Shown piece by piece: positions 1-64,000 of a stretch of DNA of 64,000 nucleotides. How positions within the stretch are numbered: position 1 is the first letter of the stretch; each line of letters begins with the position of its first letter. The position numbers and the translations under genes were made by a program. The notes below the pieces were generated by a model. It ran no database searches. It had not been told where the DNA came from and saw nothing but the letters and a program-made list of their open reading frames with translations. Source of the stretch: Minisyncoccota bacterium (GTDB lineage Bacteria; Patescibacteriota; Minisyncoccia; Phycocordibacterales; Phycocordibacteraceae); the NCBI GenBank assembly GCA_018062765.1, contig JAGORR010000001.1, forward strand, positions 78,638 through 142,637, read 5' to 3'.

Positions 1-424
1 TTTCTGCAGCAAGGTACGTGAATAGATTCCCGCTCGCACGCATCGCATATCGCACCTCGAGGTTCGAAAGCTGATCAGATGTCTCGAGGCTCGTCGTTGC
101 TGTGTCTGTCCGGCGCAATGCAACCGCTCCTTCGGCAACTGGCCCAGGAGTGATTTTCACGAGGCGGGGAGCAACATCCGTAGCGGTACCTCCCTCTCCA
201 GCGTCTTCGCCCCATCCGATTGTCCCCTCTTCAGGGTCGTCCCCTCCCCAGTCATCAACACCGCCACCGCCACCGGTTTCACCATCCCCTACTGGCTCGA
301 ACGGATTCGTGACGCCAGGTTCTGCAACGAGGCCGTCGTCGCCAGGTACTAGGTAGAAATAGAGCGCGACAGCGATCCCAACGAGGACGATGACGACGGC
401 GAGTATGGGAAGAAATTTACGCAT
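1..424 (-). CDS. hypothetical membrane-anchored protein, N-terminal part only (gene runs off window start)
   Basis: ATG at 424-422. Manual translation MRKFLPILAVVIVLVGIAVALYFYLVPGDDG... stays open down to position 2. One N-terminal TM helix, then a Gly/Asp/Glu-rich linker. Starts 4 nt after the stop of the upstream gene (428). Absent from the ORF track because it has no in-window stop. Confidence 0.5.
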   Translation of the reverse strand, partial: MRKFLPILAVVIVLVGIAVALYFYLVPGDDGLVAEPGVTNPFEPVGDGETGGGGGVDDWGGDDPEEGTIGWGEDAGEGGTATDVAPRLVKITPGPVAEGAVALRRTDTATTSLETSDQLSNLEVRYAMRASGNLFTYLAAE

Positions 425-427
425 AGG

Positions 428-1447
428 CTATTGGTCTCGGGACGAACGGCACCACTTATCGTCTTCGAAGTAGTTGCAGATCCGTGTGCGCTCTGGAGGA
501 AGAGGATTGAGGTCCATGTCGAGCGCTGAGTCGTGTCCTCCGCCTTGGCAGGAATCGTCTATCCCGTAAGCAAAAAGCGTACTCGGGCAAAGGCCGAATT
601 CGGCAAAGCCGCCGCAGAAGTCTTGCTGCTTTTCCTCGCTCAAGCCGACTTTCGCGTATCCGTACGAGGAGAGCTTACTGCACTCGGAAATGAGCGTCGC
701 ATTCTTTTGGCTATCAGTAACGTTGGATACTCGTATCGTCGGATTATTGTCCTGATAGAAGAATCCGTCGAAATCCATGTAGAGGCCGAAACCGGTCTCG
801 AGCCTGCACACGGCGAGTACCCCGTTTGCAACTACGTGGTGGTCGAACTCGTAATCGCCTTCGGAACATCGCTGGCTCCGGAACTCCTCGAGTTTCGCCG
901 AGAGGCTCGCATCGTCGGATGCAGGGAAGAGTTTCGCTCGTACGTAAACGCCATTAGGAATCAAATCTATCCCCTCAGGAGGAACGGGCGGGCCTTCATC
1001 TGTGCGATCGGAAAAATCAGGCTGCAGCTCCTCAAGACTCCCTTCGCATTCCGCGTTTCCAGTAAGACTCAGCGAGAGAATGCACGGGTTGATGATATTG
1101 AAGACGATGACTGGGGACAGGACCAATACGAGTCCCATGATGGCTACCGTAATGAGGTGGCGCGCCTGGCTCTTTTCCGTGAAGCTGTCCGTAAGCATCC
1201 ACAGAATGCCGCCGCGTACTATCTGCAGCACCGCAAGCACCACCGCAATGCCTATGACGAGCGTGTAGACCGTATTAAGGAACATTGGCAGATTGTCCTG
1301 CTCTTCGGCAAGCGCGCCGAACGGCCCGTCCTTCTCGGTAAGTAGAACGAAATCACCAGCTGCATCCTGTGCGGACGCCGCAAGAGGCAGCATGAAGGCG
1401 CCAAGGGCGAGGAGTGCGCGCGAAAGCATCTTCATAAGGTATCTCAT
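428..1447 (-). CDS. secreted/membrane Cys-rich hypothetical protein
   Basis: 339-aa ORF with a signal-like N-terminus (LLALGAFMLPLAASAQ), internal hydrophobic helices and a Cys-rich C-terminal half. ATGA-type overlap with the upstream gene at 1444-1447. No family recognised. Confidence 0.6.
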   Translation of the reverse strand: MRYLMKMLSRALLALGAFMLPLAASAQDAAGDFVLLTEKDGPFGALAEEQDNLPMFLNTVYTLVIGIAVVLAVLQIVRGGILWMLTDSFTEKSQARHLITVAIMGLVLVLSPVIVFNIINPCILSLSLTGNAECEGSLEELQPDFSDRTDEGPPVPPEGIDLIPNGVYVRAKLFPASDDASLSAKLEEFRSQRCSEGDYEFDHHVVANGVLAVCRLETGFGLYMDFDGFFYQDNNPTIRVSNVTDSQKNATLISECSKLSSYGYAKVGLSEEKQQDFCGGFAEFGLCPSTLFAYGIDDSCQGGGHDSALDMDLNPLPPERTRICNYFEDDKWCRSSRDQ

Positions 1448-2469
1448 AGGCCGAAGAATCCTGAATCAGGACTTGAGCCGTACCGGATACTCGCCTTCGC
1501 GTCGGCACTGTAGTATTCTCCCGCCTGCCGCGCATTTACCGAAAGTGCAGCTACGCCAGCCTCGCTCCCCGTCGTGCGCACGGTAATAGAGTCCTCCTGA
1601 CCGACTTCACTCGACCCCAACTTCCAGGTAAGCGTTGGACGACTCGAAAAAAAGTATGGAACGACCCGGAATGCTTCTTCGGTCTCTTTTAGGTCGTATG
1701 TGCCAGTAACTGCGCGCAAGAAACGAGGGCCTTCAAGTGGTCCGTCCTTATAGATGCGCACCAAGGGCTCGGTTGGCGCGATGCGCACGCTCGCTTCCCC
1801 GACGATAGCGCCGTCCCGACTCGAAACGGTCAGTGATACGCTCGCGTCACGGAACAGGACGGGAGCTGTTGCGGTGAGTACCGATTTCCCGAGCCCTGAA
1901 TCCGCGGTGAGGATGCGCCCGCCGGACTTCCAGGTATAGATAAGATCAGAGGATGCGATACGGGACCCGGGTGACGTCCGCAAGTCCGCAAGTGCAACGA
2001 CGCGCACCCGGCCCTCAGGAGCGACGAGCGCTCCACCCTGATAGAACGCGTGGGACGTGGAGATTGCGTCTATAACTAAAGAAACATCGGCGGGTCGTAT
2101 GGTGAGTTCCTCCGTGTAGACGCCGTCGGGCGCCGTCACCGTTACCTTCACTGGTACGCTCGTACCTATTGCGCCGATAGGAATCTGGTAGCTTTCCCGA
2201 CCGGAACCGCGACCGACCTCCTTCCCCGCCGCGACAACTACCACCGTGCTGCCCGAAAGATCGACTAACGTACTTTGTGGTGTGAGCGTAACGGTCTCGT
2301 ATGGGCGCGGGTAGCGCGGCGAGAGGGTTACGGTAAGCGGATCGACGCCGCTCATCGATTGCGAGGCAGCGAAAACCGGCACGAGCAGGATGAGGAGTGT
2401 GAGAAACCCTCGTATCATCGAGATAAGTATACCGTAGGCGTCAGTAGTTACGCTGCTTGCTGCGCCCAT
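1444..2469 (-). CDS. N-terminally anchored hypothetical protein (beta-rich)
   Basis: 341-aa ORF with a hydrophobic anchor (FLTLLILLVPVFAASQS) and a Thr/Val/Ser-rich body. Overlaps both neighbours. No family recognised. Confidence 0.6.
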   Translation of the reverse strand: MGAASSVTTDAYGILISMIRGFLTLLILLVPVFAASQSMSGVDPLTVTLSPRYPRPYETVTLTPQSTLVDLSGSTVVVVAAGKEVGRGSGRESYQIPIGAIGTSVPVKVTVTAPDGVYTEELTIRPADVSLVIDAISTSHAFYQGGALVAPEGRVRVVALADLRTSPGSRIASSDLIYTWKSGGRILTADSGLGKSVLTATAPVLFRDASVSLTVSSRDGAIVGEASVRIAPTEPLVRIYKDGPLEGPRFLRAVTGTYDLKETEEAFRVVPYFFSSRPTLTWKLGSSEVGQEDSITVRTTGSEAGVAALSVNARQAGEYYSADAKASIRYGSSPDSGFFGL

Positions 2470-3023
2470 TCCTCGTTATCGTTTGCCGCCGCATCCCTCG
2501 CTATGCTCGCCTCTTCGGCAGCAAGCCACCTGTCATATTTCTTACGGGCTTCCCTGTCGTCGCTACGGACGGTCTGTGTTATCGCCCAAATGCTCATTGT
2601 CGACCATGGTAATACGTTCACATACGGAAGGAATTCGAGAATGCTATTGCCAGCCATGATGAATATGCGTGCCCCCATCTTATCGAGGAAGCCGACACCT
2701 ATAAGACGGAACCATGCGATAAAGACCAGTATCGATATAGCGCTTAGAGCCGCACCGATAATCCAGCCAAGCATTGCGATGCCCACTCCCACTCCCACCG
2801 AGTAGGACGCCACTAACGAGAGACTTGAGACGTAGCAGGCGACGTCTCCAGCCCACACACTCCCTGCCCAACCCTCGACCCAATATTTCGCAAAATAACA
2901 GATCAGTAGGGGCGCAAACACTACCATCAGGGCCCCTATAGTCTGAAGCATTTCAAACGTTAAAGCTACCGCGATCATCCGTATCTGACGGCCGCGCGGC
3001 ATCTTTGGTTCTGGTTTATTCAT
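2448..3023 (-). CDS. small polytopic membrane protein, T4SS-associated by position
   Basis: 191 aa with about four hydrophobic helices. 4-nt overlap with the stop of the VirB4-like gene (3020-3023). Confidence 0.6.
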   Translation of the reverse strand: MNKPEPKMPRGRQIRMIAVALTFEMLQTIGALMVVFAPLLICYFAKYWVEGWAGSVWAGDVACYVSSLSLVASYSVGVGVGIAMLGWIIGAALSAISILVFIAWFRLIGVGFLDKMGARIFIMAGNSILEFLPYVNVLPWSTMSIWAITQTVRSDDREARKKYDRWLAAEEASIARDAAANDNEEWAQQAA

Positions 3024-4852
3024 GGACGGCGGTCCTGGTCCGCTTCAGCAGCGAGCCGTTGTTTTTCCCGTTTGATTGAAAGAATCTGAGAAGGGTCCGA
3101 GGTGATTATCTGGTCCTCCGTGTATGAGGCGACAACCTTGATGGCAACATGCTTGAGGCCAGCAAAGAATAGCCCGTCCCCCACCCCAGCCTCTAGTAGG
3201 AGGAATTTTTCCTGGTCAGTAAGGTTGAATGTTTGCTTCAGGAGATCAATCGTCGTTGGCGACTGCTTCAAAAGAAGCTGCATGGAAGAGTTTGTGAGTA
3301 TCGGGCGCCCATATGGTGAGCGGAGGAAGTCCTCGACGTCCTGGGTAACGGTTGCGAGCCCTAAATAGTATTTACGACCGCGCTTGGCGAGACTGTAGAG
3401 GAATGACGCGGTGTCATCCGATTTCATCATCCACCAAGCCTCGTCGATGACGAGAAGACGCTTTCTCAGCTCGCGCCGTACGGCGTTCCAGATGTAGTGC
3501 GTAATGATATACATCGCAACCGGTTTCAGTTCATCCTCCATATCACGCACCGAGAAGACGATGAACTGCTTATTGATATCGATATTCGTCGGCTGATTCA
3601 GGAAGCCGGCCCAAGTACCCTTTGTGTATTTCGACAGACGCGTCACGAGGGATTCGCTTCCCTCCATCCCGGAGAGTACTGATTCGAAATCCGATAGGAG
3701 CGGTGCGTCCATCCCAGTGAAGTCGCGATTCCCGGTGATGTCCTTAAGGGCATAGGTTTCCGTAATAGCGCGATCGATGATGGCGTCCTCCTCCGGCGTG
3801 AGTCCCCCGAGCATGATGCGGAAGAGACCGACGAGGTTGATGATGACCGAACGCAATATGTCGTTTGGCTCCTCCCCTTCCCGCACGGGCGGAAGATCGA
3901 AAGGATTGATGTGATGCTCCGAGGAAAGCGAGATGTTGAAAAGGCGGCCGCCTGTTGCCTCCGCAAGGTATTCGTACTCGCGCTCAGGGTCGATGACGAT
4001 GACTTCTGTATCGAACATAAGCGAACGGAGAATTTCGAGCTTCACTGCGTAGGATTTTCCGGAGCCCGACTTCGCGAATACGACCGAGTTGTAGTTCTCT
4101 AGAGAGAATCGGTCGAAGAGGACGAGGGATGAGTTGTGGCGGTTGATGCCGTAGAGGATGCCCTTATCGGAGGTGAGGTCGTAGGAGACGAACGGGAATA
4201 GAGAAGAGAGAGGTGAGGTATTGAGTTTCGAATGGACGCCTAGCTCGTCGAGCTCCAGGGGAAGCGTTGAGCGGAAGCCCTGCTCCTGCTGGAATATCGC
4301 AGGCTTTGTGTATACGAGTTTAGCGTCGAGGATACCTCGTAATTTTCCTTCAAGATTATCGAGCTCGTCCTTACTGTCTGCGTAAATGGTTAGGTACAGT
4401 CCGACCTCAAACAAGCGCTCCTGTGCCTGCTGCAGCTGGTCCCGTAGACGCTCCAGGTCCTGGTATGAGGTATCGAGCATTGGGTCGCGCACAAGACCTT
4501 TTTGCGCGCGGTCGGCCTGCTGGCTCTCCACTTCCGCGACTTTCTTCTGGAACTGGCGAAGGATCTGGCCCGTCTCTATGGGGTGGATGAAGATGCCGAC
4601 ATCGAATACTTGGTCCAAATTAATAACCGGGGAAAACCAGTCGTCGGACAAAAACCGCGGATACGAGATGGTGTAAAAGGAGCGCGCAAACTTGGCGCCA
4701 AGCTCCAATTCCCTGCCGGTGACCTTGAGTGCTGCTGGCGCGATAGTGTCCGCCAGGTCTAAGGCTCCCTCTGCATAGATATCCTTAGGAAGCACAGACG
4801 CGATGTCTGGCGCCTCTTCTTTCTTACGGTTAAGGAAATCGAGGAGTGCCAT
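3020..4852 (-). CDS. virB4: VirB4/TrsE-type type IV secretion ATPase
   Basis: Walker A FAKSGSGKSYAV and Walker B RLLVIDEAWWMM, with the layout of Gram-positive VirB4-type conjugation ATPases. Start set at ATG 4852 (MALLDFLNRK), because the 14 extra codons of the tracked ORF (to 4894) lie inside a heptamer-repeat spacer. Confidence 0.85.
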   Translation of the reverse strand: MALLDFLNRKKEEAPDIASVLPKDIYAEGALDLADTIAPAALKVTGRELELGAKFARSFYTISYPRFLSDDWFSPVINLDQVFDVGIFIHPIETGQILRQFQKKVAEVESQQADRAQKGLVRDPMLDTSYQDLERLRDQLQQAQERLFEVGLYLTIYADSKDELDNLEGKLRGILDAKLVYTKPAIFQQEQGFRSTLPLELDELGVHSKLNTSPLSSLFPFVSYDLTSDKGILYGINRHNSSLVLFDRFSLENYNSVVFAKSGSGKSYAVKLEILRSLMFDTEVIVIDPEREYEYLAEATGGRLFNISLSSEHHINPFDLPPVREGEEPNDILRSVIINLVGLFRIMLGGLTPEEDAIIDRAITETYALKDITGNRDFTGMDAPLLSDFESVLSGMEGSESLVTRLSKYTKGTWAGFLNQPTNIDINKQFIVFSVRDMEDELKPVAMYIITHYIWNAVRRELRKRLLVIDEAWWMMKSDDTASFLYSLAKRGRKYYLGLATVTQDVEDFLRSPYGRPILTNSSMQLLLKQSPTTIDLLKQTFNLTDQEKFLLLEAGVGDGLFFAGLKHVAIKVVASYTEDQIITSDPSQILSIKREKQRLAAEADQDRRP

Positions 4853-4860
4853 ACTAGAAG

Positions 4861-4944
4861 TAGCGTACAGGTGACAGCGTGCAGCGTACAGCAAAAGCGG
4901 TGCAGGAGTGTTCAGTCTGGACGCTAGCCGCTAGACGCTTCATA
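4861..4944. repeat. 7-nt periodic tract filling the spacer upstream of virB4-like gene
   Basis: Read in register: TAGCGTA CAGGTGA CAGCGTG CAGCGTA CAGCAAA AGCGGTG CAGGAGT GTTCAGT CTGGACG CTAGCCG CTAGACG CTTCATA. Confidence 0.8.
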
Positions 4945-5577
4945 TCATTTTGTAAGCCTTATCGGGCTATCGAGCTCGCCGATGTTGAATGAGCGGTAGA
5001 GAAGCTCGATGATTTCCTCAGTGCCTAGGGGTACTGCGCGAATACCGGCCGAGTTTATGGCGCCTGCAGCCAGGGACATGCGCTGCTCGAGCTGGATGCG
5101 ATGCTCAGCGAATGCGTCGTTCCCTTCCCCGCCAGACCCGGATGACGGAGTGCGCTGGAGGAACGCGAGCGCACTCTTCACTTCCGAACCCGAGCCAGGT
5201 GCCAAAGGAACGACGATGTAGAATGTCTTCGTCATGATGTTTGCTTGATCAGCGAACGCGCGGACGAATTCCATGTATTCGCGTACCTGTATCTTCATGA
5301 GCTCGGTTTCCTGCTTATCTGTGCGCTCCTGAAGGAGTGCTAGGTACGGCCGGATATCCATGCGGCGGGAGTGCACAACAAGCTCCACGGAAAAATCGAG
5401 CGAATTGAGGAAGGTCTGGAATCCGCCGATGACCGCCCGCTGCTCGTCGTCGGATTTCAAGGAGAAGTTCACTGATGAGCACATGAGTATGCCCCGATAC
5501 GTGCCGTCCTTAAGGATGATGACCCCATTACGGACCTCCTTTACTGGAACAAACGACTGAGATGCTTTAGGCGCCAT
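4945..5577 (-). CDS. hypothetical protein, T4SS-associated
   Basis: 210 aa with an 11-nt overlap with the PrgI-like gene. The N-terminal pattern VPVKEVRNGVIILKDGTYRGILMCSSVNFSLKSDDEQ recalls the pre-ATPase region of Gram-positive VirB4 proteins (recollection, not a search). Confidence 0.6.
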   Translation of the reverse strand: MAPKASQSFVPVKEVRNGVIILKDGTYRGILMCSSVNFSLKSDDEQRAVIGGFQTFLNSLDFSVELVVHSRRMDIRPYLALLQERTDKQETELMKIQVREYMEFVRAFADQANIMTKTFYIVVPLAPGSGSEVKSALAFLQRTPSSGSGGEGNDAFAEHRIQLEQRMSLAAGAINSAGIRAVPLGTEEIIELLYRSFNIGELDSPIRLTK

Positions 5578-5986
5578 GGTTTTCTTCCTGCGTGCGGTCC
5601 TTTATATCGAGGGACCATGCTAGGTCCCGAATCTTCGAGGACGACAGCCCGAGCTTCTGGCGGGCTTCTTCTGGGGCGACGACAGCTTTGGGTGCTTCTT
5701 GCGCCTTATCCTCCTTACGCCATACGTAGAGTTTCCCGCCAAACAGGTACGACACCTGTGCCTCGACAATCTCAACGAACGGCTTGTTGTTGACGCGATA
5801 GAACGCGAGGGCGCCAGAGAGTGCGCCGACGGGAAGTGCCACGATGAGGAACCCAATCATGGGAAGGTAGGCAAACGCGATGACGCAGATACCGATGCCT
5901 CCGGCAAGGTATATGAACTGCTTCAGCGTGAATGGTCCAAATATCTTCCCTTCCACTTCGAGAAACTGCGGTACTTGGTACTCCAT
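5567..5986 (-). CDS. PrgI-like (VirB3-like) T4SS membrane protein
   Basis: 139 aa: MEYQVPQFLEVEGKIFGPFTLKQFIYL followed by two adjacent TM helices. This is the PrgI-family pattern, in the prgI-like position upstream of VirB4. Confidence 0.65.
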   Translation of the reverse strand: MEYQVPQFLEVEGKIFGPFTLKQFIYLAGGIGICVIAFAYLPMIGFLIVALPVGALSGALAFYRVNNKPFVEIVEAQVSYLFGGKLYVWRKEDKAQEAPKAVVAPEEARQKLGLSSSKIRDLAWSLDIKDRTQEENHGA

Positions 5987-6026
5987 CGCTCTATAGTATA
6001 CCGCCCGAGCGCCGAGTTTTGCGTGG

Positions 6027-6635
6027 TTATTGTGACGTACCCTCGTCTATGGGTTCACGATACGGGTCGCGAGCATAATTTTTTGGTACAGGAGCCGGAA
6101 GTGGCGCGATAGACGCAGGTGTTGTGACTTCACGCTCTGTTCGAGGGAGGCGGGGCTCGAAGACTGCTGGAGGTGTCACCGGCTCAGGGCGCGGCGCGGG
6201 AGGAGCAACAGGAGCAGAAGTTATCACAGGTGCAAGCGGCGCGGCTGGAGCGATTGGAGCAGTGGGTGGAGGAGTGGTGCCAAGAGGTGCAGGCACGTCG
6301 GTGAGTGGCGCGCGCGCAGGCTTCCCGGCCTCGCTCCGCATCTTCTCGTGGAGGGGCTTGAATATCGCGTCATTAAGTTCCTTGGCGATGAGAGAGGCTT
6401 TCAGATTAGATATGCCCATCTGCTCCATCTCCTGTATGAGCTGTGCAGGATTGATGAATCCGGACAACATAAGTCCAATGGACTCATCCAAGTCGCCTAC
6501 GACGTCTATGTGTAACTGGTACTTTGCACCTATGCGGCGCACTGCTGGCCCTAATTCACCGCTCGCGAGGTACTCACGAACAGAAAGAGGAAGACCGCGA
6601 TATGCCCGCAAAAGTTCTTCGTGTGGAATCTTCAT
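6027..6635 (-). CDS. hypothetical protein with Pro/Ala-rich C-terminus
   Basis: 202 aa with a helical N-terminal domain followed by PPPTAPIAPAAPLAPV... No family recognised. Confidence 0.55.
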   Translation of the reverse strand: MKIPHEELLRAYRGLPLSVREYLASGELGPAVRRIGAKYQLHIDVVGDLDESIGLMLSGFINPAQLIQEMEQMGISNLKASLIAKELNDAIFKPLHEKMRSEAGKPARAPLTDVPAPLGTTPPPTAPIAPAAPLAPVITSAPVAPPAPRPEPVTPPAVFEPRLPRTEREVTTPASIAPLPAPVPKNYARDPYREPIDEGTSQ

Positions 6636-6641
6636 AGAGAG

Positions 6642-8933
6642 CTATAGTCCTGCAAAATCTTTCGGAAGCCCGAACAGACCGCGATCGAAATCATTACTCG
6701 TAAGATAATTATTGATACCTTCTATTTGCTTGGCGGAAAGTACGCCCGCAGCCTTACCTCGTCGAAGTTCAGCGATAACTTCCGCAGGGTCTGAGAACTT
6801 ACCCTCCGCCATACCTCGTTGCAAGTCGACTTGCGTGAAAGAATGCACGACAGCAGGTCGGGTATAGTCTTTAGCGCTTAGTTTGACCTTTGCCTTAGGC
6901 CCAAGACCGCTCGCCTGAGTCCTGATATTCACCTGTGATGCGGCTGATCCGTCGTCTTTCTCTATTAAGACGCGTAATTTACCAAAGTCCGATGAGTCCT
7001 TAACTGCGCGGCGTTGGTCATTGGTCAAGGCCTCACTCTTTTCAAGTGCCTCCAACTGTTCGTCGGAGAATTGGCCAGCAGCAAGCGCGTCTTCGAATGT
7101 CGCCGCGTTAAGCTTCGCAAACTCTGCCATATCCTTTGATGACCAGCGTTGTACCTCCTTCTTATCGTTTGTACCAATGGCCGCCACGAGTTTTTGGAAT
7201 CGCCCGCCTGCAACTTCGTCCTTAACGCTCTGATCGACCTTGTCGGTCTTCTGAATGTCGATGAACCGTTCAGTGCTGAGGTATTTCGCCGCCTCCTGTT
7301 TATCTGCATTTTTGAGTCTTTTGACGTACTCGAACGTGTCTCCCTGGTTCAGGCTCTGCAGGGTCTTCGAATACTCTTTCTCGGCTAGCATCCGCTTTGC
7401 ATCATCAGGCGCATCTTTTATGCTCTTAAGCTGCGTGCCAAGAGTGCTGAACGTGTGATCGCGATGAACTTCATGCGCGCGATGGTCACGCGCATGTTTC
7501 TCGTCATCCAGAGAAACACCAGCTACTTTTATTTTCTCGCGCTTATCGAGCGCGGATTGGATATTGGCGTCCGTCGTCGCAAGTATCTTGCTTCCTCTAA
7601 ACGCGGCGCCTATGCCAAGGCCATTATATGCCTTATCTGCCGCCCACATTCCAGCCTTCGCGCCATACCTAAGCCCCGTATTCCCTATCGCACGAGAAGG
7701 TTTTGATATTGGAGAGAGCGCTGCGCCGGTAAGACGTCGGCTCATGCCGATGGAGAAGCTCGCGCCGACCGCACCCATCTGTTTGGCGACAATGATGGAC
7801 GCCATAAGCATTCCCATGGAGATAACGAAGCCGAGTATCATTCGGGTCGTATTGGCCCAACCGGTGCCGCTGACGAGCGCGCTGAAATCGCGACTCTGTC
7901 CGATGATGAGCTGCGGCGAGGTCATCAGCGTCACACTGATGAGGAGGAACAGGAGGACAATAGGAGCAGTCGCGCTTTGGGCGATGAGCATGTGCCACCA
8001 CTGCTTCGCGCGCCCCTCTAGGGATGGTATGACCAGTCCAACGAAGCCGAGAGGGGACAGGATCATGAGGAATATGAGTACGAGGAAGCGCGCGATGAGC
8101 ATAAACGCGAGCGCAAGCATTACGAACGTAGCGACGATGAACAGGAGCGAGCCTAGTATGAGCGCAGCGAACCAGTTGTTCTCCAGCACCGTATTCTTAA
8201 GCTGCCCCGTCTGAAGCGTAGTTGCATCATAGAAATTCTGAAGTCCGACCATCTCCATAATGGCGTTCGAGACGCCCTCATTAGATGGCGACCAGCTTTC
8301 CCCCGGATCCGCGCCGAGCGCTTGCCTGCCCTCTCCGGGCTTCACCATGACGGAGTAGAACTGATAGGCGAACACGTTGCCAACGTCGATGATGGCGCGT
8401 GCAGCGAAGAGGCTGAAATTCACGGTAACGGCGACCAGGATGAGCTTCACGAGCATCTTCTTCGCGTTGTAACTCTGTACGTCGAGTATCGTCGCGACGC
8501 CGATAGCGACGAATCCGAATATGAGCGCAATGTTACCAAGATCGCGTAGCACCCTCCATGCATCGAGTATGCCGGGCATGCTATTCACGAAATCCCCCAT
8601 CTTAACGACTGTGTAGTAGACGGACGCGTTAAGCATCACGCCGGCGACTCCGGCGAGGTACGCGAACAGGGATAGCATCTTATACCCTATGGGTCCGTAG
8701 ATATCGTCTCCGGTCGTATGACTTCCAAAATTAGCGTTCGCGTCAGGGGTCCCTGCTTGCGGGGCAGCAGGAGGAGGACGATCCGGAAGCGTCAGATCAG
8801 GGGGCGAGTCCGGGGTCACTTCAGGAGGTGGAGGTGTCTGGGCAAATGCGAGACTAGGAAGCAGGAGCGAAAGCGAAAGCAGCAGGATGATACCTGCAGC
8901 CAGCCATGTCCTACCTGATACTCGGGAAGCCAT
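6642..8933 (-). CDS. large polytopic membrane protein, VirB6/TrbL-like by topology and position
   Basis: 763 aa: signal-like N-terminus, Pro-rich linker, roughly 7-9 hydrophobic helices (residues ~85-400) and a long charged soluble C-terminus. The family assignment is inference. Confidence 0.55.
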   Translation of the reverse strand: MASRVSGRTWLAAGIILLLSLSLLLPSLAFAQTPPPPEVTPDSPPDLTLPDRPPPAAPQAGTPDANANFGSHTTGDDIYGPIGYKMLSLFAYLAGVAGVMLNASVYYTVVKMGDFVNSMPGILDAWRVLRDLGNIALIFGFVAIGVATILDVQSYNAKKMLVKLILVAVTVNFSLFAARAIIDVGNVFAYQFYSVMVKPGEGRQALGADPGESWSPSNEGVSNAIMEMVGLQNFYDATTLQTGQLKNTVLENNWFAALILGSLLFIVATFVMLALAFMLIARFLVLIFLMILSPLGFVGLVIPSLEGRAKQWWHMLIAQSATAPIVLLFLLISVTLMTSPQLIIGQSRDFSALVSGTGWANTTRMILGFVISMGMLMASIIVAKQMGAVGASFSIGMSRRLTGAALSPISKPSRAIGNTGLRYGAKAGMWAADKAYNGLGIGAAFRGSKILATTDANIQSALDKREKIKVAGVSLDDEKHARDHRAHEVHRDHTFSTLGTQLKSIKDAPDDAKRMLAEKEYSKTLQSLNQGDTFEYVKRLKNADKQEAAKYLSTERFIDIQKTDKVDQSVKDEVAGGRFQKLVAAIGTNDKKEVQRWSSKDMAEFAKLNAATFEDALAAGQFSDEQLEALEKSEALTNDQRRAVKDSSDFGKLRVLIEKDDGSAASQVNIRTQASGLGPKAKVKLSAKDYTRPAVVHSFTQVDLQRGMAEGKFSDPAEVIAELRRGKAAGVLSAKQIEGINNYLTSNDFDRGLFGLPKDFAGL

Positions 8934-8938
8934 ATCGG

Positions 8939-10390
8939 TTAGCTTGTCGGGGTGCAGCGCAGGGAGGAGGTGCGCAGTTCCATATATAAGGAGGCTGGCG
9001 TGCCCTCTTCAGCTGCAAGTACCCCTGCTTCAGCAACCTCTGTGACAGAAGGGGTCGCAGGATTTGTCATGAGTGCTTGGAAGTCCTGGGCGACCGTTGC
9101 GACAGCGGTGGGATTCGCGCTCGTACGTGCCTCTAGGATTTCTGTGGTGATTGCCTGTAGCGCAGCGAGCGAGACGCCGACGCGCGCGAGTGCTGCATCC
9201 GCACGTGCTTTTGCGTCCGTTGCGCGCGCCTTCTCCTCATCCGTAGATTCATCGCAAGTAAGCGTTGACGATGCTACCGCCTCTATTTTCTGCCAATCCG
9301 TCTGATACGAAGCAAGGAGGGTTACTTGTCCCTGGATACCGCTTACAAGAAGCTCGTCGACAGATCCCCCGATAGGCGTTGTGGGAGGGGTGACCGGTGT
9401 CGGCGTCCCCGGTCTGTCTATATATCCTGAGCCGCCAGAGGATCGTGAGCCAATAGAAGAAAGTCCCTGAAGCGCCTGGCTTACAAGTTGGCTAACGAGC
9501 GCGTTCACGATCTCGTTTATCTCGTCAGCGACCTGGAGGCGCTGCTGCCCACCTGCCAAGGTCTCATTGAGCTGTTTTTCGATGACGGAACCTGGCGTCT
9601 CGATGGGGGCGTCGGCGCAGAATTCTTCCCCACCCAGATTGACCGCCGGCACAGGCGCGTTAATGCGGCCATCAGCGCCTGTTGTTGTCTGTCGGTCCCT
9701 GCACTCGCCGCGCCAAGACAGAAATCCGTTACCCCATCCGAGCTCCGTTATCCGCTTGTTAAGAGACGCTTCGATGCGGCGATTGAGCTCTTCTTTGGCA
9801 TTTAGATATGCGCCATGTGGGTTGTTTGCGCGATCTCCCGTGAGTGCGAACCACCCGTCCCAGCCGCCTTCGCTAAACCGACCGCGAGTGAACTCAAGAT
9901 CGTTCTCCACAGTGTCGCGAAGGGTGTACAGCTGCTCACGAAGGAACGCGTCGCCATTAGTCGAAAGGTAGTATCCGTACGCAACCGCCTCGACGGTACC
10001 CGAGAGCGGCGTGTCCATCATCTGATCGGCGAGCTGCCCGATGAATTCTGCGGCTACCGCGTCAGCGACCCCGCGCAGGTTCTGATTAAGGTCCTGGACG
10101 AAAGCCGGAGAGCCCTCGAAACCAGAGTTTATCCAATTGACGACGCTCCGCGACATCGACTCAAGGACGGTGTTCGCAAGCTGCCAAGCGACGCCGTCGA
10201 GGACCTGGTCGATATTGAGTTCTGCAGCATTTGTACCGAGAATGGCGTTTGTCGTTGCAAGGACTGCTTTATCGAGAACGAGCTGAACACCAAATTGTGC
10301 TTCAGCGCGTTGCGGTATTGCAAAGAGCGGCAGGATGAGCGCCAGCGTGAGCGCGGATGCGGTAGAACGATACAGGAGTGTACGCATCAT
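8939..10390 (-). CDS. secreted hypothetical protein
   Basis: 483 aa with a clear signal peptide (ALILPLFAIPQRAEAQ). 4-nt overlap with the upstream gene. No family recognised. Confidence 0.6.
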   Translation of the reverse strand: MMRTLLYRSTASALTLALILPLFAIPQRAEAQFGVQLVLDKAVLATTNAILGTNAAELNIDQVLDGVAWQLANTVLESMSRSVVNWINSGFEGSPAFVQDLNQNLRGVADAVAAEFIGQLADQMMDTPLSGTVEAVAYGYYLSTNGDAFLREQLYTLRDTVENDLEFTRGRFSEGGWDGWFALTGDRANNPHGAYLNAKEELNRRIEASLNKRITELGWGNGFLSWRGECRDRQTTTGADGRINAPVPAVNLGGEEFCADAPIETPGSVIEKQLNETLAGGQQRLQVADEINEIVNALVSQLVSQALQGLSSIGSRSSGGSGYIDRPGTPTPVTPPTTPIGGSVDELLVSGIQGQVTLLASYQTDWQKIEAVASSTLTCDESTDEEKARATDAKARADAALARVGVSLAALQAITTEILEARTSANPTAVATVAQDFQALMTNPATPSVTEVAEAGVLAAEEGTPASLYMELRTSSLRCTPTS

Positions 10391-11364
10391 AGGCTGGTTG
10401 CAGAAAGGAGTGCGTAGAACCCGGCGCCGGCACCCGTTCGCGCAGCACCCGTTGCGTCGTACGCTTTCTTCACGGCTTTGAAGCCATCGATCATGCTGCG
10501 CGCATCCTTCTCATAATTTCCAAACCCAATCATCGCGCGCACAGGATCATCAGTGAGTGAAGCCATGTCCCCAATCGTCGCTCCGAGCCGTGCGATTGCG
10601 TTCGTAAGTGACTGATGTGCGCTCGTAAGTGCTATTGGCGCAGCGACCCCTCGGAGGCCTTCTGCTATCGCAACGTAATGGTCTCCTATCCGCTTTACCT
10701 GTGCGAGCGCATTCGTATCGCTCTTGAGCACTGCGTCGCTGAAATACGTAAGCTCGCTTTCCGGGAGCGAGAGCGCGTTCTTGGCAAATGCCTGCTCAGC
10801 CCCTGCAAGGTATGAGCTAGGGGTCGCTCCCTCGCTCGCTACGAAGTCGGCAACGACGTATGCGTCATCACGCGTCGCTTCGCGGCGGATTTCGTCAACC
10901 GCGCTTACGACGAACGAGCGCAGTGCCTCAGCGGTGAGTTTCTCCCCTCCCCCGGTAGTGACGTACGTCTCGAAGAACGTGAGCGCGAATTTCTCGGTGA
11001 GGGAACCTGGTGCCGGAGTTACCCCTGGCATGCTTGCGATGATGTCGCTTCCTATAGTGCCTTCGGGCGCCTCAATCGTGGGGCGCACGAGGCCCTGGGC
11101 AAGCGCCTCGCTATCCTTGATGTCGCTCCGTACCGAAGTAGCGTCCTCCGGGTCCATCCCATACAGGAGCTCCTGCCAGTCTGGAACGCCATCGGCATCC
11201 GTATCCTTCGCGGCGTATTCTTTAAGCACCTCCTCGGTCTCCTCTGCAGATAGCGTTGGCGTTGGTGGAGCGCCGTTTTGTATGTAGTAGGCGCCTCCGA
11301 TGAGCACAATCGCGATGAGCGATGCTCCTCCTACTATCCAGTGCGTTCGTGTGACAGCAATCAC
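10387..11364 (-). CDS. membrane-anchored hypothetical protein with Ca-binding-like DxDxDG motif
   Basis: 325 aa with an N-terminal TM helix, then DTDADGVPDWQELLYGMDPED (thrombospondin-type-3-like). It is the first gene of the block. Confidence 0.55.
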   Translation of the reverse strand: MIAVTRTHWIVGGASLIAIVLIGGAYYIQNGAPPTPTLSAEETEEVLKEYAAKDTDADGVPDWQELLYGMDPEDATSVRSDIKDSEALAQGLVRPTIEAPEGTIGSDIIASMPGVTPAPGSLTEKFALTFFETYVTTGGGEKLTAEALRSFVVSAVDEIRREATRDDAYVVADFVASEGATPSSYLAGAEQAFAKNALSLPESELTYFSDAVLKSDTNALAQVKRIGDHYVAIAEGLRGVAAPIALTSAHQSLTNAIARLGATIGDMASLTDDPVRAMIGFGNYEKDARSMIDGFKAVKKAYDATGAARTGAGAGFYALLSATSL

Positions 11365-11420
11365 GGCAGTTTCGCATTAATAGTATCACCGAAATCTCAC
11401 CATCCCCCCGAGAGCGGTGG

Positions 11421-12218
11421 CTACCGTTGTGAACTGCTTGCCGAATCGGTGAGCGCGCGAGCAAGATTCTTCCACGTATCGATGGAAAGCTCCTCGGCGC
11501 GGGCGTTTGGAGATATGGAAAGTGCAGTAAATGCTTGTAAGACGCTATCGGGTGGCAGGAGATCCTCGAGATTCTTTGCAAGCCTTTTGCGTTTATGTGC
11601 GAACCCGGTCCGCAAGACTTCAAAGAACGCCTTTTCTTCCTGAAGCGAGGCAAAGGGGCTCCTGATGTCCTTGATGTGGAGTACTGCGGAGTCAATGTTC
11701 GGTGCCGGAAGAAACGCGCCGCGCGGTACGGTGAAAAGATAGGAGGGCTCTCCGAAGGCGCGCACGGCGATTGAGAGAATGCTTCCCTTTTTGTCTCGGG
11801 CGACGCGCTCTGCGACCTCTTTCTGTACCAGGATGGTTACCGAAGCTGGCTTCGCTTGGGCTGAGAGGAATGTGCGGATAATCTCACCGGTGAGGTAGTA
11901 CGGAATATTGGCGACCAGGTGGTAGCGGTCATGGAGCGCGCTTGGTCCGAATTCTCGGATATCCGCATTGATGAGCTCGAGCCGTCGACCTTTGATTTCC
12001 CCGGCAAAACGCTCCGCGAGCGCCGGGATGAGCTCGCGATCTGCCTCGACCGCGATAACCTTCTTGGCGCGCGCCAAAAGCGGCGCGGTCAGCATGCCGG
12101 TCCCGGGACCTATCTCAAGTACGACATCATCCGCTCCTACGCCGGACTCGATAGCGATATGCTCCGCTATCTTCGCGTGCATGAGAAAGTTCTGCCCGAG
12201 TGATTTCTTAGCTTGCAT
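11421..12218 (-). CDS. rsmA: 16S rRNA (adenine1518/1519-N6)-dimethyltransferase
   Basis: KKSLGQNFL and VLEIGPGTGMLT motifs. Start moved to ATG 12218 (MQAKKSLGQNF), 4 nt after the pcrA stop. Confidence 0.85.
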   Translation of the reverse strand: MQAKKSLGQNFLMHAKIAEHIAIESGVGADDVVLEIGPGTGMLTAPLLARAKKVIAVEADRELIPALAERFAGEIKGRRLELINADIREFGPSALHDRYHLVANIPYYLTGEIIRTFLSAQAKPASVTILVQKEVAERVARDKKGSILSIAVRAFGEPSYLFTVPRGAFLPAPNIDSAVLHIKDIRSPFASLQEEKAFFEVLRTGFAHKRKRLAKNLEDLLPPDSVLQAFTALSISPNARAEELSIDTWKNLARALTDSASSSQR

Positions 12219-12222
12219 ACGG

Positions 12223-14157
12223 TTAGTGTATCTGCGGCAGACCATCATGTTCGCCAATCTCCGCGACAGTGAGCGAAGGATCGATTTCCGATAGGAATTG
12301 CGACGGCTCCGAAAGGAAGTCCGTTCCATAGATACGGCGTACATGTGCGAGCGTGAGGATCAGGGTCTTTCGTGCGCGCGTCATGGCAACGTAGAAGAGG
12401 CGGCGCTCCTCCTCCTCATCGCGATCGTTATCATCGCCACCCTCATGCGGAAACAATCCCTGCTCGAGCCCTGAGACGTAGACGGTATCGAATTCGAGTC
12501 CCTTAGCCGCGTGCACCGTCATCAGAGTGACGCCGTTCTTCTTTACTTCCTCGCGCGGCCTATCGATCTCGTCCTGGTCGCCTGAGAGCGCCGCGTCTGC
12601 GAGGAATGCGCATATCCCTTCTTCGCCTGGGGTTGCGTCGAACCGGCTTGCGAAGGTCGCAAGCTCCTTCGCGTTCTCAATGCGCTCTTCGCCTTCCTCC
12701 CCGCCTTTCTCTAAGGAACTCATGAGACCGCTTTTCTCGATGACGAGCTTTACGAAAGCAGAGGGAGCAAGTTCTTTTGACGCCCTGTGGAGCGTTTCGA
12801 TGAGGGCATCAAACGCAGCGATTTTCGTGCGATCCGCGGCACGTAACTCCGCAGTTTTTCCGGCCATGATCTTCCCTACCGTAGTCTTTCCGATGCCGCG
12901 TGCAGGCGCCTGCATAGCGCGGAGCCGGTCAGACTCGCGTGTGGGGTCAAGCGCGGCGCGCATCCACGCGACCGCGTCTTTAATCTCCTTGCGGTCGAAG
13001 AAGCGGATGCCCAATAGTCGGTACGGTACGCCGTAGCGCAGGAACGCTTCCTCTAGGGCACGTGACTGGAAATTCGTCCGATATAGAACGGCGATGCTTT
13101 CCGGCTCATCCCCGCGTAGGACGCGTTTCTTCGTGTCGGATGCTATCCACGCAGCCTCGCCCTCAGCGTTCGCGGCGAGGTGTATGTGTATCGGCTCTCC
13201 GTCGTCGTTCGTCGTAACCGAACGCTTCTCCTTGCGATTCCGGTTCTTCTCGATGACCTGGTTTGCAGCTGCAACGATGGTTCCCGTCGAGCGGTAGTTT
13301 TCTTCAAGGATGACGGTTTTCGCGTCGGGATACGTGCGATCAAATTCAAGGAGGTTCTCGATAGTAGCGCCACGCCAGGTGTAGATGGTCTGATCGATAT
13401 CGCCGACCACAAACAGGTTGCGGTGCTTGCCCGAAAGCAGGTTCGCGAGCCTTCCCTGGAGTTCGTTGGTGTCCTGGTACTCGTCGATATGCACGTGCGA
13501 GAAGCGCGACTGCATCGCGTCGAGCGCTTCAGGGTGTTCTTCTAGGAGGCGAAGTGGAAGCAGAATCAGGTCATCGAAATCGAGCGCCTTTGCTTCCTTC
13601 AAGGAGCGCTCGTACTTAAGCCATGCTTCCGCGACGATGCGCGTCCGGAAGCTTTCGCGTGCATGGCGCGCATGGAACTCATCCGAACGCATTCCTGCCC
13701 CCTTTGCTTTACTGATACGCCCGAGAACGGTGCGCGGCGGCACCTCCTTGGGGTCAACATCAAGCGCCTTCAAGGCCTCCTTTATCGCACGTTCGGAATC
13801 ATCGCGATCGAATATAGAAAAGTAGCGGGGAACGCCGATAAAGCGCCCATGGGTCTCAAGTATCTCGCGTCCGAGTCCGTGGAAAGTCGCAATGAATGGA
13901 AGGTCTCGTCTGCGGCGGGTGTCGCCGGTCTCTCCGAGAAGCGTGGCGAGCCGTTCACGCATCTCACGGGCTGCCTTATTGGTGAATGTTACGGCGAGGA
14001 TTTTCTCAGGAGGCGTCCCTTCGCGGATGAGGTGGTAGATGCGACTCGTGAGTACCCGGGTTTTCCCTGAGCCTGCCCCTGCGAGTACCGAGATAGGGCC
14101 TTGGGTCGTAAGCACAGCCTCCTTTTGTCTTTCATTGAGGCCGTGGAGGTACTCCAT
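12223..14157 (-). CDS. pcrA: UvrD/PcrA-family ATP-dependent DNA helicase
   Basis: VLAGAGSGKTRVLT (motif I), IDEYQDTN (motif II) and TVHAAKGLEFD near the C-terminus. Confidence 0.9.
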   Translation of the reverse strand: MEYLHGLNERQKEAVLTTQGPISVLAGAGSGKTRVLTSRIYHLIREGTPPEKILAVTFTNKAAREMRERLATLLGETGDTRRRRDLPFIATFHGLGREILETHGRFIGVPRYFSIFDRDDSERAIKEALKALDVDPKEVPPRTVLGRISKAKGAGMRSDEFHARHARESFRTRIVAEAWLKYERSLKEAKALDFDDLILLPLRLLEEHPEALDAMQSRFSHVHIDEYQDTNELQGRLANLLSGKHRNLFVVGDIDQTIYTWRGATIENLLEFDRTYPDAKTVILEENYRSTGTIVAAANQVIEKNRNRKEKRSVTTNDDGEPIHIHLAANAEGEAAWIASDTKKRVLRGDEPESIAVLYRTNFQSRALEEAFLRYGVPYRLLGIRFFDRKEIKDAVAWMRAALDPTRESDRLRAMQAPARGIGKTTVGKIMAGKTAELRAADRTKIAAFDALIETLHRASKELAPSAFVKLVIEKSGLMSSLEKGGEEGEERIENAKELATFASRFDATPGEEGICAFLADAALSGDQDEIDRPREEVKKNGVTLMTVHAAKGLEFDTVYVSGLEQGLFPHEGGDDNDRDEEEERRLFYVAMTRARKTLILTLAHVRRIYGTDFLSEPSQFLSEIDPSLTVAEIGEHDGLPQIH

Positions 14158-14475
14158 ATAAGGAGTATAGCCAAAAACGGCCTTATTACTACGTTTTTTC
14201 GCTTTCTTGCCTGTAATACCCTGCAGATATGCGGTTTCTCTAGCTTTTCAACAGGGCTCCTTTCACTACATTGACCTCATATTCTCTTCACGGTACCCTA
14301 GTCAGGTTGGTTGCTACGGATGCACGAAAAGATACGGCTTAGGTAAGCCATATCCTGAACACGGAAGGTACGGAAGACATTCCCGAAACACCCTATCGCC
14401 TTTGATTTACAGACCTCCGAGTCTACCGCTTCGGCGGAGAATCGGAATACATACCTTGTTCTGGGTGCTATCCCT

Positions 14476-15522
14476 GTGGCCGCGGTTGCCCTTAGCATCG
14501 TGGCTTTTGCCATACCTCGTGAAGTAGTCGCTTTTTGGCCGTTCGCGCCGTTCACCCGTTCTGCCGAGGCCCAAGTCCCTTTGGTCGCGCCCGATCCATC
14601 CCTCCGCCTTCTTGCGGCAGCGACGAACACTGACCCTAACCCTGAAAAGGGTGGCTGCGCGCTCCCAACCACCGAGGGTTCTGCGCTTACTGGAGCGTCA
14701 TGCCCTGATACCGCTTATATCGAGGCTGCAAACTCGGGTGGCAGTATCTCTTTGTACGAAGTCCACGAGGGCGATACGCTTTCTGATATTGCGGAGATGT
14801 TCGATGTTTCGGGGAACACCATACTTTGGGCGAATGATCTCAAGAGCTCGAAGGACATCCATCCGGGTCAGACACTGGTCATCCTTCCTGTGACCGGGAT
14901 TCGCCACAAGGTGCTTGCGGGCGAGACACTCGCGTCCCTCGCAAAAACCTACGGTGGCGACGCGGATGAGATCGCTTCGTATAATGGCCTCCACAGTGCA
15001 GAAGCCCTCATCAAGGGTTCCGTAGTCATCATTCCCGGTGGCGAAATCAAGGTCGCGGCGAAGCCAGTAGCTAAGTCCGGCGTGAAGCAGGGCGGCAGCA
15101 TCGCGTCGATAAGCGGCAAGGGTGGAGGCGCGGCGATACCTGGGTACTACGGGAATCCGGTTCCGGGCGCCATTGTCACGCAGGGCGTTCACGGATGGAA
15201 TGGCGTCGACCTCGGTGCCCCTGCGGGTACCTCCGTTTATGCGGCTGCCGGCGGTACCGTCATCATTTCGAAAGCGAATGGCGCGTGGAATGGAGGCTAC
15301 GGGAATTACGTGGTTATCGATCACGGCAACGGGACGCAGACGCTCTACTCCCACCTCTCGTCGGTTGCGCTCTCGGTTGGAAGCTCGGTCGCCAAGGGAG
15401 CTCTGGTTGGTGGCGTGGGACGCACAGGAGAAGCGACTGGCAACCATCTTCACTTTGAAGTTCGCGGCGCAAAGAATCCTCTTTCAGGCTGCGTTACCGG
15501 AAAGACCTGCTCCGCGCAGTAA
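14476..15522 (+). CDS. LysM-LysM-M23 peptidoglycan endopeptidase
   Basis: Two LysM repeats (YEVHEGDTLSDIAEMF, HKVLAGETLASLAKTY) and an M23 core (GVDLGAP, YGNYVVIDHG, GNHLHFEVR). The tracked start is GTG 14476 and the true start is uncertain. Confidence 0.85.
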   Translation: MAAVALSIVAFAIPREVVAFWPFAPFTRSAEAQVPLVAPDPSLRLLAAATNTDPNPEKGGCALPTTEGSALTGASCPDTAYIEAANSGGSISLYEVHEGDTLSDIAEMFDVSGNTILWANDLKSSKDIHPGQTLVILPVTGIRHKVLAGETLASLAKTYGGDADEIASYNGLHSAEALIKGSVVIIPGGEIKVAAKPVAKSGVKQGGSIASISGKGGGAAIPGYYGNPVPGAIVTQGVHGWNGVDLGAPAGTSVYAAAGGTVIISKANGAWNGGYGNYVVIDHGNGTQTLYSHLSSVALSVGSSVAKGALVGGVGRTGEATGNHLHFEVRGAKNPLSGCVTGKTCSAQ

Positions 15523-15540
15523 CCGTTGCTTACGGGAAAA

Positions 15541-15566
15541 AGCCCCGGGCTGCGGGGCTTTTTTAT
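15541..15566. terminator. bidirectional intrinsic terminator
   Basis: AGCCCCG-ggctg-CGGGGCT flanked by an A-run and a T-run, between convergent genes. Confidence 0.6.
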
Positions 15567-17173
15567 TCAAATCCAAAAAGTCCGCGTGGTCGGTATTGCA
15601 ACGCTTCGTGGACGTGTTGGGGTAAGACTTCATCGCAGTCCTCTAGGTCTGCGATGGTGCGGGCCACACGCATGACGCGGTGATAGGCACGTGGTGAAAG
15701 GTCGAGCCGTGTGGCGGCGGTAAGAAGAGTTTCTCTCGCCTCAGTCGTGAAATGCGCGGCTTCAATCTCCTTGCCGGAGAGGCGTCCGTTTGCTACCTCC
15801 TTCCCACTCCTCTCTTTTGCGCGCGTTCTGGCACTAATGACACGCTTGCGCACTGCTTCCGAAGACTCCCCTTCTGAAAGCTGCGCGAGCTTCTCGTGGG
15901 CGATGTGCGGTACTTCAACCCAGAGGTCAAGACGGTCGACGATAGGCCGCGAAACCTTCCGTGCTTGCTTGCGGGCCTGCCGCACCGCTTCCTCGGCGTG
16001 CGCGGATAGCGTATCTGCGGGATTCATAGCGGCAACGAGCATGCAGTCGGCAGGAAATGTGACAGTAGCGCGAGCGCGCGAAACGGTGATTACTCGATCT
16101 TCGAGTGGCTGACGCAAAGACTCGAGGACACGTGACTCGAACTCGACGAACTCATCGAGGAAGAGAACGCCCTTATGTGCAAGCGTGATTTCTCCGGGGC
16201 GTGGGATTACTCCTCCTCCAACGACTGCCGCATGCGACGTCGTATGATGCGGCGAGCGAAACGGCGGCCAATCGACGGCGTAGTCATCATGCATGACGCC
16301 TGCTGACGAATGTATTGCAGTGACTTCGAGCACCTCATCAGGAGAAAGGGGCGGCAGGATGCCAGAGAGTGCGCGTGCGAGCATTGTCTTTCCCGTTCCT
16401 GGCGGGCCGTATAGGACGAGATTATGACGTCCAGCTGCCGCTATTTCCAAGGCGCGCTTCGCGCTCTCTTGACCCCGTACATCCGTAAGATCGACTGCAG
16501 GTGGTGCGATTTTTCTACGCACTTCCCGCGGCTTGGCTGCGAGTTTCTCTGTACCGGAAAGATGCGCGACGAGCGCCTTAAGAGACTCTGGTGCGTACAC
16601 TTTGATACCTTCGGCGAGTAAGGCCTCCTTCGCGTTACCCGGTGGAACATACGCGCAAGTAAATCCCGCGCGTTTGGCAGCCATCACTTGGGAGAGGATA
16701 CCGCGCACAGGTTTCAAGGTGCCGTCGAGTGCAAGTTCACCCGAGAATAAGCACCGTGTGTCAGTCGAGGGAAGTGCATTTGTTGCGACCAGGTAGCAGA
16801 CCGCGAGCGCAAGATCGTAGTGCGAGCCCTCCTTCTTGAGGTCTGCAGGGGAGAGTGAGAGAACGATTTTCTTATTCTCTGCCTTCGGGGATTTGATACC
16901 AGCGTGTCGTATCGCCGCGGCGATACGATCGCGTGACTCCTCGACCGCTTTATCGGGTAGGCCGACTATCGTAAACGCATGGAGTCCGCGCGTTACATCA
17001 GCCTCGACCGCGACGACTTCCCCACCGCCTGCGATAGGTTGGGAAGCGTGTACGCGAGCGTACCCGCTTCCCGTCTCGTCCCTCTTTTTCGGCGCGGCGC
17101 CGAGCGTGAGCGCGTCCTTTGCCACTTCCGCTATTGTACGACCGCGCGTACGCGCGGCGATGAGAATCCACAC
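15563..17173 (-). CDS. comM: YifB/ComM Mg-chelatase-like AAA+ protein
   Basis: N-terminal [18 protein letters not shown], Walker [14 protein letters not shown] and a ChlI-like C-terminus. The first ~35 codons may not be translated. Confidence 0.85.
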
Positions 17174-17236
17174 GACCCGCTCGATACGGCTCGAGCTGGT
17201 GCTATAGTGCGGTCACGTGCGAATTAACTCATCCTT

Positions 17237-17755
17237 ATGAAAGCCATACAGAATATCGCCGCTTACCTCTTTATCGCCGCCGTTGCGGTCCTATCTATCG
17301 TCTCCATACTTGGTGTATGGGAAGTGGTTGAGGACGACATGATCGAGAAGTCGTTCCTTACGATTGGGCTCCTCGGTGTTGTCGCCATCGTGGTCATTGC
17401 TGCAGGCCGCTTTATCGATACAACGCCTATGGACGACATGAACAGTCTCGCGTGGGTTGCCGCGTTCAAATCGATACGGCACGTAACCCTAGGCTCTCTT
17501 ATCGTCTCGGCCGTTCTTCTCGCCTTCCTTGGCGTGCTTGCGATATGGGAAGTCATCGCTGACATGGAGGTCCTTATGCGCTCCATGGGAACGCTCGCCG
17601 TCATCGGCTTCGCGTCCCTCATCATCGTCATGGTCTGTCTTGAGCGTGAGAATCGCTCGGCAAAGCCTGGAGAAGCGGTGCGTATGTCCGCCGGTACCAT
17701 CGTGCTTGGCATCATCGGCGCATTTATTCTGTTCGCATTCCTCTCCGCGCTCTAA
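17237..17755 (+). CDS. polytopic membrane protein, internally duplicated
   Basis: 172 aa with 4-5 TM helices and a repeated LGVWEVVEDD / LAIWEVIADM module. Confidence 0.55.
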   Translation: MKAIQNIAAYLFIAAVAVLSIVSILGVWEVVEDDMIEKSFLTIGLLGVVAIVVIAAGRFIDTTPMDDMNSLAWVAAFKSIRHVTLGSLIVSAVLLAFLGVLAIWEVIADMEVLMRSMGTLAVIGFASLIIVMVCLERENRSAKPGEAVRMSAGTIVLGIIGAFILFAFLSAL

Positions 17756-17769
17756 TTGAGGCACAAAAG

Positions 17770-17808
17770 AAAAACCCGGAGCCAAAGGCTCCGGGTTTTT
17801 CTTTTTTC
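17770..17808. terminator. bidirectional intrinsic terminator
   Basis: AAAAACCCGGAGCC-aaa-GGCTCCGGGTTTTT followed by CTTTTTT. Confidence 0.7.
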
Positions 17809-17810
17809 GC

Positions 17811-18161
17811 TTACGAAAGGTGCGCGGTACAAGTCGTTGCTGCGGGGTCTGCTTCAAGCCGTTCCGGCTCTATCGCCTCTCCCCCGATCGCGCAGGTGCC
17901 ATAGGTACCAGCCTCGATGCGCGTGAGTGCTGCATTTACCGCCCGGTAGCGTATCTCAAGGTCCTCGAGTATCGCTGCGTTCTCGCTATACCCTTCCATC
18001 TGGTCCGCAGTGATATTAGGGTCCGCTTCAAGTCCCGTATCCTGCGGCTTTGGCTCCCAATCAACATTAGAGTTCGGGTTCCTGTTCCCTATTGAGGCCA
18101 GTTCAGTCTCGAGCTTCGCTGCCTCTTCCGTAAGTCGTGCCTTGTATGCTTCAGTTTCCAT
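17811..18161 (-). CDS. DksA/TraR-family protein with incomplete Cys4 finger
   Basis: 116 aa with a coiled-coil N-part and YGTCAIGGEAIEPERLEADPAATTC at the finger position. Confidence 0.6.
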   Translation of the reverse strand: METEAYKARLTEEAAKLETELASIGNRNPNSNVDWEPKPQDTGLEADPNITADQMEGYSENAAILEDLEIRYRAVNAALTRIEAGTYGTCAIGGEAIEPERLEADPAATTCTAHLS

Positions 18162-18182
18162 GCAGCGATACTAGCACACGCG

Positions 18183-19901
18183 CTATTGGCGAGATGTTCC
18201 GGTAAACCGGGTCAGCACGGCGCTGAATGCTGCCTCGTCGCGGACAATAATGAGCGTTTCTGAGTCCCGATATCCGTAGAGCATGAGTGAGCGTCCTTCG
18301 GTGTCCCGGAGGATGCGAATGTCGTAGCTCTCGACTACTTCATCGGCGAAGCTGCCACTCCGAGGAGATGATGCGGAAACTTCCGGCGTCGTGGTGCCCT
18401 CCGTAAATGCTGTAGGGTAATCCGGATATAGGAGCGCAAGGTCCTGCGCCATAGTCGCCTCCCAAGCGAGCATGCCGGCGAACGATCGTTCGTAGGACGT
18501 TGCAGCGAGAACGAAGAATGGATGAGCTTCTCCATTTGTGCCAACTGAGCCGAGCGTGCTCTCAGGTCCTAGGTTGCGTCGCAAGAGGTCAGGAGCGCGC
18601 AGGCGCATCGCACCAAGGAACGTCGTACCGTTCTGCGGAACGTCGACCAGTCCGCCGGGTGTTGAGGTTGCGATTGTGTAGTAGATGACTCGGATGCTTC
18701 CGTTTGGAAGCGGTGCCTCTGCTGCGTCGCGGAAGAGACGGAACGCATCACCCGCTTCTTTCCTAACCGCAACCTCCTCATCGGCGGCGAGCAAGGATAC
18801 GATGTCAGGACCTGCGGGCGCTACCGGCTGGCGGCTCTCGAAATAGGTATAGGCGAGGTAAAGCGAGGTAGATCCGCCGACGATAAGGATTGTCGAAAGT
18901 ACGATGTATACGAGACTGTAGTCGTTCGGGCGTCGCCGAGGAGGAGGCGCCGAGCGTCTCTGGTCTGCGTCAGCCGCGATGACTGCGAACGCACTTGCCT
19001 GTTGTGTGTCAATTCGCTTCGCGAAGTCGCTGGTGTAGGTCTGGAGCGGTTCGGGACGGATGTCCTCGAGAGGTACGCCAGGCAGGTTTGGTGGAGGCGC
19101 AGCGCGCATCGGCTCAGGTGCTTTCGTCGCCTCTGGGCGCGGTGTGGGAAACACCGGCGGCGGTGCCTCTTGGTCGCGGGAGGCGACTCGCGCACGCAGC
19201 CTTGCAAGTACCGCTTCTCGCTCATCCTCAGCAGATGTAGGCACAGGCGCGAGAGGTGCAGGTGGCGGAGGCGGTGGTATGGGAAGTGGTGCAGGCGCAG
19301 GAGGAGGTGGTGGCGGAACGGGAAGCGGCGCGGGTGGCGGTGGTGCAGGAGGAGTCGCCTCGCGCACGATGGTCGAAGTAAGTATGCGTCCTTCCTCAGG
19401 TACCTGTTTGCGGGAACCAAAAAGCGACATCAAGATTCGGATAAAGAAGCCTGGTTCCTTCGGCATACGTGCAGGCTCCATGCGATTCGGTTCGGGAGCC
19501 CAGTTAGACGGTGCCGCAAGATCTGCGTCTATTGAATGGATGGCGCGCGGACGTTCCGGTGGGGATGCAGGAATGACCGGTGCCGGAGGTGTGTATGCGC
19601 GTATAGGTTCCGGGGTCGGAAGGACGACAGGTTCTGGAGGTGGCGCAGGTGGAGGTGGTACTGGGCGAGGTGCAGGAGGAGCGGGCGGTGGCGCAGATTC
19701 CACGCGTGCGGGTTTAGGTGCTTCTACGGGCGCGGATTCTCGAGGTGTCGGCGTCGAAGTTGCTTGCGGCTGTTTTCCGGAGAGTGCTGCAAGGTCTGAT
19801 GCGTACGTGCGCATAACGCGCAGTGGAGGTGCGCCTGCCGGTTCGGCGATAAGGCCGTCAGCGCCGAGCGTCATCATCTTTGGTTTCTGGTCATCCGCCA
19901 T
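18183..19901 (-). CDS. proline-rich single-pass membrane protein
   Basis: 572 aa. The N-terminal half is rich in PPPAP runs, there is a TM helix YSLVYIVLSTILIVGGSTSLYLAY near residue 330, and the C-terminal domain looks ordered. Confidence 0.6.
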   Translation of the reverse strand: MADDQKPKMMTLGADGLIAEPAGAPPLRVMRTYASDLAALSGKQPQATSTPTPRESAPVEAPKPARVESAPPPAPPAPRPVPPPPAPPPEPVVLPTPEPIRAYTPPAPVIPASPPERPRAIHSIDADLAAPSNWAPEPNRMEPARMPKEPGFFIRILMSLFGSRKQVPEEGRILTSTIVREATPPAPPPPAPLPVPPPPPPAPAPLPIPPPPPPAPLAPVPTSAEDEREAVLARLRARVASRDQEAPPPVFPTPRPEATKAPEPMRAAPPPNLPGVPLEDIRPEPLQTYTSDFAKRIDTQQASAFAVIAADADQRRSAPPPRRRPNDYSLVYIVLSTILIVGGSTSLYLAYTYFESRQPVAPAGPDIVSLLAADEEVAVRKEAGDAFRLFRDAAEAPLPNGSIRVIYYTIATSTPGGLVDVPQNGTTFLGAMRLRAPDLLRRNLGPESTLGSVGTNGEAHPFFVLAATSYERSFAGMLAWEATMAQDLALLYPDYPTAFTEGTTTPEVSASSPRSGSFADEVVESYDIRILRDTEGRSLMLYGYRDSETLIIVRDEAAFSAVLTRFTGTSRQ

Positions 19902-19954
19902 GGTGCAAGTTCAGGATTCATTTTACCCCACTGCACGCGTATTACTCATAAAAA

Positions 19955-19988
19955 CGAACACGCCGCCTCCACGGAGGCGGCGTGTTCG
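19955..19988 (-). terminator. intrinsic terminator after NYN gene
   Basis: CGAACACGCCGCCTCC-ac-GGAGGCGGCGTGTTCG, followed by a T-run on the minus strand. Confidence 0.65.
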
Positions 19989-20001
19989 ACATGCGCGGCT
20001 A

Positions 20002-20511
20002 TTAGCGCGCGCCGATGAGGAAGCGCTTCGGATCCTCGCACATGTCGGTAAACGCGTGCGCGGCTTCTTTCAGTTTCCCCGACGACGACTTCCCGAACGA
20101 GATCACCTCGGTCTGTACGCCGTTCATATCAAGGAATTCGATAAGTGGTACGAAGTCACCATCGCCAGTCGCGAGGATTATCGTATCGAGCTTGTCTGAG
20201 AGTTTCACCGCGTCTATTGCGATACCCACATCCCAGTCCGCCTTCTTCGCGCCATCGGAGAAGACCTGCAGGTCCTTGACCTTGGTCTCGATGCCGATTT
20301 TGGTGAGCGCGTCGAAGAAGTTTTTCTCGTCCCCTGCCTCGGTCGAGATGACGTATGCGATAGCGCGCACCAAGGTGCGGCCTCCCACGGCCTCTTCGAG
20401 GACCTTGGCGAAGTTGACTCGCGCTTTATAAAGGTTCTTCGCGCTGTGGTACAGGTTCTGCGTATCGATGAAAACGCCGACGCGCTGAGCCGTATGTTTA
20501 ATGACTGCCAT
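20002..20511 (-). CDS. NYN/LabA-like (DUF88) domain protein
   Basis: VGVFIDTQNLYHSAKN and ILATGDGDFVPLIEFL signatures; 169 aa. Confidence 0.75.
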   Translation of the reverse strand: MAVIKHTAQRVGVFIDTQNLYHSAKNLYKARVNFAKVLEEAVGGRTLVRAIAYVISTEAGDEKNFFDALTKIGIETKVKDLQVFSDGAKKADWDVGIAIDAVKLSDKLDTIILATGDGDFVPLIEFLDMNGVQTEVISFGKSSSGKLKEAAHAFTDMCEDPKRFLIGAR

Positions 20512-20546
20512 ATAAATAGCTATTAGCTTCTAGCTTTGAGCTTCCA
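20512..20546. repeat. 7-nt periodic tract abutting NYN start codon
   Basis: ATAAATA GCTATTA GCTTCTA GCTTTGA GCTTCCA. Confidence 0.7.
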
Positions 20547-20652
20547 GATATGAAAAAGGAAAACCCAAAAAGTTTGTAAATCGGGAACAGGCCGAGCGGC
20601 CTCCCTCTCCCATGCTACCACTGAAGCACAAAGCCCCGTTTGGGGCCTGTGA

Positions 20653-20919
20653 TTACTTCTTCAACCCGAGCTTTTTGACAATCGCGTTGTAGCGACGCTT
20701 GTCGTTTGCCTCAAGGTAGCGAAGATGCGAGCGACGATCAGCAACCATCTGAAGAAGTCCGCGACGCGAGTGTACGTCCTTATTGTTCTTCTTCAAGTGC
20801 TTCGTGAGGTCCTCGATACGACGCGTCAAAATAGCTACCTGTACGTCAGGTGAGCCTGTATCGCCTTCGTGCCGGGCGGCATTCTTCATGACTGCCGCCT
20901 TTTTCTTCGTAGTAAGCAT
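20653..20919 (-). CDS. rpsO: 30S ribosomal protein S15
   Basis: GDTGSPDVQVAILTRRIEDLTKHLKKNNKDVHSRRGLLQMVADRR. Start moved to ATG 20919. Confidence 0.9.
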   Translation of the reverse strand: MLTTKKKAAVMKNAARHEGDTGSPDVQVAILTRRIEDLTKHLKKNNKDVHSRRGLLQMVADRRSHLRYLEANDKRRYNAIVKKLGLKK

Positions 20920-21123
20920 GTGAACGTACCCTACCACATATTGACTATTCGCGCAAGGGTTATCTGGTGCGGAGTCGAGTCAAAACCGCGAACTGCTTTG
21001 TTGGGGAGGCCTCCCTGTTTTCTCCATCGTATGTATATACGACTACGAAAACCTCAGCTTCCCGCCGTGCATTTCATCGATGCTGAGCTCGCTCCGGTAA
21101 TTACAATATTTTCCGACGCTTGG

Positions 21124-21132
21124 TGGTACAAT
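21124..21132 (+). promoter_or_regulatory. extended -10 (TGgTACAAT) 7 nt upstream of recombinase ATG, possible leaderless mRNA
   Basis: TGGTACAAT at 21124-21132 and ATG at 21139. No good -35 and no SD. Confidence 0.35.
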
Positions 21133-21138
21133 TTTTTT

Positions 21139-22035
21139 ATGGACGCACAGACGATGAAGCGGCAATTCCTCGAATATATCGAAATCGAGCGCGGCCGTTC
21201 GGTGAAGACGGTTGAGAACTACGACCGCTACCTCACTCGGTACCTGACGCAGATGAAGGTAGGCCAGGTAGGAGAGATTACGGAGGAAAGTATTCGCGAG
21301 TTCCGTATGTGGCTTAACCGCCAGCCCGGGACCGGCAAGGATTCGATGAAACGCCGCACGCAGAACTACTACCTTATTGCGCTCCGCGCCTTCCTGAAGT
21401 TCCTCCGCAAGCGCGGGGTCGAAAGCTCTTCCCCGGAACGTATCGAGCTTGCAAAGCTCCCCGAACGTCATCTGGACCTCATTACCTCAGCCGAGCTCGA
21501 TAGGCTCATGAAGGCAGCCGATGGCGACTCGGAGCGCTCGCTTCGTGATAAGGCCATCCTCGAGATGCTTTTCTCTACGGGTCTTCGCGTTTCAGAGCTG
21601 TGCGCACTCGATTCCGACCTCGACCTTACCCGGGACGAGCTCTCCGTGCGCGGCAAGGGAGACAAGGTACGCGTGGTATTCCTCTCCGAAGCTGCTAAAG
21701 ACGCCGTGAAGGCGTATCTAAAGGCTCGCAAGGACATGGGCGAGGCGCTTTTCGTGAATATCGCGAAGGGTCGTGAGCGGGGCGAGCGTCTCACTCCCCG
21801 TTCTATAGAGCGCACTATGAAAACGTATGCCGCGAAGGCGGGCATCACCAAGAAGGTCACTCCCCACGTGCTCCGACACTCGTTCGCGACCGATTTACTC
21901 TCGAATGGCGCTGATATTCGTTCTGTGCAGCAGCTTTTGGGGCATGCCTCTATCAATACGACGCAGATCTATACCCACGTCACCGACTCTCATCTGCGTG
22001 AGGTCCACAAAAAGTTCCACGGGCGTACGCGCTAG
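21139..22035 (+). CDS. tyrosine recombinase, XerC/XerD family
   Basis: N-terminal SAM-like domain (FLEYIEIERGRSVKTVENYDRYL) and catalytic LRHSFATDLL ... TQIYTHV. Start at ATG 21139 rather than the tracked 20869. Confidence 0.85.
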   Translation: MDAQTMKRQFLEYIEIERGRSVKTVENYDRYLTRYLTQMKVGQVGEITEESIREFRMWLNRQPGTGKDSMKRRTQNYYLIALRAFLKFLRKRGVESSSPERIELAKLPERHLDLITSAELDRLMKAADGDSERSLRDKAILEMLFSTGLRVSELCALDSDLDLTRDELSVRGKGDKVRVVFLSEAAKDAVKAYLKARKDMGEALFVNIAKGRERGERLTPRSIERTMKTYAAKAGITKKVTPHVLRHSFATDLLSNGADIRSVQQLLGHASINTTQIYTHVTDSHLREVHKKFHGRTR

Positions 22036-22057
22036 CGGAGTGCGCTAGAATGCGCGC

Positions 22058-22852
22058 ATGCGCATCATGAGCTGGAACGTGAACGGCATCCGTGCCGTTC
22101 ATAAGAAAGGCGTCTTCCTCCCCTTCCTTAAAAAGTACAAGCCGGACATCCTCTGTCTCCAGGAGACTAAGGCGGAACAAGAGCAGTCCCCTCTTGACCT
22201 CCCTGACTATGAGGAGTATTGGAGCTCAGCAAAGAAGAAGGGCTACAGTGGAACGGCTATTTTCACCAAGGTTACCCCGGATGACGTAGTTTTTGGCATG
22301 CCGGAGGACATTGCTAAAAAGTGGGGGCTTGCGGGCGATAGCTACGGAGACCCAAACCAGGAGGGGCGTATCGTCGCCTGCGATATGCATGATTTCTGGG
22401 TGGTATCGGTCTACACTCCGAACGCTAAGGACGATCTCTCCCGTCTTCCGCTGCGTCATAAGCACTGGGACCCTGCGTTCCTCGAATATATGAAGCGACT
22501 TGAGGAGGATAAACCCGTCATATTCTGCGGGGACTTAAACGTTGCTCACACTCCGGAAGACCTCGCCCGTCCCAAGGAGAACGACGGTAAGAAAGGATTT
22601 ACTAATGAGGAGCGCGAAGGGATTGATAACATCATCTCCGCTGGCTTCTTCGACACCTTTCGTGCCTTCAAGCAGGGCGGCGGTTTCTATACATGGTGGA
22701 CCGCATGGGGCGGGGCGCGTGAGCGCAATGTGGGATGGCGTATCGACTACATTTTTGCCTCAAGTTCTTTTAAGAAGCATGTTAAAGGCGCCGACATACA
22801 TCCTGATGTCATGGGCTCCGATCACTGCCCCGCTTCCCTTACTCTGGGATAA
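22058..22852 (+). CDS. xth: exodeoxyribonuclease III
   Basis: MRIMSWNVNGIRA ... GSDHCP. Confidence 0.9.
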   Translation: MRIMSWNVNGIRAVHKKGVFLPFLKKYKPDILCLQETKAEQEQSPLDLPDYEEYWSSAKKKGYSGTAIFTKVTPDDVVFGMPEDIAKKWGLAGDSYGDPNQEGRIVACDMHDFWVVSVYTPNAKDDLSRLPLRHKHWDPAFLEYMKRLEEDKPVIFCGDLNVAHTPEDLARPKENDGKKGFTNEEREGIDNIISAGFFDTFRAFKQGGGFYTWWTAWGGARERNVGWRIDYIFASSSFKKHVKGADIHPDVMGSDHCPASLTLG

Positions 22853-22873
22853 AGGACAAATGTCCTTTATCCC
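22846..22873. repeat. perfect 13-bp-arm palindrome GGGATAAAGGACA-aa-TGTCCTTTATCCC overlapping xth stop
   Basis: Read directly. It is the fused form of the GGGATAA and AGGACA half-motifs that recur up to 28508. Confidence 0.85.
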
Positions 22874-22879
22874 CACTAA

Positions 22880-22920
22880 TGTCCTTTACACTAAGTAACT
22901 ACGCCGTAAGATAAAGGACA
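22880..22920. repeat. two further TAAAGGACA copies in divergent orientation
   Basis: TGTCCTTTA at 22880-22888 and GATAAAGGACA at 22910-22920. Confidence 0.8.
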
Positions 22921-23223
22921 GAGCGAGACGGCGCACCGAGATTTGGTAGGCGCATTTGACCCGGGCTTCGAGATTTCTGTACGCCGTCTGGCACTAACCC
23001 AGATGTTCTTTACGGCTCTTTCCAAAACCTAGTGAAGCGCGAAGTTAGCGAGATCGGCTACGAACTTCGGGGCGTATCCCCGCATACTAAAGAGGCCCGT
23101 TTCCCGTGAAAAGCGCTGTAGTCGTACCTTCGAGACGAAGTCCAAAAATAAAGACCGCCACAGAGAGGCGCATCTATTGGGGTCCTATCACATGCCCCCT
23201 GCTCCTTTCCGGGACCCCGCCAA

Positions 23224-23252
23224 ACCGCCTTACCTAAGGCGGTCTTTTATTT
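23224..23252. terminator. intrinsic terminator next to cca stop
   Basis: ACCGCCTTA-cc-TAAGGCGGT followed by CTTTTATTT. Confidence 0.55.
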
Positions 23253-23269
23253 CACGCGAAACAGCTCCC

Positions 23270-24733
23270 CTAGCAAACGTTGTGCTTCTCGAGGATGCGC
23301 CGTACTTCCAACTCCTCCTCAATCTCGCGACGTTTTTTGCCGGACTCCCCCATGTCCTTTAGCTCACTGTCCTTTAGAGCAAGTAATTCCCCTGCCCTAC
23401 TATCCATATACTCCTCCGTATTCTTCTCAGGATCGATAAGTACCTCCTCCAAGAGTGCATTTAAAGTCCACCCAATGCGCGGACCAGGTTCCACGTGAAA
23501 GCGGCTCATAAGACGTCTACCGTCAGTCTTAAGCATTGCTACGGATATCGGGTCGCGAAGCGCCTGTTCAACCATGGCCTTGTACTTACGGAAACGAAAA
23601 GGCTGCTCTTTAGGGCGGCCAGTACCTATGCGGTCACATATCCTAAGGTTCAACAGATCCCAAATATTCTCCTCCCCTACGTTCACAATCATCCGGCGGA
23701 CAGCGGACAGCGATATTTGGTCAGGGTCGGAGAAGAACATGTGCCAGCGTACTAGTTTCACAACTTTTGAGATAGTTTCCCGTGAAAACCGGAGGTCCTC
23801 TAGAGCTTTGCGTGTTACACGTGAACCAACTACCTCGTGTCCGTGGAAAGTCCAGTCCTGTTTCTCTTCGGACCAACGCCTAGTGTCTGGCTTAGCGATA
23901 TCGTGGAATAGGGCAGAAAGGCGTATATCGAAGCCCCATCCCTTGTCTGCGGCGTGCTGCATGCTTCGCATAAGATGCTCGAACACGTCGTAGCTGTGTG
24001 CCTGATTTTGCGCCACGCCGACGGACTGCGGCAAATCAGGAACTATATGTGGCAACAAACCGAGCTGCAGAGCCAAGGTGAATGCCATCATTGGCTGGTC
24101 AGACATGAGGATTCGGGTAAGTTCATCCCGAACCCTTTCACGTGAAATAGCCCCTAGATTGCTAGCTTTTTCGCTTATTGCAGCCGCAGTTTCGCCATCT
24201 AGGACAAATCCAAGCTCTGCGACGAGGCGTATAGCCCGCATAAGGCGCAGTCCGTCTTCCTCAAATCGGATGCTAGGTACTCCTACGGCCCGGAGAACCT
24301 TGGCTTTCAGGTCTACTTGTCCTTTATAGGGGTCTACGATGTGTCCTTTAGAGTCGTCCAGGGCTATGGCGTTCACGGTGAAGTCCCGGCGAGCGAGGTC
24401 ATCCTCGAGGCTCTCGCCGAATATGACTTCGTCCGGCCGGCGCTTATCGGAGTACCCGGTCTCGGTTCGATATGGGGTCACCTCGACAACTGCCGTTGTC
24501 TCGTCCTCAGACCCGGTCTTTACCCCGACTGTCCCGAACTCGTTTTCGTAAAAGGAGTCGGGGAAGACTCTTTGGATGTCTCCTGGCTTTGCGTTGGTGG
24601 TGACATCCCAATCCTTGGGCTTTCGATTGAGCAATAGATCACGTACACAGCCGCCCACCAGGTAGGCCTCGAAGCCTGCATTGCGCAAGTCCCCGGCGAC
24701 CTTCTCTACTACGTTTGGAATAGGGAAGTGCAT
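23270..24733 (-). CDS. cca: CCA-adding tRNA nucleotidyltransferase with HD domain
   Basis: GGCVRDLLLNRKPKDWDVTT head domain and FHDIAKP HD motif. Confidence 0.9.
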   Translation of the reverse strand: MHFPIPNVVEKVAGDLRNAGFEAYLVGGCVRDLLLNRKPKDWDVTTNAKPGDIQRVFPDSFYENEFGTVGVKTGSEDETTAVVEVTPYRTETGYSDKRRPDEVIFGESLEDDLARRDFTVNAIALDDSKGHIVDPYKGQVDLKAKVLRAVGVPSIRFEEDGLRLMRAIRLVAELGFVLDGETAAAISEKASNLGAISRERVRDELTRILMSDQPMMAFTLALQLGLLPHIVPDLPQSVGVAQNQAHSYDVFEHLMRSMQHAADKGWGFDIRLSALFHDIAKPDTRRWSEEKQDWTFHGHEVVGSRVTRKALEDLRFSRETISKVVKLVRWHMFFSDPDQISLSAVRRMIVNVGEENIWDLLNLRICDRIGTGRPKEQPFRFRKYKAMVEQALRDPISVAMLKTDGRRLMSRFHVEPGPRIGWTLNALLEEVLIDPEKNTEEYMDSRAGELLALKDSELKDMGESGKKRREIEEELEVRRILEKHNVC

Positions 24734-24799
24734 AACAATATTCTACGGCATGACCTAGCGCGCTTCCTAAATGAATTATATGATTGTGTGTATAGAACT

Positions 24800-25462
24800 A
24801 TGAAAGAGAAAGTTCAGCATAAGAAATACGCGACTGATTTGCGACTAGCAGGGAGCACCTATTCGGAGATACTCGCGCAAGTCCCTGTTTCGCGTGGCAC
24901 ATTATCAGCGTGGCTTAGTGATGTTCCTCTACCGGAGAACGTGGTAAAGCACCTCTCCGCCAATCGGCGAGCGAGGGTCAGTCAGGCAAGAAGAAGGGAA
25001 GCGACGGTCCGGAAAGCGGCAGCGATAGTTCGCCGCGGATTCGCTGAAAAAGGTGCAAAAAAGGAATTCGAAAGACACTCGAAGGAACCCTTTTTCCTGG
25101 CCGGTCTCGGTCTTTATCTTGGTGGCGGGACCTTTGGGAAGGCATCCTTCTCGTACATGTCCGGGGAGGAGCGCCAGATAGCGCTAATGGTCCGCTGGGC
25201 TAAGGAATACCTTGCCCACGAGAGTCGTATAGCGCTCCGACTCTATCTGCCGCCCTCCATGGACCTCGGATCTGCCCGTGTGCACTGGTCCAAGGCCACC
25301 GGGCTCCCTGCAGCAGCCTTCAAGAAGGCGGTGATGACGAAGGAAAGGGCCAGAAAACCTAGTAATTACGCGGGTATTGCCCGATTGGAGCTTACGGGTG
25401 GCAGGGCAGCGCTTCGTGTGCGCGTGTGGCTGGATATGCTTGTTGTGCGCTATGCGGAATAA
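24800..25462 (+). CDS. HTH protein with degenerate LAGLIDADG-like domain
   Basis: N-terminal YSEILAQVPVSRGTLSAWL (HTH), then FFLAGLGLYLGGGTFGK ... VHWSKATGLPAAAFKK. Resembles a homing-endonuclease-like family I recall from Actinobacteria/CPR. Start set at ATG 24800. Confidence 0.55.
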   Translation: MKEKVQHKKYATDLRLAGSTYSEILAQVPVSRGTLSAWLSDVPLPENVVKHLSANRRARVSQARRREATVRKAAAIVRRGFAEKGAKKEFERHSKEPFFLAGLGLYLGGGTFGKASFSYMSGEERQIALMVRWAKEYLAHESRIALRLYLPPSMDLGSARVHWSKATGLPAAAFKKAVMTKERARKPSNYAGIARLELTGGRAALRVRVWLDMLVVRYAE

Positions 25463-25481
25463 AGCTAGTGTTTACCTCAGG

Positions 25482-25553
25482 CTCCGATAGTGAAATGGAT
25501 ATCACATCAGTCTTCGGAACTGACGTTCCAGGTTCGAATCCTGGTCGGAGCAC
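25482..25553 (+). tRNA. tRNA-Arg (anticodon TCG), no encoded CCA
   Basis: Hand fold: acceptor GCTCCGA/TCGGAGC, D GTGA/TCAC, anticodon stem TCAGT/ACTGA with loop CTTCGGA, T arm CCAGG-TTCGAAT-CCTGG, discriminator A. Confidence 0.9.
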
Positions 25554-25555
25554 AG

Positions 25556-25747
25556 AAAGCAGCAAACCCGAGCTTACGCTTGGGTTTGCTGCTTTCTGGC
25601 TCAAGGCCAGGATTCGAAAGACGGAGTCGGTATACAAGCGAGCGAAGCGAGGCTTGAGACGATGAAAGCTGCCGGGGGTCGCTTTCATGGGTCGCGGAAA
25701 TCCCGCGTAGAGGGATTATCCGTGACCGAATCCTGGTCGGAGCACAC
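25556..25747 (+). other. tRNA-Arg-trailing unit: 15-bp hairpin plus 5'-truncated tRNA-Arg copy with 120-nt T-loop
   Basis: Hairpin GAAAGCAGCAAACCC/GGGTTTGCTGCTTTC (25556-25597). CCAGG-ATTCGAAAG at 25608. Exact 20-nt repeat of the tRNA 3' end (25536-25555) at 25728-25747. Confidence 0.8.
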
Positions 25748-25793
25748 TAAGAATTGAAGAAAAGGCATAGCTATGGGAATATAGAGCCCGTAG

Positions 25794-25864
25794 CGGCTAT
25801 GGTTTAGTGGTAGAACGCGTCCTTGCCAAGGACGAGTCGGGAGTTCGATTCTCCCTAGCCGCAC
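25794..25864 (+). tRNA. tRNA-Gly (anticodon GCC), no encoded CCA
   Basis: Acceptor GCGGCTA/TAGCCGC, anticodon stem CGTCC/GGACG with loop TTGCCAA, T arm GGGAG-TTCGATT-CTCCC. Confidence 0.9.
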
Positions 25865-25865
25865 T

Positions 25866-25990
25866 AAGAAAAGCGAAGCTTTGCGTGTACAGACGAGGGA
25901 GGATCGAAGGCCGGAGCGCGGCGGCGCGAGGCGAGGTCGCGGCCATTTTCAGAAGAAAATGAGCTGTGACCGATTCTCCCTAGCCGCACC
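25866..25990 (+). other. tRNA-Gly-trailing unit: 5'-truncated tRNA-Gly copy with 74-nt T-loop
   Basis: GACGA-GGGAG-GATCGAAGG at 25893. Exact 19-nt repeat of the tRNA 3' end (25847-25865) at 25972-25990, here followed by CCA. Confidence 0.8.
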
Positions 25991-25996
25991 AGAGCG

Positions 25997-26028
25997 AAAA
26001 GCGCCCGGAAGGGCGCTTTTCGTTTATA
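25997..26028 (+). terminator. intrinsic terminator of the tRNA transcription unit
   Basis: GAAAAGCGCCC-ggaa-GGGCGCTTTTC followed by GTTTAT. Confidence 0.7.
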
Positions 26029-26085
26029 GACAATAGGGGATAACTACCTACCTCTCCCTTGAACGCATAATTTCTAGGCCATTTC

Positions 26086-26114
26086 TTGGTGTTGACTTCA
26101 TGAAATGGTATAAT
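26086..26114 (+). promoter_or_regulatory. sigma70-type promoter with extended -10
   Basis: TTGGTG, 17-nt spacer, TGgTATAAT (26106-26114). Confidence 0.5.
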
Positions 26115-26120
26115 CCTAGA

Positions 26121-26355
26121 GCCTCGCAAGGGGTGGCAGGTATGGTCAGGTATCGGGACGAAAGTCGTTGCGTAAGCACAGCTCTAGTGGTCGGTACTTG
26201 TAAGGTCGAAAGACCTCGAGTACCTGCCAGTGGAGCTGTTTTCGTGGGCCCGCGGAACCAGTTTGAGCCCTCCACGGGTTAGCGATGAACCTGCACCTCG
26301 AATTTCGCGGTGTCGCTGGTCGACAAGATACCAGCATCGTAATCTTGGTCAAAAC
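26121..26355 (+). ncRNA. candidate structured leader/ncRNA (family unknown)
   Basis: 8-bp closing helix GGCAGGTA (26135-42) / TACCTGCC (26221-28) enclosing two GAAA-tetraloop hairpins (GAC-GAAA-GTC, AGGTC-GAAA-GACCT). Further nested helices (GTGGA..GGGC..GCCC-TCCAC; AGCGA..TCGCT). No credible ORF. Confidence 0.3.
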
Positions 26356-26475
26356 ATGACTAAGACGATTACGAGGAGCGCGAAGACAGGTCGCTTCGTA
26401 CCGGCAAGGCAGGCGATCACTCGCCCCGCTACGACGGTACGGGAGACAATCTTCGTCCCTCGCAAAAAGAAGTAA
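26356..26475 (+). CDS. 39-aa basic protein (KTGRFV...TTV.E type)
   Basis: MTKTITRSAKTGRFVPARQAITRPATTVRETIFVPRKKK. Resembles small conserved hypothetical proteins I recall from actinobacterial mobile DNA. Below the track cutoff as a stand-alone ORF. Confidence 0.4.
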   Translation: MTKTITRSAKTGRFVPARQAITRPATTVRETIFVPRKKK

Positions 26476-26551
26476 GCCCCCTAGCTAAACGCTAGAGAGC
26501 TTGCTTCGTAAGGAAGCAAAAGCGCTCACAGCAGGTGTGGGTGCTTTTGCT

Positions 26552-26628
26552 TAAGGACATGGTACCACAGGTGTCCTTTAGACCACCAACCACACCGATA
26601 GGCAGGGGATAATCATGTAATTTATCCC
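26552..26628. promoter_or_regulatory. two palindromes upstream of the NYN-Zn gene (operator-like)
   Basis: TTAAGGACA-N12-TGTCCTTTA (26551-26580) and GGGGATAA-N9-TTATCCC (26605-26628). Confidence 0.45.
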
Positions 26629-26759
26629 TAGAAAGCATAATCGATTGAATAAAATCAAAGGATCTCAGGAATATTATCGGCTTATGCAAGGCACATTTTA
26701 TCGCTGTCCACACCTGCATTGTACGTTCACGGAATAAGGTGTAGCGTTGAAGTAAAGAT

Positions 26760-27371
26760 ATGAAGCGGTACGCATTTATAGATGTCGAAAATACGGCCAC
26801 GACAGCCGAAGATATGCTTGGCTTTGTCGTTGATTGGTCAAAAGTGGCTGATTTCCTCAAGAATGTGAAAAGTTGTACAGAAGTGTTCTACTACACGGCT
26901 ATAGAGACTGGTGATGCCCAGAAGGCGGCAGAGTTCGAGGCGATCGATAAAACTGCCTGCTGCGTTGTTAGGGCGAAACAAAAGATGCTCTATAAGCGTA
27001 AGGACAAGTATCTTTCTTTCACGTGCTCAAAGTGCGGGGAACCCGGCAATAAAAGCATTGACATGGGGTACAACGTCAAAGGTAACTGCGATGTTGAATT
27101 AACGGTGGATGCTCTCGAGCATGGAGAGAAAGATAACGAATTTTACATATTCACGGGCGACGGTGATTTCGAGTACCTAGCTATAAAGCTTATGGAGCGG
27201 GGCGTTAAGGTCGTGTTTGTTTCTCACGCAAAAGTGATTCAGAGGGCTGGTCAGCCCTATGGACGGTATTCAAAAAAGCTTAGAGATCTTGTTGCTGCCA
27301 ACCCGACCCACCTCTCTTTCCAAGAACTAGATAATTGGAAGAAGAAATTTGAGCGCGTAATTGTGCCGTAA
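26760..27371 (+). CDS. NYN/LabA-like domain protein with inserted CxxC zinc-ribbon-like segment
   Basis: YAFIDVENT ... FTGDGDFEYLAIKLMERG (NYN), with inserted FTCSKCGEPGNKSIDMGYNVKGNC. Confidence 0.7.
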   Translation: MKRYAFIDVENTATTAEDMLGFVVDWSKVADFLKNVKSCTEVFYYTAIETGDAQKAAEFEAIDKTACCVVRAKQKMLYKRKDKYLSFTCSKCGEPGNKSIDMGYNVKGNCDVELTVDALEHGEKDNEFYIFTGDGDFEYLAIKLMERGVKVVFVSHAKVIQRAGQPYGRYSKKLRDLVAANPTHLSFQELDNWKKKFERVIVP

Positions 27372-27562
27372 ATACGCCGTATAAATACGAAAACGCCGCG
27401 AAGCGCGGCGCCTTCTAAGGACTCCCTCAGTATACTCAGGACCCATGAGGTGTCAATTAAGGGTCAAGGGGTCTTTCTAATAACCTGTTGATAGCTGATT
27501 TAAGAAGAATTTAAGATAGTTTCAAGTATAATTTTCACAAATGGATCAACCCGAGTTTCTTT

Positions 27563-28450
27563 CTATACTTTCGAGAGCAATACGGTTCCGAGGAGCGCAG
27601 AAAACCGCTGACTGTCGCTGTGTCGGTTGTTCCAATGGAACGAATACGCATCTAGATACCCCTGAAGGTGTCGCTTCGACACCACCTTATACGTCCCCCG
27701 AAGAGAGCGCTTCACGTGCGCCCAATACGCCTCAATAGTGTTTATGTAGATTGGGCCTCGCGCCCATTCTTTCTTTGAGTGATTCACCATGTATCGCTCG
27801 TAGCCTATAGCTACATTGTCTAGGGTCTTAGTAGCGTCAGTCATGAGCGCGGTGCCTTCCTCCTCAACGTTTTCCCGAAGAAACCGGCCGTGGGTATCTG
27901 CGCCTATGTCGGGTACGACCTTGGTGCGTACCTCGCCGTTTCGCTGTACCGCGCCTATAACCGGGGACTTAGCCCTAATGTTCCTGCTCTGGTGCATATT
28001 GTCCTTCCCGCCGTCACCCTTGCCGCCCATATAGGTGCTATCCACCTCGACAACCCCCGACAGCTTCTTGGGAGTCTGTTTCCCGAGGGATTCGCGGATC
28101 AGTTTCAGCATTCGCCACGCCGTCTTATAGGTCACTTCAAGCTGTCGCTCCATCTCCTTAGCTGAAATGCCGCTCTTGGCGTTAGAAAAGACCCACAGGG
28201 CATGGAACCAGAGGGAAAGGGGAGTATCTGACTTATGGAAGATCGTGCCTGCTGTAGGGGCTATCTGGAACCTACACTTGGAGCATTGATACTGTTTCCG
28301 GCCTGAAATGCGCCTGTAGGTACCACCACAGGAGCACTCCCGGCTGTGGAGGGAATCGAAAATGAAGTCCAGACAGACCGCGTCGGTCGGGAAATCACGT
28401 TTTAGGGAAGATAGGCCGTATTTACTCATTATTCTCACTCTATCGGACAT
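27563..28450 (-). mobile_element. IS1595-family transposase gene (element ends not defined)
   Basis: N-terminal Zn ribbon CSCGGTYRRISGRKQYQCSKCRF and an ISXO2-like DDE region (VVEVDSTYMGG, LMTDATKTLD, NTIEAYWAHVKR). Terminal inverted repeats not found by eye. Confidence 0.75.
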
Positions 28451-28474
28451 GGATTATGTTGTCAAGGGATATCG

Positions 28475-28508
28475 GGGGATAACTAAGGGGACATGTGGAT
28501 AAAGGACA
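28475..28508. repeat. GGGGATAACTAAGGGGACATGTGGATAAAGGACA motif cluster
   Basis: Contains GGGGATAA, a TAAGGGGACA variant and GGATAAAGGACA. Lies between the transposase start and yraN. Confidence 0.7.
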
Positions 28509-28577
28509 GCGTCCAAGATGAACGGATTATGATGAGTCTTAAGAAAAGCTAGTAAATAAGCCGTTTTTCTAAACTCC

Positions 28578-28973
28578 ATGAATCTCGAGAAGGCCACAAA
28601 GAAGGAAATCGGTGATTATGGTGAAAGGGCCGTCGTCCGAGAGCTCGAGAGGAATGGCTACAGGCTAGTTGGTAGGAATATCGCACGAAAGACAGGAGAA
28701 ATAGACGTGCTAATGCGAAAGAGCGATACCCTCCACTTTATCGAAGTTAAGGCGCTCTCATGTGAGGAGTTGCCGGATCTTGAAGCGGTAAACGATCGCT
28801 ATGACCCCTCTGCAAACCTTCATGAGGCGAAGGTACGAAAAGTCGCCCGGACAGCTGAGTGGATAGTCGCAGAAAAGGAGTGGGAAGGGGATTGGCAGGT
28901 TGATGGCGCCCTAGTATGGCTCCGGCTGCGCGATGGAGTCGCCAAGGTCCTCCATCTGCCGCAAATCGTCTAG
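28578..28973 (+). CDS. yraN: YraN-family (UPF0102) endonuclease-like protein
   Basis: GDYGERAVVRELERNGYRLVGRN ... GEIDVLMRK ... FIEVKA. Confidence 0.8.
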   Translation: MNLEKATKKEIGDYGERAVVRELERNGYRLVGRNIARKTGEIDVLMRKSDTLHFIEVKALSCEELPDLEAVNDRYDPSANLHEAKVRKVARTAEWIVAEKEWEGDWQVDGALVWLRLRDGVAKVLHLPQIV

Positions 28974-29074
28974 CAATGCTAGGATGGCCCATATAGGACG
29001 TTGGCCTATGTGTATGGGCGGTGAGCTAGGGTCATTATGTGCCGGAGTAGCTTGGGTGGGTTAAATCATTTGGT

Positions 29075-29148
29075 CGGGCCGTCGTATACCGGTAGTACGC
29101 TTGGTTTGGGACCAAGATGACCGGGTTCGATTCCCGGCGGCCCGACCA
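29075..29148 (+). tRNA. tRNA-Pro (anticodon TGG) with encoded CCA
   Basis: Acceptor CGGGCCG/CGGCCCG, anticodon stem CTTGG/CCAAG with loop TTTGGGA, T arm CCGGG-TTCGATT-CCCGG, ACCA end. Flanked by a perfect 14-bp leader/trailer complement (29061-29074 / 29145-29158). Confidence 0.85.
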
Positions 29149-29191
29149 AATGATTTAACGGCTCTCTGGGAGAGAGCCAAGGTCCGGAGGA

Positions 29192-29324
29192 AAGATGACC
29201 GGGACGACCCCTTACAGGGGCGGTATACCTTTCGGATATTTTGCATCGCAAGCTCGCAAATTATCTCGAAAGGTCTTGCGAACGCTCCAAGCATTCGCGT
29301 TCTCACCCGGCGGCCCGACCAAAT
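29192..29324 (+). other. tRNA-Pro-trailing unit: 5'-truncated tRNA-Pro copy with 102-nt T-loop
   Basis: AAGATGACCGGG (tRNA 29114-29125) is repeated at 29192-29203. CCCGGCGGCCCGACCAAAT (29133-29151) is repeated exactly at 29306-29324. Confidence 0.8.
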
Positions 29325-29383
29325 TTTTCGTGATGCGCACTGAATCGATTCTCCGGGGGAGAACCGTATGACTGGGTTAATGC

Positions 29384-29411
29384 AAAAAAGATCCGCGAAC
29401 GGATCTTTTTT
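29384..29411. terminator. bidirectional intrinsic terminator
   Basis: AAAAAAGATCCG-cgaa-CGGATCTTTTTT. Confidence 0.75.
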
Positions 29412-29434
29412 GCAATTGTAATTCCAGCGGTCCC

Positions 29435-30484
29435 CTAATCACTCGTCGCTTCAATAAGTATCTCCCGCAACGCTTTCGCCCTCGCCGCAAACGCATCTGC
29501 AAGATTCGGAAGTGGCGCGCTTAGGAGGTATTGCGAAAGACTCATGCCAGCGTCGAGCTCGAAGTTCTTCCTGATATGACGAGGTGTGATGGCGCGCACT
29601 TGGCGAGATGAGAGATCTGCTTCCGCCGAGCTTGTGGTGATGAGTCCGACCATTTCCCCGGAAAGCGAAGCGACAGCACCCCCCGAAGAACCTTCCTGCG
29701 CCGTATCGCTTCCAGACACTGACAGCAAATCGATAGTATTCTCGCCAAACGTATAAACCTTCTCAATCTCTCCGCCATCAACAATGAGTGGTAATGCATT
29801 CTGGATGAGTTCGCTCCCAGCAAACTCAGCGCCGTACGCTGCGAGTACTACGGTGTCGCCTGTGCGTGCATCCGTATCAGCAAGTGGAAGTGAAGGAAAT
29901 GAGGAGGGAAGTGGTGTGCCAGAAATTGTTCCGGTGATGTACAGGAGCGCAAAATCACTCTCACCGGTCCCAGTTGGTGCTGCGTCTGAAAGAGTCGCTT
30001 GATTAGCGGTTATCCAGTGCGTCGATACGTACAGGGGATCTGCCGTGTATGTCGCAACAGCAGGACTTCCAACTCGTACAGAACAACGAATGCTATTTGG
30101 TTTCGGATAATCGCGCAGGATAAAGTACTGTCCGATGTGAGCGGCGGTAAGGATGACACCGCGCGAATCGATGAAGACGCCGCTTCCAGAAATTGATTTG
30201 AATGGACTACCGTCCGTCGTGCAGAGAATATTCACCGCAGCATTTCCGGCAAGTCGAACCGCAGCGTCCAATTTTCGCGTATCCAGAGGTGCGCCCGCGT
30301 CTGCGACTGCTGCGGGCTGCGGAGGAGCTTCGATCAGTGTTGCGCCAGGAAGTGTCGTAGTCGCGAGTGGCGTCGCTTCCTCTATGACGATAGTCGTTGG
30401 AGAGCGAAAACCTGTGGTTGCTATGGCGATAACAGCAAACGCAAGGAGGCCTGCGCCCGCGTAGGAGATCCAGTCACGCTTCAT
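29435..30484 (-). CDS. membrane-anchored trypsin-like serine protease
   Basis: N-terminal TM helix. Catalytic-triad contexts TAAHI, DFALL and GSSGGAV. Confidence 0.7.
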   Translation of the reverse strand: MKRDWISYAGAGLLAFAVIAIATTGFRSPTTIVIEEATPLATTTLPGATLIEAPPQPAAVADAGAPLDTRKLDAAVRLAGNAAVNILCTTDGSPFKSISGSGVFIDSRGVILTAAHIGQYFILRDYPKPNSIRCSVRVGSPAVATYTADPLYVSTHWITANQATLSDAAPTGTGESDFALLYITGTISGTPLPSSFPSLPLADTDARTGDTVVLAAYGAEFAGSELIQNALPLIVDGGEIEKVYTFGENTIDLLSVSGSDTAQEGSSGGAVASLSGEMVGLITTSSAEADLSSRQVRAITPRHIRKNFELDAGMSLSQYLLSAPLPNLADAFAARAKALREILIEATSD

Positions 30485-30485
30485 G

Positions 30486-30556
30486 TGCGGGATAGGAGAA
30501 TCGAACTCCTGCTAGCAGTTTGGAAAACTGCAGTTCTACCATTAAACTAATCCCGC
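30486..30556 (-). tRNA. tRNA-Gly (anticodon TCC), no encoded CCA
   Basis: Reverse complement folds as GCGGGAT..ATCCCGC, anticodon stem GCAGT/ACTGC with loop TTTCCAA, T arm AGGAG-TTCGATT-CTCCT. Confidence 0.9.
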
Positions 30557-30642
30557 GTTCTTCGCCGCTACGATACCATTTTGACGGCAACCGCGCATCG
30601 GTCCCGGTATCGAGCTGGTCCCCCGTGCGTTATGCTTTCATC

Positions 30643-30915
30643 ATGATTCCTGATCCCCTCCACCACCTAGAGCGCACCACCGAGCGTATGAATGAGTTCA
30701 TGCACGCAAGGCATCATACGGCCTTCAGCAAATACCCACTCCTGTTTGCCTTGCTAGGCGCTTTTGGCGTTGTTGCCGTCATGTATGGGCTCGAGAACAT
30801 GCTCGGCCAGATACGGGTTGTTAAAGAGTATCCGGTACTTTCGTTCCTCGCGGGCGTAGCAATCCTCCTTTTCACTGGGTCGTTGTATAAGCGTATCGAT
30901 AAGAAGCTCGATTAA
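30643..30915 (+). CDS. small two-TM membrane protein
   Basis: 90 aa from ATG 30643 (MIPDPLHHLE...). The upstream part of the tracked ORF overlaps the tRNA. Confidence 0.5.
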   Translation: MIPDPLHHLERTTERMNEFMHARHHTAFSKYPLLFALLGAFGVVAVMYGLENMLGQIRVVKEYPVLSFLAGVAILLFTGSLYKRIDKKLD

Positions 30916-30984
30916 CCCCGATTCACTCTTTCTCCATATCTGTGCTATAGAATGCGGTTAGGTATTACCGGCTAGTTTTCTCAT

Positions 30985-32391
30985 ATGACCATCACTTCCA
31001 ACCTCAAAAGGGCGGCAGGCTTTGCGCTCGTCCTCGGGCTCGTGCTCTCCTCTGGTGCCGTCATAGGCGCCAAGGGCGTAGAAGCTGCTTCCTGCTCCTT
31101 TTCCCGAGACCTCTACATAGGCGTCTCGTGGGGAGAGGATGTGCGTTGTCTCCAGGGCACGCTCTCCTCTATGGGCTACTACGTACCCCAGACGGGGACC
31201 TATGGCAATGAGACGGCCATCGCCGTCGCTCGCTGGCAGGCCACCAAGGGTATTAGCCTCGCAAATGGGGTATTTGGCCCTGTCTCCCGTTCCGCTATGG
31301 GTGGCTACTCGGGCACCCCGACCTACCCAGGTACCTCATGGCAGGACAACGACTCAGACGAGGCATACCGAGCCATTTTGGACGCGGTCGCGGCTTACGT
31401 GGACGCCCTGGACGAGTTCCGGGACGCTGAGGACGATAACGACCGCACGGGGGACGCTGAGGACCTTCTTGAGGACGCCCTCGATGAGATACGCGACGCA
31501 CTCCAGTCCTTCATCCGTCATGACTTCGATGACGCGATAGATGCCGCCGAGGAAGCAGAGGACCTCGCAGACGAGGCGATGGACGAAATAGATGGAGATC
31601 GCGATGACGATAACGACAACGACCGCGAAGACGCCGAGGATGCCATCGATGAGGCGTGGGACGCTATCGATGAGGCCGAGGATGAGATAGAGAACGCAGA
31701 CGACCGCGGCGACGATGTCGATGAGGCCGAAGAGCTTCTTGATGACGCCTGGGATGCCATCAATGATGCTGAAGAGGCATACGATGACCGCGATTACGAT
31801 GACGCAGTCGACTACGCGCGGGACGCGGAGGACCTCGCCAAGGACGCAATCGATGCTATCGACGAGGATCGTAACGATTACGACGACGACGATGCAGCCG
31901 ACGCACTCGATGACGCGAACGACGCTATCAATGACGCATGGGACGAAGTTGATGATGCGCGCCGCGATGGCGACGATGTCGACCGCGCCGAGGACCTCCT
32001 TGATGACGCAGAGAACCGTTACGATGATGCGATCGAAGCGTTCGATGATGAGGATTGGGATGATGCGGTCGAGTTTGCGCATGACGCTGAGGACCTCGCG
32101 CATGACGCAGTTGATGCCATCGACGAAGACGACAACGATGGTGATCGGCAAGACGCGATCGACGAAATAAATGATGCGTACGACATAATCCGTGATGCGC
32201 AGGATGAGATTGAGGATGCGGACGACGATGGCGCGGATGTCGACGAGGCGGAGGATCTCTTGCAGGATGCGGTAGACGCATACAACGATGCCGTCGAAGC
32301 GTTTGAAGATCACGACTACGACGATGCTATCGATCTTGCTGAGGAAGCTCAGGATCTTGCCGACGACGCGGTAGACGCAATTGGCTACTAA
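30985..32391 (+). CDS. secreted peptidoglycan-binding protein with hyper-acidic helical repeats
   Basis: Signal peptide, then a PG_binding_1-like domain (RDLYIGVSWGEDVRCLQGTLSSMGYY ... AIAVARWQATKGI). About 340 aa follow that look about half Asp/Glu by eye, in ~95-aa repeats (DVDEAEELLDDAWDAINDAEEAYDDRDYDDAVDYARDAEDLAKDAIDAID). Confidence 0.75.
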   Translation: MTITSNLKRAAGFALVLGLVLSSGAVIGAKGVEAASCSFSRDLYIGVSWGEDVRCLQGTLSSMGYYVPQTGTYGNETAIAVARWQATKGISLANGVFGPVSRSAMGGYSGTPTYPGTSWQDNDSDEAYRAILDAVAAYVDALDEFRDAEDDNDRTGDAEDLLEDALDEIRDALQSFIRHDFDDAIDAAEEAEDLADEAMDEIDGDRDDDNDNDREDAEDAIDEAWDAIDEAEDEIENADDRGDDVDEAEELLDDAWDAINDAEEAYDDRDYDDAVDYARDAEDLAKDAIDAIDEDRNDYDDDDAADALDDANDAINDAWDEVDDARRDGDDVDRAEDLLDDAENRYDDAIEAFDDEDWDDAVEFAHDAEDLAHDAVDAIDEDDNDGDRQDAIDEINDAYDIIRDAQDEIEDADDDGADVDEAEDLLQDAVDAYNDAVEAFEDHDYDDAIDLAEEAQDLADDAVDAIGY

Positions 32392-32406
32392 TTAGTTTCT
32401 TCTAGA

Positions 32407-32446
32407 GAAAATCCGCAGCCGTCGAGGCTGCGGATTTTCTCTTTAT
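32407..32446 (+). terminator. intrinsic terminator
   Basis: GAAAATCCGCAGCC-gtcga-GGCTGCGGATTTTC followed by TCTTTAT. Confidence 0.75.
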
Positions 32447-32512
32447 GCGCACATCATTAGCTCATAAGGTGCGTGCTATCGTTTACGCATTACTCAAAAA
32501 GCATCGTTTCGT

Positions 32513-33679
32513 ATGAAAACGTCACGCCTGTCACGCTTATCCGCCGCTGCACTTCTCGCACTCTCGCTTGCCGTCGCGAGTTTCGCACCGCTCGCTGCAT
32601 CCGCAGCAGCGTGCTCACTTACTCGCGACCTGTATCTCGGTGATACTGGCGAGGATGTGCGCTGCTTGCAGCGGTACTTGAACGGCGCGGGCTTTACCGT
32701 ATCGTCGAGCGGTGTTGGTTCTCCCGGGTCGGAGACGAATCAGTACCAGTTGAAGACAGTCGATGCGGTGAAGAAGTGGCAGACGGCGAACGGAATTAGT
32801 CCAGCGACCGGAGGATTCGGTCCGTTGTCGCGCGCGAAGTATGCGGCGCTTGCGGGCGGCAGCGTGACTATGCCGACACCTTCGACACCTTCCACTGGCG
32901 CCGTGACCGCAGCAAGCGTATCCGCTTTGACTGCGATAAACGAGGCGCGTGAAGCGTACGAAGATGCGCGGGATGCCGTAGCGGATGATGGAAGCGATGA
33001 CGCCGATGACTATCTCGATACCGCGCGAGAGAATTTACTCAACGCGCTCTACGCATACATCGCGGGAAACTATCCATCAGCTGAGTCGCGTGCTGATACT
33101 TCGACCAGTGCTTCCAAAAACGCGCTCGATGAAGTTGGTGGCGACGAAGATGAAGATGAGGACGAAGATCATGACACCGATGAGGAGGGGGCAGACGACG
33201 CGATAGAGGAAGCTAAGCAGGCGATACGTGACGCCGATGACGCGATTGAAGAGGCGCAGGATGAGGGTGACGACACTGAGGACGCAGAAGATTTGATTGA
33301 GGATGCACGAGAGAAACTCGACGAAGCAGAGGAAGCATTCGACGATGAGGAGTGGGATGACGCGATAGAAGCTGCGGAAGAAGCGAAAGACCTTGCGGAT
33401 GAATCCTATGAGGAGGCAGGAGGAGAGGATGCTGACGCGGAGGAAGCGGCGGACGATGCAATCGATGCTGCAGTGCACGCTATTAACGTCGCGTGGAACG
33501 CTATAGAGGAAGCGGATGACGACGGTGATGATACGGAAGAGGCAGAGGACATCGTAAACGAAGCGGAGGCACGGCTCGATGACGCCCGGGATGAGTTCGA
33601 GGACGAGGATTGGGATGAAGCAATCGAGTCCGCAGAGGAGGCCGAGGAGCTTGCAGAAGAGGCTGAAAACGCGCTCTAG
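32513..33679 (+). CDS. paralogous secreted PG-binding protein with acidic repeats
   Basis: Signal peptide, RDLYLGDTGEDVRCLQRYLNGAGF ... AVKKWQTANGI, then Asp/Glu-rich repeats (DDTEDAEDLIEDAREKLDEAEEAFDDEEWDDAIEAAEEAKDLADE). Confidence 0.75.
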   Translation: MKTSRLSRLSAAALLALSLAVASFAPLAASAAACSLTRDLYLGDTGEDVRCLQRYLNGAGFTVSSSGVGSPGSETNQYQLKTVDAVKKWQTANGISPATGGFGPLSRAKYAALAGGSVTMPTPSTPSTGAVTAASVSALTAINEAREAYEDARDAVADDGSDDADDYLDTARENLLNALYAYIAGNYPSAESRADTSTSASKNALDEVGGDEDEDEDEDHDTDEEGADDAIEEAKQAIRDADDAIEEAQDEGDDTEDAEDLIEDAREKLDEAEEAFDDEEWDDAIEAAEEAKDLADESYEEAGGEDADAEEAADDAIDAAVHAINVAWNAIEEADDDGDDTEEAEDIVNEAEARLDDARDEFEDEDWDEAIESAEEAEELAEEAENAL

Positions 33680-33697
33680 CCCTCAGGTTCCACGCTA

Positions 33698-33730
33698 ACA
33701 AGCCGCGACTCAAAGAGAGTCGCGGCTTGT
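33698..33730 (+). terminator. hairpin terminator candidate
   Basis: ACAAGCCGCGACTC-aaaga-GAGTCGCGGCTTGT with a weak T tail. Confidence 0.45.
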
Positions 33731-33818
33731 TTCGCAACTAGGCAATGAATAGTTGCGGGGCACGCACGTTTTGATAGGGTCAGGATAGAAACCAACGTAC
33801 CTGCAAAAGGAGGCAACA

Positions 33819-34937
33819 ATGCCAAGAACACGTACGAAACGTCTCGCGGCGCACCAGCGGCTCCGGTACGGGGAGAACCCGCACACCAAGAACGCGGAGC
33901 ACCTCGTCATCCTTCCTGAGAAGAAGGATCTCTTTGCGGCACATCGCTTCGAGCAGATTCTCGGTCGGATTCCAAGTTATGGGAATGTCGCTGGTCTCGA
34001 TGAGGTGGTGCGGACGATGACTCGCATCGCCGCTTGCTACGCAGTGAACTTTGGCAGAAGCAAACGCCGGCGCATTACCGTGGTTCAGAAGCACGGCATC
34101 ACGTGTGGTGCGGCCGTTCGCACGATTCCGCTTCGTGCGCCGCCGCGTAAGCGAGCCGAGGTCACGCTCGAGTCGGCGCGGATGGCAATCGCGGGTGATC
34201 CGGAGAGTGCGCACGGCGGCGTCGTCGGAGCGAATTACGTCATCGACGGTGTTGTCGCAAGTGCGCTCCGAAGTCACCTCAATGATTCCAACATGCCTCT
34301 GCGTCCCTTCGACGTCGTCGTTGCCGCAGGGTTTACCAAGGAAGCGGTTCGTATCCTCAATCGAGCGAAAGAGGCGCGTTGCATACTGCTCGTGAATCCT
34401 GCACTCGAACGCATGGGCAAGGGGTCGATGGAGCGCGGGGTACGTTATCGTTTTGTGCGCGGTGGTCTTCTCACTGAAAATGTTGAGACGCCGATACCGG
34501 TCATCGAGGAGGATGGTGGCGCGGTTTACCGTATCTGGGGAAACAAGGATCCTAAGAAGCAGGGAACCGATTACGTGAAGCTCCATCAGGCGAACCTCGC
34601 CCTCGCGTGGGCCGTAGGCGCGGCTCCCGCGAATGCGATTGCGATAACCGGTGACGAAATGCTTCTTGCACTTGCGGCTGGTGATCAGAATCGCAAACGT
34701 GCGGCCTTGCGCGCCAAGCAGATGATCTTTTCGGTGACCGAATTCCTCGCTCCAAAAGCTGCGTACAGCAACGGATTCTTTGGATTTGTGGACGCGCCGC
34801 GTGTCCTCGCGTACGGCATCGACGTCATCATGGTTCCCGCGGGATCCATGCGCGACCAAGAAATCGGGATGGAGCTCGCCGACAGAACGGTGCTCATGCA
34901 GATTCCGCGTGAGTGGCGAAGCTTCGCGAAAGAGTGA
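33819..34937 (+). CDS. stand-alone AICAR-transformylase-like protein (PurH C-terminal half)
   Basis: LRYGENPH motif, KHGITCG and C-terminal SNGFFGFVDAP ... VPAGSMRD. 372 aa with no IMP-cyclohydrolase/MGS half. Confidence 0.7.
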   Translation: MPRTRTKRLAAHQRLRYGENPHTKNAEHLVILPEKKDLFAAHRFEQILGRIPSYGNVAGLDEVVRTMTRIAACYAVNFGRSKRRRITVVQKHGITCGAAVRTIPLRAPPRKRAEVTLESARMAIAGDPESAHGGVVGANYVIDGVVASALRSHLNDSNMPLRPFDVVVAAGFTKEAVRILNRAKEARCILLVNPALERMGKGSMERGVRYRFVRGGLLTENVETPIPVIEEDGGAVYRIWGNKDPKKQGTDYVKLHQANLALAWAVGAAPANAIAITGDEMLLALAAGDQNRKRAALRAKQMIFSVTEFLAPKAAYSNGFFGFVDAPRVLAYGIDVIMVPAGSMRDQEIGMELADRTVLMQIPREWRSFAKE

Positions 34938-34939
34938 CG

Positions 34940-34973
34940 AAAACGGCCGCCCCTCGGGCGGCCGTTTCTTTTT
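34940..34973. terminator. bidirectional intrinsic terminator
   Basis: AAACGGCCGCCC-ctc-GGGCGGCCGTTT followed by CTTTTTT. Confidence 0.75.
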
Positions 34974-34984
34974 TGTTATGCGCG

Positions 34985-35863
34985 CTAAAGTCTAAATATG
35001 AGTTTCGCTTGATATGCAATTTCCTCGACCGTGGGATCAGACCGAAGCTCTGCGTCCGCGATGTGTCGCTTGGCAACGCGCAGGGGTCGAAGAGTATCGA
35101 GCGCCTCTTCTATCGACGCCGCTGCTTCGTGCCTCATCCAGTTTCGCGCGTATTTAAGCTGCAGCTCGAGCTGCGTATACATCTGTTCGATAGCTATTTT
35201 TTGTACGCCATGCTCGGCAAGTGCCTTGTGCTTCCCGTTCACCCAGAGCCCTGCAATTTGTTTGACCGCACCCTCGGATACGCCGACTATCGTTCTCGGC
35301 ACGTCCTTTCTAGCAGGGAGCGCGTCTCCTTGCCGGTCCTTGAGATAGCGTATTTCCGAAAGCTTTCCTTGCTGCAGGGAATCACGTATAGCTTTAAGCT
35401 TCTTTGAAATTGCTTCTTTGCTTGATGTCAGGTCAACGCCAAGTGCAAGAAGATTTGAGCCGCCGCGCGGTCGTCGGAATTCCGCGACCATATCGACGCC
35501 GTGTTTAATGTCGTCCAATTCCGATGTCTTAAGTACGTGCGCATCCCCAAGCCAGCCGTTCTCGCGAGTCTGCGTTATGTAGGCGGCCTCGAATATGTCA
35601 GCGGTCTTCTTCATGTTCGCTTCTTCGCGCGAGTCATGGAACGAAGACTTGATGCGGCGCACGTACTCAAGGTCCTGGCGGACGATATGAGGACCGCCGT
35701 CCATCGTGTGTGTAAAATCCTGCTCTCGAATCGCATACGCCGGGTCCTTGAAGACATCCATCGCCTTCCTATAAGCTGTTTCCATTACCGGCGAAGTGGT
35801 CTCGTGGCGTTCGCGCTGCCTGTCTATGCGCGCCTCCATGCCGCTCATGCTTCCGAATCCCAT
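34985..35863 (-). CDS. hypothetical protein
   Basis: 292-aa ORF, soluble and helical. No family recognised. Confidence 0.6.
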   Translation of the reverse strand: MGFGSMSGMEARIDRQRERHETTSPVMETAYRKAMDVFKDPAYAIREQDFTHTMDGGPHIVRQDLEYVRRIKSSFHDSREEANMKKTADIFEAAYITQTRENGWLGDAHVLKTSELDDIKHGVDMVAEFRRPRGGSNLLALGVDLTSSKEAISKKLKAIRDSLQQGKLSEIRYLKDRQGDALPARKDVPRTIVGVSEGAVKQIAGLWVNGKHKALAEHGVQKIAIEQMYTQLELQLKYARNWMRHEAAASIEEALDTLRPLRVAKRHIADAELRSDPTVEEIAYQAKLIFRL

Positions 35864-35891
35864 ACCTCAAGTATAGCTGCATACCCTAAAG

Positions 35892-35922
35892 CAGAGCGGC
35901 CGCCCTGTGGGCGGCCGCTCTG
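35892..35922 (-). terminator. hairpin after hup
   Basis: CAGAGCGGCCGCCC-tgt-GGGCGGCCGCTCTG with a weak T tail on the minus strand. Confidence 0.5.
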
Positions 35923-35946
35923 GAACGACACACTACACTCGACTCG

Positions 35947-36219
35947 CTACTTCACTGCATCCTTAAGGCCCTTTGCGGGGCGGAACTTCGGCGTGCGGGT
36001 AGCGGCGATGCGGATAGTCTCTCCAGTGCGCGGATTGCGACCCTCGCGCGCGGGGCGCGCCTTCGTGACGAAGATGCCGAGCCCTGCGATAGAAACCTCG
36101 TCGCCCTTTGCAAGCGAGCTCGTGATGGAGTCGATGATGGTTTCCATCGCGCGCTCCGCATCGGCCTTGGTGGAGCCCAAGACCTCCTGCACCTTCCCGA
36201 CGATGTCTGCTTTGTTCAT
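35947..36219 (-). CDS. hup: HU-family DNA-binding protein
   Basis: MNKADIVGKVQE ... GRNPRTGETIRIAATRTPKFRPAKGLKDAV. Start at ATG 36219. Confidence 0.9.
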   Translation of the reverse strand: MNKADIVGKVQEVLGSTKADAERAMETIIDSITSSLAKGDEVSIAGLGIFVTKARPAREGRNPRTGETIRIAATRTPKFRPAKGLKDAVK

Positions 36220-36396
36220 GGTGGTGGATCTTATGGGTAACACCGGGCTCGGCCGGTTACGGGAGAAAGTATAGGAAATAGGCCGTTTAGCGCAATACTT
36301 GCCAGAAAGACGCGTGGATAGCGTAGCGAGCGCGACGTTTCTCAAAGAAAGTCAAAGGGGTGGGTGTTTCTGGGGCGTAAATGCTAGGATTCGGGG

Positions 36397-36957
36397 ATGA
36401 AAATCGGTGTTTCGGGCGCGAAAGGGAGCTTTACGGAGCAGGCTGCAAACCAATATTGCAGAGAGAATGGGGTCGAAGGAGCCGAGATCGTCTACCTTAC
36501 CTTCGTCGAGCAGGTTCTGGAGGCTCTTGAGAGCGGCCAGATAGATACGGGGATATTTGCTATCGAAAATAGCAACGGCGGCGTAGTTACTGAGTATCTT
36601 CCGGCTATCGCGGCCCACCGCTTCCGTATCGAGCGCATCTTCGAGATGAACGTCGAGCACATGCTCATGGTATTGCCGGGCACCAGAAGGGAAGAGGTGA
36701 AGCAAATCGTCTCCCAGAATCAGGCTCTACGGCAGTGCCGCCTCTATATAAAGCGCGTTTGGCCGGACGCCGACGTTAAGGAGTACGTAGACACCGCTAC
36801 CGCCGCTAAGGACCTTCATGAGGGAACCTTGGACAAGGATTCGGCTGTTGTGGCACCCAAGAGCGCGGCAGAACTCTACGGCTTGGAGATCCTTGAGGCA
36901 AGCATTCAGGACCTGAAGTTCAACTTCACCACCTTCATCGTCGCTAAACAGGCGTAA
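36397..36957 (+). CDS. prephenate dehydratase domain protein (no ACT domain)
   Basis: KIGVSGAKGSFTEQAA, AIENSNGGVV and TTFIV in a PDT-like arrangement; 186 aa. Confidence 0.65.
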   Translation: MKIGVSGAKGSFTEQAANQYCRENGVEGAEIVYLTFVEQVLEALESGQIDTGIFAIENSNGGVVTEYLPAIAAHRFRIERIFEMNVEHMLMVLPGTRREEVKQIVSQNQALRQCRLYIKRVWPDADVKEYVDTATAAKDLHEGTLDKDSAVVAPKSAAELYGLEILEASIQDLKFNFTTFIVAKQA

Positions 36958-36980
36958 GAAAGGCCCCGCAGGGGGCCTTT
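36958..36980. terminator. bidirectional hairpin terminator
   Basis: AAAGGCCCC-gca-GGGGGCCTTT. Confidence 0.6.
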
Positions 36981-36983
36981 CTG

Positions 36984-38513
36984 CTAGCGAGCGAACTCCA
37001 CGACGCGGTTTTCGCGGATGACGTTTACCTTTATCTCGCCCGGATACTTCAATTCCTCCTGGATGCGCTCGGCTATCGCGCGTGCGAGCTTGTGGGTGTC
37101 GATATCAGAAATCTTTCCTGGATTCACGAAGACGCGTATCTCGCGGCCCGCCTGTATCGCATATACCTTCTCGACGCCAGGGAAGGAAAGGGCGATACGC
37201 TCGAGGTCGCCGAGACGCTCGAGATAGCGCTCTACGGTGTCGCGACGCGCACCGGGGCGTCCGCCTGAAACGGCGTCCGCAACCTGCACAATCATCGACT
37301 CAGGAGTCTCGTACGGATATTCCTCGTGATGGGACTGCATCGCCTGGATGACGCGCTTATCGATACCGAATTTCTCGAGGATGCGGCGGCCTATCTCCAC
37401 ATGCGTGCCCTGCACCTCATGGTCTACGGCTTTTCCGATGTCGTGAAGCAAAGCGCCTGTCTTCGCGATAGTGACGTCAGCACCGAGCTCCTCTGCGAGC
37501 ATGCCCGCGATATGCGCCATCTCTATAGAGTGCTGCAGAACGTTCTGTCCGTAGCTCGTACGGAAGTGGAGCCGGCCGAGGAGTGCGGTGACTTTTGGAT
37601 CGAGTCCCACAACGCCCGCCTCGTACGCAGCTTCCTCGCCCTTCTGCTTTACGATGTCGTTCACTTCCTGCTTGGTCTTCTCGACCGCCTCCTCGATCTT
37701 CGCGGGCTGTATGCGGCCGTCGAGGATAAGCTTTTCGAGTGCAATTTTTGCAATGTGGCGGCGAAGCGGGTCAAAGGACGAGAGCGTAATCTTGTCCGGT
37801 TGGTCATCGATAAGCACATCAACGCCAGTCGCACGCTCGAACGCCTTGATGTTGCGTCCTTCCTTGCCGATGATCTTCCCCTTCACTTCTTCCGAAGGGA
37901 TTTGGACGGAAAGCGTCGTTACGTCAGCGTTCACGGCGCTTCCGAGACGGTGGATGACGGAGGTTAGGATGGTGCGGGCCTTATCCTCGAGGCGCTCGCG
38001 TCCGCCAGCCTCCAGTTTCTGGATGCGCGCGAGGATAGAGTCCTCGTATGCGCGTTCGATGTCTTTCATCAAGAGCTCCTTGGCTGCTGTTTCCGAGAGA
38101 CGTGCGAACTTCGTGAGTTCCGAGACGCGCTCAGCGATGAGTTCCTCTGCCTCGCGACGCTTCCTGGCAGCCTCGTTCTCGCGGCTCTTAAGCTCGTCCA
38201 TGGACTCTGCTAAGGAACGCTCCCGATCGTCGAGGAATTCCTCTTTCTTCGTAAGGCGGTCCTCAATCTTCTCCAGTTTCTGCTTCTCCTCTTCAAGTGG
38301 TGCTAGGCGCTCGTCAGCGAGCTTTTCGGCGCGCTCCTCAGCTTCCTTCAAAAGGCGCTGTGCTTTCTCGCGAGCTTCGAGCATCTTCTGTTTAATCTCC
38401 AATTCCAAAGAGCCCCGCTGTCCGAGCGCGATGAGGAGGCGAAGCACGTAACCGAGCGCGATTCCGGCAAGGCCGGAGAACGCGAGGAGGATGAACACGA
38501 GTTTTATAGACAT
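36984..38513 (-). CDS. rny: ribonuclease Y
   Basis: N-terminal TM helix, coiled coil, KH (GKIIGKEGRNIKAFE) and HD (LLHDIGKA). Confidence 0.9.
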   Translation of the reverse strand: MSIKLVFILLAFSGLAGIALGYVLRLLIALGQRGSLELEIKQKMLEAREKAQRLLKEAEERAEKLADERLAPLEEEKQKLEKIEDRLTKKEEFLDDRERSLAESMDELKSRENEAARKRREAEELIAERVSELTKFARLSETAAKELLMKDIERAYEDSILARIQKLEAGGRERLEDKARTILTSVIHRLGSAVNADVTTLSVQIPSEEVKGKIIGKEGRNIKAFERATGVDVLIDDQPDKITLSSFDPLRRHIAKIALEKLILDGRIQPAKIEEAVEKTKQEVNDIVKQKGEEAAYEAGVVGLDPKVTALLGRLHFRTSYGQNVLQHSIEMAHIAGMLAEELGADVTIAKTGALLHDIGKAVDHEVQGTHVEIGRRILEKFGIDKRVIQAMQSHHEEYPYETPESMIVQVADAVSGGRPGARRDTVERYLERLGDLERIALSFPGVEKVYAIQAGREIRVFVNPGKISDIDTHKLARAIAERIQEELKYPGEIKVNVIRENRVVEFAR

Positions 38514-38659
38514 AGCCCTTTAGAAGCTCCTTCCGCAGCGATAGAGCATCCGAGTCATCCGTACGGCCTAGGAAGGAGGAAATCGATCAAATAAAGCACC
38601 CGAACCTACCCTTTGTACCGGGTTACATTGCCACAAAATGCGGCTTGCGGCGAGCATAA

Positions 38660-38688
38660 TTGACTTACTGTACTTTATATGCTATTAT
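38660..38688 (+). promoter_or_regulatory. sigma70-type promoter for lipoprotein gene
   Basis: TTGACT, 17-nt spacer, TATTAT (a TATAAT lies 3 nt further on). Confidence 0.5.
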
Positions 38689-38748
38689 AATCTCAGGAAC
38701 AAGCGACTCATCGGGAGTTGTCAGCGTCCTTACGAGAAGGATTTATAG

Positions 38749-39033
38749 ATGAAGAAGATTCTGTATGCGGCGGCGCTCCTCGCGACGTTCGCTGCGGCTG
38801 GCTGCACCGAACAGGAGCGCGTCAAGGCGTTTGGCGGCACGATGACGCTCGAGATCCCGGCCTGCGTCAAACTCGTCAACATGACGTGGAAGGAGACGAA
38901 TCTCTGGTACCTCACGCGGCCGCTGAAGGCCGGCGAGGTGACCGAGACGCACAGCTTCAATGAGTCGAGCAGTTTCGGCACCTTCGAGGGCACGATCCAC
39001 GTGGTCGAGCGCCGCGACAAGACCTGCCCGTAA
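38749..39033 (+). CDS. small lipoprotein
   Basis: Signal plus lipobox LATFAAAGC; 94 aa. Confidence 0.65.
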   Translation: MKKILYAAALLATFAAAGCTEQERVKAFGGTMTLEIPACVKLVNMTWKETNLWYLTRPLKAGEVTETHSFNESSSFGTFEGTIHVVERRDKTCP

Positions 39034-39051
39034 GCCAGCTCATAGACGCCA

Positions 39052-39087
39052 AACGGCCCGCACATATGTGCGGGCCGTTATCTTTTT
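39052..39087. terminator. bidirectional intrinsic terminator
   Basis: AACGGCCCGCACAT/ATGTGCGGGCCGTT palindrome followed by ATCTTTTT. Confidence 0.75.
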
Positions 39088-39097
39088 GAGTCTTGGC

Positions 39098-39697
39098 TTA
39101 AGAGAAAACCTTGTCGACGATGCCGTACTTCTTCGACTCGTCCGCCGTCATGAAGAAGTCGCGCTCGACATCCTTCTCAATCTTCGCAAGAGGTTGCCCG
39201 GTGGCTTTAGAGAGAATCTTATTAAGGCGGTCACGGGTCGCAAGGATGTGACGCGCCGTAAGCTCGATGTCGGTCGCCTGACCCTCTGCGCCGCCTGAAG
39301 GCTGGTGAATCATCACCTCTGCGTTTGGGAGCGCGAAGCGTTTACCCTTCTCGCCGCCGGCGAGGAGCACTGCGGCGCCTGAAGCTGCGAGTCCGACCGC
39401 CACCGTCGAAACCTGCGGCTTCACATGGTTCATGGTGTCGAGCATCGCCAAGGTTGCCGTTACCGAGCCACCTGGAGAATTGATGTAAAGCGAAATATCC
39501 TTCTTCGGGTCTTCAGCCTCAAGGAATAGGAGCTGCGCAATGACGAGGTTCGCGACGTCGTCATGTATGGGGCCGCCGAGGAATACGATGCGCTCCCGGA
39601 GGAGGCGCGAGTAGATGTCGTAGGCGCGCTCGCCGAACTGCGACTTCTCGATAACCATCGGGACGAGCATGGATGCCTGCGGGGTTATGTGCTTCAT
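39098..39697 (-). CDS. clpP: ATP-dependent Clp protease proteolytic subunit
   Basis: [15 protein letters not shown] (active Ser) and MIHQPSGG (His). Confidence 0.9.
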
Positions 39698-39895
39698 AGT
39701 GAACGCAGCCTATCAAAAAAGGGCGCTCGCATCAATTCTTGCGGGAGCACGCGTTCCGTCATTCCAGCGATGACGGCCGCTCTCTCTCATCGGCGTGACT
39801 CGCAAAACGGCCTCCAAACTGTTTTGCTCGTGCCAAGCCACGCCTCTTCCGAGAGTCTCCCTCAGAATCGATGCTCGCTAAGAAGCAGAGTCGCG

Positions 39896-40051
39896 CTAGA
39901 AAGTCTGGCTTTCTGCTGCAGGGGTCGGAAGAGGAGCCTTACGCTTTTCGATTCGTTCGCCCCAGACGTAGAAGGCACCGATGACGACGATGGCGAGGAT
40001 GAGAAAGATGGAGATGAGTGCACCGTACGACGCGTTCTTCTTTGGGGGCAT
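39896..40051 (-). CDS. possible 51-aa single-TM protein
   Basis: MPPKKNASYGALISIFLILAIVVIGAFYVWGE... from ATG 40051. The upstream part of the tracked ORF is heptamer-repeat DNA. Confidence 0.35.
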   Translation of the reverse strand: MPPKKNASYGALISIFLILAIVVIGAFYVWGERIEKRKAPLPTPAAESQTF

Positions 40052-40054
40052 ATG

Positions 40055-40089
40055 AATACAGGGTACAGCGTACAGGTTACAGCGTACAG
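40055..40089. repeat. 7-nt periodic tract
   Basis: AATACAG GGTACAG CGTACAG GTTACAG CGTACAG. Confidence 0.85.
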
Positions 40090-40095
40090 TGGAAA

Positions 40096-40124
40096 ACGAA
40101 CAAACGCCGCGATGCGACGTTTGT
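40096..40124 (-). terminator. ppa terminator hairpin
   Basis: GAACAAACG-N11-CGTTTGTTC followed by GTTTTCC on the minus strand. Confidence 0.6.
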
Positions 40125-40127
40125 TCC

Positions 40128-40155
40128 TGACAGCTAAAAGCTAGAAGCTGTAAGC
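40128..40155. repeat. 7-nt periodic tract
   Basis: TGACAGC TAAAAGC TAGAAGC TGTAAGC. Confidence 0.85.
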
Positions 40156-40673
40156 TATTTTGACGTGTCGTACATCTCGCGCGAGCGCAGGAATGCGGCT
40201 TCTGCGTCACTCTTGCCGCCGAACCCGTTTACCTCAACCACTTTGTTCTGAAGTTTCTTATAGGTGGAGTAGAAGTGCTCGATTTCCTTAAGCGTGTGCT
40301 TATTGATGTCGCCAAGGTCTTTCATTTCCGCAAAGCGCGGATCGCCCACAGGAACCGCAATGACCTTATCGTCTTTATCACCACTGTCGACCATATTGAG
40401 GAGCGCGATAGGTCGCGCACGTACCATGATGCCAGGGAGAAGGGGATGGGTCGTAAGTAGGATGACGTCGAGGGCGTCACCATCGTCCCAGAGGGTCTGC
40501 GGCACGAAGCCGTAGTCAAACGGGAAGTCCTGCGCCGTGTGCGCAACGCGATCGAGCGCGATGATGCCCGTCTCTTTGTCTATCTCATACTTATTCTTCG
40601 AGCCCTTGTTAATCTCGACGATGACGGTCATCTCGTCTTTGGTTCCCGGGTCAATGTCGTGAAGCAGGTTCAT
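40155..40673 (-). CDS. ppa: inorganic pyrophosphatase (family I)
   Basis: KYEIDKETGIIALDRV ... DGDALDVILL. Start at ATG 40673. Confidence 0.9.
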   Translation of the reverse strand: MNLLHDIDPGTKDEMTVIVEINKGSKNKYEIDKETGIIALDRVAHTAQDFPFDYGFVPQTLWDDGDALDVILLTTHPLLPGIMVRARPIALLNMVDSGDKDDKVIAVPVGDPRFAEMKDLGDINKHTLKEIEHFYSTYKKLQNKVVEVNGFGGKSDAEAAFLRSREMYDTSK

Positions 40674-40680
40674 ATAAGAG

Positions 40681-40715
40681 ATAGCGTATAGCTGACAGCG
40701 TGCGGCGTACAGGGG
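40681..40715. repeat. 7-nt periodic tract filling nusA-ppa spacer
   Basis: ATAGCGT ATAGCTG ACAGCGT GCGGCGT ACAGGGG. Confidence 0.85.
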
Positions 40716-40716
40716 A

Positions 40717-42141
40717 TTACTCGTCGCGGCTTTCTGCGACGTCAGAGGCCGACTCGTTTCCTTCGTCTGCGACGGTGGTCTCCTCCTCAGCAGCAAGAGT
40801 GGTGTGCTCCTTAGGTGCCTCGAGTGACTCCTCTGCGTCCGCGCTTTCAGCGCCGATGTCGGTCGCGTCTACAGGAGTTGCGGTCTCAACCATCGCTTCC
40901 GTCATCTCCTCTTTTCCGGCGTCGGCTGCCTCGTCGATAGAAGGCGCAGGAGCCGCTTCGGGTGCTACATTGGCTGCCTCAGCGCCGGCATCTGCGACTT
41001 CCGTACCGCCCGACGAGATGATGTCGATGTTCCACCCAGTGAGCTTTGCGGCAAGGCGTACGTTCTGCCCGCCGCGACCGATGGCAAGGGACTGCTGATC
41101 GTCGGAAACCGATACCTTCGCGCGCTTCTCTTCCTCGTTAAGCTCGATTTCAAGGACGGATGCGGGAGAGAGTGCTTCTTTGATGAACGCGGACTGGTCC
41201 TCGCTCCACTCGATGATGTCGATGCGCTCGCCGCCGAGTGCCGCCATGACGGTTGAAACGCGCACGCCGCGCTGACCGACGAGGGATCCGACAGGGTCGA
41301 CATGAGGGTCGACAGATGCGACTGCAATCTTCGTGCGGCTTCCAGGCTCGCGTGCGATGCTCTTCACTTCGATGGCGCCCGAAGCGAGTTCTGGTACTTC
41401 CATTTCAAACAACTGCACCAAAAAGCGTGGGTGGCTGCGCGAGAGGCGGAGGAATACGCCGCGGAAGCCCTCATCTACCGCGTAAAGATACGCGCGGATG
41501 CGCTCCCCGGGACGATACCGCTCACCAGGAATCTGCTCCTCATACGGGATGATGCCGGTTGCACGGCCGAGGTCGACGAATATCGCGCCGCGCTCCATGC
41601 GCTGCACGATTCCGGAAATTATCTCGCCCTTCTTGTGGCCGAACTCCTCAAGTATGGACATCTTCTCCGCTTCGCGGATTTTCTGGATAACGACCTGCTT
41701 TGCAGTTTGTGCGGCGATGCGGCCGAAATCGTCCTGGGGCTCAAGAGGGAAGATAATCTCCTCGCCCAAGGTTGCGGTGCGGCGGATACGCTTCGCGTCA
41801 TCAAGAAGCATGTGCTTCTCGGCGTTGTAGCGGGGGAGCTCGCCCTCAGGGACGACCTCCTCGCGCTCACGACCAAAATGGTGCTCAGGCTCGGGAGTAA
41901 ACTCCTCGCCTTCCTCGGGGAAACGCACCATCGTCTCATCGACGACAGACTTCACCTGCTCGAAGGAGACGGTGCCGGTGTCCATATCAACCTTGGCACG
42001 CACGACCTGGTCGCGCTTTCCGTACTCTTTCTTATATGCGGTGGCCATCGCGGTTTCGATAGCCTCAATCATCGTTTCCTTCGTGATACCGCGGTCTTCG
42101 AACTCTCCGAGCACTGAGTGAATAGTTTTGAGATCCAACAT
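40717..42141 (-). CDS. nusA: transcription termination/antitermination factor NusA with acidic tail
   Basis: N-terminal NusA domain, S1 (GEIISGIVQRMERGAIFVDLG), KH repeats and a ~90-aa Asp/Glu/Ala-rich C-terminus. Confidence 0.9.
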   Translation of the reverse strand: MLDLKTIHSVLGEFEDRGITKETMIEAIETAMATAYKKEYGKRDQVVRAKVDMDTGTVSFEQVKSVVDETMVRFPEEGEEFTPEPEHHFGREREEVVPEGELPRYNAEKHMLLDDAKRIRRTATLGEEIIFPLEPQDDFGRIAAQTAKQVVIQKIREAEKMSILEEFGHKKGEIISGIVQRMERGAIFVDLGRATGIIPYEEQIPGERYRPGERIRAYLYAVDEGFRGVFLRLSRSHPRFLVQLFEMEVPELASGAIEVKSIAREPGSRTKIAVASVDPHVDPVGSLVGQRGVRVSTVMAALGGERIDIIEWSEDQSAFIKEALSPASVLEIELNEEEKRAKVSVSDDQQSLAIGRGGQNVRLAAKLTGWNIDIISSGGTEVADAGAEAANVAPEAAPAPSIDEAADAGKEEMTEAMVETATPVDATDIGAESADAEESLEAPKEHTTLAAEEETTVADEGNESASDVAESRDE

Positions 42142-42283
42142 AGTCCTATATTTAGTTGTAGTCGCACATATTAAGTTTTCGCTTCTTCAGTATGTCCTAC
42201 CTGCGTGATTCCTAAAAAGAAAATCCGCCAAGCGGACATTCAGTACCCGTAACGTACCACGCTGAGCCTGTTGCGTCAATGAA

Positions 42284-42322
42284 GCTATATAAAGAAAGCG
42301 CCCCGGCATAGTGCCGAGGCGC
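42284..42322 (-). terminator. intrinsic terminator of RTX gene
   Basis: GCGCCtCGGCA-cta-TGCCGgGGCGC followed by TTTCTTTATAT on the minus strand. Confidence 0.65.
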
Positions 42323-42353
42323 GAAGTTGGGTAAAGAACTCAGTCGTGAGGGG

Positions 42354-43331
42354 TTAGGCGAATGCCCAGTCACCATTGATCGTGGTCGCTTCTGCAGCGA
42401 ACACCAAAGGCGGGGGCGGAACCCACTCGACGCCAGGAGCCAGATAGATGTGGCCGACGTTCGCCCCGTTCTCGATCGTCAACGACTTGGACGAGATTAC
42501 GAGGTCGTGTCCGACCATCGTGATTTCGCTGTTGTCGAGGCCGAGCGAGGTCAGGACAAGCGAGTCGTGGACGTTCGCATCGGAGAGCACGGTAGTGCCG
42601 TTGCCGAACCGGGCGTCGAAGACGTCCGAGCCCGAGCCGCCGTGCATGGTGTCGTTGCCGCCACCGCGCAGGACGTCGCGTCCGTCGCCGCCAACGAGGA
42701 AGTCGCCCACCCCGTCTTCGACACCGTTCGACTGGAAACCACGGACGTCGTCGTTGCCGTCGCCGCCGTGGACCGTGTCGGCTCCGTTGCCGCCGAACAG
42801 TGTGTCGTTGCCGTCCTCGCCGTAGAGCGAGTCGTCACCGTTGTTGCCGTTCAGCGTGTCGCTGTCAGCACCGCCCCAGGCGCGATCGCGCGCCGACGAA
42901 CCGCTGACCCAGTCGTTGCCGGCGCCGCCGAAAAACTGGTCGAGGCCGGTACCGCCGAACATCTTGTCGTGGCCGTCGCCGCCGATGAACATGTTGTCCC
43001 CGGTCGAGCCGCGAGCGTAGAGGTAGTCGTCGCCTTGTACGCCGAGCAGCCAGTTGTCGCCGCTCCCGTTGACCCTGACCTCGTCGTTGCCTTCGCCGCC
43101 GACCAGCTGGTCGTTCCCGGAGGCAGAGATCAGCTGGTCGTTCCCGGAGTGGCCCTCTAGGTGGTCGTCGCCCTGGGTGCCGATGAGGGTGTCGTTGCCG
43201 GCACCTGCAAGGATGGCGAGGCCGTGATCCGTAAACGCGCGGAAGTCCATGCGATTCGGGTCGTGGTCGCCCCACCTGGTGGTGGCGTCAGTGGCGAAGT
43301 AGGTCGGCATCACGGGTTCTGCACGGTTCAT
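42354..43331 (-). CDS. RTX (hemolysin-type Ca-binding) repeat protein
   Basis: 325 aa. About 20 tandem GGxGxD-type nonapeptides by eye (GGEGNDEV, GGDGHDKM, GGAGNDWV, GGNGADTV, GGDGNDDV...). No N-terminal signal peptide. Visibly GC-richer than its neighbours. Confidence 0.8.
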   Translation of the reverse strand: MNRAEPVMPTYFATDATTRWGDHDPNRMDFRAFTDHGLAILAGAGNDTLIGTQGDDHLEGHSGNDQLISASGNDQLVGGEGNDEVRVNGSGDNWLLGVQGDDYLYARGSTGDNMFIGGDGHDKMFGGTGLDQFFGGAGNDWVSGSSARDRAWGGADSDTLNGNNGDDSLYGEDGNDTLFGGNGADTVHGGDGNDDVRGFQSNGVEDGVGDFLVGGDGRDVLRGGGNDTMHGGSGSDVFDARFGNGTTVLSDANVHDSLVLTSLGLDNSEITMVGHDLVISSKSLTIENGANVGHIYLAPGVEWVPPPPLVFAAEATTINGDWAFA

Positions 43332-43379
43332 CTTAGTCTCCTGTTTAGGACATCTGCGAGAAGTCGCAGGTCTGGTATT

Positions 43380-43408
43380 ATAGTATCATACATAGTCACC
43401 TGTGTCAA
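43380..43408 (-). promoter_or_regulatory. near-consensus sigma70 promoter for RTX gene
   Basis: Minus strand: TTGACA (43408-43403), 17-nt spacer, TACTAT (43385-43380). Downstream are a CTGCGA/TCGCAG hairpin and an AGGAGA SD 7 nt before the ATG. Confidence 0.55.
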
Positions 43409-43531
43409 TAGGCATCGGCAGCACTTCATATCGCTCGCGCGTGACGCACAAACTCGAACTTTTTCTTTTCCCCGCGTTTGTTTTTATGTTCTCTGTTCTC
43501 TCTACTCGGTCAGCTATACTTATATATAGTC

Positions 43532-45283
43532 ATGCAGGTCTCGGAGAGCGAACTTAAGGAATTCATCACGGATTCGGGACTGGTGTCCCGGAAGGATGTC
43601 GACGCTGCAGAAGTAACTGCCAAAGAGCGTAAGCAGTCGGTGGGCGACATCCTGGTGGGTTCAGGCGCGCTTACCTCGGATGCGCTCCGTCGCATCAAGG
43701 CATACGTGCTTGGTATACCGTTTGTGAACCTCAAGGATAAGAAGATAGACGTTGCCGTGCTCTCTCTTATCCCGGAGCCAATCGCACGTACGCACTCCAT
43801 CATTGCGTACCAGAAAAAAGGGACTGAACTTGAGGTCGCGATGCTCGATACGGAAGACCTGCCCGCAATAGACTCGGTCAGGAAGAAGACAGGCCTCAAG
43901 ATACAGGCGCGTCTTACTGATGACGAGTCCGTAAAGCATGCCTTGCTGCAGTACCAGAAGTCCTTGAAGGAGGAGTTTGGTGACTTGATTGCAACTGAAG
44001 CAGGGAAGCTCACGGTCGTTAAGGAATCGTCTGATAAAGAGGCGTCGGGAGAGGAGCTTAAGAAGTTGGCGGAGGATCTGCCTATCGTGCGCATCGTCGA
44101 CACCTTGTTGCGGCACGCCATCATCCAGAAAGCATCTGACATACATATAGAGCCAGGAGAACAGGAAGTCATGGTGCGCTACCGCATCGACGGCTCACTC
44201 CATGACGCGATGACGCTGCCGCGCCAGGCTGCGGCCGGCATTACTGCCCGCATCAAGGTTCTCGCTAACCTGAAGCTCGATGAGAAACGTCTGCCGCAGG
44301 ACGGACGTTTCAAGATGGAGACGGAGAGCGACAAGGTTTCGTTCCGTGTTTCTTTGCTCCCTACCTACTTCGGCGAGAAGGTCGTGATGCGACTTTTGCG
44401 CGAGAGCGGCGACGGATTCACGCTAGAAGGACTTGGCTTTCATGGCGACTCCCTGGAGCGCATTCATAAAGCAACGAAGCAAGCGAACGGACTCATTTTG
44501 ATTTCTGGACCTACGGGCTCAGGTAAAACGACAACGCTTTATACGGTGCTCGATATTCTGAATACGCCGGACGTGAACATCAGTACGATAGAAGACCCCA
44601 TCGAGTACCAGATGAAGCGCGTAAATCAGACACAGGTGAATCCGGCGATAGGATTCTCATTCGCAAACGGACTACGCGCACTCGTTCGACAGGACCCAGA
44701 TGTCATCATGGTCGGAGAAATTCGAGACGGCGAGACAGCCGCGCTTGCGGTGAATGCTGCGCTTACCGGACACTTAGTGCTTTCAACCATCCACACGAAC
44801 AGCGCCGCGGGAGCGATACCGAGGCTTGTCGACATGGGCGTCGAGCCATTTCTTCTCGTCTCGACGTTGAAGGTTATCGTCGGTCAGCGCCTCGTACGTC
44901 GCCTGTGCGACGACAAGGAGGAATACAAATCTACCCAGGCTGAGCGCGATAAGGTTGCGGGCGTCGATAAGTTTGATGCGGCTCTCAAGGCGCTTTTGGA
45001 CGAGAAGCTCGTTAAGCCAAAGACGGATATCGACGACGTTCCGTTTTATCACCCGAAGGCGGGCGGGGAGTGCGAGGAGGGGTACGCAGGCCGCATGGGC
45101 ATACACGAAGTCCTTTCTATGAGTTCTACGATAAAGGATCTCATCATAAAGGGTGCGACCTCCGACGCTATAGAGGCGCAAGCCAGGAAGGAAGGCATGC
45201 TCACCATGCTTGAGGACGGTATTTATAAGGCATCGCGCGGGATTACGAGCCTTGAGGAAGTGCTTGGCGCGGTGACGGAATAA
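43532..45283 (+). CDS. pilB: type IV pilus assembly ATPase PilB/GspE family
   Basis: Walker A GPTGSGKTTT, Walker B DPDVIMVGEIRD, His box LTGHLVLSTIHT and an N-terminal MshEN-like domain. Start at ATG 43532. Confidence 0.9.
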   Translation: MQVSESELKEFITDSGLVSRKDVDAAEVTAKERKQSVGDILVGSGALTSDALRRIKAYVLGIPFVNLKDKKIDVAVLSLIPEPIARTHSIIAYQKKGTELEVAMLDTEDLPAIDSVRKKTGLKIQARLTDDESVKHALLQYQKSLKEEFGDLIATEAGKLTVVKESSDKEASGEELKKLAEDLPIVRIVDTLLRHAIIQKASDIHIEPGEQEVMVRYRIDGSLHDAMTLPRQAAAGITARIKVLANLKLDEKRLPQDGRFKMETESDKVSFRVSLLPTYFGEKVVMRLLRESGDGFTLEGLGFHGDSLERIHKATKQANGLILISGPTGSGKTTTLYTVLDILNTPDVNISTIEDPIEYQMKRVNQTQVNPAIGFSFANGLRALVRQDPDVIMVGEIRDGETAALAVNAALTGHLVLSTIHTNSAAGAIPRLVDMGVEPFLLVSTLKVIVGQRLVRRLCDDKEEYKSTQAERDKVAGVDKFDAALKALLDEKLVKPKTDIDDVPFYHPKAGGECEEGYAGRMGIHEVLSMSSTIKDLIIKGATSDAIEAQARKEGMLTMLEDGIYKASRGITSLEEVLGAVTE

Positions 45284-45284
45284 T

Positions 45285-46502
45285 ATGAGATTCAAAGCGA
45301 CTTTTAAAAAGGAAGACGGGAGTGAAGAAACGCGCGTCGTCGAAGCCGAGAACCGGTTCTCGGTCTATCAGGAGGCCGAGAAGACAGGAGAGACCGTGAC
45401 TGCGATAGAGGAAGCAGGGCGCGGATGGAACTTCAAGGCACTTGCGAGCCTCACTATCGGCAAGGGAATCAAAGTCGAGGAGCATATTACCTTCGTCAAA
45501 AACCTTGCGGCCATGCTCTCAGCAGGGCTTAACCTCAACCGTGCGCTCTCTGTTATTGAGCGACAGACTTCCAATAAGGTGCTGAAGCGCATCGTCACCG
45601 AGCTCCAGACCGCAGTGAAGGGCGGTATGTCATTTCACGAAGCGCTTGCGCAGCATCCGAAGATATTCTCGAAGCTTGAAATCGCGATGTCGAAGGCAGG
45701 AGAGGAGTCTGGAACGCTCGCCGAGTCTCTGCGCGTGGTCGCAAAGCAGATGGACCGCGCGCACACCCTTATGAAGAAGGTGAAGGGTGCGATGATTTAC
45801 CCGGGCATCATCCTGTTTGCCATCATCGTTATCGGTATTCTTATGATGGTGTACGTGGTGCCTACTCTCGCGTCGACCTTCACGGAGCTCGGTGTTGAAC
45901 TCCCGACATCGACCAAGATTATCCTCGCGGTCTCGGATTTCATGGTTAACAACATCGTACTTGTCATTGCGTCGGTACTGCTTCTTATGGGTCTCATCGT
46001 TTACGCCCTACGCTCTCCCGCTGGAGCCGCGGTCGCGCTTCGCGGCTCGTTATATATCCCGGTCGTATCGACCATCGTAAAGGAGACATTCAGTGCGCGC
46101 GCGGCGCGCACCCTCTCCTCGCTCCTCTCTTCCGGAGTCGAGATGCTAACCGCCATCTCCATCACGCGTGAAGTCGTCGGAAATCGCATTTTCGGCAAGC
46201 CTATAGAAGAGGCAGAGGAGCTCGTCCGGAAAGGTGAGCCGCTCTCTGCTTCATTTGCTAAGTACCCAAAGCTCTATCCAGTCCTGTTCACCGATATGAT
46301 CGCGGTGGGGGAGGAGACGGGTAAGGTCGCCGATATGCTCGGACAGGTCGCGGAATACTACGAAACAGACGTTGAGGATAAGACGAAGGACCTCTCGACT
46401 GTCATAGAGCCGGTGTTGATGCTTATTATTGGCGCGGCAGTGGGCGTGTTTGCCTTTTCAATGATTGGACCGATATATTCCCTCACCTCCCAAATCGGTT
46501 AA
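45285..46502 (+). CDS. pilC: type IV pilus platform protein PilC/GspF family
   Basis: Two T2SSF-type halves with TM helices. Starts 2 nt after the pilB stop. Confidence 0.9.
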   Translation: MRFKATFKKEDGSEETRVVEAENRFSVYQEAEKTGETVTAIEEAGRGWNFKALASLTIGKGIKVEEHITFVKNLAAMLSAGLNLNRALSVIERQTSNKVLKRIVTELQTAVKGGMSFHEALAQHPKIFSKLEIAMSKAGEESGTLAESLRVVAKQMDRAHTLMKKVKGAMIYPGIILFAIIVIGILMMVYVVPTLASTFTELGVELPTSTKIILAVSDFMVNNIVLVIASVLLLMGLIVYALRSPAGAAVALRGSLYIPVVSTIVKETFSARAARTLSSLLSSGVEMLTAISITREVVGNRIFGKPIEEAEELVRKGEPLSASFAKYPKLYPVLFTDMIAVGEETGKVADMLGQVAEYYETDVEDKTKDLSTVIEPVLMLIIGAAVGVFAFSMIGPIYSLTSQIG

Positions 46503-46503
46503 T

Positions 46504-46629
46504 GGTGCGCTTAAAAAACGGGAACCTGCTTCGTTGCAGGCGCCCGTCGATGTTCTCCACCGTATAGTCCATACGTTTCCGAACATCGCCTGCCCGCGCC
46601 TCGCATCTTCCTCGTTTTTTAAACGCACC
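46504..46629 (+). promoter_or_regulatory. long-range 17-nt inverted repeat enclosing ~90 nt between pilC and pilin-like gene
   Basis: GGTGCGCTTAAAAAACG (46504-46520) pairs with CGTTTTTTAAACGCACC (46613-46629), 16/17 complementary. There is an internal CGGGaaCCTGC-ttcgtt-GCAGGcgCCCG hairpin. Confidence 0.45.
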
Positions 46630-46678
46630 GGAAGGCGCAACAGGTATTCATGGTTAAGGGGTGCGTTATCATTTCATT

Positions 46679-48391
46679 ATGCCGTTTGAAAATCGGGGGA
46701 TGACTTTAATCGACGTTCTCGTCGGTACTTCCGTCGCGGTCATCATTTTCCTCGGCATCTTCGTTATCCTTCAGGCATCCGCATCCATTACGGGCGCGTC
46801 TGCATCGAAGGCGACCGCATTGGCGCTCGCCAACGGGCGTATTGAGATGTTGCGCTCCTTACCATACGCATCCATAGGAACGGTGGGCGGCATTCCGTCA
46901 GGTGCCATCGCGCAGGAAGAGACCATTTATTCCGATCTGGTGCCGTACGAGGTCCGTACCTTCATCTCTTACTACGACGATGCGAAGGACGGCTCGGGCG
47001 CTGCAGACTCTAATGGCATCCAGGCGGACTACAAGCGGGCGAAGGTGACAGTTACCTACGAGACACAGAACGGGGAGCGGGAAGTAGCCGTCGTTTCGAC
47101 CTTTGCGCCGATTGGAATCGAGACGACTGCGGGTGGCGGCACGCTACGCGTCGTCGTTGTGGACGCTGACGGCGTAGCGGTTCCAGGAGCAGAAGTTGTT
47201 GTCGAAAATCCAAATACAACTCCCACAATCGACGTAACGACGTACACAGACTTCGCGGGGTACGCCTTATTCCCGGGTGCCGCGACCTCAACGGGGTACG
47301 AGGTGTCAGTCACAAAGGGCGGGTGGTCTACGGCGCGCACCTATAGTCAGGACGCAACCAACCAGAACCCGACACCGGGACATCTCACCATCGCTGGGGG
47401 GCAGACGACGACCGGCACGTTTGCGATAGATGAGCTTGCGGCCGTCCTCGTGCGTTCCTTTACACCGGTTGTGCCTGGCACATGGTCCGATGCATTTATA
47501 GATGCGTCGAATCTCGTGACGATGGTGGGTGTATCGGTAGGTGGAGGCGAGCTCACGCTCGCAACTGGCGCGGACGGGTATGAGGCGTCAGGTGCTGCCG
47601 TCGCGTCATCGGTAGCACCCACCTATCTTGTTGCGTGGCACGAAGCGTCATTTACTCCCGCAACTCCTGGCGGGACGACGCTTCTGGTGAAAGTTACCGA
47701 CGCTGCCGGTACCTTGGTGCCGGACGCCGCGCTCCCCGGGAACAGCAGTGGTTTCGCGGCATCACCAATAGACCTCTCCGCGCTCGCAACATCGACCTAT
47801 CCATCTCTTTCGCTACGTGCTGAGCTTTCAACCGCTGCCACTACGACAACGCCGACGCTTGCGGATTGGGGGCTGGCCTATAGTCGTGGTCCGATACCGT
47901 ATCCGTCTCTGGCGTTCTCGCTTACAGGCGCGAAAGCCATAGGTTCTACCGTAGGCGGCGCACCTATATATAAGACCGAACTCGATGAGACGACCGATTC
48001 TTCCGGAAGCATCGGCCTCGATCTTGAGTGGGACAGCTACACACTCTCGCTCTCAGGCCCCGTGATTATCGATACCTGTGCCGCGTTCCCACTTGAAGTG
48101 GCGCCTGGCGCGGGTATGACGGCGGACATTATCGTTGCGACTTCGACTGGGAATGCGCTCAAGGCGTATGCGAAATTTCTGTCGGGGAGCGCTGTGGCGA
48201 GTCCTACGTTCACTCTCTCGAGGAGCGGCTTTTCGCGCACGTTGCCTGGGAACGTGTGCGGATTTGCTTACTTTGGAGACCTCACGCCAGCTGCCGATTA
48301 CGCGCTTTCTGTGACTTCGACCTCTACGACCGAGTCGTTCACTGACATTTCTATTTCCGGTCTTTCAAGCTATGACGCGATTCTCGATTGA
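46679..48391 (+). CDS. giant pilin-like protein (class III signal-like N-terminus)
   Basis: NRG|MTLIDVLVGTSVAVIIFLGIF and a CarboxypepD_reg-like segment GTLRVVVVDADGVAVPGAEVVVENP; ~570 aa. Confidence 0.65.
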   Translation: MPFENRGMTLIDVLVGTSVAVIIFLGIFVILQASASITGASASKATALALANGRIEMLRSLPYASIGTVGGIPSGAIAQEETIYSDLVPYEVRTFISYYDDAKDGSGAADSNGIQADYKRAKVTVTYETQNGEREVAVVSTFAPIGIETTAGGGTLRVVVVDADGVAVPGAEVVVENPNTTPTIDVTTYTDFAGYALFPGAATSTGYEVSVTKGGWSTARTYSQDATNQNPTPGHLTIAGGQTTTGTFAIDELAAVLVRSFTPVVPGTWSDAFIDASNLVTMVGVSVGGGELTLATGADGYEASGAAVASSVAPTYLVAWHEASFTPATPGGTTLLVKVTDAAGTLVPDAALPGNSSGFAASPIDLSALATSTYPSLSLRAELSTAATTTTPTLADWGLAYSRGPIPYPSLAFSLTGAKAIGSTVGGAPIYKTELDETTDSSGSIGLDLEWDSYTLSLSGPVIIDTCAAFPLEVAPGAGMTADIIVATSTGNALKAYAKFLSGSAVASPTFTLSRSGFSRTLPGNVCGFAYFGDLTPAADYALSVTSTSTTESFTDISISGLSSYDAILD

Positions 48392-48437
48392 TATGGAAAG
48401 AGCAGCGAGCAGCGAAAAGTGTACAGCGACTAGGAAT

Positions 48438-49058
48438 ATGACCACCGCTTCTTCCGCGGCTATACGCTTTCGGGCCGGCTTTACGCTTATCGAGACGTTG
48501 ATGGTGATTGGTCTTACCGCCGTCGTGGGACTCGCGATTTCGAACATGATTTTGTTCACCTATCGCACGAACACCTACCTCTACCAGCAGAGCGCAGCGA
48601 CTGATAACGCGCGACGCGGCCTCGACCCGGCGCTGCAGAACCTACGCGAGGCGACCTACGCTGCTGATGGCTCGTATCCGCTGTCGACGGCAGCTACTTC
48701 GTCCGTAACTTTCTTCAGCGACGTCGATGTCGACGGATCGGTTGAGAAAATTCGTTACTATCTCTCAGGGACGACGTTCTATCGCACGATTACGAATCCG
48801 GCAGGTTCGCCCCCGTCATACGTGGGGCAGGCAGCCGCGACGTCGACTATCGCTTCCTACGTGAAGAATTTCTCCGCAAACGCGAGCGTGTTCCGCTATT
48901 ACGACAGCACCGGAACGGAGCTTGCAGCGCCCATTGATGTTGCTGAGGTGAGGAGTATCAGTATCTCGGTAATGGTCGACGTGGACCCAAACCGCACACC
49001 AACGACCTATTCGCTCACGGGCTCGGCGACATTCCGCAACCTGCGCGATACTGATTGA
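48438..49058 (+). CDS. pilin/pseudopilin-like protein
   Basis: Prepilin motif RAG|FTLIETLMVIGLTAVVGLAI. Start uncertain (ATG 48393 or 48438). Confidence 0.65.
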   Translation: MTTASSAAIRFRAGFTLIETLMVIGLTAVVGLAISNMILFTYRTNTYLYQQSAATDNARRGLDPALQNLREATYAADGSYPLSTAATSSVTFFSDVDVDGSVEKIRYYLSGTTFYRTITNPAGSPPSYVGQAAATSTIASYVKNFSANASVFRYYDSTGTELAAPIDVAEVRSISISVMVDVDPNRTPTTYSLTGSATFRNLRDTD

Positions 49059-49070
49059 TATGGAAAGGAA

Positions 49071-49155
49071 AGCGTTTAGCGTAGAGCGTAGAGCATGTAG
49101 GAAAGACGGACCGGCTTCTTCTATACGCTATACGCTATCAGCTAGACACTCTCTG
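49071..49155. repeat. two 7-nt periodic tracts of opposite polarity
   Basis: AGCGTTT AGCGTAG AGCGTAG AGCATGT (49071-49098) and CTATACG CTATACG CTATCAG CTAGACA CTCTCTG (49121-49155). Confidence 0.8.
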
Positions 49156-49170
49156 CAAGGCGGGTATCTC

Positions 49171-50589
49171 ATGCTCCTGTCGCTCGTCTTTGGCGGGATA
49201 TTCCTAGGACTCCTCGGAGCGCTAACGAGCTACGTTCTTCTTGAGAATCGGCTTCAGGACCAGAAGGACGCGCAAGGTCGTGCATTTGCGATAGCTGAAG
49301 CAGGGCTCGAGTACTATCGATGGTTCTTGGCGCACTATCCGGGAAACGTCACGAATGGAGTTTCAGGCGGCCCCACAACGTTTACGCTTCCGTACTATGA
49401 CCCGGAGGGCGAGCAGCTCGGAAACTACACGCTGACGCTGAATCAGAATTCCGCCTGTGGCGCCGTCTCCTCCGTAGATATCGAATCGGAGGGCGCTACG
49501 CTCGATATGCCACAGGTGACACAGACGGTATCGGCGCGCTACGCGCAGCCTTCGGTTGGGCGTTATTCCTACGTATTGAATGACAGCGTATGGGCCGGCG
49601 CGGACCGCATCATCCTGGGGCCCTATCACTCCAATGGTGGTATCCGTATGGACGGGACCGCAAACTCATCTGTGTCGAGCTCGGTTTCGACTTGGAACTG
49701 CACGAGTAGCTACGGCTGTAGCCCAACGCAGTCGGCTGCGCCAGGCGTTGTTGGCACAGGCCCCAATCAGAGTCTTTGGACGTATCCGGTGCCGCAGGTG
49801 GACTTTGCGGCCATAGCTGCGGATTTTGCCTCGCTCAAATCGACCGCGCAGGCGCAGGGTCTCTACTATCCTCGCTACAGTAATACGAACAATCCGAATT
49901 CCTCTGCGTACTGGCACGGATACCACCTCACATTTAACGCAAACGACACCGTTACGGTTCGGCGCGTGACCTCAACAACGGAACTCGAGGTCGAGCCAGT
50001 GAATCCGGCGGAGACCCTCGATACAGACCGCGCGCTGATAGCGAACGAAACCATGTATGAAACGAGGACGATACCCGCTTCATGCGGACTCATCTACGTG
50101 GAGGATCACGTATGGATAGATGGCACCATCCCGTCTGAAGTGACGGTCGTTGCCGCTAATACAGCGTCGGGGCTCTCACCAAACGCATACCTGCGCAACA
50201 ACATCGTGTATGAAAATACAGACGGTAGTTCTGGCCTCACACTTATTGCGGAGAACAACGTGCTGATTGCACCTAACGCGCCTGCTGCAATGACCCTGAA
50301 CGGCATCTTCATCGCACAGAACGGTGCGTTTGGTCGGAACCTCTACTACAACAATTCCCGGACAGCATGCCACTCAACCTATGAACCGAAAACATCTCTC
50401 ACCATCCTTGGCACCACGGTCTCGAACAAGCGCACCGGAACCAAGTGGACCGGCGTTTCCTGCTCGGGCGGATACGCGGGCTTCGGTACCCGTATCGACT
50501 CCTACGACGAGCAGATGGCCATAGATCCACCACCCTTCACTCCTATCGTTTCGACCGATTACGAGATTATGGATTGGCGTGAACGGTAG
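49171..50589 (+). CDS. PilX-like pilus-associated protein
   Basis: Hydrophobic N-terminus MLLSLVFGGIFLGLLGAL, then AFAIAEAGLEYYRWFL (PilX_N-type pattern). Start set downstream of the heptamer tracts. Confidence 0.55.
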   Translation: MLLSLVFGGIFLGLLGALTSYVLLENRLQDQKDAQGRAFAIAEAGLEYYRWFLAHYPGNVTNGVSGGPTTFTLPYYDPEGEQLGNYTLTLNQNSACGAVSSVDIESEGATLDMPQVTQTVSARYAQPSVGRYSYVLNDSVWAGADRIILGPYHSNGGIRMDGTANSSVSSSVSTWNCTSSYGCSPTQSAAPGVVGTGPNQSLWTYPVPQVDFAAIAADFASLKSTAQAQGLYYPRYSNTNNPNSSAYWHGYHLTFNANDTVTVRRVTSTTELEVEPVNPAETLDTDRALIANETMYETRTIPASCGLIYVEDHVWIDGTIPSEVTVVAANTASGLSPNAYLRNNIVYENTDGSSGLTLIAENNVLIAPNAPAAMTLNGIFIAQNGAFGRNLYYNNSRTACHSTYEPKTSLTILGTTVSNKRTGTKWTGVSCSGGYAGFGTRIDSYDEQMAIDPPPFTPIVSTDYEIMDWRER

Positions 50590-50630
50590 TCACACGGTAC
50601 CCTGCTGCCAGAAGAATCGAGGAGGCTTCG

Positions 50631-51098
50631 ATGAAGAGGGCAACACTGGTGTTCGTTGTTAAAGACGGGCACGTACTGCTTGGTATGAAGAAGTCCGGTG
50701 AAATCGGTACCGGAACCTGGAACGGTCCCGGAGGAAAGATTGAACCCGGAGAGACGGCGATCGCCTGCTTGTTGCGTGAGGTCGAGGAGGAGCTCGACAT
50801 TCGGCTGATTCCGGACGCGCTTGAGGAAATCGCCACTATCCTTTTCCGTAACAACGAGTCCGATGACTTCTATGTCCACGTGTATCGGACGGCCCGGTTT
50901 GAGGGAACGCCTCGCGAGACCCGGTACATGCTCCCTCGCGCCTTTCCGATTGATGAACTACCGTACGAGCACATGCTCCCAGGAGATTCTCTCTGGATTC
51001 CACGCGTTCTATCGGGCTCACGCTTTTCCGCTCTTGTTGAGCGGCGCAGCGCAGACCTCTCGATTGAATTTCTGCCCTTCGGGGCGATTCTTGCCTGA
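50631..51098 (+). CDS. NUDIX hydrolase (MutT-like)
   Basis: Nudix box GGKIEPGETAIACLLREVEEELDI. GAGGAGG SD upstream. Confidence 0.8.
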   Translation: MKRATLVFVVKDGHVLLGMKKSGEIGTGTWNGPGGKIEPGETAIACLLREVEEELDIRLIPDALEEIATILFRNNESDDFYVHVYRTARFEGTPRETRYMLPRAFPIDELPYEHMLPGDSLWIPRVLSGSRFSALVERRSADLSIEFLPFGAILA

Positions 51099-51148
51099 CC
51101 GAGGCCTCTTAAAACGAGGCCTCTTTCACTGTCTGCTACAATTGGCCC

Positions 51149-51892
51149 ATGCTCATCGTTGCTAACTGGAAGGCGTACGTAGAGGAGGGGAAGCGAGCAA
51201 AGGCATTGTTCGCTCTTGCGAAGCGTCTTTCGGGAAAGTACAAGCACGAGATAGTGCTCGCGCCTTCCTTTCCACAGCTCGGACTCCTTGCTCCAGGGAA
51301 CCGCACCAAAGTCCGCTTCGCGTCTCAGGACGTGTCGGTTGTTACCGGTGGTGCGCAGACTGGCGAGACGACCGCGCAGGTCGTGAAAGATACCGGCGCC
51401 ACATACGCCATCATTGGGCACTCCGAACGCCGTGGCTCGGGCGAGGACGACGCAATAGTGGCGCTCAAGGTGCAGCACGCTCTCGCGCAAGGGCTTATAC
51501 CTATTCTTTGTGTCGGAGAACGCGAGCGCGATCAGAGTGCTGAGTATCTTGGCTTCGTTCGCGCGCAACTCGCGGCGGTGATGGCGCCCTTGTCGCAGAA
51601 GGAGCGTATGCAGGTTGTCGTCGCGTATGAGCCCATTTGGGCCATAGGGAAGTCTGCGGCCGAGGCCATACTGCCCGCAGATCTTGCGGAGATGTCCTTA
51701 TATATACGCAAAGTGCTCGGCGACTATCTCCCCGGGAAGGCCCCCGCAAAGACTCGGGTCATTTACGGTGGATCGGTTGAGCCCGGCAACATCCGCGACC
51801 TCGCGGCCGCTGGTGGCATCGACGGATTCCTTATCGGCCACGCTTCGGTCGAAGTGCCGTCCTTCGCATCGCTCGTCGCAGCCATTTCCTAA
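51149..51892 (+). CDS. tpiA: triosephosphate isomerase
   Basis: ANWK, IGHSERR, AYEPIWAIG and YGGS. Confidence 0.9.
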   Translation: MLIVANWKAYVEEGKRAKALFALAKRLSGKYKHEIVLAPSFPQLGLLAPGNRTKVRFASQDVSVVTGGAQTGETTAQVVKDTGATYAIIGHSERRGSGEDDAIVALKVQHALAQGLIPILCVGERERDQSAEYLGFVRAQLAAVMAPLSQKERMQVVVAYEPIWAIGKSAAEAILPADLAEMSLYIRKVLGDYLPGKAPAKTRVIYGGSVEPGNIRDLAAAGGIDGFLIGHASVEVPSFASLVAAIS

Positions 51893-51893
51893 T

Positions 51894-52172
51894 ATGAAGG
51901 GTCTCGAGAGCGCGGGTTCAGGAGGGGGGCGTACAGGCACTGACGAGGCATTTCTCCAGCGCAATGCCCTGCAGATAGCGCTAGCAAAAAAAGCTTTTCC
52001 GGGCGTAGAGGGCGGCGACGCAATGATGGAATGGGCTACGGGTCCGCTTTCAAGTCGCTTTGCTCGCTATGAAAAGATGCACCCAGAACTTGATCTGCGT
52101 GACAGTAGTAGCCAGGCTCTCGACGCGATTATTACGGAACTTCGTGCGATGACGGACGATACCGTCCACTAA
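51894..52172 (+). CDS. hypothetical 92-aa protein between tpiA and pgk
   Basis: ATG 2 nt after the tpiA stop; ends 5 nt before pgk. No family recognised. Confidence 0.4.
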   Translation: MKGLESAGSGGGRTGTDEAFLQRNALQIALAKKAFPGVEGGDAMMEWATGPLSSRFARYEKMHPELDLRDSSSQALDAIITELRAMTDDTVH

Positions 52173-52177
52173 GTGGT

Positions 52178-53311
52178 ATGCGGAGCGTCCGCGATATACC
52201 GGTCCTCGAGAACATTCCTGTTCTTGTTCGTGCAGCACTGAACGCTGAGGTGGAAAAGGGAAAGGTAACCGAAGACTATCGGCTCCGCGCGGCGCTCCCG
52301 ACGATTGAGTATCTCGCAAAGCGTCATGCGCGCGTGGTTTTGCTGGGGCACATATCAGGGAAGGGAACAGAATCGCTCCGTCCCATGCAGGAAGCGATGA
52401 AGAAATGGATTCCGAGTATCGCGTTCTGTCCGACAACTTCCGGAGAAGAGGCAAGAGCGGCAATACGCGCGCTTTCCCCAGGGGGCGTCCTTATGCTTGA
52501 GAACCTGCGACGCGATGTTCGAGAAGAGAAGAATGACCCTGCTTTCGCGCGTGAGCTCGCAGAGCTTGGCGACATATTCATTGAGGATGCGTTTGATGTC
52601 TGTCACCGCGCGCACGCGTCTGTCGTTGGTATACCGAAGTTCCTACCGTCCTACGCAGGACTACTCGTAGAGAAGGAAGTCAACGCGCTTACTAAGGCGC
52701 TTGCGCCGGCAACGCCCTCGCTCGCCATAATCGGTGGTGCGAAGTTCTCGACTAAGGAGCCGGTCTTAGCAAAGCTCATAAACACATACGATCAGGTGTT
52801 TATAGGAGGGGCGCTCGCGAATGATTTTATACAAGCATCTGGAAAGCCTGTAGGAACTTCGCTCGTATCTGGGGCGGATCAGGATAAGTTAAAAATGCTG
52901 CTCGCAACCGGAAAGATTCTTTTGCCAATCGATTACGTCGTCGCCCCTAAAGGGAAGACTCGAAACGAAGGGCGTGTGTGCGAGCCGGACGAGGTGCTCC
53001 CGGAGGAAGCGATTCTCGATAACGGACCAGCCTCCATAGCGCTCCTCAATGAACGGATACAAAACGCGAAGACCGTTCTTTGGAACGGTCCCTTGGGGAA
53101 TTATGAGAACGGATTCGTTGAGGGCACGGAGGCACTTGCGGTTATCGTCGCGCGCGCAAAAGCGTATTCAATACTCGGTGGAGGAGACACGGTGGCTGCG
53201 ATAGAGAAAACCGGCGTTGAGAAACACATTGATTTCGTCTCGACTGGCGGCGGCGCGATGCTCGAGTTTCTCGCAAGCGGAACACTCCCTGGCCTTAAGG
53301 CGCTTTCCTAG
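52178..53311 (+). CDS. pgk: phosphoglycerate kinase
   Basis: LENLRRDVREEKNDP, ILGGGDTVAA and STGGGAMLEFL. Confidence 0.9.
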   Translation: MRSVRDIPVLENIPVLVRAALNAEVEKGKVTEDYRLRAALPTIEYLAKRHARVVLLGHISGKGTESLRPMQEAMKKWIPSIAFCPTTSGEEARAAIRALSPGGVLMLENLRRDVREEKNDPAFARELAELGDIFIEDAFDVCHRAHASVVGIPKFLPSYAGLLVEKEVNALTKALAPATPSLAIIGGAKFSTKEPVLAKLINTYDQVFIGGALANDFIQASGKPVGTSLVSGADQDKLKMLLATGKILLPIDYVVAPKGKTRNEGRVCEPDEVLPEEAILDNGPASIALLNERIQNAKTVLWNGPLGNYENGFVEGTEALAVIVARAKAYSILGGGDTVAAIEKTGVEKHIDFVSTGGGAMLEFLASGTLPGLKALS

Positions 53312-53712
53312 CCGAGAGCGAGCTTCACACGGACCTTCTCGAGTTCCTCTGCGTCCGGGCTCCCGCGCTTTCCCGTAAGGATGAGGTTCGAGGTGAGGTC
53401 GAGGGAGTCTTCCATCGGTACCACATGCACATGGGCGTGCGGTACATCCCATCCAGCGACCTGAAATCCGACCCGTTTTGGGGAAAGGGTTCGCTCAATC
53501 ATGCCCGCTACCCTTTTGGATGCGCGCGTAACAGCGTCAAAGGTCCCATCGTCGAGGTGGTGCAGGTCCGGGTCGTGAACTTTGGGTATCACAAGGGTGT
53601 GGCCAGGCCGGAGCGGATGGATATCAAGGAATGCGACCACCTGATTATCCTCGTACACCACGGAGGCAGGCAGTTCGCCAGCTGCGATCTTGCAGAATAT
53701 GCAGTCTTTCAT
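53308..53712 (-). CDS. HIT-family nucleotide hydrolase/transferase
   Basis: CIFCKI and HAHVHVVP. Start at ATG 53712. Confidence 0.85.
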   Translation of the reverse strand: MKDCIFCKIAAGELPASVVYEDNQVVAFLDIHPLRPGHTLVIPKVHDPDLHHLDDGTFDAVTRASKRVAGMIERTLSPKRVGFQVAGWDVPHAHVHVVPMEDSLDLTSNLILTGKRGSPDAEELEKVRVKLALG

Positions 53713-53755
53713 GCGGCAAGCATACTCCCGAAGGCGATTTTGATACAATCCACGA

Positions 53756-55465
53756 ATGTCGCCCTTGCACGCTCCTATCGATGACGCCATTCGCGAGGAG
53801 CTCAAGGAATTTGATGACCTCACTGCAGCGCTTCTTGCGCGTCGCGGCGTCACGACGCGCGCGGAGGCCGAGACGTTTCTTAATCCTTCGTATGAAGACC
53901 ATATTCACGACCCGCTCCTCCTCAAGAATATGCACGCCGCAGCAAAGCGCGTTGCGCGTGCGATACATGCAGGCGAGCGCATCACGATATGGAGCGATTA
54001 TGACTGCGACGGCATACCTGGCGCCGTCATCCTCCATGATTTTCTGAAGAAGGCAGGAGCTAATTTCGATAATTACATTCCGCATAGGCACTTGGAGGGG
54101 TATGGCGTGAACTCGGAGGGAATCGAGAAGCTCGCCAAAGCAGGGACCTCGCTCGTCATCACGGTCGACTCAGGTATCACTGATAACGAGGCAGTGGCGC
54201 ATGCGCGGGAACTTGGCATGGACGTTATCGTGACTGATCACCATCTGCCGCAGCCACCTATGCCGGACGCCATCATCCTCGACCATAAACAGGAAGGAGA
54301 GACATATCCCTTTAAAGAGCTTTGCGGCGCTGTGATGGCGTGGAAGCTTGTGTGCGGGGTCTTAGCAGTAGATGCCCCGTTGCGCGAGAAGATACCCGTT
54401 GGATGGGAAAAGTGGCTTCTTGATATGGCCGCCTTGGCGACCATCGCCGACATGATGCCGCTTACAGGAGAGAATCGCGTCATTGTGCGTTACGGACTTC
54501 TCGTCCTTCGGAAATCCCCACGCGTGGGACTCCAGAAGCTCTGTAAGGCGATGCGTGTGAACCAGTCGCGCATCACCGAGGACGATGTCGCGTTCATGCT
54601 CGCCCCTCGCGTGAACGCCGCAAGTCGCATGGGAGACCCGCGGTACGCGTTTACGCTTTTCACAACGAGTGACGAAGCCGAGGCCGAGACGCTCGCAAAG
54701 AAACTCGAGAGCCTTAACCGGAGTCGGAGAGCAAGCGCAGGCGCCATCACAAAAGCGGTTCACGCGAAACTCGAGGAGCTCAAGGCATCGGGTACCATCC
54801 CCTCGGTCATCGTGCTCGGAGACCCAGAGTGGCGACCGGCACTGCTCGGGCTCGTTGCAAGCGGTATCGCAAGCGAGTACGAGCGCCCCGTATTCCTCTG
54901 GGGACGAGAAGGGAACGACACCCTTAAGGGCTCGTGCCGTAGCTGGGGAAACGTGCATCTGGTCGAACTCATGAAGGCAGCTAAGGACGCATTCGCGGAA
55001 TTTGGCGGTCACGCATACTCGGCGGGGTTTAGTGTCGCGGGTGACCAGATATTTAAGCTGTCGGAGAGACTTGTTGCTGCGCGAGAAATGCTTGCTGAAT
55101 CTTCGGAAGAGGATGCTGTACGGGCGGACGCGCCGCTCGCGCTTTCTGCCGCGACGTTCAGATTGTTGTCGACTCTTGAGAAGCTTGCGCCGTACGGGCA
55201 ATCGAATCCGAAGCCCGTATTCGGTTTCGAGAATGCCACAGTAGATGCGGTCGCATGGTTTGGGAAAACCGGAGAGCATCTGCGACTCTCCATCAGCGAC
55301 GGGTTCGTAGAGCTCGAAGCGATATCCTTCTTCGCGAGGCGCGAGCTTGGAAAGAAGGCAGACAGGCTTGAAAAGGGTAGTACGGTGACAGTCCTCGGTA
55401 ATCTTGAGCGCGACCAATTCTCTCGGAGCCGCGTACCGCGAGTACGTATCGTCTCCTTGGTATAG
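53756..55465 (+). CDS. recJ: single-stranded-DNA-specific exonuclease RecJ
   Basis: DHH motifs IWSDYDCDG, VITVDSG and VTDHH; DHHA1 motif GGHAYSAGF. Confidence 0.85.
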   Translation: MSPLHAPIDDAIREELKEFDDLTAALLARRGVTTRAEAETFLNPSYEDHIHDPLLLKNMHAAAKRVARAIHAGERITIWSDYDCDGIPGAVILHDFLKKAGANFDNYIPHRHLEGYGVNSEGIEKLAKAGTSLVITVDSGITDNEAVAHARELGMDVIVTDHHLPQPPMPDAIILDHKQEGETYPFKELCGAVMAWKLVCGVLAVDAPLREKIPVGWEKWLLDMAALATIADMMPLTGENRVIVRYGLLVLRKSPRVGLQKLCKAMRVNQSRITEDDVAFMLAPRVNAASRMGDPRYAFTLFTTSDEAEAETLAKKLESLNRSRRASAGAITKAVHAKLEELKASGTIPSVIVLGDPEWRPALLGLVASGIASEYERPVFLWGREGNDTLKGSCRSWGNVHLVELMKAAKDAFAEFGGHAYSAGFSVAGDQIFKLSERLVAAREMLAESSEEDAVRADAPLALSAATFRLLSTLEKLAPYGQSNPKPVFGFENATVDAVAWFGKTGEHLRLSISDGFVELEAISFFARRELGKKADRLEKGSTVTVLGNLERDQFSRSRVPRVRIVSLV

Positions 55466-55473
55466 TCAATTCT

Positions 55474-55890
55474 ATGCGTTTTTACATACAGGCGGATGGC
55501 GGAGCCCGCGGGAACCCCGGGCCCGCAGGGTCAGGTGCTGTCGTCCGTGACGCCGAGGGCAACACCATTCTAGAAGTCTCCGAGTTTATCGGGCACGCAA
55601 CCAACAATGTTGCTGAGTACACCGCGATTATCCGGGCTCTGGAAGGACTCAAGGAGCGGCTTGGCGCTGATGCATCGCAGGCGACGGTGACCATTGAGAT
55701 GGACAGCAAGCTCGTCGTCGAGCAGATGGAGGGTCGTTGGAAGGTGAAGCATCCAAACATGCGCCCTTTAGCCGCAAGGGCTGCCGTGCTCGCCTTATCG
55801 TTCGGACACGTTTCTTATGCGCACATTCCGCGCGAGAAGAATGGCGCGGCTGACGCCCTGGCGAACGCGGCGATGGATAGAGGACAGTAG
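55474..55890 (+). CDS. rnhA: ribonuclease HI family protein
   Basis: ADGGARGNPGPAG and NNVAEYTAIIRAL. Confidence 0.8.
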   Translation: MRFYIQADGGARGNPGPAGSGAVVRDAEGNTILEVSEFIGHATNNVAEYTAIIRALEGLKERLGADASQATVTIEMDSKLVVEQMEGRWKVKHPNMRPLAARAAVLALSFGHVSYAHIPREKNGAADALANAAMDRGQ

Positions 55891-55892
55891 CT

Positions 55893-57371
55893 ATGATTGC
55901 GCGATACGCGCTCTTCCTGGTCGCCATAGGGTTCTCGCTCGGAGCGCTGTCGCGCTCCTTGTTCGTGTATGACGTTGTCGCGCTCGGCTTCGTCGCGATA
56001 CTCGTCACAATATTCATCATCGCGTGGGCGATAACCCGGTTTAACGCGTACGCGTTTGCAACCATACTCCTAATAAGCGCTCTCGCAGGCTCTGGACGTG
56101 CGGTGCTCGCGATTGAATCACTCCCGAGCACATTCGCTCCGCTTGTTGGAAGCGAAGTGTCTTTTGAGGGAAGGGTAGCGACCGAGCCTGATATACGCGA
56201 AACGAGCCAGCGCATCACGGTTCGCGTCGAAAATACAGGAGAGGTGACGCGGCTGCTTGCGGTAGTACCCTCGTACCCACAGGTCGCATACGGCGAGTAT
56301 GTCAGGGTTTCGGGAAGGCTCGAGCTGCCTGAGCCCTTCGATACGGAGAATGGACGTGAGTTTCGTTATGATCGGCACCTTGCGAAGGACGGCGTGTTAC
56401 TCATCATGCCGCGGGCAAGTATAGAATCGTTCGCGCCACCGAGCGCTTGGGATGCCTACACGTTCGGTCTCTTGTACCAACTGAAAGCAGTATTCATGGA
56501 TGGCGTCGAGGCGGCGCTTCCGGAGCCATCTGCAGCGCTTGCCGAGGGGATCCTCGTGGGTGGTAAGCAAGGCCTCGGCAAGGAATTGCTCGATGTGTTC
56601 ACGATAGCTGGGCTCGTCCATGTCGTGGTGTTATCCGGCTACAACATCATGCTGGTTGCGCGCGGATTCCTTACTGTATTCGGGAAAGGTAGGAGGACGG
56701 GTCAAGTAGCGGCAGGCGTCGCGATACTTCTGTTCGTTCTTATGGCTGGTGCTGGGAGCGCTTCGATACGCGCAGGACTTATGGCGGGTCTCGCGCTTTT
56801 CGCGCGGGCTACAGGGCGCACCTATGATGCACTGCGTGCACTTGCCGCGGTCACGCTCCTCATGCTTCTTCACAACCCGCTTCTTCTTGCGTATGACATC
56901 GGCTTTCAATTCACGCTTGCCGCAACCATCGGCGTCATCTGGCTCACACCCCTTATAGAGCGAAGACTTGCGAAGCTTAAGCCCGGATTCATTCGAGAGA
57001 TTGCGGCGACGACCCTTGCCGCGCAGATAGGAATTCTTCCGATACTCCTCTACCAAACGGGAATCCTATCTCCGTATGCGCTTCCGGCTAACCTCATCGT
57101 GCTCTCCCTCATACCGCCCGCGATGCTGTTCTCGTTTGTCGCTGGTATCGCGGGAATGCTCGTGCCCGCCGTTGCTCCTATCATTGCGTTTCCCGCGAAC
57201 GTGCTCCTCATGGTCGTCGTTTCAATTGCCGAAGGCGTCTCCAAGCTTCCTGGTGCGACCGCGACCGTTCCTGAGTTTGGTATCTGGGTCGTCGTCTTCG
57301 CCTACGCGGTGCTCATTGCGCTCTCTATAAGCTTGCAGCGCGGAGAGAGAAGGGGTAGTTTCAAAAACTAG
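55893..57371 (+). CDS. comEC: ComEC/Rec2 competence channel, membrane part only
   Basis: DUF4131-like N-part plus the competence domain (GLVHVVVLSGYNI) and many TM helices. No beta-lactamase domain in this ORF. Confidence 0.8.
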   Translation: MIARYALFLVAIGFSLGALSRSLFVYDVVALGFVAILVTIFIIAWAITRFNAYAFATILLISALAGSGRAVLAIESLPSTFAPLVGSEVSFEGRVATEPDIRETSQRITVRVENTGEVTRLLAVVPSYPQVAYGEYVRVSGRLELPEPFDTENGREFRYDRHLAKDGVLLIMPRASIESFAPPSAWDAYTFGLLYQLKAVFMDGVEAALPEPSAALAEGILVGGKQGLGKELLDVFTIAGLVHVVVLSGYNIMLVARGFLTVFGKGRRTGQVAAGVAILLFVLMAGAGSASIRAGLMAGLALFARATGRTYDALRALAAVTLLMLLHNPLLLAYDIGFQFTLAATIGVIWLTPLIERRLAKLKPGFIREIAATTLAAQIGILPILLYQTGILSPYALPANLIVLSLIPPAMLFSFVAGIAGMLVPAVAPIIAFPANVLLMVVVSIAEGVSKLPGATATVPEFGIWVVVFAYAVLIALSISLQRGERRGSFKN

Positions 57372-57393
57372 GAGCAGGGAAGGAGATACGGTA

Positions 57394-57573
57394 ATGAAGA
57401 CGTACCCAGGACACCAGGACTTTGAGGATTACACGCGACAGGAGTATCCGCTTTCTCCGCTTGGCTACGGCCTTGTGGGCGCCCTAGCGGGGGTGGTGAT
57501 TATCTCGCTCATCGGCGCCGTGAGCTACGGTATCGGAAGCGCCGTCGACGCAGTCGCCTCATTCCTCACGTAG
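57394..57573 (+). CDS. possible 59-aa membrane protein
   Basis: GGAG 8 nt upstream. MKTYPGHQDFEDYTRQEYPLSPLGYGLVGALAGVVIISLIGAV... Confidence 0.35.
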   Translation: MKTYPGHQDFEDYTRQEYPLSPLGYGLVGALAGVVIISLIGAVSYGIGSAVDAVASFLT

Positions 57574-57586
57574 CGAAGCTACGAAA

Positions 57587-57616
57587 AAGGCCCGCGCACT
57601 AAGGTGCGCGGGCCTT
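57587..57616. terminator. bidirectional hairpin terminator
   Basis: AAGGCCCGCGCAC-taag-GTGCGCGGGCCTT. Confidence 0.65.
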
Positions 57617-57630
57617 CACTTGTATCGGTG

Positions 57631-58227
57631 CTACGCAACGGCGTTCACGAATCGTTCCTCGACCGTCTTCCAATTAAGGTTATCGAAAAACGCGCTCACA
57701 TAGTCTTTCTTTTCTGCCGGAAGATAATCGACCATGTAGGCATGCTCCCAAAGATCGAGCGCAAGAATGATGGGAAGCCCCGCAAGCTGGCCAAGCTCAT
57801 GATCGGCGACGAAGACAGTATGGAGGGTGCGCGCGACAGGGTCCGCATACACGACTACCCAGCCGATGCCACGCGTACCGGCGACTTCTTTTATATGTGC
57901 GACGAGTCCACCACGGTCGCCATAACGCTCCTCGGAGAGCTTCGCGAGTGCGCTCCCCACATCGATACCGCACGCTCCGCCCTCAAACTGTTCGAAGTAG
58001 TACTCGTGCATGCGCATACCGTCGAACTCAAATGCGAAGCGCCGTCGCAACTCCGCCATGGGGTACATATTCCCCTCGGCGTCCGATTCGCGCATTTTCT
58101 TGAGCATGTCAGCGATGAGGTTCGTATGCTTCACGTACCCCTCGTAAAGCGCGAGATGGGCATCTATCTGCGCCTTGGAGAGCCCCTTCAACTCCGGTAG
58201 TGAGAATTTCCGTGCTTCGTATGTCAT
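57631..58227 (-). CDS. sodA: Fe/Mn superoxide dismutase
   Basis: DLWEHAYMVDY signature; 198 aa. Confidence 0.9.
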   Translation of the reverse strand: MTYEARKFSLPELKGLSKAQIDAHLALYEGYVKHTNLIADMLKKMRESDAEGNMYPMAELRRRFAFEFDGMRMHEYYFEQFEGGACGIDVGSALAKLSEERYGDRGGLVAHIKEVAGTRGIGWVVVYADPVARTLHTVFVADHELGQLAGLPIILALDLWEHAYMVDYLPAEKKDYVSAFFDNLNWKTVEERFVNAVA

Positions 58228-58281
58228 GACTCTAAGCTAGCGCGCGACGCGTGAGCGTCTAATGACGGTAGTATAGCAATA

Positions 58282-59133
58282 ATGAGACTCCGTCCGGCAC
58301 TCTGGCTCCTCATATGCGCGCTTATTCTCGGAAACGGTGCGCTCTGGTACGTTGCTGTCGCCCGGGAGACGGGGAAGCTCCACGTATCCGTGCTTGATGT
58401 AGGGCAGGGCGACGCGATCCTCATCGAAGGGCCAACGGGCACCCAGGTGCTTATCGACGGGGGACGGGATCGGTCCGTGCTGCGGCGGCTCGGGACTCTG
58501 ATGCCGCTTTTCGACCGCAGTATCGACCTTGTTATCGCTACGCACCCGGATGCCGACCATATCGGCGGGCTTCCCGGCGTTTTCTCTCGCTACCGGGTTT
58601 CGTATTACATGGATGGAGCCGCCGCGGGAGACACTGCGCAGGCCGCGGCTCTTGATAAGACGGTCGAGGATGAGGATGGGATGGAGGTAATCGAGACTGA
58701 GCGCGGCACCCGCATCGATCTCGGGGGCGGAGCATACCTCGACGTCCTCTACCCGGATCGCGAAGCTCCCTCAATAGAAAACAATACCGGTTCCGTCGTC
58801 GCGCGGCTCGTCTACGGCGAGACATCATTCATGTTCACCGGTGACGCGCCGAGCGCGGTCGAGGATTGGCTCGTGCGCCTTGATGGCGAAGCGCTTAAAA
58901 GCGACATGCTTAAGGCCGGACACCACGGTTCGAAAACATCGACGGGTGAGGCCTGGCTCACTGCCGTCGCTCCCGACTATGTCGCCATATCGGCAGGAAA
59001 GGATAATTCCTACGGCCACCCATCTCCGGAGGTGGTCGCGCGGGCCGTTGCGACTGGTGCGCGAATCGTCTCTACGATGGAGGAGGGCACGCTTACATTC
59101 CTCTCTGACGGCGCCGCAGTAACCTATAAATGA
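58282..59133 (+). CDS. ComEC-type metallo-beta-lactamase domain protein (separate ORF)
   Basis: N-terminal TM helix, then VLDVGQGDAILIE, THPDADHIGG and GHHGS. Confidence 0.8.
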   Translation: MRLRPALWLLICALILGNGALWYVAVARETGKLHVSVLDVGQGDAILIEGPTGTQVLIDGGRDRSVLRRLGTLMPLFDRSIDLVIATHPDADHIGGLPGVFSRYRVSYYMDGAAAGDTAQAAALDKTVEDEDGMEVIETERGTRIDLGGGAYLDVLYPDREAPSIENNTGSVVARLVYGETSFMFTGDAPSAVEDWLVRLDGEALKSDMLKAGHHGSKTSTGEAWLTAVAPDYVAISAGKDNSYGHPSPEVVARAVATGARIVSTMEEGTLTFLSDGAAVTYK

Positions 59134-59184
59134 AAAAACTCCGTAAGGAGCCGTTCTCGAAGCTTCTCGCTAGCAGTTGATAGC

Positions 59185-59427
59185 TTAAATGACGCCGGCC
59201 TTCTTAAGGGTTGCGTGCGCGCCGTTCTTCTTGATGTGGCGCATACCCTTTACCGATACCTCGAGGATAATCGTCTTATTGAGCTCGGGCACAAAGATGC
59301 GACGCTTCTGGATGTTCGCCTTGCGACGAACTTTCCCCGTAGGGTTGAACTGGGTCGCGCGCGTACGGTTAGAGTACCGTCCGCCTATCTGCGTCGACTT
59401 CCCGGTGACTGCGCATTCCCTTGCCAT
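59185..59427 (-). CDS. rpmB: 50S ribosomal protein L28
   Basis: MARECAVTGKSTQIGGRYSNRTRATQ... (80 aa). Start at ATG 59427. Confidence 0.9.
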   Translation of the reverse strand: MARECAVTGKSTQIGGRYSNRTRATQFNPTGKVRRKANIQKRRIFVPELNKTIILEVSVKGMRHIKKNGAHATLKKAGVI

Positions 59428-59458
59428 AATTCCCGCATGGTAGCATGGTTTTGCCTCC

Positions 59459-60100
59459 ATGCAACCGGAACTCATAGAAATCATTTTCACGCTCGCGATC
59501 CTCGTCCTTTCCATCATCGTCCACGAGGTGGCGCACGGATATGCAGCCAATTCCCTAGGGGATCCGACCGCGAAGCTCCAGGGACGCTTGACCCTTAACC
59601 CCATACCGCACATAGACCCTATCGGCTCGATACTCATTCCCGGAGCACTCATTCTCTCGTCGGCGGGGGTATTTTTCGGATGGGCCAAGCCGGTTCCCTA
59701 TAATCCCTATAACCTGAGGAGTCAGCGCTGGGGCGAGGCCATTGTTGCTTCTGCTGGAGCGGTTACCAATCTCACACTCGCCCTCATCTTCGGGCTCATT
59801 GTGCGGTTCGGGGTTGGAACGTTGCCGCTCCCGTTCTTGGAACTTTCCGCAACGATATGTGCCATGAACCTCTTCCTCGGCATTTTTAACCTTATTCCGA
59901 TTCCACCCCTCGACGGCTTCACAGTGCTGCGGGGACTCCTTCCATATCGACTCGGCTCCCGGCTCCAGGAATTTGAGGAGCGCATGCGCGCGGGAGGCAT
60001 CCTGACCCTCATCCTCATTCTGTTTGCGTTTTCCTACCTCTTTGCGGGCTATTTCGTTGCATTCATAGGAACAATCTTCAGTCTCATCACCGGAGTGTAG
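59459..60100 (+). CDS. site-2 protease (M50) family membrane metalloprotease
   Basis: HEVAHGYAA in a TM helix and NLIPIPPLDG. Confidence 0.8.
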   Translation: MQPELIEIIFTLAILVLSIIVHEVAHGYAANSLGDPTAKLQGRLTLNPIPHIDPIGSILIPGALILSSAGVFFGWAKPVPYNPYNLRSQRWGEAIVASAGAVTNLTLALIFGLIVRFGVGTLPLPFLELSATICAMNLFLGIFNLIPIPPLDGFTVLRGLLPYRLGSRLQEFEERMRAGGILTLILILFAFSYLFAGYFVAFIGTIFSLITGV

Positions 60101-60245
60101 GTCTTGCGTTTTATCTCATATACGGCATACTCCCAGCAGTCAGTTTTGTCTGGAACGACCCTAAAGCCCCCAGCCCCCCGCGGTTGTTCCAGACTAGGGG
60201 GCGGCAGGAAGTCCTCCAAACACGCTTGCCGCCCCCGACTTCTAC

Positions 60246-60278
60246 CGACCCTTCCGCTTGGAGGGTCGTTTGCTTTTA
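60246..60278 (+). terminator. hairpin terminator upstream of rpsL promoter
   Basis: CGACCCTtCC-gctt-GGAGGGTCG followed by TTTGCTTTT. Preceded by two further strong hairpins (60148-60194, 60197-60236). Confidence 0.5.
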
Positions 60279-60298
60279 CGGCCTATCTTTTATATAGT
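60270..60298 (+). promoter_or_regulatory. candidate rpsL promoter
   Basis: TTGCTT, 17-nt spacer, TATAGT (60293-60298). Confidence 0.45.
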
Positions 60299-60335
60299 CA
60301 TCGTGACTCGGGACGCGAGTCTTCTTTATTGCCAC

Positions 60336-60743
60336 ATGGCGACCATCAATCAGCTTTCGAAGAAGCACCGCAAGGACAAGACTCGTAAGTCTAAGGTCCT
60401 TGCTCTTGGGCGTGGTTTCAATCACCTCGAGAACCGTCCCACCTACTACTCGGCCCCCTTCAAGCGCGGTGTCTGCACGAAGGTAACGACGAAGACTCCT
60501 CGCAAGCCTAACTCGGCTATTCGTAAGATTGCCCGTGTCCGTCTCTCTAACGGTATGGAGGTTACGGCGTATATCCCAGGCGAGGGACACAACCTCCAGG
60601 AGCACTCCGTCGTCCTGCTTCGTGGTGGTCGCGTGAAGGACATCGGTGTCCAGTACACTATCGTTCGCGGCAAGCTCGACACTGCAGGCCTTGAGAAGCG
60701 ACGCCGTGGACGATCGCGCTACGGAGCGAAGAAACCAAAATAG
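60336..60743 (+). CDS. rpsL: 30S ribosomal protein S12 (with ~12-aa insertion near N-terminus)
   Basis: MATINQL ... [22 protein letters not shown] ... LRGGRVKD. Extra segment [17 protein letters not shown]. Start at ATG 60336. Confidence 0.95.
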
Positions 60744-60768
60744 CTATCAGCTACTAGCTACGAGCTTT
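60741..60768. repeat. 7-nt periodic tract in rpsL-rpsG spacer
   Basis: TAGCTAT CAGCTAC TAGCTAC GAGCTTT. Confidence 0.8.
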
Positions 60769-60781
60769 AAATACAAGAAAT

Positions 60782-61246
60782 ATGCGACGTCCTCTCAAAC
60801 ACAAGCGAACCTGGCGCCCCGACCTTAAGTACGGGAGCGAAACCCTCACCCGTTTCATCAATGCGGTGATGTGGGACGGAAAGAAAGACACTGCCCGCAA
60901 GGTCGTTTACGAGGCACTTGAGATAGTGAAGAAGGAGGGCATGGACCCACTTGAGACCTTTGATACCGCTATCCGTAACGTGTCTCCTCTCATGGAGGTC
61001 CGCTCGCGCCGCGTGGGAGGTGCAAACTACCAGGTTCCACGCGAAGTTCCTCAGGCGCGCCGTCTCGCGCTCGCATTCCGTTGGCTCATCAACGGCGCTC
61101 GCGCCAAGAAGGGGAAACCTATGGCCGAGAAGCTCGCCGGGGAGCTCCTCCTTGCGGTTAAGAACGAGGGAGATGCAATCAAGAAGAAGGACGAGATGCA
61201 CCGCATGGCCGATGCGAACAAGGCGTTTGCCCACTTCGCCTGGTAG
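60782..61246 (+). CDS. rpsG: 30S ribosomal protein S7
   Basis: FINAVMWDGKKDTARKVVYEAL ... EVRSRRVGGANYQVP. Confidence 0.95.
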   Translation: MRRPLKHKRTWRPDLKYGSETLTRFINAVMWDGKKDTARKVVYEALEIVKKEGMDPLETFDTAIRNVSPLMEVRSRRVGGANYQVPREVPQARRLALAFRWLINGARAKKGKPMAEKLAGELLLAVKNEGDAIKKKDEMHRMADANKAFAHFAW

Positions 61247-61267
61247 TTCATCTAGTTCGATAGAAGT

Positions 61268-61291
61268 GAAAAGCGCCTCAGGGCGCTTTTC
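61268..61291 (+). terminator. intrinsic terminator directly after rpsG
   Basis: GAAAAGCGCC-tcag-GGCGCTTTTC. Confidence 0.65.
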
Positions 61292-61357
61292 ACTTTGCTC
61301 ACTCGGTATTCATGCATCCCGTGGCTTAGTGGGGTGATATCCGCTAAACCGTCCCTC

Positions 61358-61432
61358 ATGAAAGGCATCATCCTCTGGCTCGCAGGAGTCCCGGTAATCG
61401 TCATCATCCTGCTCTATATCTTCATATTTTAG
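61358..61432 (+). CDS. possible 24-aa hydrophobic peptide
   Basis: MKGIILWLAGVPVIVIILLYIFIF, followed at once by a terminator hairpin. Confidence 0.3.
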   Translation: MKGIILWLAGVPVIVIILLYIFIF

Positions 61433-61461
61433 GAAAAGCCCGGCGTACGCCGGGCTTTTCC
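61432..61461 (+). terminator. intrinsic terminator
   Basis: GGAAAAGCCCGGCG-ta-CGCCGGGCTTTTCC. Confidence 0.65.
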
Positions 61462-61505
61462 TATCACTCCCTTTTTGAACGATGTCTAGCTGATATGCTT
61501 AGTTT

Positions 61506-61895
61506 ATGGAAGGAATGCCAAAATCGCTAAAGCGGCTTGATGTAGAAACACTACTGCCGCGAGCTGAGGGGGAGCCAATTGCACACGGAGAGAATCTCGA
61601 AAGACTTCGCTACACCGAAGAGGATCTCCAGGTGATTGACGCAATTCTTAACGCTGCGGGTATACCACCGCTACTTATTGGAGACGGAACCGTGGTGGAT
61701 CAAGAAATGGTGAAATTTCTCAATACGGTCTCCGGGAGCGACTTGCTCGAGCTAGACAGATATCTCCATGAGATGGATGGGAATGCGATGAATACCCCAG
61801 AAGGTCGAGAGCTGAAGAAATACCTCAGAGACACCATTTTCACTCTTTGGAAGAATTACGAGCCGGTTGGAGAGGGGTTTCGCAAGGCTGCCTAG
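61506..61895 (+). CDS. hypothetical protein inserted between rpsG and fusA
   Basis: 129-aa ORF. No family recognised. Confidence 0.5.
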   Translation: MEGMPKSLKRLDVETLLPRAEGEPIAHGENLERLRYTEEDLQVIDAILNAAGIPPLLIGDGTVVDQEMVKFLNTVSGSDLLELDRYLHEMDGNAMNTPEGRELKKYLRDTIFTLWKNYEPVGEGFRKAA

Positions 61896-62034
61896 AAAAG
61901 ACCCAAGAGTTTTCTTTACGAGAACCGCCTCTTTTGCTTTATAGCCGTGTTTTCGCTACTATCAGGGGTAACGCGCAGGCGGTTTTTCTTTATTATCAGG
62001 CCGCCTACTGCTAACTGCATTCCGCTCACCATTC

Positions 62035-64000
62035 TATGAACCGTGATTACCCGCTTGAGAGAGTGCGCAACTTCGGCATCATCGCCCACATCGACGCGGG
62101 CAAGACCACCACGTCCGAGCGCGTGCTCTTCTACACGGGCTCCCAGCACAAGATCGGCGAGGTCCATGAGGGCGAGACTACGACCGACTGGATGGAACAG
62201 GAGCGCGAGCGCGGCATCACCATCACCGCAGCCGCCATCACCTGCTTCTGGAACAAGACGGATGCTACGTCGGAGGATACCAAGGTTCGCTTCAACGTCA
62301 TCGACACCCCAGGACACATCGACTTCACCGTGGAGGTGAAGCGCTCTATGCGCGTGCTGGACGGCGCGGTCGTCGTGTTCGACGGCGTTGCGGGCGTCGA
62401 GCCACAGTCTGAAACGAACTGGCGTTACGCGGACGAGGCGAATGTGCCGCGTCTCTGCTTCATCAACAAGCTCGATCGTACGGGTGCGTCATTCGAGCGC
62501 TCCTACGCATCTATCCTCGACAGACTTTCTAAGAAAGCCGTGCGCGTGCAGATACCTATCGGCGAGGAAGGGGAGCATGAGGGTGTCGTCGACCTCCTCA
62601 AGATGAAGGCGTTCCGTTTCGAGGGCGAGATGGGCTCGAAAGTCATCGAGGGAGAGATTCCCGAGAATCTGCTTGCGGACGCGAAGAAGTACCGTGCAGA
62701 GCTCATCGAGCGCATCGTCGAGCACGATGATGCGGCTATGAGCGCGTATCTAGAAGGCACCGAGCCGTCGTTTGAGGACCTGAAGAAGATTCTCCGTAAG
62801 GCGGTTATCGCAAACGCGATATTCCCGGTCTACACTGGTTCTGCCCTCAAGAACAAAGGTGTGCAGCTTGTTCTCGACGGCGTCGTCGACTACCTGCCTT
62901 CTCCTCTCGATATGCCGGAGATTAAGGGCATCAATCCAAAGACGGGTGAGGAGATTACCCGCAAGGCCTCAGACGAGGAGCCGTTTACCGCGCTCGCTTT
63001 CAAGCTCCAGGCCGACCCATTCGTGGGAGCGCTTACGTTCTTCCGCGTGTACGCAGGCTCTCTGGAGTCCGGTTCGTACGTCTACAACTCTTCTACGGGT
63101 ACGAAGGAGCGCGTCGGCCGTATCGTGCGCCTCCAGGCTGACAAGCGCGAGGAAGTGAAGAAGGTGTTCGCAGGAGAGATTGCTGCAGCCGTCGGGCTTA
63201 AGGACACCAAGACGTCGCACACCCTGTGCGACGAGGCAAATCCGATAATCCTCGAGACCATCAAGTTCCCAGAGCCAGTGGTGTCGCTTCGCATTGAGCC
63301 TGCGACGAAGGTTGACCAGGAGAAGATGGGTATGGCGCTCAAGAAGCTCGCGGACGAGGACCCTACCTTCCGCATCACCTCGGACGATGAGACGGGAGAG
63401 ACGATTATCGCCGGCATGGGTGAGCTCCACCTTGAGATTCTCGTCGACCGTATGAAGCGCGAATTCAACGTGAGCGCGAACGTCGGCAAGCCACAGGTCG
63501 CCTACCGCGAGACCATACAGGCGGCTGCGGACGCAGATCACAAGTACATCAAGCAGACCGGCGGTAAGGGTCAGTACGGTCACGTGAAGATCAAGATGAA
63601 GCACCTCGAGCCGCTTGAGGAGGGCGCGAAGATTGCGAAGAACGTCACCCGCGAGGACCACTTCGAGTTCATTAACTCGATCAAGGGAGGTGTCATCCCC
63701 CAGGAATACATTCCAGCGGTGGAAAAGGGTATTCGCGAAGCAATGGACCGAGGTATTCTCGCCGGCTTCCCGGTCGTAGATATCTCAATAGACCTCTACG
63801 ACGGCTCCTTCCACGAGGTGGACTCCTCGGAAATCGCCTTCAAGATTGCTGCATCTATGGCCTTCAAGGAGGCGGCGCAGAAAGCTCGCCCCGTTATCCT
63901 CGAGCCAATCATGAAGGTCGAGGTCGTCGTCCCAGAGCAGTTCATGGGCGATATCACAGGCTCTCTTTCAGGGAAGCGTGGCGCTATCGAAGGTATGGAG
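62035..64000 (+). CDS. fusA: elongation factor G, 3'-truncated by window end
   Basis: Manual translation [35 protein letters not shown]... is open to the window end. Absent from the track because there is no stop. Confidence 0.95.

Follow-up and report, generated by a model that had tools for sequence, protein, structure and literature searches.

What does a VirB4-type ATPase, set among ten tightly packed minus-strand genes, do in the chromosome of this bacterium, and does the locus conjugate DNA? A preliminary description of the window (the whole 64,000-nucleotide stretch of DNA analyzed here) had read the block at its left end as a minimal T4SS of monoderm type, possibly used for DNA uptake or host-cell interaction rather than conjugation. 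Its central reading, a VirB4-centred, non-conjugative T4SS, stood up, while its claims that the system lacks a pilin, is minimal, consists largely of unassignable products and is an open finding did not.

Operon layout and gene calls

The open reading frame (ORF) list of the window bore out the eleven genes (ten complete ORFs and an eleventh, g11, cut by the left window edge; Table 1) and reproduced exactly the five overlaps described before (1444-1447, 2448-2469, 3020-3023, 5567-5577 and 10387-10390), with the other gaps measuring 3 to 92 nt. Gene spacing suggests that the block is one transcription unit, and the arrangement is not due to chance, since dozens of related genomes keep the same order. 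For g07, the ATG at 4852 is a more likely start than the TTG at 4894, and public assemblies call the protein as 610 aa from that ATG. A simple hydropathy scan supported the membrane-bound or secreted nature of eight products; calling eight of the eleven products unassignable was an overstatement, as was the word minimal, given a split VirB4 (g06 being its N-terminal domain), a pilin (g10), a TSP3-repeat protein and a protein with three Ig-like domains.

Table 1. Coordinates of the operon genes and other features discussed (positions in the window).
Feature	Position	Strand	Length (aa)	Description
g11	1-424 (in window)	-	422	Last operon gene; first 141 codons in the window
g10	428-1447	-	339	VirB2-type T4SS pilin
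g09	1444-2469	-	341	N-terminal transmembrane helix, three tandem Ig-like beta-sandwich domains
g08	2448-3023	-	191	Small polytopic membrane protein, 3-4 transmembrane helices, charged C-terminal tail
g07	3020-4852 (ORF 3020-4894)	-	610	VirB4 ATPase, C-terminal catalytic part
g06	4945-5577	-	210	TrsD-like, VirB4 N-terminal domain as its own gene
g05	5567-5986	-	139	PrgI/VirB3-type, two transmembrane helices (hydropathy)
g04	6027-6635	-	202	Soluble, without transmembrane segment (hydropathy)
g03	6642-8933	-	763	Extended VirB6-like polytopic membrane protein
g02	8939-10390	-	483	Signal peptide, secreted, all-alpha, large unannotated family
g01	10387-11364	-	325	First operon gene
rsmA/ksgA	11421 to about 12218	-		Pfam RrnaAD; upstream flank of operon
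pcrA/uvrD	12223-14157	-		Pfam UvrD-helicase; upstream flank of operon
M23/LysM gene	14476-15522	+		Two LysM stretches and M23 peptidase; divergent from pcrA
Tyrosine recombinase	20869-22035			XerC/D-type, SAM_1 and Phage_integrase
IS1595 transposase	27563-28450

The VirB3, split VirB4 and VirB6 core

The inner-membrane core is made up of PrgI/VirB3 (g05), the TrsD-like protein (g06), the VirB4 ATPase (g07) and the extended VirB6 (g03). The ATPase carries the motifs noted earlier, GSGKSY (Walker A) and LLVIDEAW (Walker B), and matched NF045971 conju_CD1110 over model positions 184 to 733 (E = 7.9e-111, 371.6 bits, cutoff 325) as well as PF19044 P-loop_TraG (E = 1.3e-25). By this score above the cutoff the ATPase is VirB4 and not HerA/FtsK, the alternative named in the preliminary description. 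More than 120 Patescibacteria protein clusters are 83 to 90% identical to g07. Its missing N-terminal domain is found in g06, which aligns to positions 5 to 136 of conju_CD1110 and 103 to 233 of VirB4_plasma, matches TrsD at E = 2e-4 (NCBIfam) and bears the precomputed Pfam annotation PF26593 TraC-like. All 25 of its orthologues match N-terminal regions of VirB4, TrsD being matched by 23 of them, and the two genes are separate in 79 of 80 related loci.

The PrgI/VirB3-like assignment of g05 held above the Pfam threshold (PF12666 PrgI, E = 2.3e-7, 31.7 bits, cutoff 27), and a PrgI gene was found in 76 of the 80 loci. By hydropathy, g03 comprises a signal or transmembrane segment, about seven transmembrane helices and a hydrophilic coiled-coil C-terminal region of ~380 aa. 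Pfam gave no match to g03 itself; its earlier description as VirB6-like is backed by the orthologues, 5 of 24 of which match PF04610 TrbL/VirB6 (best E = 1.9e-7). Invariant residues of the family are confined to the transmembrane part, and the poorly conserved C-terminal region matched only coiled coils in the PDB search.

The pilin and the accessory proteins

The pilin that had been thought absent is g10, in which a signal peptide, a two-helix transmembrane pilin domain (residues ~51 to 115) and a Cys-rich C-terminal domain with 10 Cys follow one another. Its own match to PF18895 T4SS_pilin lies just below the gathering cutoff (E = 1.7e-5, 25.2 bits against 26.6) and that to TrbC/VirB2 (Pfam) has E = 0.025, but the orthologues match PF18895 in 23 of 25 cases (best E = 3e-11) and TrbC/VirB2 in 10 of 25. 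Conservation across the family is limited to the pilin domain. The C-terminal extension, ~220 aa beyond the VirB2 domain in g10, has a median length of 151 aa (range, 3 to 342) in the family, and 89% of the members have an even number of Cys. This hypervariable, disulfide-rich domain is a new detail. We consider it moderately likely that the system forms a pilus.

The remaining genes, g01, g02, g04, g08, g09 and g11, encode envelope or surface proteins. In g01, one N-terminal transmembrane helix (hydropathy) is followed by a bacterial TSP3 calcium-binding repeat (DTDADGVPDWQE), and the C-terminal part was judged to be a helical-looking domain. The DxDxDG motif reported before is indeed present, but the protein is not without a match, since 20 of 25 orthologues match PF18884 TSP3_bac (best E = 2.8e-10); the calcium-binding motif was also the only match in a PDB profile search. 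The family occupies the same position in 42 related loci. The repeat is a new detail, and so is g02, a member of a large unannotated secreted helical family whose mature N terminus resembles DUF4141 of Bacteroidetes conjugative transposons, and which might possibly be a VirB5-type minor pilus or tip protein. The g09 protein, a surface or cell-wall-spanning component, adds three Ig-like domains stacked on a membrane anchor, likewise a new detail; it was rejected as a VirB8-like protein since its fold is Ig-like, not NTF2-like.

Pfam and NCBIfam returned no match to g04, in which a conserved ~100-aa N-terminal domain, a linker rich in Pro (16%) and, toward the C terminus, a conserved DPYREP motif were recognized; its clean family is present in 47 loci, always immediately upstream of prgI. 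The fast-evolving g08 had no match in Pfam or the PDB and no similarity to the pilin family in profile comparison, and an iterated HMM placed its family in 59 loci, immediately after virB4. The full g11 gene (L001:11024-12292 on the source contig), whose family was found in 65 loci, encodes an N-terminal transmembrane helix and a linker that is acidic and rich in Gly/Asp; beyond the window edge lies a domain in which a pair of Cys is conserved. This domain may be a TolB/PD40-like beta-propeller (TolB 7mx5, E = 0.0029), a weak assignment because PD40 was matched by only 1 of 24 members.

Genomic neighborhood and conservation

As described previously, the operon follows rsmA (56 nt from g01) and pcrA, which are found upstream in 38 and 28 of the related loci, rather than an integrase or att site; neither a flanking integrase nor att-like direct repeats were found around the block in the ~74 kb covered. 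Divergent from pcrA, the M23/LysM product (Peptidase_M23, E = 6.8e-29; LysM, E = 1.1e-19) is a candidate cell-wall hydrolase for the T4SS, analogous to VirB1, and its gene stands at the matching position in loci L009, L010 and L057. VirB1-like proteins containing M23 and LysM have been reported, as has an association of VirB1 homologues with virB4 in Paceibacteria (PMC12102498). On the source contig, the 10 kb past the left window edge, where a relaxase or integrase had been proposed as something to look for, hold yidC, rnpA, dnaA, dnaN, PBP, ruvC and ruvB, so that the operon, lying between rsmA/pcrA and yidC/rnpA/dnaA/dnaN, adjoins the replication origin region. The remaining window contains housekeeping genes together with type IV pilus genes, comEC and recJ, and has the same GC content as the block.

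The suggested link to CPR bacteria was confirmed, with all top VirB4 homologues and the 80 compared loci belonging to Patescibacteria, and a public VirB4 identical to g07 carries the name "Candidatus Pacebacteria bacterium". The synteny comparison across Patescibacteria showed that the order pcrA-rsmA-g1..g11-yidC-rnpA-dnaA-dnaN recurs in dozens of Paceibacteria species. Median identity was 75% for VirB4 and 56% for DnaA, and in 51 of 54 genomes VirB4 had the higher value; in their extracellular parts, the operon proteins are 26 to 40% identical. The order shared by dozens of species and a VirB4 conserved more strongly than DnaA show that the cluster is a core machine passed on vertically and not an ICE. 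The block is almost certainly a chromosomal T4SS of Patescibacteria (class Paceibacteria), from a clade that falls inside the MPF_FATA conjugation machinery of monoderms.

Conjugation, DNA uptake or effector export

The absence of a relaxase and a coupling ATPase noted earlier extends over ~74 kb (the window and 10 kb past its left edge), and for this reason the T4SS is very probably non-conjugative, in agreement with the published view (PMC12102498, PMC10633639). Either protein could be encoded elsewhere in the ~0.64-Mb genome; VirD4 homologues exist in most Patescibacteria genomes, usually distant from virB4 (PMC12102498). An ordinary ICE or integrated plasmid, with relaxase, coupling protein and integrase just outside the block and an operon that conjugates DNA, would accord with the best curated VirB4 model, which is the CD1110 family from conjugative elements of Firmicutes, and with the tyrosine recombinase and IS1595 transposase in the window. 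However, the recombinase is 9.5 kb off, has the architecture of XerC/D and is separated from the operon by rsmA, pcrA, M23, comM and S15. Together with the housekeeping left flank, the lack of direct repeats, the host-like GC and a chromosomal site identical in dozens of species, this makes the ICE highly improbable and already close to refuted.

Helicobacter ComB and archaeal Ced have no coupling ATPase or relaxase in cis, a likeness that would suit a dedicated DNA-uptake T4SS, bringing in DNA from the host or the environment either to supply nucleotides or to transform the cell. Nucleotide synthesis is missing in Patescibacteria, and it has been proposed that they take up DNA or other macromolecules (PMC12102498); comEC, recJ and type IV pilus genes are at hand in the window, and VirB4 has a weak partial match to CedB (36 bits). 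Nevertheless, the CedB/CedD matches span the P-loop region only and fall far under the cutoff (36 against 700 bits), and no ComB7-10 or CedA-like proteins were recognized. In Southlakia, deletion of comEC ends competence and not growth, and the T4SS is essential (PMC10633639), so the essential role is not ComEC-dependent transformation. We regard this alternative as improbable, and it overlaps with our preferred explanation, which is not tied to one substrate. An exporter of protein effectors or toxins (or a pilus for adhesion only) by which the host bacterium is manipulated or lysed, the substrates arriving via Sec as in Bordetella Ptl, is a doubtful but credible candidate. It has precedents in the exporters without T4CP, Ptl and Brucella VirB (PMC12102498), and Wang 2023 suggested that the Southlakia system may export proteins (PMC10633639); the many Sec-signal proteins of the operon and the hypervariable surface-exposed pilin domain, which suggests host-specific recognition, point the same way. 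Against it, the analysis turned up no candidate effector, chaperone or secretion signal, and all operon products are conserved and structural-looking in every related genome.

Comparison with known systems

The locus is a typical example of a known system, standard in ultrasmall Patescibacteria and kept beside their replication origin, and not a discovery, since the Patescibacteria-clade T4SS was described by Wang 2023 (PMC10633639) and Quinonero-Coronel 2025 (PMC12102498). The published set, with VirB4, TrsD, PrgI/VirB3, VirB6 and a VirB2-like protein, no relaxase, and, in Paceibacteria, dnaA, dnaN, rnpA and ksgA as neighbors (PMC12102498), recurs here: the five components are all present, TrsD is separate, relaxase and coupling protein are absent in cis, and the cluster is chromosomal and origin-proximal. 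In Southlakia epibionticum (SEML1_0006-0019), six divergent pilins and peptidase/lysozyme genes come straight after virB4, whereas here there is a single pilin gene, with its long variable Cys-rich domain, and the sole wall hydrolase candidate lies 3 kb upstream on the opposite strand. The six accessory families go unnamed in both papers.

Like MPF_FATA systems (pGO1/pSK41 TrsC-TrsD-TrsE; pCF10 PrgH-PrgI-PrgJ), this one is monoderm, without the VirB7/9/10 outer-membrane core, and shares the VirB3-like PrgI, a CD1110-family VirB4 and a VirB6-like protein; the split TrsD and VirB4 are the arrangement of the pGO1 subclass. Unlike them, it lacks a relaxase, a T4CP (PcfC/TrsK), a VirB1-type hydrolase (PrgK/TrsG) and a recognizable VirB8-like PrgL, neither a VirB8-like nor a VirB1-like protein being found within the operon. 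It has a VirB2-type pilin, absent from Gram-positive systems, and is chromosomal and vertically inherited, in contrast to Gram-positive conjugative plasmids. Family HMMs had no meaningful match among the pCF10 PrgA-PcfC proteins, an insensitive test. ComB, Ced and Ptl, T4SSs without T4CP used for import or Sec-dependent export, are likewise driven by VirB4 without relaxase or coupling ATPase; ComB and Ptl, however, are diderm systems with VirB7-10, CedA and CedB are unmatched here, and at the sequence level the locus is not a member of this group.

Proposed function

Taken as a whole, the locus is best explained as a vertically inherited, non-conjugative Patescibacteria T4SS for host contact or exchange, which we consider likely. 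In Southlakia, epibiotic growth requires the homologous cluster, pilins included, but not comEC (PMC10633639). By extrapolation from one Saccharimonadia species, the T4SS would act without conjugation, in contact with the host or in the exchange of macromolecules; import of host material is tentatively favored over effector export. TrsD and VirB3 would hold VirB4 at the membrane, where it would power the assembly of a VirB6 channel and of a VirB2 pilus crossing the wall, with the Ig-stack, propeller and TSP3 proteins helping the structure to span it. Contact with the host cell would be made by the variable head of the pilin, possibly together with g02 at the tip, and the T4SS would serve the host attachment and macromolecule exchange that the episymbiotic lifestyle requires.

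Gene content and genomic context of the locus

The window carries a textbook instance of the T4SS (type IV secretion system) that is already known from Patescibacteria, encoded by eleven genes (g01 to g11). The ORF list reproduced the head-to-tail minus-strand series running from position 11364 as far as the window's left edge, and all five gene overlaps of the preliminary description proved exact, the remaining gaps measuring 3 to 92 nt. A promoter and terminator scan of the operon was uninformative. A protein identical to g10 is encoded in a Logan assembly and on contig JAGOQO010000006.1 of GCA_017991435.1. The latter (L001), a public contig that reaches 10 kb beyond the window's left edge, was the basis for the left flank. 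Past g11, the final gene of the block, it encodes, on the opposite strand, yidC and rnpA; next come dnaA and dnaN, and after these a class A PBP, ruvC, a gene of the YebC family (TACO1/YebC) and ruvB. On the upstream side of g01, rsmA/ksgA and pcrA share its strand and are followed by a divergent gene for a LysM-M23 peptidase, comM and other housekeeping genes. Elsewhere in the window are genes for a CCA-adding enzyme, four tRNAs, a transposase (IS1595) and RNase Y, together with clpP, nusA, pilB/pilC, tim, pgk, recJ, comEC and others. Taken together with synteny in related loci, the gene tables of L001 and the window place the T4SS on the chromosome, near dnaA/dnaN/rnpA/ksgA.

Features of the T4SS operon and of the rest of the window. 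Membrane features come from a hydropathy scan; the last column gives the number of loci with the family among the best 80 related loci.
Feature	Position	Strand	Length (aa)	Assignment	Membrane features	Loci
g01	10387-11364	-	325	TSP3-repeat protein	single N-terminal TM segment	42
g02	8939-10390	-	483	putative VirB5-like	signal peptide	46
g03	6642-8933	-	763	VirB6-like	~8 hydrophobic segments	51
g04	6027-6635	-	202		no TM segments	47
g05	5567-5986	-	139	PrgI/VirB3	two TM segments	76
g06	4945-5577	-	210	TrsD-like	no TM segments	79
g07	3020-4852/4894	-	610/624	VirB4	no TM segments	
g08	2448-3023	-	191		three or four TM segments	59
g09	1444-2469	-	341	three-Ig protein	single N-terminal TM segment	74
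g10	428-1447	-	339	VirB2-type pilin	signal peptide, two TM segments	66
g11	starts at 424	-	truncated at window edge; 422 in L001	weakly propeller-like	single N-terminal TM segment	65
Peptidase gene	14476-15522	+		LysM + M23		
Overlapped ORF	18183-19901	-	572			
Recombinase gene	20869-22035			tyrosine recombinase, XerC/D-type		
tRNA cluster	25481-30556			four tRNA genes		
Transposase gene	27563-28450			IS1595 family		
Acidic-repeat gene 1	30985-32391	+		PG_binding_1, secreted		
Acidic-repeat gene 2	32513-33679	+		PG_binding_1, secreted		
RTX-repeat gene	42354-43331	-	325	RTX nonapeptide repeats		
pilB + pilC	43478-46502			type IV pilus		
comEC	55893-57371			competence channel		

The locus agrees closely with published surveys. 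Quinonero-Coronel et al. (2025) searched 3,035 Patescibacteria genomes and found VirB4 in 2,417; within MPF_FATA, 2,425 of the VirB4 proteins make up one monophyletic clade. VirB4, TrsD, PrgI/VirB3, VirB6 and VirB2-like pilins are widespread in the phylum, many of them encoded near virB4, and the usual neighbors in Paceibacteria and Microgenomatia are dnaA, dnaN, rnpA, ksgA and rpmH (PMC12102498). GCA_017991435 was not found in the supplement of that study.

Conservation and synteny in related genomes

An identical VirB4 carries the source name "Candidatus Pacebacteria bacterium", and the best 120 VirB4 homologues listed were 83 to 90% identical, most of them nameless and the named ones all from Paceibacterota, Parcubacteria or Patescibacteria. 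A scan of species-representative genomes recovered 579 relatives, the best 80 of which were loci from Paceibacteria-type MAGs (Kaiser-, Nomura-, Campbell-, Taylorbacteria, etc.), from Patescibacteria or unnamed. Gene order in these 80 loci was mapped by tblastn and by iterated HMM search of their ORFs, and both methods gave the order pcrA-rsmA-g01..g11-(yidC, rnpA)-dnaA-dnaN in most loci with sufficiently long flanks.

Median identity to the window was then compared in the 54 genomes having all markers. It was highest for VirB4 (75%), followed by DnaA (56%), TrsD (53%), PrgI (48%), YidC (47%) and DnaN (39%), with the envelope and surface proteins at 26 to 39%; PcrA, RsmA, YidC and DnaN ranged from 39 to 48% in related loci. 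VirB4 exceeded DnaA in conservation in 51/54 related genomes, a pattern that marks a core machine as vertically inherited and under strong constraint, with an exterior that evolves fast.

Core components of the secretion system

The g07 product contains both the Walker A and Walker B motifs and matches NCBIfam NF045971 (conju_CD1110) at 371.6 bits (cutoff of 325, E = 7.9e-111, model positions 184-733) as well as Pfam PF19044 (P-loop_TraG, E = 1.3e-25). Its match to HerA/DUF87 was partial and weaker than those to the VirB4 models, so that the ATPase is, as first proposed, a VirB4 and not a member of HerA/FtsK. The best curated model beyond Patescibacteria is the Firmicutes CD1110 family. VirB4 is divided between two genes, since g06, which had been counted among the unknowns, matches conju_CD1110 at positions 5-136 and the TrsD/TraD family (TrsD, E = 2e-4), and its orthologues match VirB4 N-terminal regions in 25/25 cases and TrsD in 23/25. 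This split is kept in 79 of the 80 related loci and is therefore not a frameshift; Gram-positive systems of the pGO1 subclass have a VirB4 split in two as well. The g05 product, encoded two genes upstream of virB4, matches PrgI (PF12666) at 31.7 bits (cutoff of 27).

Assignment of g03 as a VirB6/TrbL-type polytopic protein goes through transitive homology alone. Pfam has no match for the window protein, TrbL/VirB6 (PF04610) was matched in 5/24 orthologues (best E = 1.9e-7), and the family HMM matches the window g03 at E = 5e-151. Conservation is confined to the membrane part, after which comes a hydrophilic tail of ~380 aa, the pattern of "extended VirB6".

The preliminary description saw no obvious pilin in the window, which is wrong because g10 and its orthologues match VirB2-type pilin models. 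The window protein scores 25.2 bits against PF18895, narrowly below the cutoff of 26.6, and among its orthologues PF18895 was matched in 23/25 (best E = 3e-11) and TrbC/VirB2 (PF04956) in 10/25. By these profile matches g10 is a VirB2-type pilin. Within the family, conservation is limited to the pilin domain; the C-terminal extension (median of 151 aa, range of 3 to 342) is unalignable across species. The number of cysteines in this extension is even in 89% of family members, which fits a disulfide-bonded extracellular domain.

Accessory proteins

The claim that eight products are unassignable was overstated as regards g06, g10, g01 and g09 and stands for g04 and g08, neither of which was assigned by family searches. 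Orthologues of g01 carry the bacterial TSP3 calcium-binding repeat in 20/25 cases (best E = 2.8e-10); the remainder of the protein, unassigned, looks helical by its sequence. The g02 family is very large: a word-indexed search returned 256 homologues, every one named "hypothetical", and an exhaustive search (E <= 1e-3) returned 5947 representatives of 50%-identity clusters. DUF4141 was matched in 12/87 family members, over the first ~35 mature residues; in the conjugative transposons of Bacteroides, DUF4141 genes are located between traG (VirB4) and traJ (PMC10434189). The AF2 model of g02 is all-alpha (pLDDT of 71.6), and we hypothesize that the protein may be VirB5-like (a minor pilin or tip). 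In g09, the N-terminal TM helix is followed by an ectodomain of three Ig-like sandwiches. Signals of a TolB/PD40 propeller in g11 were weak (E = 0.003 against PDB, Pfam in 1/24 members), and this fold is only weakly predicted.

A VirB8-like NTF2 fold was not found among these proteins, g09 being Ig-like, g01 helical looking and g11 weakly propeller-like, and searches of the operon products with Pfam, NCBIfam and the family HMMs gave no match to VirB8 or PrgL. PDB sequence-profile searches with g01, g02, g03, g08, g10 and TrsD gave motif-level, coiled-coil or no matches. Comparison of the family HMMs to pCF10 PrgA-PcfC stayed below 9 bits throughout, an insensitive test because even PrgI against PrgI failed. 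In an all-against-all hhalign of ten operon families, signal peptides alone matched and paralogy among the families was not seen; g08 is thus not a detectable pilin paralogue. A fusion of g04 to PrgI in one related locus (L055:950-2230, + strand), which would suggest a functional link between the two, was rejected as an artefact because the ORF crosses a masked N-run in the public contig.

Conjugation and mobility

A conjugative element would be expected to bring its own transfer and integration genes, and the flanks were searched for them as the preliminary description had proposed. Pfam annotation of every called gene across the window and the 10 kb to its left (~74 kb) showed no relaxase (MOB) domain, nor was a VirD4/TcpA coupling protein annotated there, so that the absence of both from the window extends 10 kb further left. 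The lone tyrosine recombinase is separated from the operon by 9.5 kb that include housekeeping genes; direct repeats bracketing the T4SS block were not found, and the operon GC content (54 to 57%) is the same as in the rest of the window. The chromosomal position is the same in dozens of species, with housekeeping genes as flanks. On all these grounds the locus does not, over these ~74 kb, have the makeup of an integrative and conjugative element, and the lack of a relaxase or coupling protein in cis makes conjugation unlikely. In Patescibacteria as a whole, relaxases are almost absent and coupling proteins are seldom near virB4 (PMC12102498).

Known import systems gave no close counterpart either. 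Ced homologues reached 36.1 bits for CedB (cutoff of 700) and 15.4 bits for CedD (cutoff of 600), and VirB7-10 homologues (ComB-type) were not found among the operon products. The core proposal of a nonconjugative monoderm-type T4SS in a CPR genome holds, with VirB4 and PrgI present and the relaxase and coupling protein absent in cis.

Other features in the window

The LysM + M23 peptidase gene, which diverges from pcrA and is 3 kb upstream of the operon, has an equivalent position in three related loci (L009, L010 and L057) and encodes a candidate VirB1 analogue, a wall hydrolase that would partner the T4SS. The 572-aa ORF has no Pfam match and is overlapped by a 379-aa ORF on the opposite strand; local GC (0.60) and GC skew (0.149) are both raised there. 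The IS1595-family transposase lies among the four tRNA genes. Two tandem paralogous genes encode secreted proteins, each with a signal peptide, PG_binding_1 (E = 1.7e-8 for the first, 5.4e-9 for the second) and helical, DUF4398-like repeats that run for several hundred residues, are rich in D/E/A and are extremely acidic; the pair accounts for a spike of GC and AT skew at 32 to 34 kb. A match of the g03 HMM to the first of them reflects low-complexity acidic coiled coil, not homology. The RTX-repeat gene adjoins pilB/pilC and consists mostly of calcium-binding nonapeptide repeats (HemolysinCabind E = 6e-37, 7 stretches); type I secretion genes were not seen in the 64-kb window. That pilB/pilC and comEC share this 64 kb with the T4SS indicates that the organism has separate pilus and DNA uptake machinery. 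In Southlakia epibionticum, a species of Saccharimonadia, comEC is dispensable (2025 review, PMC12857230).

Proposed mechanism and significance

From the component identities and genomic context observed here, we infer a working mechanism. VirB4, tethered via TrsD and VirB3, would energize the VirB6 channel and would polymerize the VirB2 pilin. Crossing of the wall may be aided by the anchored Ig-stack (g09), TSP3 (g01) and propeller-like (g11) proteins, and openings in the wall could be made by the M23/LysM peptidase encoded nearby. Host contact would be made by the variable pilin head of g10, perhaps also by g02. The role of the system could be either the import of host macromolecules or Sec-dependent export or adhesion.

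A bolder reading, which we put forward as possible and on balance doubtful, is that the six unassigned families make up an undescribed, Paceibacteria-specific extracellular module. The hypervariable, disulfide-bonded C-terminal head of the pilin could decorate the pilus and set host specificity; g02 (at least 5900 clusters, DUF4141-like N terminus) could be a VirB5-type tip protein; and the three-Ig g09 together with the putative propeller g11 could form a stalk across the wall in place of VirB8/VirB9/VirB10, which are missing. If true, this reading would give the T4SS a pilus-bearing architecture that no other monoderm system has, with which these cells would draw macromolecules from their host.

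The locus is no new kind of system; it is a clean and complete Paceibacteria example, with eleven genes fixed beside the replication origin. What remains of interest are its uncharacterized accessory families and decorated pilin, and it offers experimental handles in the pilin with a variable head, the three-Ig anchored protein and the very large unannotated secreted family. Patescibacteria, which live in attachment to other microbes, account for a large part of bacterial diversity. No T4SS other than theirs has been shown to be essential to the growth of its owner, in one species of Saccharimonadia: by Tn-seq, the homologous cluster and pilins of Southlakia epibionticum were found essential to its growth as an epibiont (Wang et al. 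2023, PMC10633639), and according to a 2025 review, these are the only monoderm T4SSs having VirB2 pilins (PMC12857230).

Follow-up and report, generated by a model that had tools for sequence, protein, structure and literature searches.

What occupies the space in front of the virB4-like gene in the type IV secretion operon of this genome, and does it act on that gene? The first-pass annotation of the 64,000-nucleotide stretch of DNA analysed here (the window) had read the spacer as twelve consecutive heptads that could pair and might mark an internal promoter or processing site. We consider it on balance probable that the tract is instead a degenerate, gene-less IVS-like element lodged in a former stop-T-ATG coupling junction, with VirB4 kept by a short relay frame. 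The tract and its flanks are laid out as follows:

3020..4852, minus strand: VirB4/TraG-type P-loop ATPase gene (PF19044, E = 1.2e-25), with its ATG at 4852
4853..4944, minus strand: the whole inserted element, 92 nt from the upstream stop to the virB4 ATG
4853..4859, minus strand: tail TTCTAGT; its TAG ends the relay frame, 1 nt short of the virB4 ATG
4860..4893, minus strand: right arm TGCTGTACGCTGCACGCTGTCACCTGTACGCTAC, of CTGTACG-type heptads (Tandem Repeats Finder array 4862-4892)
4862..4867, minus strand: weak -10-like hexamer TACGCT, 9 nt before the ATG
4894..4916, minus strand: non-repetitive centre ACTGAACACTCCTGCACCGCTTT, 23 nt
4917..4941, minus strand: left arm GAAGCGTCTAGCGGCTAGCGTCCAG, of CTAGCGN-type heptads (Tandem Repeats Finder array 4920-4939)
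4854..4943, minus strand: 29-codon open frame MKRLAASVQTEHSCTAFAVRCTLSPVRYF, running from TGA-T-ATG to TAG-T-ATG, a candidate translational relay
4945-5577, minus strand: upstream 210-aa gene, TraC-like PF26593 in the public record, ending in the TGA stop 4945..4947

The twelve heptads first listed agree exactly with the plus-strand letters of 4861-4944, and the flanks (stop TGA 4947-4945, ATG 4852-4850) are as claimed. The spacer is not the only real gap in the operon, as had been stated, there being a second one of 40 nt at 5987-6026. At period 7 the 84 nt have an autocorrelation of 0.481, compared with about 0.25 at other periods; the values at periods 14 (0.457) and 21 (0.429) are high as well. 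Only one of 20,000 dinucleotide-preserving shuffles reaches the period-7 value, and two of 5,000 do so if each shuffle is scored by its best period between 4 and 15. C stands at unit position 1 in nine of the twelve heptads. Tandem Repeats Finder reports two arrays, one of 4.4 copies at 4862-4892 (score 39) and one of 2.9 copies at 4920-4939 (score 33), both under its usual threshold of 50 and with units about 76-84% alike. From these two weak arrays we conclude that the repeats form two blocks of roughly three to five imperfect units each. Hence, the periodicity is real and non-random, but an unbroken run of twelve repeats is not what the tract contains: the middle units AGCGGTG, CAGGAGT and GTTCAGT keep the heptad register without being repeats. 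The centre, 4894..4916, shows no similarity to the centres of other elements of the family described below. The right arm ends 8 nt 5' of the virB4 ATG, thus placing tandem heptamers beside a start codon that has no Shine-Dalgarno (SD) motif. The lack of an SD, correctly noted before, is uninformative because even a permissive SD-like motif precedes just 10 of the 59 predicted genes of the window. The tail has counterparts directly 5' of the ATG in orthologous loci, namely CTACTTCT in L001 and CTATTCYT in L060, L135, L143 and L150.

The nature of the tract becomes apparent when the same junction is compared across orthologous loci. In 114 of 150 such loci the upstream stop lies at most 12 nt from the VirB4 ATG (separated by T, CT, TCT and similar), from which it follows that the tract is an insertion. 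The remaining wide gaps measure 41-200 nt in 16 loci and more than 200 nt in nine. The comparison establishes, on sequence grounds, stop-T-ATG as the ancestral junction, which would have served translational coupling. Whether orthologous operons share a periodic spacer, the point on which the first-pass annotation had staked its reading, receives a divided answer: about 25 relatives do carry an insertion at the exact VirB4 junction, most of these with two inverted heptad arms whose heptads differ from those of the tract, whereas the 114 loci are essentially spacerless. As so many loci do without a spacer, the tract is not a conserved regulatory spacer of virB4. Instead, the recurrence of insertions at one junction, with arms alike in plan and different in heptads, points to a sporadic, dispersed element. 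The filled and empty states can be seen side by side in two close relatives, L001 with TAA-102 nt-ATG and L081 with TAA-C-ATG, which have the 3' end of the upstream gene in common.

The relatives' copies are in better repair. Arms are complementary at p <= 0.01 in 16 of the 26 junction insertions longer than 40 nt, with arm period-7 autocorrelations typically of 0.4-0.76. The relatives' insertions fold with z-scores of -2 to -5, and intact ones form near-perfect stems of 18-21 bp. Three compensatory pair changes in the arm stem distinguish L068 from L122, and in L121, L135 and L143 the centres diverge while the arms are conserved; both patterns suggest that the arms are under selection in these relatives. 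Presence or absence between relatives, together with several related copies per genome (in the tract genome, L135 and L150), is a feature reminiscent of MITEs. TATG stands at both element ends in the tract and in L001, a feature the other lineages lack, and no clear target-site duplication is general among the lineages compared. No transposase linked to the elements was found. Neither genome nor metagenome contigs yielded relatives above 86% VirB4 identity, the near-identical records being the same genome.

The window itself holds further copies. The two-block sites noted at ~40055/40128 and 49071/49121 are borne out, and with others they bring the family members in the window besides the tract to six, here called E2-E7:

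49059..49170, plus strand: E2, inverted arms AGCGTAG / CTATACG, fold z = -2.1
48392..48437, plus strand: E3, single CAGCGAG-type arm between a stop and a pilin-like gene
40674..40716, minus strand: E4, right arm only, with the NusA stop on one side and the pyrophosphatase ATG on the other
40052..40154, minus strand: E5, TAGCTNN arm, terminator-like hairpin and CTGTACG arm reaching the ATG, z = -4.3
20512..20556, minus strand: E6, AAGCTNN heptads running into ATG 20511
60741..60769, unstranded: E7, TAGCTNN heptads that take up the space between two convergent stop codons

Paralogous arms of the tract are thus found at 40674-40716, 40052-40154, 48392-48437 and 49059-49170. E4 matches the right arm and tail of the tract at 32 of 40 positions (counted by hand) and at an equal distance from the ATG, and a 21-mer of the right arm recurs at 40693-40713 with two mismatches, where none would be expected by chance. 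The left end of the tract aligns with those of the elements at 48389 and 49056, both of which likewise begin with TGA-T-ATG. The window has 12 period-7 sites, compared with 0-4 when the control periods 4, 5, 8, 10, 11 and 13 are scanned. The heptad units vary among the elements of a single genome, and units from one genome resemble each other more than they resemble those of other genomes (0 of 1,000 permutations).

What such elements may once have carried is indicated by the full-length copies at the VirB4 junction, at least six of the nine long insertions having a gene of the PF05635 (23S rRNA IVS protein) family. The inserts of L041, L050, L064 and L065 encode PF05635 proteins recovered with E = 1e-19 to 1e-38, and a PF05635 ORF also lies at this junction in L098, L117, L118, L144 and L151. 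A period-7 block flanks 23 of the 28 PF05635 ORFs of the loci and a period-8 block three, and in 29 of 29 cases the gene is oriented like the operon. L135 combines one ORF-bearing and two ORF-less elements that share their arms, and in L150 two ORF-less copies of almost the same sequence sit at different junctions. In relatives the centre position is taken by a PF05635 gene or by an apparent remnant of its 5' end, and the centres of several short elements start with ATGCAAA, resembling PF05635 ORF starts. Heptads of the very type seen in the left arm, CTAGCGC/CTAGCGT, form an arm of the PF05635 cassette in L038. Beyond these loci, PF05635 genes on Nostoc, Trichormus and Anabaena plasmids are flanked by heptamer arrays. 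No PF05635 homologue is present in the window and the 9.6 kb past its left edge (73.6 kb of the genome). The tract itself contains neither a PF05635 ORF nor an alignable remnant, and its 29-aa frame matches no Pfam family; for this reason the IVS-like assignment is drawn from the architecture, the heptad type, the position and the paralogues rather than from sequence homology with a full element.

We propose that the tract is a degenerate copy of a dispersed intergenic element. Such elements end in inverted arrays of imperfect tandem heptads, and their full-length Patescibacteria relatives at the same junction hold a PF05635 gene, coding for a four-helix-bundle, Avd-like protein, between such arms. 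As full-length relatives carry PF05635 in this position, the element may be regarded as the operon-spacer counterpart of the 23S rRNA IVS. We infer that the heptads are a relic of the element ends rather than a signal specific to virB4.

How would VirB4 survive an insertion at a coupled junction? The 29-codon frame is the sole frame fully open across the tract, and its TGA-T-ATG entry and TAG-T-ATG exit both reproduce the commonest orthologous junction. Ribosomes stopping at the upstream TGA would restart 1 nt on at ATG 4943, read 29 codons to the TAG at 4856-4854 and, after a second restart 1 nt past this stop, enter virB4 at ATG 4852. VirB4 translation is probably kept by this relay: the geometry and the open frame are observed directly, and reinitiation is proposed from them. 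In E2, E3 and the L001 element, too, the frame that starts at the stop-adjacent ATG stays open throughout (joint shuffle probability ~1e-3; 0.35 for the tract alone); in E2 the ATG 1 nt past the stop shares its frame with the downstream gene. By eye, no relay-type ORFs were seen in the elements of other lineages, many of which supply a good -10 box 6 nt ahead of the ATG instead. Separately, we considered whether a 7-nt period might serve to place stop codons in three frames, and set this aside as the enrichment relative to shuffled sequence is inconsistent in side and strand and absent in the tract copy.

The alternatives to a degenerate element differ in how they fare against this evidence. 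One is that the tract undergoes active RNA processing, its arms pairing into a stem that RNase III would cut and thereby uncoupling the virB4 mRNA from the upstream cistrons. The precedent is the 28-bp stem of the Coxiella IVS, which is cut by RNase III with the 5' cut at the first heptamer (PMC4990558), and the near-perfect stems and compensatory changes of the intact relatives speak for it too. In the tract, the best 25-nt inverted match between left and right arm comprises 17 of 25 Watson-Crick pairs, a value beyond chance that only 5 of 1,000 shuffles equal, and 19 of 25 once G-U pairs are counted by hand. Compared over 21 nt, the arms match at 14 of 21 positions (p = 0.025), the weakest arms of the heptad-bearing insert set. 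The sense RNA folds at -25.1 kcal/mol, yet with z = +0.48, and the antisense at z = -0.52. Thus, the earlier remark that the two blocks are partly complementary stands, and the suggestion that they pair does not gain from folding, the spacer being no stabler than shuffled sequence. With six mismatches per 25 positions breaking the helix, the stem of the tract copy is weak because its arms have drifted to 17/25 complementarity; in intact copies it would be an RNase III-type substrate. Furthermore, the flanking arrays of some cyanobacterial and Gemmatimonadota PF05635 cassettes are direct rather than inverted, which means that pairing is not universal. A search of the window and 160 loci with an approximate E. 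coli Rnc query gave no match, a result that is uninformative with partial genomes. Rfam at gathering score found four tRNAs in the whole window and no RNA family at the tract. Processing of the present copy is, in our judgement, unlikely.

To a similar degree we doubt that the tract is an internal promoter in which TACGCT of the last heptad (4867-4862) acts as a -10 element for a nearly leaderless virB4 mRNA. Promoters of the leaderless type are indeed used in the lineage: 11 of 55 window genes and 162 of 1,353 locus genes have TAnnnT 6 nt ahead of the ATG, over a background of ~25 per offset, and TAnnnT-ATG gaps of 7-9 nt are enriched too. At the VirB4 ATG itself, TAnnnT occurs 5-9 nt upstream in 14 of 30 spacers of at least 28 nt versus 13 of 114 short-gap orthologues (p = 6e-5), and the other gap of the operon, 5987-6026, has TATACT 8 nt before the following ATG. 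However, the lineage logo reads TAtAaT at -12..-7, with A at -9 in 79% and G at -14 in 57%, and TACGCT, at -15..-10, matches it poorly: G replaces A at the fourth hexamer position, an equivalent of the G at -14 is missing, and the gap to the ATG is 9 nt rather than 6-7. Sigma-70 consensus (-35/-10) and terminator scans of 4700-6200 likewise returned nothing within the spacer 4853-4944, which has no intrinsic terminator in the form of a GC-rich hairpin plus T run. Moreover, the mirror-image left arm would bear the same hexamers directed antisense into the upstream gene. A virB4-specific pairing structure, internal promoter or processing site is thus not supported for the tract copy.

Still less probable is an array read by a heptad-specific DNA- or RNA-binding protein that regulates virB4 or the element, for which a cold-shock-type protein, ribosomal protein S1 or a pentameric PF05635 protein could be put forward. 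Arms of 3-5 units would suit such a reader, genome-specific heptad 'dialects' would be expected if the array co-evolved with its binding partner, and the pre-start heptamers of Beggiatoaceae, cyanobacteria and Bacteroidetes have been proposed to bind such factors (PMC4679880). Against this, a single-strand reader would meet complementary, not identical, sequences in the two arms, the units vary between elements of one genome and are just ~76-84% alike in the tract, and no candidate protein was identified in the present analysis. A likeness to the HutP two-site RNA, with pattern (NAG-N4)x3, came from the pattern alone, without supporting evidence, and was set aside; it is uninformative because any AG-containing heptad produces it.

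That the tract is coding, as a VirB4 extension from TTG 4894 or as a functional 29-aa micro-protein, we hold to be highly improbable. Both frames are open, and in E2 and E3 the heptad frame continues in frame into the downstream gene; but VirB4 orthologues begin MALLDFL and align from residue 1, and since the stop lies within 12 nt of the ATG in 114 of the 150 loci, ATG 4852 and not TTG 4894 is the start. The first-pass annotation had named TTG 4894 as the start that would undo its own reading; this extension is not conserved, and the annotation of the same genome under GCA_017991435.1 gives VirB4 as 610 aa from ATG 4852. As for the micro-protein, the 29-aa peptide shows no similarity to the equivalent L001 ORF or to any family and hence is not a conserved peptide, and a 7-nt DNA period is no coding pattern. 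Scarcely credible is chance periodicity or a phase-variable simple-sequence repeat: the Tandem Repeats Finder scores fall under the default threshold, the window-wide maximum in shuffled sequence (mean 0.458) comes near 0.48 and heptamer number varies among Coxiella strains (PMC4990558), but the local shuffle result, the excess of period-7 sites and the paralogous arms stand against chance, and slippage would be inefficient with units so imperfect.

Returning to the degenerate IVS-like element, we tentatively raise the possibility, which we think somewhat less than probable, that PF05635 genes belong to one widespread cassette type whose ends are usually inverted tandem arrays of 7-8-nt units and whose relics are intergenic heptamer arrays. 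If this is true, the cassettes would wedge themselves, co-oriented, into operon stop/start junctions and rRNA, with hosts among Patescibacteria, cyanobacteria, Gemmatimonadota and Alphaproteobacteria. Decay would then lead to ORF-less two-arm and one-arm relics, and the cyanobacterial STRR, the TAACTGA-type and the window arrays would be their footprints. That each genome has its own heptad 'dialect' would suggest that the arms are renewed in a concerted or templated way, and insertions would survive only where a leaderless -10 box or a relay frame rescues downstream expression. The Coxiella IVS heptamers, the pre-start arrays of SD-poor phyla and the orphan genes annotated as 'four helix bundle protein' may be one family. 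The family would illustrate how a tiny CPR genome with leaderless translation can tolerate an insertion in an essential operon while the gene downstream stays active. For the type IV secretion system the tract is no conserved control element of virB4. In practical terms, heptad tracts mark the junctions of split operons and mislead gene callers, the longest-ORF starts 4894, 48372 and 49060 all crossing heptads.

Several known systems invite comparison. MITEs and REPIN-type elements are short, non-coding, non-autonomous sequences with inverted ends, dispersed between genes. The present elements resemble them in genome-specific sequence, in presence or absence among relatives and in the existence of ORF-bearing and ORF-less versions with the same ends. 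They differ in the absence of a transposase or clear target-site duplication, in having tandem heptads at their ends instead of one unique terminal repeat and in that the copies of the tract genome share arms but not centres. Termination-reinitiation at stop/start junctions is an established form of translational coupling, and the stop-N-ATG at both ends of the 29-codon frame is the junction of element-free orthologues; what departs from known coupling is the relay through an inserted short ORF, which we infer for the tract. The short tandemly repeated repetitive (STRR) heptamers of cyanobacteria were reportedly described by Mazel et al. in 1990. STRR arrays are intergenic, have lineage-specific units and are usually longer and perfect. 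The tract shares with them intergenic tandem heptamers with lineage-specific units and differs in length and perfection. A relation between STRR arrays and PF05635 cassettes is our own observation and is not established.

The TAACTGA heptamers, direct repeats 5' of start codons in Beggiatoaceae, cyanobacteria and Bacteroidetes for which translational control has been proposed (PMC4679880), are similar in that two to six tandem heptamers lie a few nt from the start, in SD-poor intergenic settings and also inside operons. That system uses one conserved unit genome-wide, nearly always direct, whereas the tract has imperfect, variable units in two inverted blocks; the TAACTGA unit is not in the tract, whose units are CTGTACG- and CTAGCGN-like. 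The TAACTGA work made no connection to PF05635 (PMC4679880).

The 23S IVS of Coxiella burnetii is the closest precedent. It is cited alongside those of Leptospira and Salmonella; RNase III cleaves its 28-bp terminal stem, and three tandem GACAGAT heptamers in its 5' arm directly precede the ATG of the PF05635 (S23p) ORF (PMC4990558). There, the heptamers are mentioned in passing and are not tied to a general architecture (PMC4990558). Beyond that paper, literature searches turned up no report connecting PF05635 genes with heptamers in their flanks. The tract differs in lying in the mRNA spacer of a type IV secretion operon rather than in helix 25 or 45 of 23S rRNA, in having no ORF and in its degraded stem. 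In common with the present family, the Coxiella IVS has inverted ends about four heptads long and heptamers by an ATG. The likeness extends to an ORF that is decaying or dispensable, to a sporadic, selfish-looking spread and, in the full-length relatives at the VirB4 junction, to PF05635 itself.

The 92-nt spacer in front of the VirB4 gene of this patescibacterial genome (Paceibacteria/Kaiserbacteria-like) is well supported as a decayed element resembling the intervening sequences (IVSs) of 23S rRNA genes, in a copy without an alignable remnant of the IVS protein gene (PF05635). PrgI-like and T4SS pilin-like genes belong to the same cluster, whose public annotation comes from GCA_017991435.1 (contig JAGOQO010000006.1; 100% identity with the window over 11,447 nt). 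The features at the junction are:

4945-5577, minus strand: upstream 210-aa gene, TraC-like PF26593 (public record), stop codon TGA 4947-4945
4853-4944, minus strand: virB4 element, left arm 4917-4941, right arm 4860-4893
4852-4850, minus strand: start codon ATG of the VirB4/TraG-type ATPase gene (PF19044, E = 1.2e-25)

On the sense strand the element reads T ATG AAGCGTCTAGCGGCTAGCGTCCAG ACTGAACACTCCTGCACCGCTTT TGCTGTACGCTGCACGCTGTCACCTGTACGCTAC TTCTAGT. We fetched 160 orthologous VirB4 loci (71-86% amino-acid identity), and both genes could be placed in 150. The upstream stop lies at most 12 nt from the VirB4 ATG in 114 of these (T, CT, TCT, CCT and similar); the remaining gaps measure 13-40 nt (11 loci), 41-200 nt (16) or more than 200 nt (9). 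Two loci have upstream genes with the same final 12 nt and differ in what follows, TAA-C-ATG (L081) versus TAA-102 nt-ATG (L001). These junctions show the 92-nt tract to be an insertion. VirB4 orthologues align from residue 1; therefore TTG 4894, which the first-pass annotation had offered as an alternative start, is ruled out and ATG 4852 is the start. Three loci (L014, L028, L103) have a short AT-rich spacer of 31-33 nt without heptads at this junction. Those of L014 and L103 have the look of an ordinary promoter, TTTACA ... TAAATA with 6-7 nt to the ATG, another route to independent VirB4 expression.

The first-pass annotation had described twelve consecutive heptads at 4861-4944. The plus-strand parse is exact and the 7-nt period is locally genuine, with an autocorrelation of 0.481 against ~0.25, a value matched by 1 of 20,000 dinucleotide shuffles, or by 2 of 5,000 if the period may be anything from 4 to 15. 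The register runs through all twelve units while true repetition is confined to two blocks, seen as TRF arrays at 4862-4892 and 4920-4939 whose scores, 39 and 33, stay under the default threshold. The partial complementarity claimed for the blocks likewise stands (17/25, reached by 5 of 1,000 shuffles), but the folded spacer does no better than shuffles (z = +0.48 sense, -0.52 antisense). The Logan SRR11088468 contig, from a separate assembly of this genome, ends at window position 4738, 115 nt before the element, which may be a repeat-induced break.

Most of the relatives' insertions share one architecture in genome-specific sequence: three to five tandem heptads at or adjoining the stop codon, a centre, the inverted complement of the heptads, a short C/T-rich tail and the ATG. 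In the insertions longer than 40 nt the arms are complementary at p <= 0.01 in 16 of 26, with arm period-7 autocorrelations of typically 0.4-0.76. The L060, L068 and L056 insertions fold with z of -1.8 to -5.0. The long inserts tested (L041, L050, L064, L065) encode a PF05635 protein (E = 1e-19 to 1e-38), matches to bAvd being weaker. The same arms occur on ORF-bearing and ORF-less elements, both forms side by side; thus locus L135 has three heptad-armed elements within 2 kb (2208-2665, 3160-3250, 3904-3995), one with a PF05635 gene and two without. The centres of several short elements open with ATGCAAA..., as ORF starts do, which suggests an internal deletion. The arms look to be under constraint, to judge from three compensatory pair changes that separate the arm stems of L068 and L122 and from identical arms around diverging centres in L121, L135 and L143. 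Heptad units of different elements fall within one mismatch of each other in 33% of comparisons within a genome versus 5% between genomes, which none of 1,000 permutations matches. In L150 and L135, near-identical elements also sit at two or three gene junctions in a row within a single T4SS operon, among them two almost identical 105-nt copies in L150 (3158-3262, 3900-4005); this has the appearance of recent spread or of gene conversion inside one genome.

The window itself holds 12 period-7 sites at 17/28 matches, against 0-4 for control periods 4, 5, 8, 10, 11 and 13; at 19/28 it holds 4, where the control periods give 0 and shuffles 0.03. Its further heptad elements are:

49059-49170, plus strand: two arms
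48392-48437, plus strand: one arm
40674-40716, minus strand: one arm
40052-40154, minus strand: two arms around a hairpin
20512-20556, minus strand: one arm
60741-60769: between convergent stop codons

The spacer before the pyrophosphatase gene agrees with the virB4 element's right arm and tail in 32 of 40 positions (hand count, alignment A1) and has them equally far from the ATG. The left end of the virB4 element, TGA-T-ATG-(G)AAAG...AGCG, can be aligned with the elements at 48389 and 49056. Between the arms of 40052-40154, 3' of the pyrophosphatase gene, lies a strong terminator-like hairpin (40095-40130, minus strand; AACAAACGTCGC...GCGGCGTTTGTT then GTTTT); the short gene at 40051 must therefore be started by a signal of its own within the 42-nt right arm. 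The longest-ORF starts of two pilus-cluster genes cross heptad tracts at 48372-48440 and 49060-49173 on the plus strand (MERAASSEKCTATRN-M..., MERKAFSVERRACRK...-M...). The true starts are probably ATG 48438 and ATG 49171, in which case gene callers would add false N-terminal extensions; alternatively, these tracts are really translated. The 27/54-nt tandem repeats at 42750-42985 on the minus strand (TRF scores 91-140), within ORF 42354-43331, probably encode a repeated peptide motif and have no relation to the heptads.

PF05635 and heptads are strongly linked across all loci. A period-7 block (at least 17/28 matches) lies in a flank of 23 of 28 PF05635 ORFs and in both flanks of 15; the control periods 8 and 5 yield 3 and 2 ORFs, respectively (Fisher p = 1e-7). 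All 29 ORFs share the orientation of their operon. Period 7 is the predominant tandem-repeat length in these genomes: 1.6 Mb contain 104 period-7 arrays of at least three copies, while periods 6, 8 and 5 contribute 37, 20 and 4. In L038 and L130, CTAGCGC/CTAGCGT and CTAGAAG/CTAGCAG heptads form the arms of PF05635 cassettes elsewhere in the same T4SS operon. A spot check of 12 plasmid-borne PF05635 genes from cyanobacteria, Gemmatirosa and Azospirillum found tandem heptads on one or both flanks of 8, 8-nt arrays at 3 and none at 1; the arrays are mostly inverted, and several genes are wedged into operons (cas6|cas4, cmr2|cmr3, between ribonucleotide reductase subunit genes). These plasmid loci (L161, L163-L172) come from Nostoc, Pseudanabaena, Geminocystis, Picosynechococcus, Trichormus, Anabaena, Leptolyngbya, Gemmatirosa and Azospirillum, and the genes are annotated 'Four helix bundle' or 'S23 ribosomal'; one flank array is CTAAAAG x16.

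An insertion in a stop-N-ATG junction has to re-establish expression of the downstream gene. The genome is SD-poor (a permissive SD-like motif in 10 of 59 genes) and, judging by its upstream motifs, uses leaderless-type promoters: 11 of 55 predicted window genes carry TAnnnT exactly 6 nt ahead of the ATG (for example 12223-14157(-), 17811-18161(-), 22058(+), 23270-24733(-), 53756(+) and 55474(+)), as do 162 of 1,353 genes of related loci, the logo being TAtAaT with G at -14 in 57% and no -35. Operon-internal genes are joined via overlaps or stop-N-ATG junctions. The virB4 spacer had been called the operon's only gap, but a second, of 40 nt, precedes the PrgI-like gene at 5987-6026 (-); it has TATACT 8 nt before the ATG and probably serves as a leaderless-type promoter inside the operon. 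The equivalent junction holds PF05635 cassettes in L038 and L130 (arms CTAGCGT/CTAGCAG). In other lineages the last heptad often supplies a good -10 at exact leaderless spacing, as in TGTAAACT-ATTCTT-ATG; such a -10 occurs in 14 of 30 junction spacers of at least 28 nt versus 13 of 114 short-gap orthologues (p = 6e-5). TACGCT, considered as the -10 of the virB4 element, matches poorly and stands at a distance of 9 nt from the ATG.

The sole frame open across the virB4 element runs from ATG 4943, 1 nt past the upstream TGA, to TAG 4856-4854, 1 nt before the virB4 ATG. In two sister elements the stop-adjacent ATG frame is open throughout and fused in frame to the downstream genes. The L001 element also leaves this frame open, to a stop 12 nt beyond the VirB4 ATG. 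For the four frames (virB4, two sisters, L001) shuffling gives probabilities of 0.35, 0.06, 0.46 and 0.10, with a product of ~1e-3. No conservation was found for the peptide of the frame across the virB4 element. This geometry suggests that translation could be relayed across the element through the stop-adjacent frame, and we propose that the element is tolerated because of such a relay.

Searches found no PF05635 gene in 73.6 kb of this genome and, with an approximate E. coli Rnc query, no RNase III gene in the window and 160 partial-genome loci. In the literature searched, no paper connects flanking heptamer arrays with PF05635 genes generally. Heptamer arrays just upstream of start codons, without an SD, have been described without a mechanism in Beggiatoaceae, cyanobacteria and Bacteroidetes (PMC4679880). 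The 428-nt IVS of the Coxiella burnetii 23S rRNA carries a PF05635 (S23p) ORF, the inverted repeats at the IVS ends make a 28-bp stem that RNase III cuts, and three tandem GACAGAT heptamers, whose number varies by strain, directly precede the ORF ATG (PMC4990558). Several of the plasmid left-arm units share a (G/T)(A/T)CAG core with GACAGAT. The Coxiella IVS and the heptad-armed elements described here have the same anatomy.

Follow-up and report, generated by a model that had tools for sequence, protein, structure and literature searches.

The 9-mer TAAAGGACA recurs in several arrangements within one small part of the 64-kb window, the whole stretch of DNA that was analysed, and the locus raises the question of what recognizes it. 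An initial annotation read the 9-mer and the word GGGATAA as two halves of one motif in an accessory patch, and suggested that they are operators of the open reading frame at 24800 (ORF220) or, alternatively, ends or remnants of mobile elements. Here, we examine these suggestions in ~74 kb out of the ~638-kb contig of this genome, together with 20-kb samples of its relatives.

Distribution of the 9-mer

The window contains ten exact copies of TAAAGGACA or its complement, compared to 0.26 expected, and none of 100 shuffles gave ten. An exact search of the window placed every copy within 5.7 kb (22850-28508; Table 1) and found none in the remainder of the 64 kb. The repetition and concentration reported in the initial annotation are borne out, as are all eight coordinates that it listed; its statement that no further copies were visible by eye overlooked two inside cca, at 24318 and 24342. 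The 28-bp perfect palindrome overlapping the xth stop codon and the half-motif palindromes 5' of the NYN gene are likewise present as described, as is GGGGATAACTA at 26036 and 28475. The 9-mer belongs to a family, TAWARGACA, with a GGACA core. The 7-mer GGGATAA is not enriched across the window (seven copies vs 5.6 expected), and six of the seven are inside the patch; the 8-mer GGGGATAA occurs four times, compared to 1.2 expected, each time in the patch.

Across 80 related Paceibacteria loci, TAAAGGACA is the most widely shared 9-mer, with 217 copies in 63 loci. It occupies three orthologous positions, namely 3' of xth (site A), within cca (site B), and 5' of yraN/tRNA-Pro (site C). When 53 syntenic relatives were compared over ±10 kb, copies of the 9-mer, parS, and DnaA boxes all fell between -1 and +3.5 kb relative to cca, with essentially none in the remainder. 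This ~4.5-kb hub holds 194 exact copies of TAAAGGACA compared to 12 in the flanks, a 46-fold difference in density, and the majority of the outside copies are site-A equivalents. In distant relatives, the 9-mer follows cca and yraN, not xer and xth. Rather than being spread evenly through the genome, a distribution that the initial annotation had considered, the 9-mer is strictly local in the sequence examined, both here and in relatives. TAAAGGACA is an ancient, selected DNA box across a whole clade of tiny uncultured CPR/Paceibacteria. A full-text literature search for the two words returned only primers and unrelated matches, and scans of IMG/VR for convergent or tandem pairs were uninformative, giving approximately chance levels and giant-virus repeats.

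The description of the region as an accessory patch holds for ORF220, the NYN cassette, and the IS1595 transposase, which are variable: the NYN cassette has no similarity in the relatives' loci and the transposase was undetected in the 39 relatives listed. It does not hold for the DNA that carries most of the 9-mers, which is the conserved xth-cca spacer, cca itself, and the yraN upstream region.

Table 1. Positions in the window of the 9-mer copies, predicted sites, and genes at the locus
Feature	Position	Strand	Remarks
TAAAGGACA copies	22850+, 22861-, 22880-, 22912+, 23353-, 23368-, 24318-, 24342-, 26572-, 28500+		
xth (exodeoxyribonuclease III)	22058-22852	+	
Site A core	22846-22873		28-bp perfect palindrome GGGATAAAGGACA-aa-TGTCCTTTATCCC; convergent 9-mers 22850+, 22861-; outer halves DnaA-box-like
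DnaA box TTATCCCCA, clade variant	22867-22875	+	Overlaps 9-mer at 22861
9-mer TGTCCTTTA	22880-22888	-	3' part and next base form -35 hexamer TTTACA (22885-22890)
P_A, predicted sigma-70-like promoter TTTACA-16-TAAGAT	22885-22912	+	
Fourth site-A 9-mer	22912-22920	+	Overlaps -10 end and predicted start site; gained in this genome only
Conserved noncoding stretch 3' of P_A	22919-23252	+	
Hairpin, then T-tract	22985-23015		In noncoding stretch
One-mismatch 9-mer site TGTTCTTTA	23004-23012		In noncoding stretch
Covarying hairpin GGGG-CGTAT-CCCC	23069-23081		In noncoding stretch
parS-like cluster	23100-24147		Sites 23100-23111, 23250-23261, 23489-23500, 23776-23787, 24136-24147, plus 23814-23827
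Terminator	23224-23252		End of noncoding stretch
cca (CCA tRNA nucleotidyltransferase)	23270-24733	-	Coding sequence holds parS sites and 9-mers
Tandem 9-mer pair, 15-bp period	23353-23376	-	cca C-terminal coding region (LKDSELKD); this genome only
Site B, two 9-mers 24 bp apart	24318-24350	-	cca codons S128-K-G-H, Y136-K-G-Q
ORF220	24800-25462	+	Rare family, outside conserved system
GGGGATAA, DnaA-box-like word	26036-26043	+	3' of tRNA-Gly and its insert
TTAAGGACA-N12-TGTCCTTTA, then GGGGATAA-N9-TTATCCC	26551-26628 (26551-26580; 26605-26628)		Upstream of accessory NYN gene
NYN-domain gene	26760-27371	+	Accessory insertion
IS1595-family transposase	27563-28450	-	Accessory insertion
Site C, phased DnaA-box array aGGGATATc, GGGGGATAA, aGGGGACAt, TGTGGATAA	28464-28508	+	
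yraN (UPF0102 family)	28578-28973	+	

Composition of the sites

The copies within cca provide evidence about the level at which selection acts. Of 330 columns, those of TCT-AAA-GGA and TAT-AAA-GGA-CAA-AAG-GAC have some of the lowest synonymous entropies. Gly is encoded there by GGA in all 24 sequences, compared to an average of ~1.65 bits over all 22 Gly columns and 0.87 for the next lowest. Because these codons, which are minor ones, are frozen synonymously, selection acts on the DNA. At least one site is present in 46 of 56 cca genes, and in 43 of these it is on the sense strand at amino acids 125-157, in two different reading frames. Low-entropy codons elsewhere in the gene (198-199 and 316-319) coincide with parS-like sites.

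At site A, the motif is borne by 40 of 43 relatives, 25 of them with a DnaA box between convergent copies. The 28-bp palindrome, in which the first 9-mer starts with the xth stop codon and the convergent copies are 2 nt apart, is found in this genome only; relatives carry TAAAGGACA-N12..41-TGTCCTTTA with the DnaA box between the arms. In an alignment of 21 sequences (A1), ATGTCCTTTAC is nearly invariant, and the TA...T of the P_A -10 element is invariant. The region 3' of P_A is weakly suggested to be a structured RNA by the single covarying 4-bp hairpin that consensus folding yielded and by a z of -2.3. Rfam searches at gathering and E-value thresholds detected tRNAs only; the xth-cca spacer and the inserts linked to tRNAs gave no match.

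GGGATAA, which had been taken for the second half of the motif, is on sequence grounds part of the DnaA box of the clade (TGGGGATAA/TTATCCCCA; canonical TTATNCACA in relatives). TTATCCCCA occurs at 22867 and TGTGGATAA at 28494, and relatives carry TTAT[C/A/G]CACA at the homologous site; homologues of the 22867 box are TTATCCACA, TTATACACA, TTATGCACA, TTATCCCCA, or TTGTCCACA. The dnaA promoter of this genome also carries TTATCCCCA, its dnaA-dnaN spacer contains GGGGATAA-type boxes, and TT[ATC]TCCCCA and TT[ATC]TNCACA are enriched 14- to 28-fold beside dnaA in 80 metagenomic relatives. DnaA box and 9-mer share an orientation and stand at fixed offsets from each other, either -6 (27 cases; box start relative to the 9-mer, site-C type) or +13 (23 cases). 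The register at site A is TTATNCACA-N4-TGTCCTTTA, at the -35 of the conserved promoter 3' of xth. At site C it is TGGGGATAAAGGACA, which closes a helically phased array of three to four same-orientation boxes ~10.5-11 bp apart that aligns without gaps in ~30 genomes. The last, perfect box of this array, TGTGGATAA (28494-28502), overlaps the 9-mer at 28500-28508. Site C precedes the yraN start codon by 78 nt and is clearly 5' of the -10 of yraN itself.

Five parS-like sites, each with at most one mismatch to the 12-mer core TTTCACGTGAAA, were found compared to 0.08 expected, and all five fall between the 9-mer clusters. In this core they resemble the parS palindrome tGTTTCACGTGAAACa, and they are clustered and origin-proximal; in 53 relatives, parS is restricted to this same locus. 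We infer that DnaA binds at the boxes and ParB at the parS-like sites.

The predicted origin of replication is dnaA-dnaN, elsewhere than the hub. The dnaA-dnaN spacer carries box-box-GC-TAATAGTA, the origin-unwinding signature of the basal unwinding system, in which DnaA-trios are within 16 bp of a box (PMC8287927). The trios are present in this spacer. The hub is ~25 kb from dnaA-dnaN, and its box clusters are thus outside the unwinding origin. At dnaA loci, no parS is present and the 9-mer does not exceed chance level (12 copies over 924 kb). GC skew changes sign near dnaA, away from the hub; in the 20-kb samples of relatives' flanks, GC skew showed no clear signal.

No DNA-binding gene or transcription factor was found among the conserved neighbours. 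YraN was set aside as a candidate binder in view of its reported activity, together with ComM, as a nuclease on transformation D-loops (bioRxiv 10.1101/2024.02.06.579203), and a role of the 9-mer as the yraN -35 was rejected because the spacing fits no -10. The N-terminal ~60 residues of ORF220 are confidently predicted as helices and could be read as HTH-like; the AlphaFold model as a whole is poor (pLDDT 60). ORF220 had no Foldseek match at E <= 0.001, no Pfam, NCBIfam, or PDB match, and a marginal PHROG match, and a LAGLIDADG fold was not confirmed in the profile, PDB, and Foldseek comparisons. Four proteins of its family were found.

Possible explanations

Three properties of the 9-mer sites, namely that the sequence itself and not mere complementarity is kept, that synonymous positions in cca are constrained, and that the register with the DnaA box is fixed, generally support the view that they behave as protein-binding DNA boxes. 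We propose with moderate confidence that TAAAGGACA is the box of a putative DNA-binding protein, specific to the lineage, whose partner is DnaA at a centromere hub close to the origin; the box also overlaps the promoter of a conserved noncoding transcript. One such protein would recognize an asymmetric 9-bp box, and its targets seen here are confined to the xth-noncoding-cca-tRNA-yraN stretch. Single boxes, tandem boxes (9-24-bp periods), and inverted boxes (12-41-bp gaps) all occur, suggesting that one protein subunit would occupy each box, as at DnaA boxes or SinR-type operators. The factor would probably bind beside or overlapping DnaA, where it may stabilise or compete with the DnaA oligomer on the array; at P_A, it may repress or gate firing into the parS cluster. 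Together with the further boxes inside cca, it may bracket the ParB-parS nucleation zone. The sequence comparisons show the locality and deep conservation of the box, selection on the DNA, the identity and register of the DnaA boxes, the shared location with parS, and the overlap with a promoter; from these we infer a dedicated protein on the box and a role of the complex in DnaA titration or regulation, in centromere architecture, or in both.

We speculate, tentatively, on a stronger version in which the 9-mer marks a new Paceibacteria chromosome-maintenance protein that docks beside DnaA and brackets the ParB-parS zone. This single-locus complex, partly inside the essential gene cca, would couple initiator status to the centromere or confine ParB spreading.

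The most serious alternative is an ordinary local operator, in which a transcription factor whose gene is elsewhere regulates the noncoding transcript, cca, and yraN/tRNA-Pro, and the DnaA boxes and parS are incidental. In its favour, boxes extend over the -35 and spacer of a conserved promoter, and they are short and variable in layout, like SinR-type operators. A plain local repressor without a link to DnaA or ParB would account for part of the data. It would leave aside the fixed DnaA-box register, the coding-region sites that are kept at synonymous cost ~400 bp from any promoter, the position of site C roughly 80 nt 5' of the yraN start codon and beyond its -10, and the absence of a box at another promoter in the 64 kb or in 0.9 Mb of dnaA loci. 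We therefore consider this explanation unlikely.

It is less probable still that the 9-mer is a second type of centromere box read by ParB or a ParB partner, like Box B of plasmid P1. The 9-mer and parS share one exclusive 4-kb locus in 53 genomes, and in an AT-rich subclade (seven cases) the distance between the 9-mer and the centre of parS is constant at 23-24 nt. In most genomes this spacing is not fixed, and the tight partner of the 9-mer is instead the DnaA box.

Two further explanations are very improbable. In the first, UAAAGGACA would be a binding or cleavage site in transcripts, or the inverted copies would form an xth 3' hairpin. The copies in cca and 5' of yraN, and those that some relatives have in a trypsin-like protease gene, are on the sense strand, and the convergent copies past the xth stop codon could pair; against this, both arms hold the same sequence without compensatory changes, opposite-strand copies are upstream of the predicted start site, and the fixed DnaA-box offsets are a DNA-level feature. 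In the second, iteron-like 9-mers and DnaA boxes would form a replication origin or secondary origin, as the phased DnaA-box array, the lower G+C of the patch, and the divergence of local gene orientation at ~21-28 kb might suggest. No DnaA-trios or TAR repeats were found beside site A or site C, and the array has no adjacent AT-rich unwinding module, whereas the dnaA-dnaN spacer has one; with the GC-skew sign change near dnaA, this weakens the case for an oriC at the hub. An iteron-type replicon was rejected on the basis of box length (9 bp vs repeats of 17-22 bp), the absence of a rep gene, and the housekeeping neighbours.

Mobile-element ends or remnants, or an Xer/dif recombination site, are scarcely plausible. 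An IS1595 transposase and tRNA-linked insertions are present in the patch, the gene of a Xer-type recombinase is found ~800 bp upstream, and the layout of the palindrome is 11-6-11. The sites are nonetheless orthologous and under purifying selection in conserved synteny, even within an essential gene, which argues against MITE or IS ends; the gaps in relatives vary (12-41 nt) and contain a DnaA box, the motif in distant relatives stays with cca and yraN, and the locus is ~25 kb from dnaA/dnaN, origin-proximal and not terminal. Least credible is that the boxes are operators of ORF220, as first proposed. Its N-terminal helices could be HTH-like and it is inside the patch; against this, it adjoins cca in only 5 of 40 motif-bearing relatives, belongs to a family of which four proteins were found, has no Pfam, NCBIfam, or PDB match, and has no 9-mer in its own 66-nt upstream spacer (24734-24799).

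Comparison with known systems

To our knowledge, experiments have revealed almost nothing about the replication and segregation of the very small chromosomes of CPR/Patescibacteria. The locus offers a concrete, deeply conserved map, with an origin at dnaA-dnaN and, ~25 kb away, parS partly in cca and flanked by DnaA-box arrays. It is also a clear case of regulatory or architectural DNA sites held in essential coding sequence via synonymous selection, and the sharply defined 9-bp box could be used directly as bait for its binding protein. Should that protein turn out to be a partner of DnaA or ParB, bacterial chromosome control would gain a new component; an ordinary repressor would add modestly to CPR regulatory biology.

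Short monomer sites in single, tandem, or inverted arrangement and at variable distances are characteristic of SinR-type operators (GTTCTYT) and of the inverted repeats that iteron plasmids have at rep promoters. GTCCTTT and GTTCTTT here resemble the SinR word, and inverted copies are over a -35/-10 as in those systems. No SinR or Rep homologue was identified, the locus has no rep gene, and its boxes measure 9 bp, not 17-22 bp. The parS of plasmid P1 combines Box A heptamers with Box B hexamers, and the half-site of chromosomal parS resembles Box A. Two short kinds of box similarly meet at one centromere here, but the spacing of the 9-mer to parS is not fixed in most genomes. Regulator boxes overlap DnaA boxes in oriC in the case of Spo0A (0A-boxes, B. 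subtilis), CtrA (Caulobacter), MtrA (Mycobacterium), and HP1021 (H. pylori). Here, too, a short asymmetric box that a second protein would read overlaps DnaA boxes or keeps a register with them; the difference is that the dnaA-dnaN origin here has no 9-mer and the composite sites are 25 kb away.

In datA and DARS, sites for accessory proteins (IHF, Fis) occur among DnaA boxes. Like these E. coli loci and the DBCs of B. subtilis, the sites described here comprise several predicted DnaA boxes, some phased with ~2-bp gaps, in origin-proximal intergenic DNA away from the unwinding module. What sets them apart is their accessory site, a new 9-mer with sharp limits, which overlaps the strongest box by 3 bp, recurs in a gene and at a promoter, and has the sites of a parS cluster interspersed with it.

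Results

In the 64-kb window, part of a Patescibacteria/Paceibacteria genome, the 9-mer TAAAGGACA and its complement occur 10 times, compared to 0.26 copies expected, and all 10 copies fall within 22850-28508. The initial annotation had located eight of these, each at the correct coordinate, and had overlooked two copies in cca (24318 and 24342). The arrangements it described were recovered as well: a perfect 28-bp palindrome at 22846-22873, in which the xth stop codon is the start of the first 9-mer, split palindromes ahead of the NYN gene (26551-26628), and a tandem arrangement at 28475-28508. The 7-mer GGGATAA, which it had assigned to the same family, shows no window-wide enrichment (7 copies compared to 5.6 expected); the 8-mer GGGGATAA occurs 4 times compared to 1.2 expected, with all four copies in the patch (22846-28508).

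Among 80 xth loci of related species (xth identity 65-84%), the most widely shared 9-mer was TAAAGGACA, which was found in 63 loci (217 copies) and surpassed words derived from tRNAs. It recurs at three orthologous places in the xth-cca-tRNA-yraN stretch, here called the hub: directly after the xth stop codon (site A), within cca (site B), and approximately 80 nt before yraN or, in loci lacking yraN, upstream of tRNA-Pro (site C). In 53 syntenic loci the 9-mer was limited to the hub interval from -1 to +3.5 kb relative to cca, with practically none in the rest of ±10 kb. Exact copies were 46-fold denser in this interval than outside it (194 versus 12), and the outside copies are mostly equivalents of site A in loci without an adjacent cca. 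Information content is confined to nine positions, TA(A/T)A(G/A)GACA, with flat flanks. We interpret the 9-mer as an ancient, local motif. The genome studied here has more copies than most relatives, the additional ones being at site A, in the C-terminal region of cca (23353 and 23368), and as two copies ahead of the accessory NYN gene. Describing the region as an accessory patch was thus partly apt: the NYN cassette, which has no similarity in the relatives' loci, the IS element and the 24800 ORF (ORF220) are variable, but the 9-mers lie mainly in conserved parts.

Features of the hub and its surroundings (window coordinates)
Feature	Position	Remark
NYN-domain gene	20002-20511	
rpsO	20653-20937	after NYN-domain gene
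Xer-type recombinase	21067-22035	
xth	22058-22852	
Noncoding spacer	22853-23269	~420 nt
Sigma-70-like promoter	22885-22912	predicted; TTTACA-16-TAAGAT
Conserved noncoding stretch, xth-cca	22919-23252	~330 nt; own promoter and terminator
Early hairpin, then T-tract	22985-23015	
Covarying hairpin	23069-23081	GGNN-CGTAT-NNCC; loop CGTAT invariant
Terminator	23224-23252	
cca	23270-24733	minus strand
parS-like sites inside cca	23489-23500, 23776-23787, 23814-23827, 24136-24147	
ORF220	24800-25462	
tRNA-Arg	25481-25553	
tRNA-Gly	25793-25864	
GC-rich leader	26100-26350	possibly structured; accessory cassette
Basic ORF	26357-26476	39 codons; accessory cassette
NYN-domain gene (second)	26760-27371	
IS1595 transposase	27563-28450	
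Site C	28464-28508	...GGGGGATAActaaGGGGACATGTGGATAAAGGACA
yraN	28578-28973	
tRNA-Pro	29075-29148	

Site A in relatives reads (TATAGGACA)-TAAAGGACA-n-TTATNCACA-n-TGTCCTTTAC-n-TGTCCTATA. Its central word, which takes the forms TTATCCACA, TTATACACA, TTATGCACA, TTATCCCCA and TTGTCCACA and is inverted once, varies exactly as a DnaA box does; in our genome it is TTATCCCCA at 22867. The 28-bp palindrome arose because an extra TGTCCT was inserted, so that the 9-mer overlaps the box. The resulting 2-nt gap between site A copies was found in none of the relatives, in which the gap is 12-41 nt. One distant relative has an independent near-palindrome, TAAAGGACA-cggaca-TGTCCTTTATCCC, approximately 300 nt downstream of xth (L070 7053-7079), suggesting that close-packed convergent copies overlapping a DnaA-box-like end arise repeatedly. 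Site C aligns without gaps in approximately 30 genomes as TGTGGAYAA-n2-(weak box)-n-TGGGGATAAAGGACA-tAAGACA, comprising three helically phased boxes, the last of which shares TAA with the 9-mer. Relative to the 9-mer, the box starts at -6 (27 cases) or +13 (23 cases), and the two never differ in orientation. In our genome, TTATCCCCA also lies immediately upstream of the dnaA -10 element, and the 218-bp dnaA-dnaN spacer holds about five GGGGATAA-type boxes; across 80 metagenomic dnaA loci, these box words are enriched 14- to 28-fold beside dnaA. On this sequence evidence, GGGATAA is a DnaA box.

At site A, the 9-mer at 22880 contributes part of the -35 TTTACA of the predicted promoter, and ATGTCCTTTAC together with the TA...T of the -10 is kept in 21 genomes. 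Relatives have a second box within the promoter spacer region, and our genome has a further box at the predicted start site, 22912. The conserved noncoding stretch downstream also contains a parS site and had no match in an Rfam search; it could encode a novel small RNA or serve as an attenuated leader.

Codon-level alignment of 25 cca genes shows that the box codons TCT-AAA-GGA-CA. and TAT-AAA-GGA-CAA-AAG-GAC are nearly invariant synonymously and that adjacent codons vary freely; by entropy, both runs rank among the lowest of 330 columns. At Gly130 all 24 sequences use GGA, compared to a mean of ~1.65 bits over 22 Gly columns, the next lowest being 0.87. It is minor codons that are fixed here (AAA 35%, CAA 30%, TCT 20%). 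At least one site is present in 46 of 56 cca genes (identity down to 45%), 43 of which have sense-strand sites at residues 125-157. These are encoded in two reading frames, as K-G-[QH] or [IL]-K-D, which is the signature of a DNA site rather than a peptide motif. Selection on the cca boxes acts at the DNA level.

dnaA and dnaN lie just outside the left window end, ~25 kb from the patch. The spacer between them (L085 14936-15152, ~3.7-3.9 kb left of the window start) ends in two tandem boxes, a GC cluster and TAATAGTA(T/A)TAG repeats (TTTTCCCCG-TATCAACAG-GGC-TAATAGTATTAG). This box-box-GC-DnaA-trio arrangement is that of the basal unwinding system (PMC8287927), and with the sign change of GC skew near dnaA it indicates that oriC is most likely the dnaA-dnaN spacer. 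In 924 kb of sequence from dnaA loci, the 9-mer is no more frequent than chance predicts (12 copies compared to ~14 expected) and parS occurs once. The window contains five parS-like sites compared to 0.08 expected, all at 23100-24147 in the hub, and parS of relatives is restricted to the same xth-cca-yraN locus. The hub thus combines a centromere-like parS cluster with both box types. Among the lowest-entropy cca codons in 25 relatives are 198-199 (CGT GAA) and 316-319 (TTT TCA .. GAA), which coincide with parS-like sites; by this measure the centromere is partly built into the essential gene cca.

Other features of the region were also noted. Between dnaA and the hub there is a T4SS/pilus-like cluster (PrgI, TraC-like, TraG-like ATPase, T4SS pilin), and the window includes comM, yraN and comEC (428-12344, 15563-17173, 28578-28973 and 55893-57371 for the cluster and the competence and recombination genes jointly), consistent with the reported pairing of ComM and YraN in natural transformation (bioRxiv 10.1101/2024.02.06.579203). 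Inserts of 125-190 nt follow tRNA-Arg and tRNA-Gly (25554-25751 and 25865-25989), each ending with a copy of the last 19-25 nt of its tRNA (direct repeats 25535-25559/25727-25751 and 25846-25864/25971-25989). They share the core ...GGATTCGAAAGCCGG-AGCGCG-..GAGGCGGGGTCGCGG-(hairpin)-CTGTGACCGA, found behind different tRNAs in several relatives (L005 13030-13190 and 16420-16560, L014 12790-12910, L017 14360-14480). Each looks like a small element targeting tRNA 3' ends or a tRNA-like appendix; an Rfam search of the inserts gave no match. The accessory cassette (25990-27560) has no counterpart in the relatives' loci, and the region upstream of its NYN gene has gained two pairs of words, one of 9-mers and one DnaA-box-like.

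Discussion

The 9-mer represents a new kind of cis-element, real and conserved, in a familiar setting, as the DnaA-box and parS components of the hub are classical. We found no description in the literature of the motif, of the way it overlaps DnaA boxes, or of its upkeep inside cca. The motif is asymmetric; its copies stand alone, in tandem or inverted, with varying spacing, and in the sequence examined they occur at one locus only. Together with the DnaA-box register, this makes a dedicated binding protein the most economical reading. We doubt that it is an ordinary local operator, and a role resembling the ParB "Box B" site seems quite improbable. A second replication origin at the hub is unlikely, given that the hub has no unwinding module. 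An RNA-level role is also unlikely: the sequence itself is preserved in both arms, and the register with DnaA boxes is a DNA-level property.

The initial annotation had offered ORF220 as a candidate regulator of the 9-mers; co-occurrence fails, as only 5 of 40 motif-bearing loci place it next to cca. Its family is very small, consisting of four proteins from a word-indexed search and ~30%-identical copies beside cca in five relatives. Modelling and structure comparison established no fold for ORF220; the first ~60 residues were modelled confidently as short helices, which could be read as HTH-like, and the remainder was poorly predicted. The likeness of its FLAGLGLYLGGG stretch to a LAGLIDADG motif is a visual one only. 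The other earlier suggestion, ends or remnants of mobile elements, is contradicted by the orthologous positions and purifying selection. A dif/Xer site was also rejected: relatives do not share the palindrome, the locus lies close to the origin, and the motif in distant relatives tracks cca/yraN, not xer-xth.

We modestly favor a general model, drawn from sequence comparison, in which a dedicated binder acts alongside DnaA at the parS hub. One subunit of this candidate protein would occupy each box, either next to DnaA or overlapping it. Binding at site A would gate promoter firing into the parS cluster, binding at site C would cap the DnaA array at its strong end, and sites A and C with site B would bracket the zone of parS nucleation. 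Possible outputs include shaping of the ParB complex or control of DnaA availability. The latter would resemble datA and the DnaA-box clusters of Bacillus subtilis, which control the availability of DnaA.
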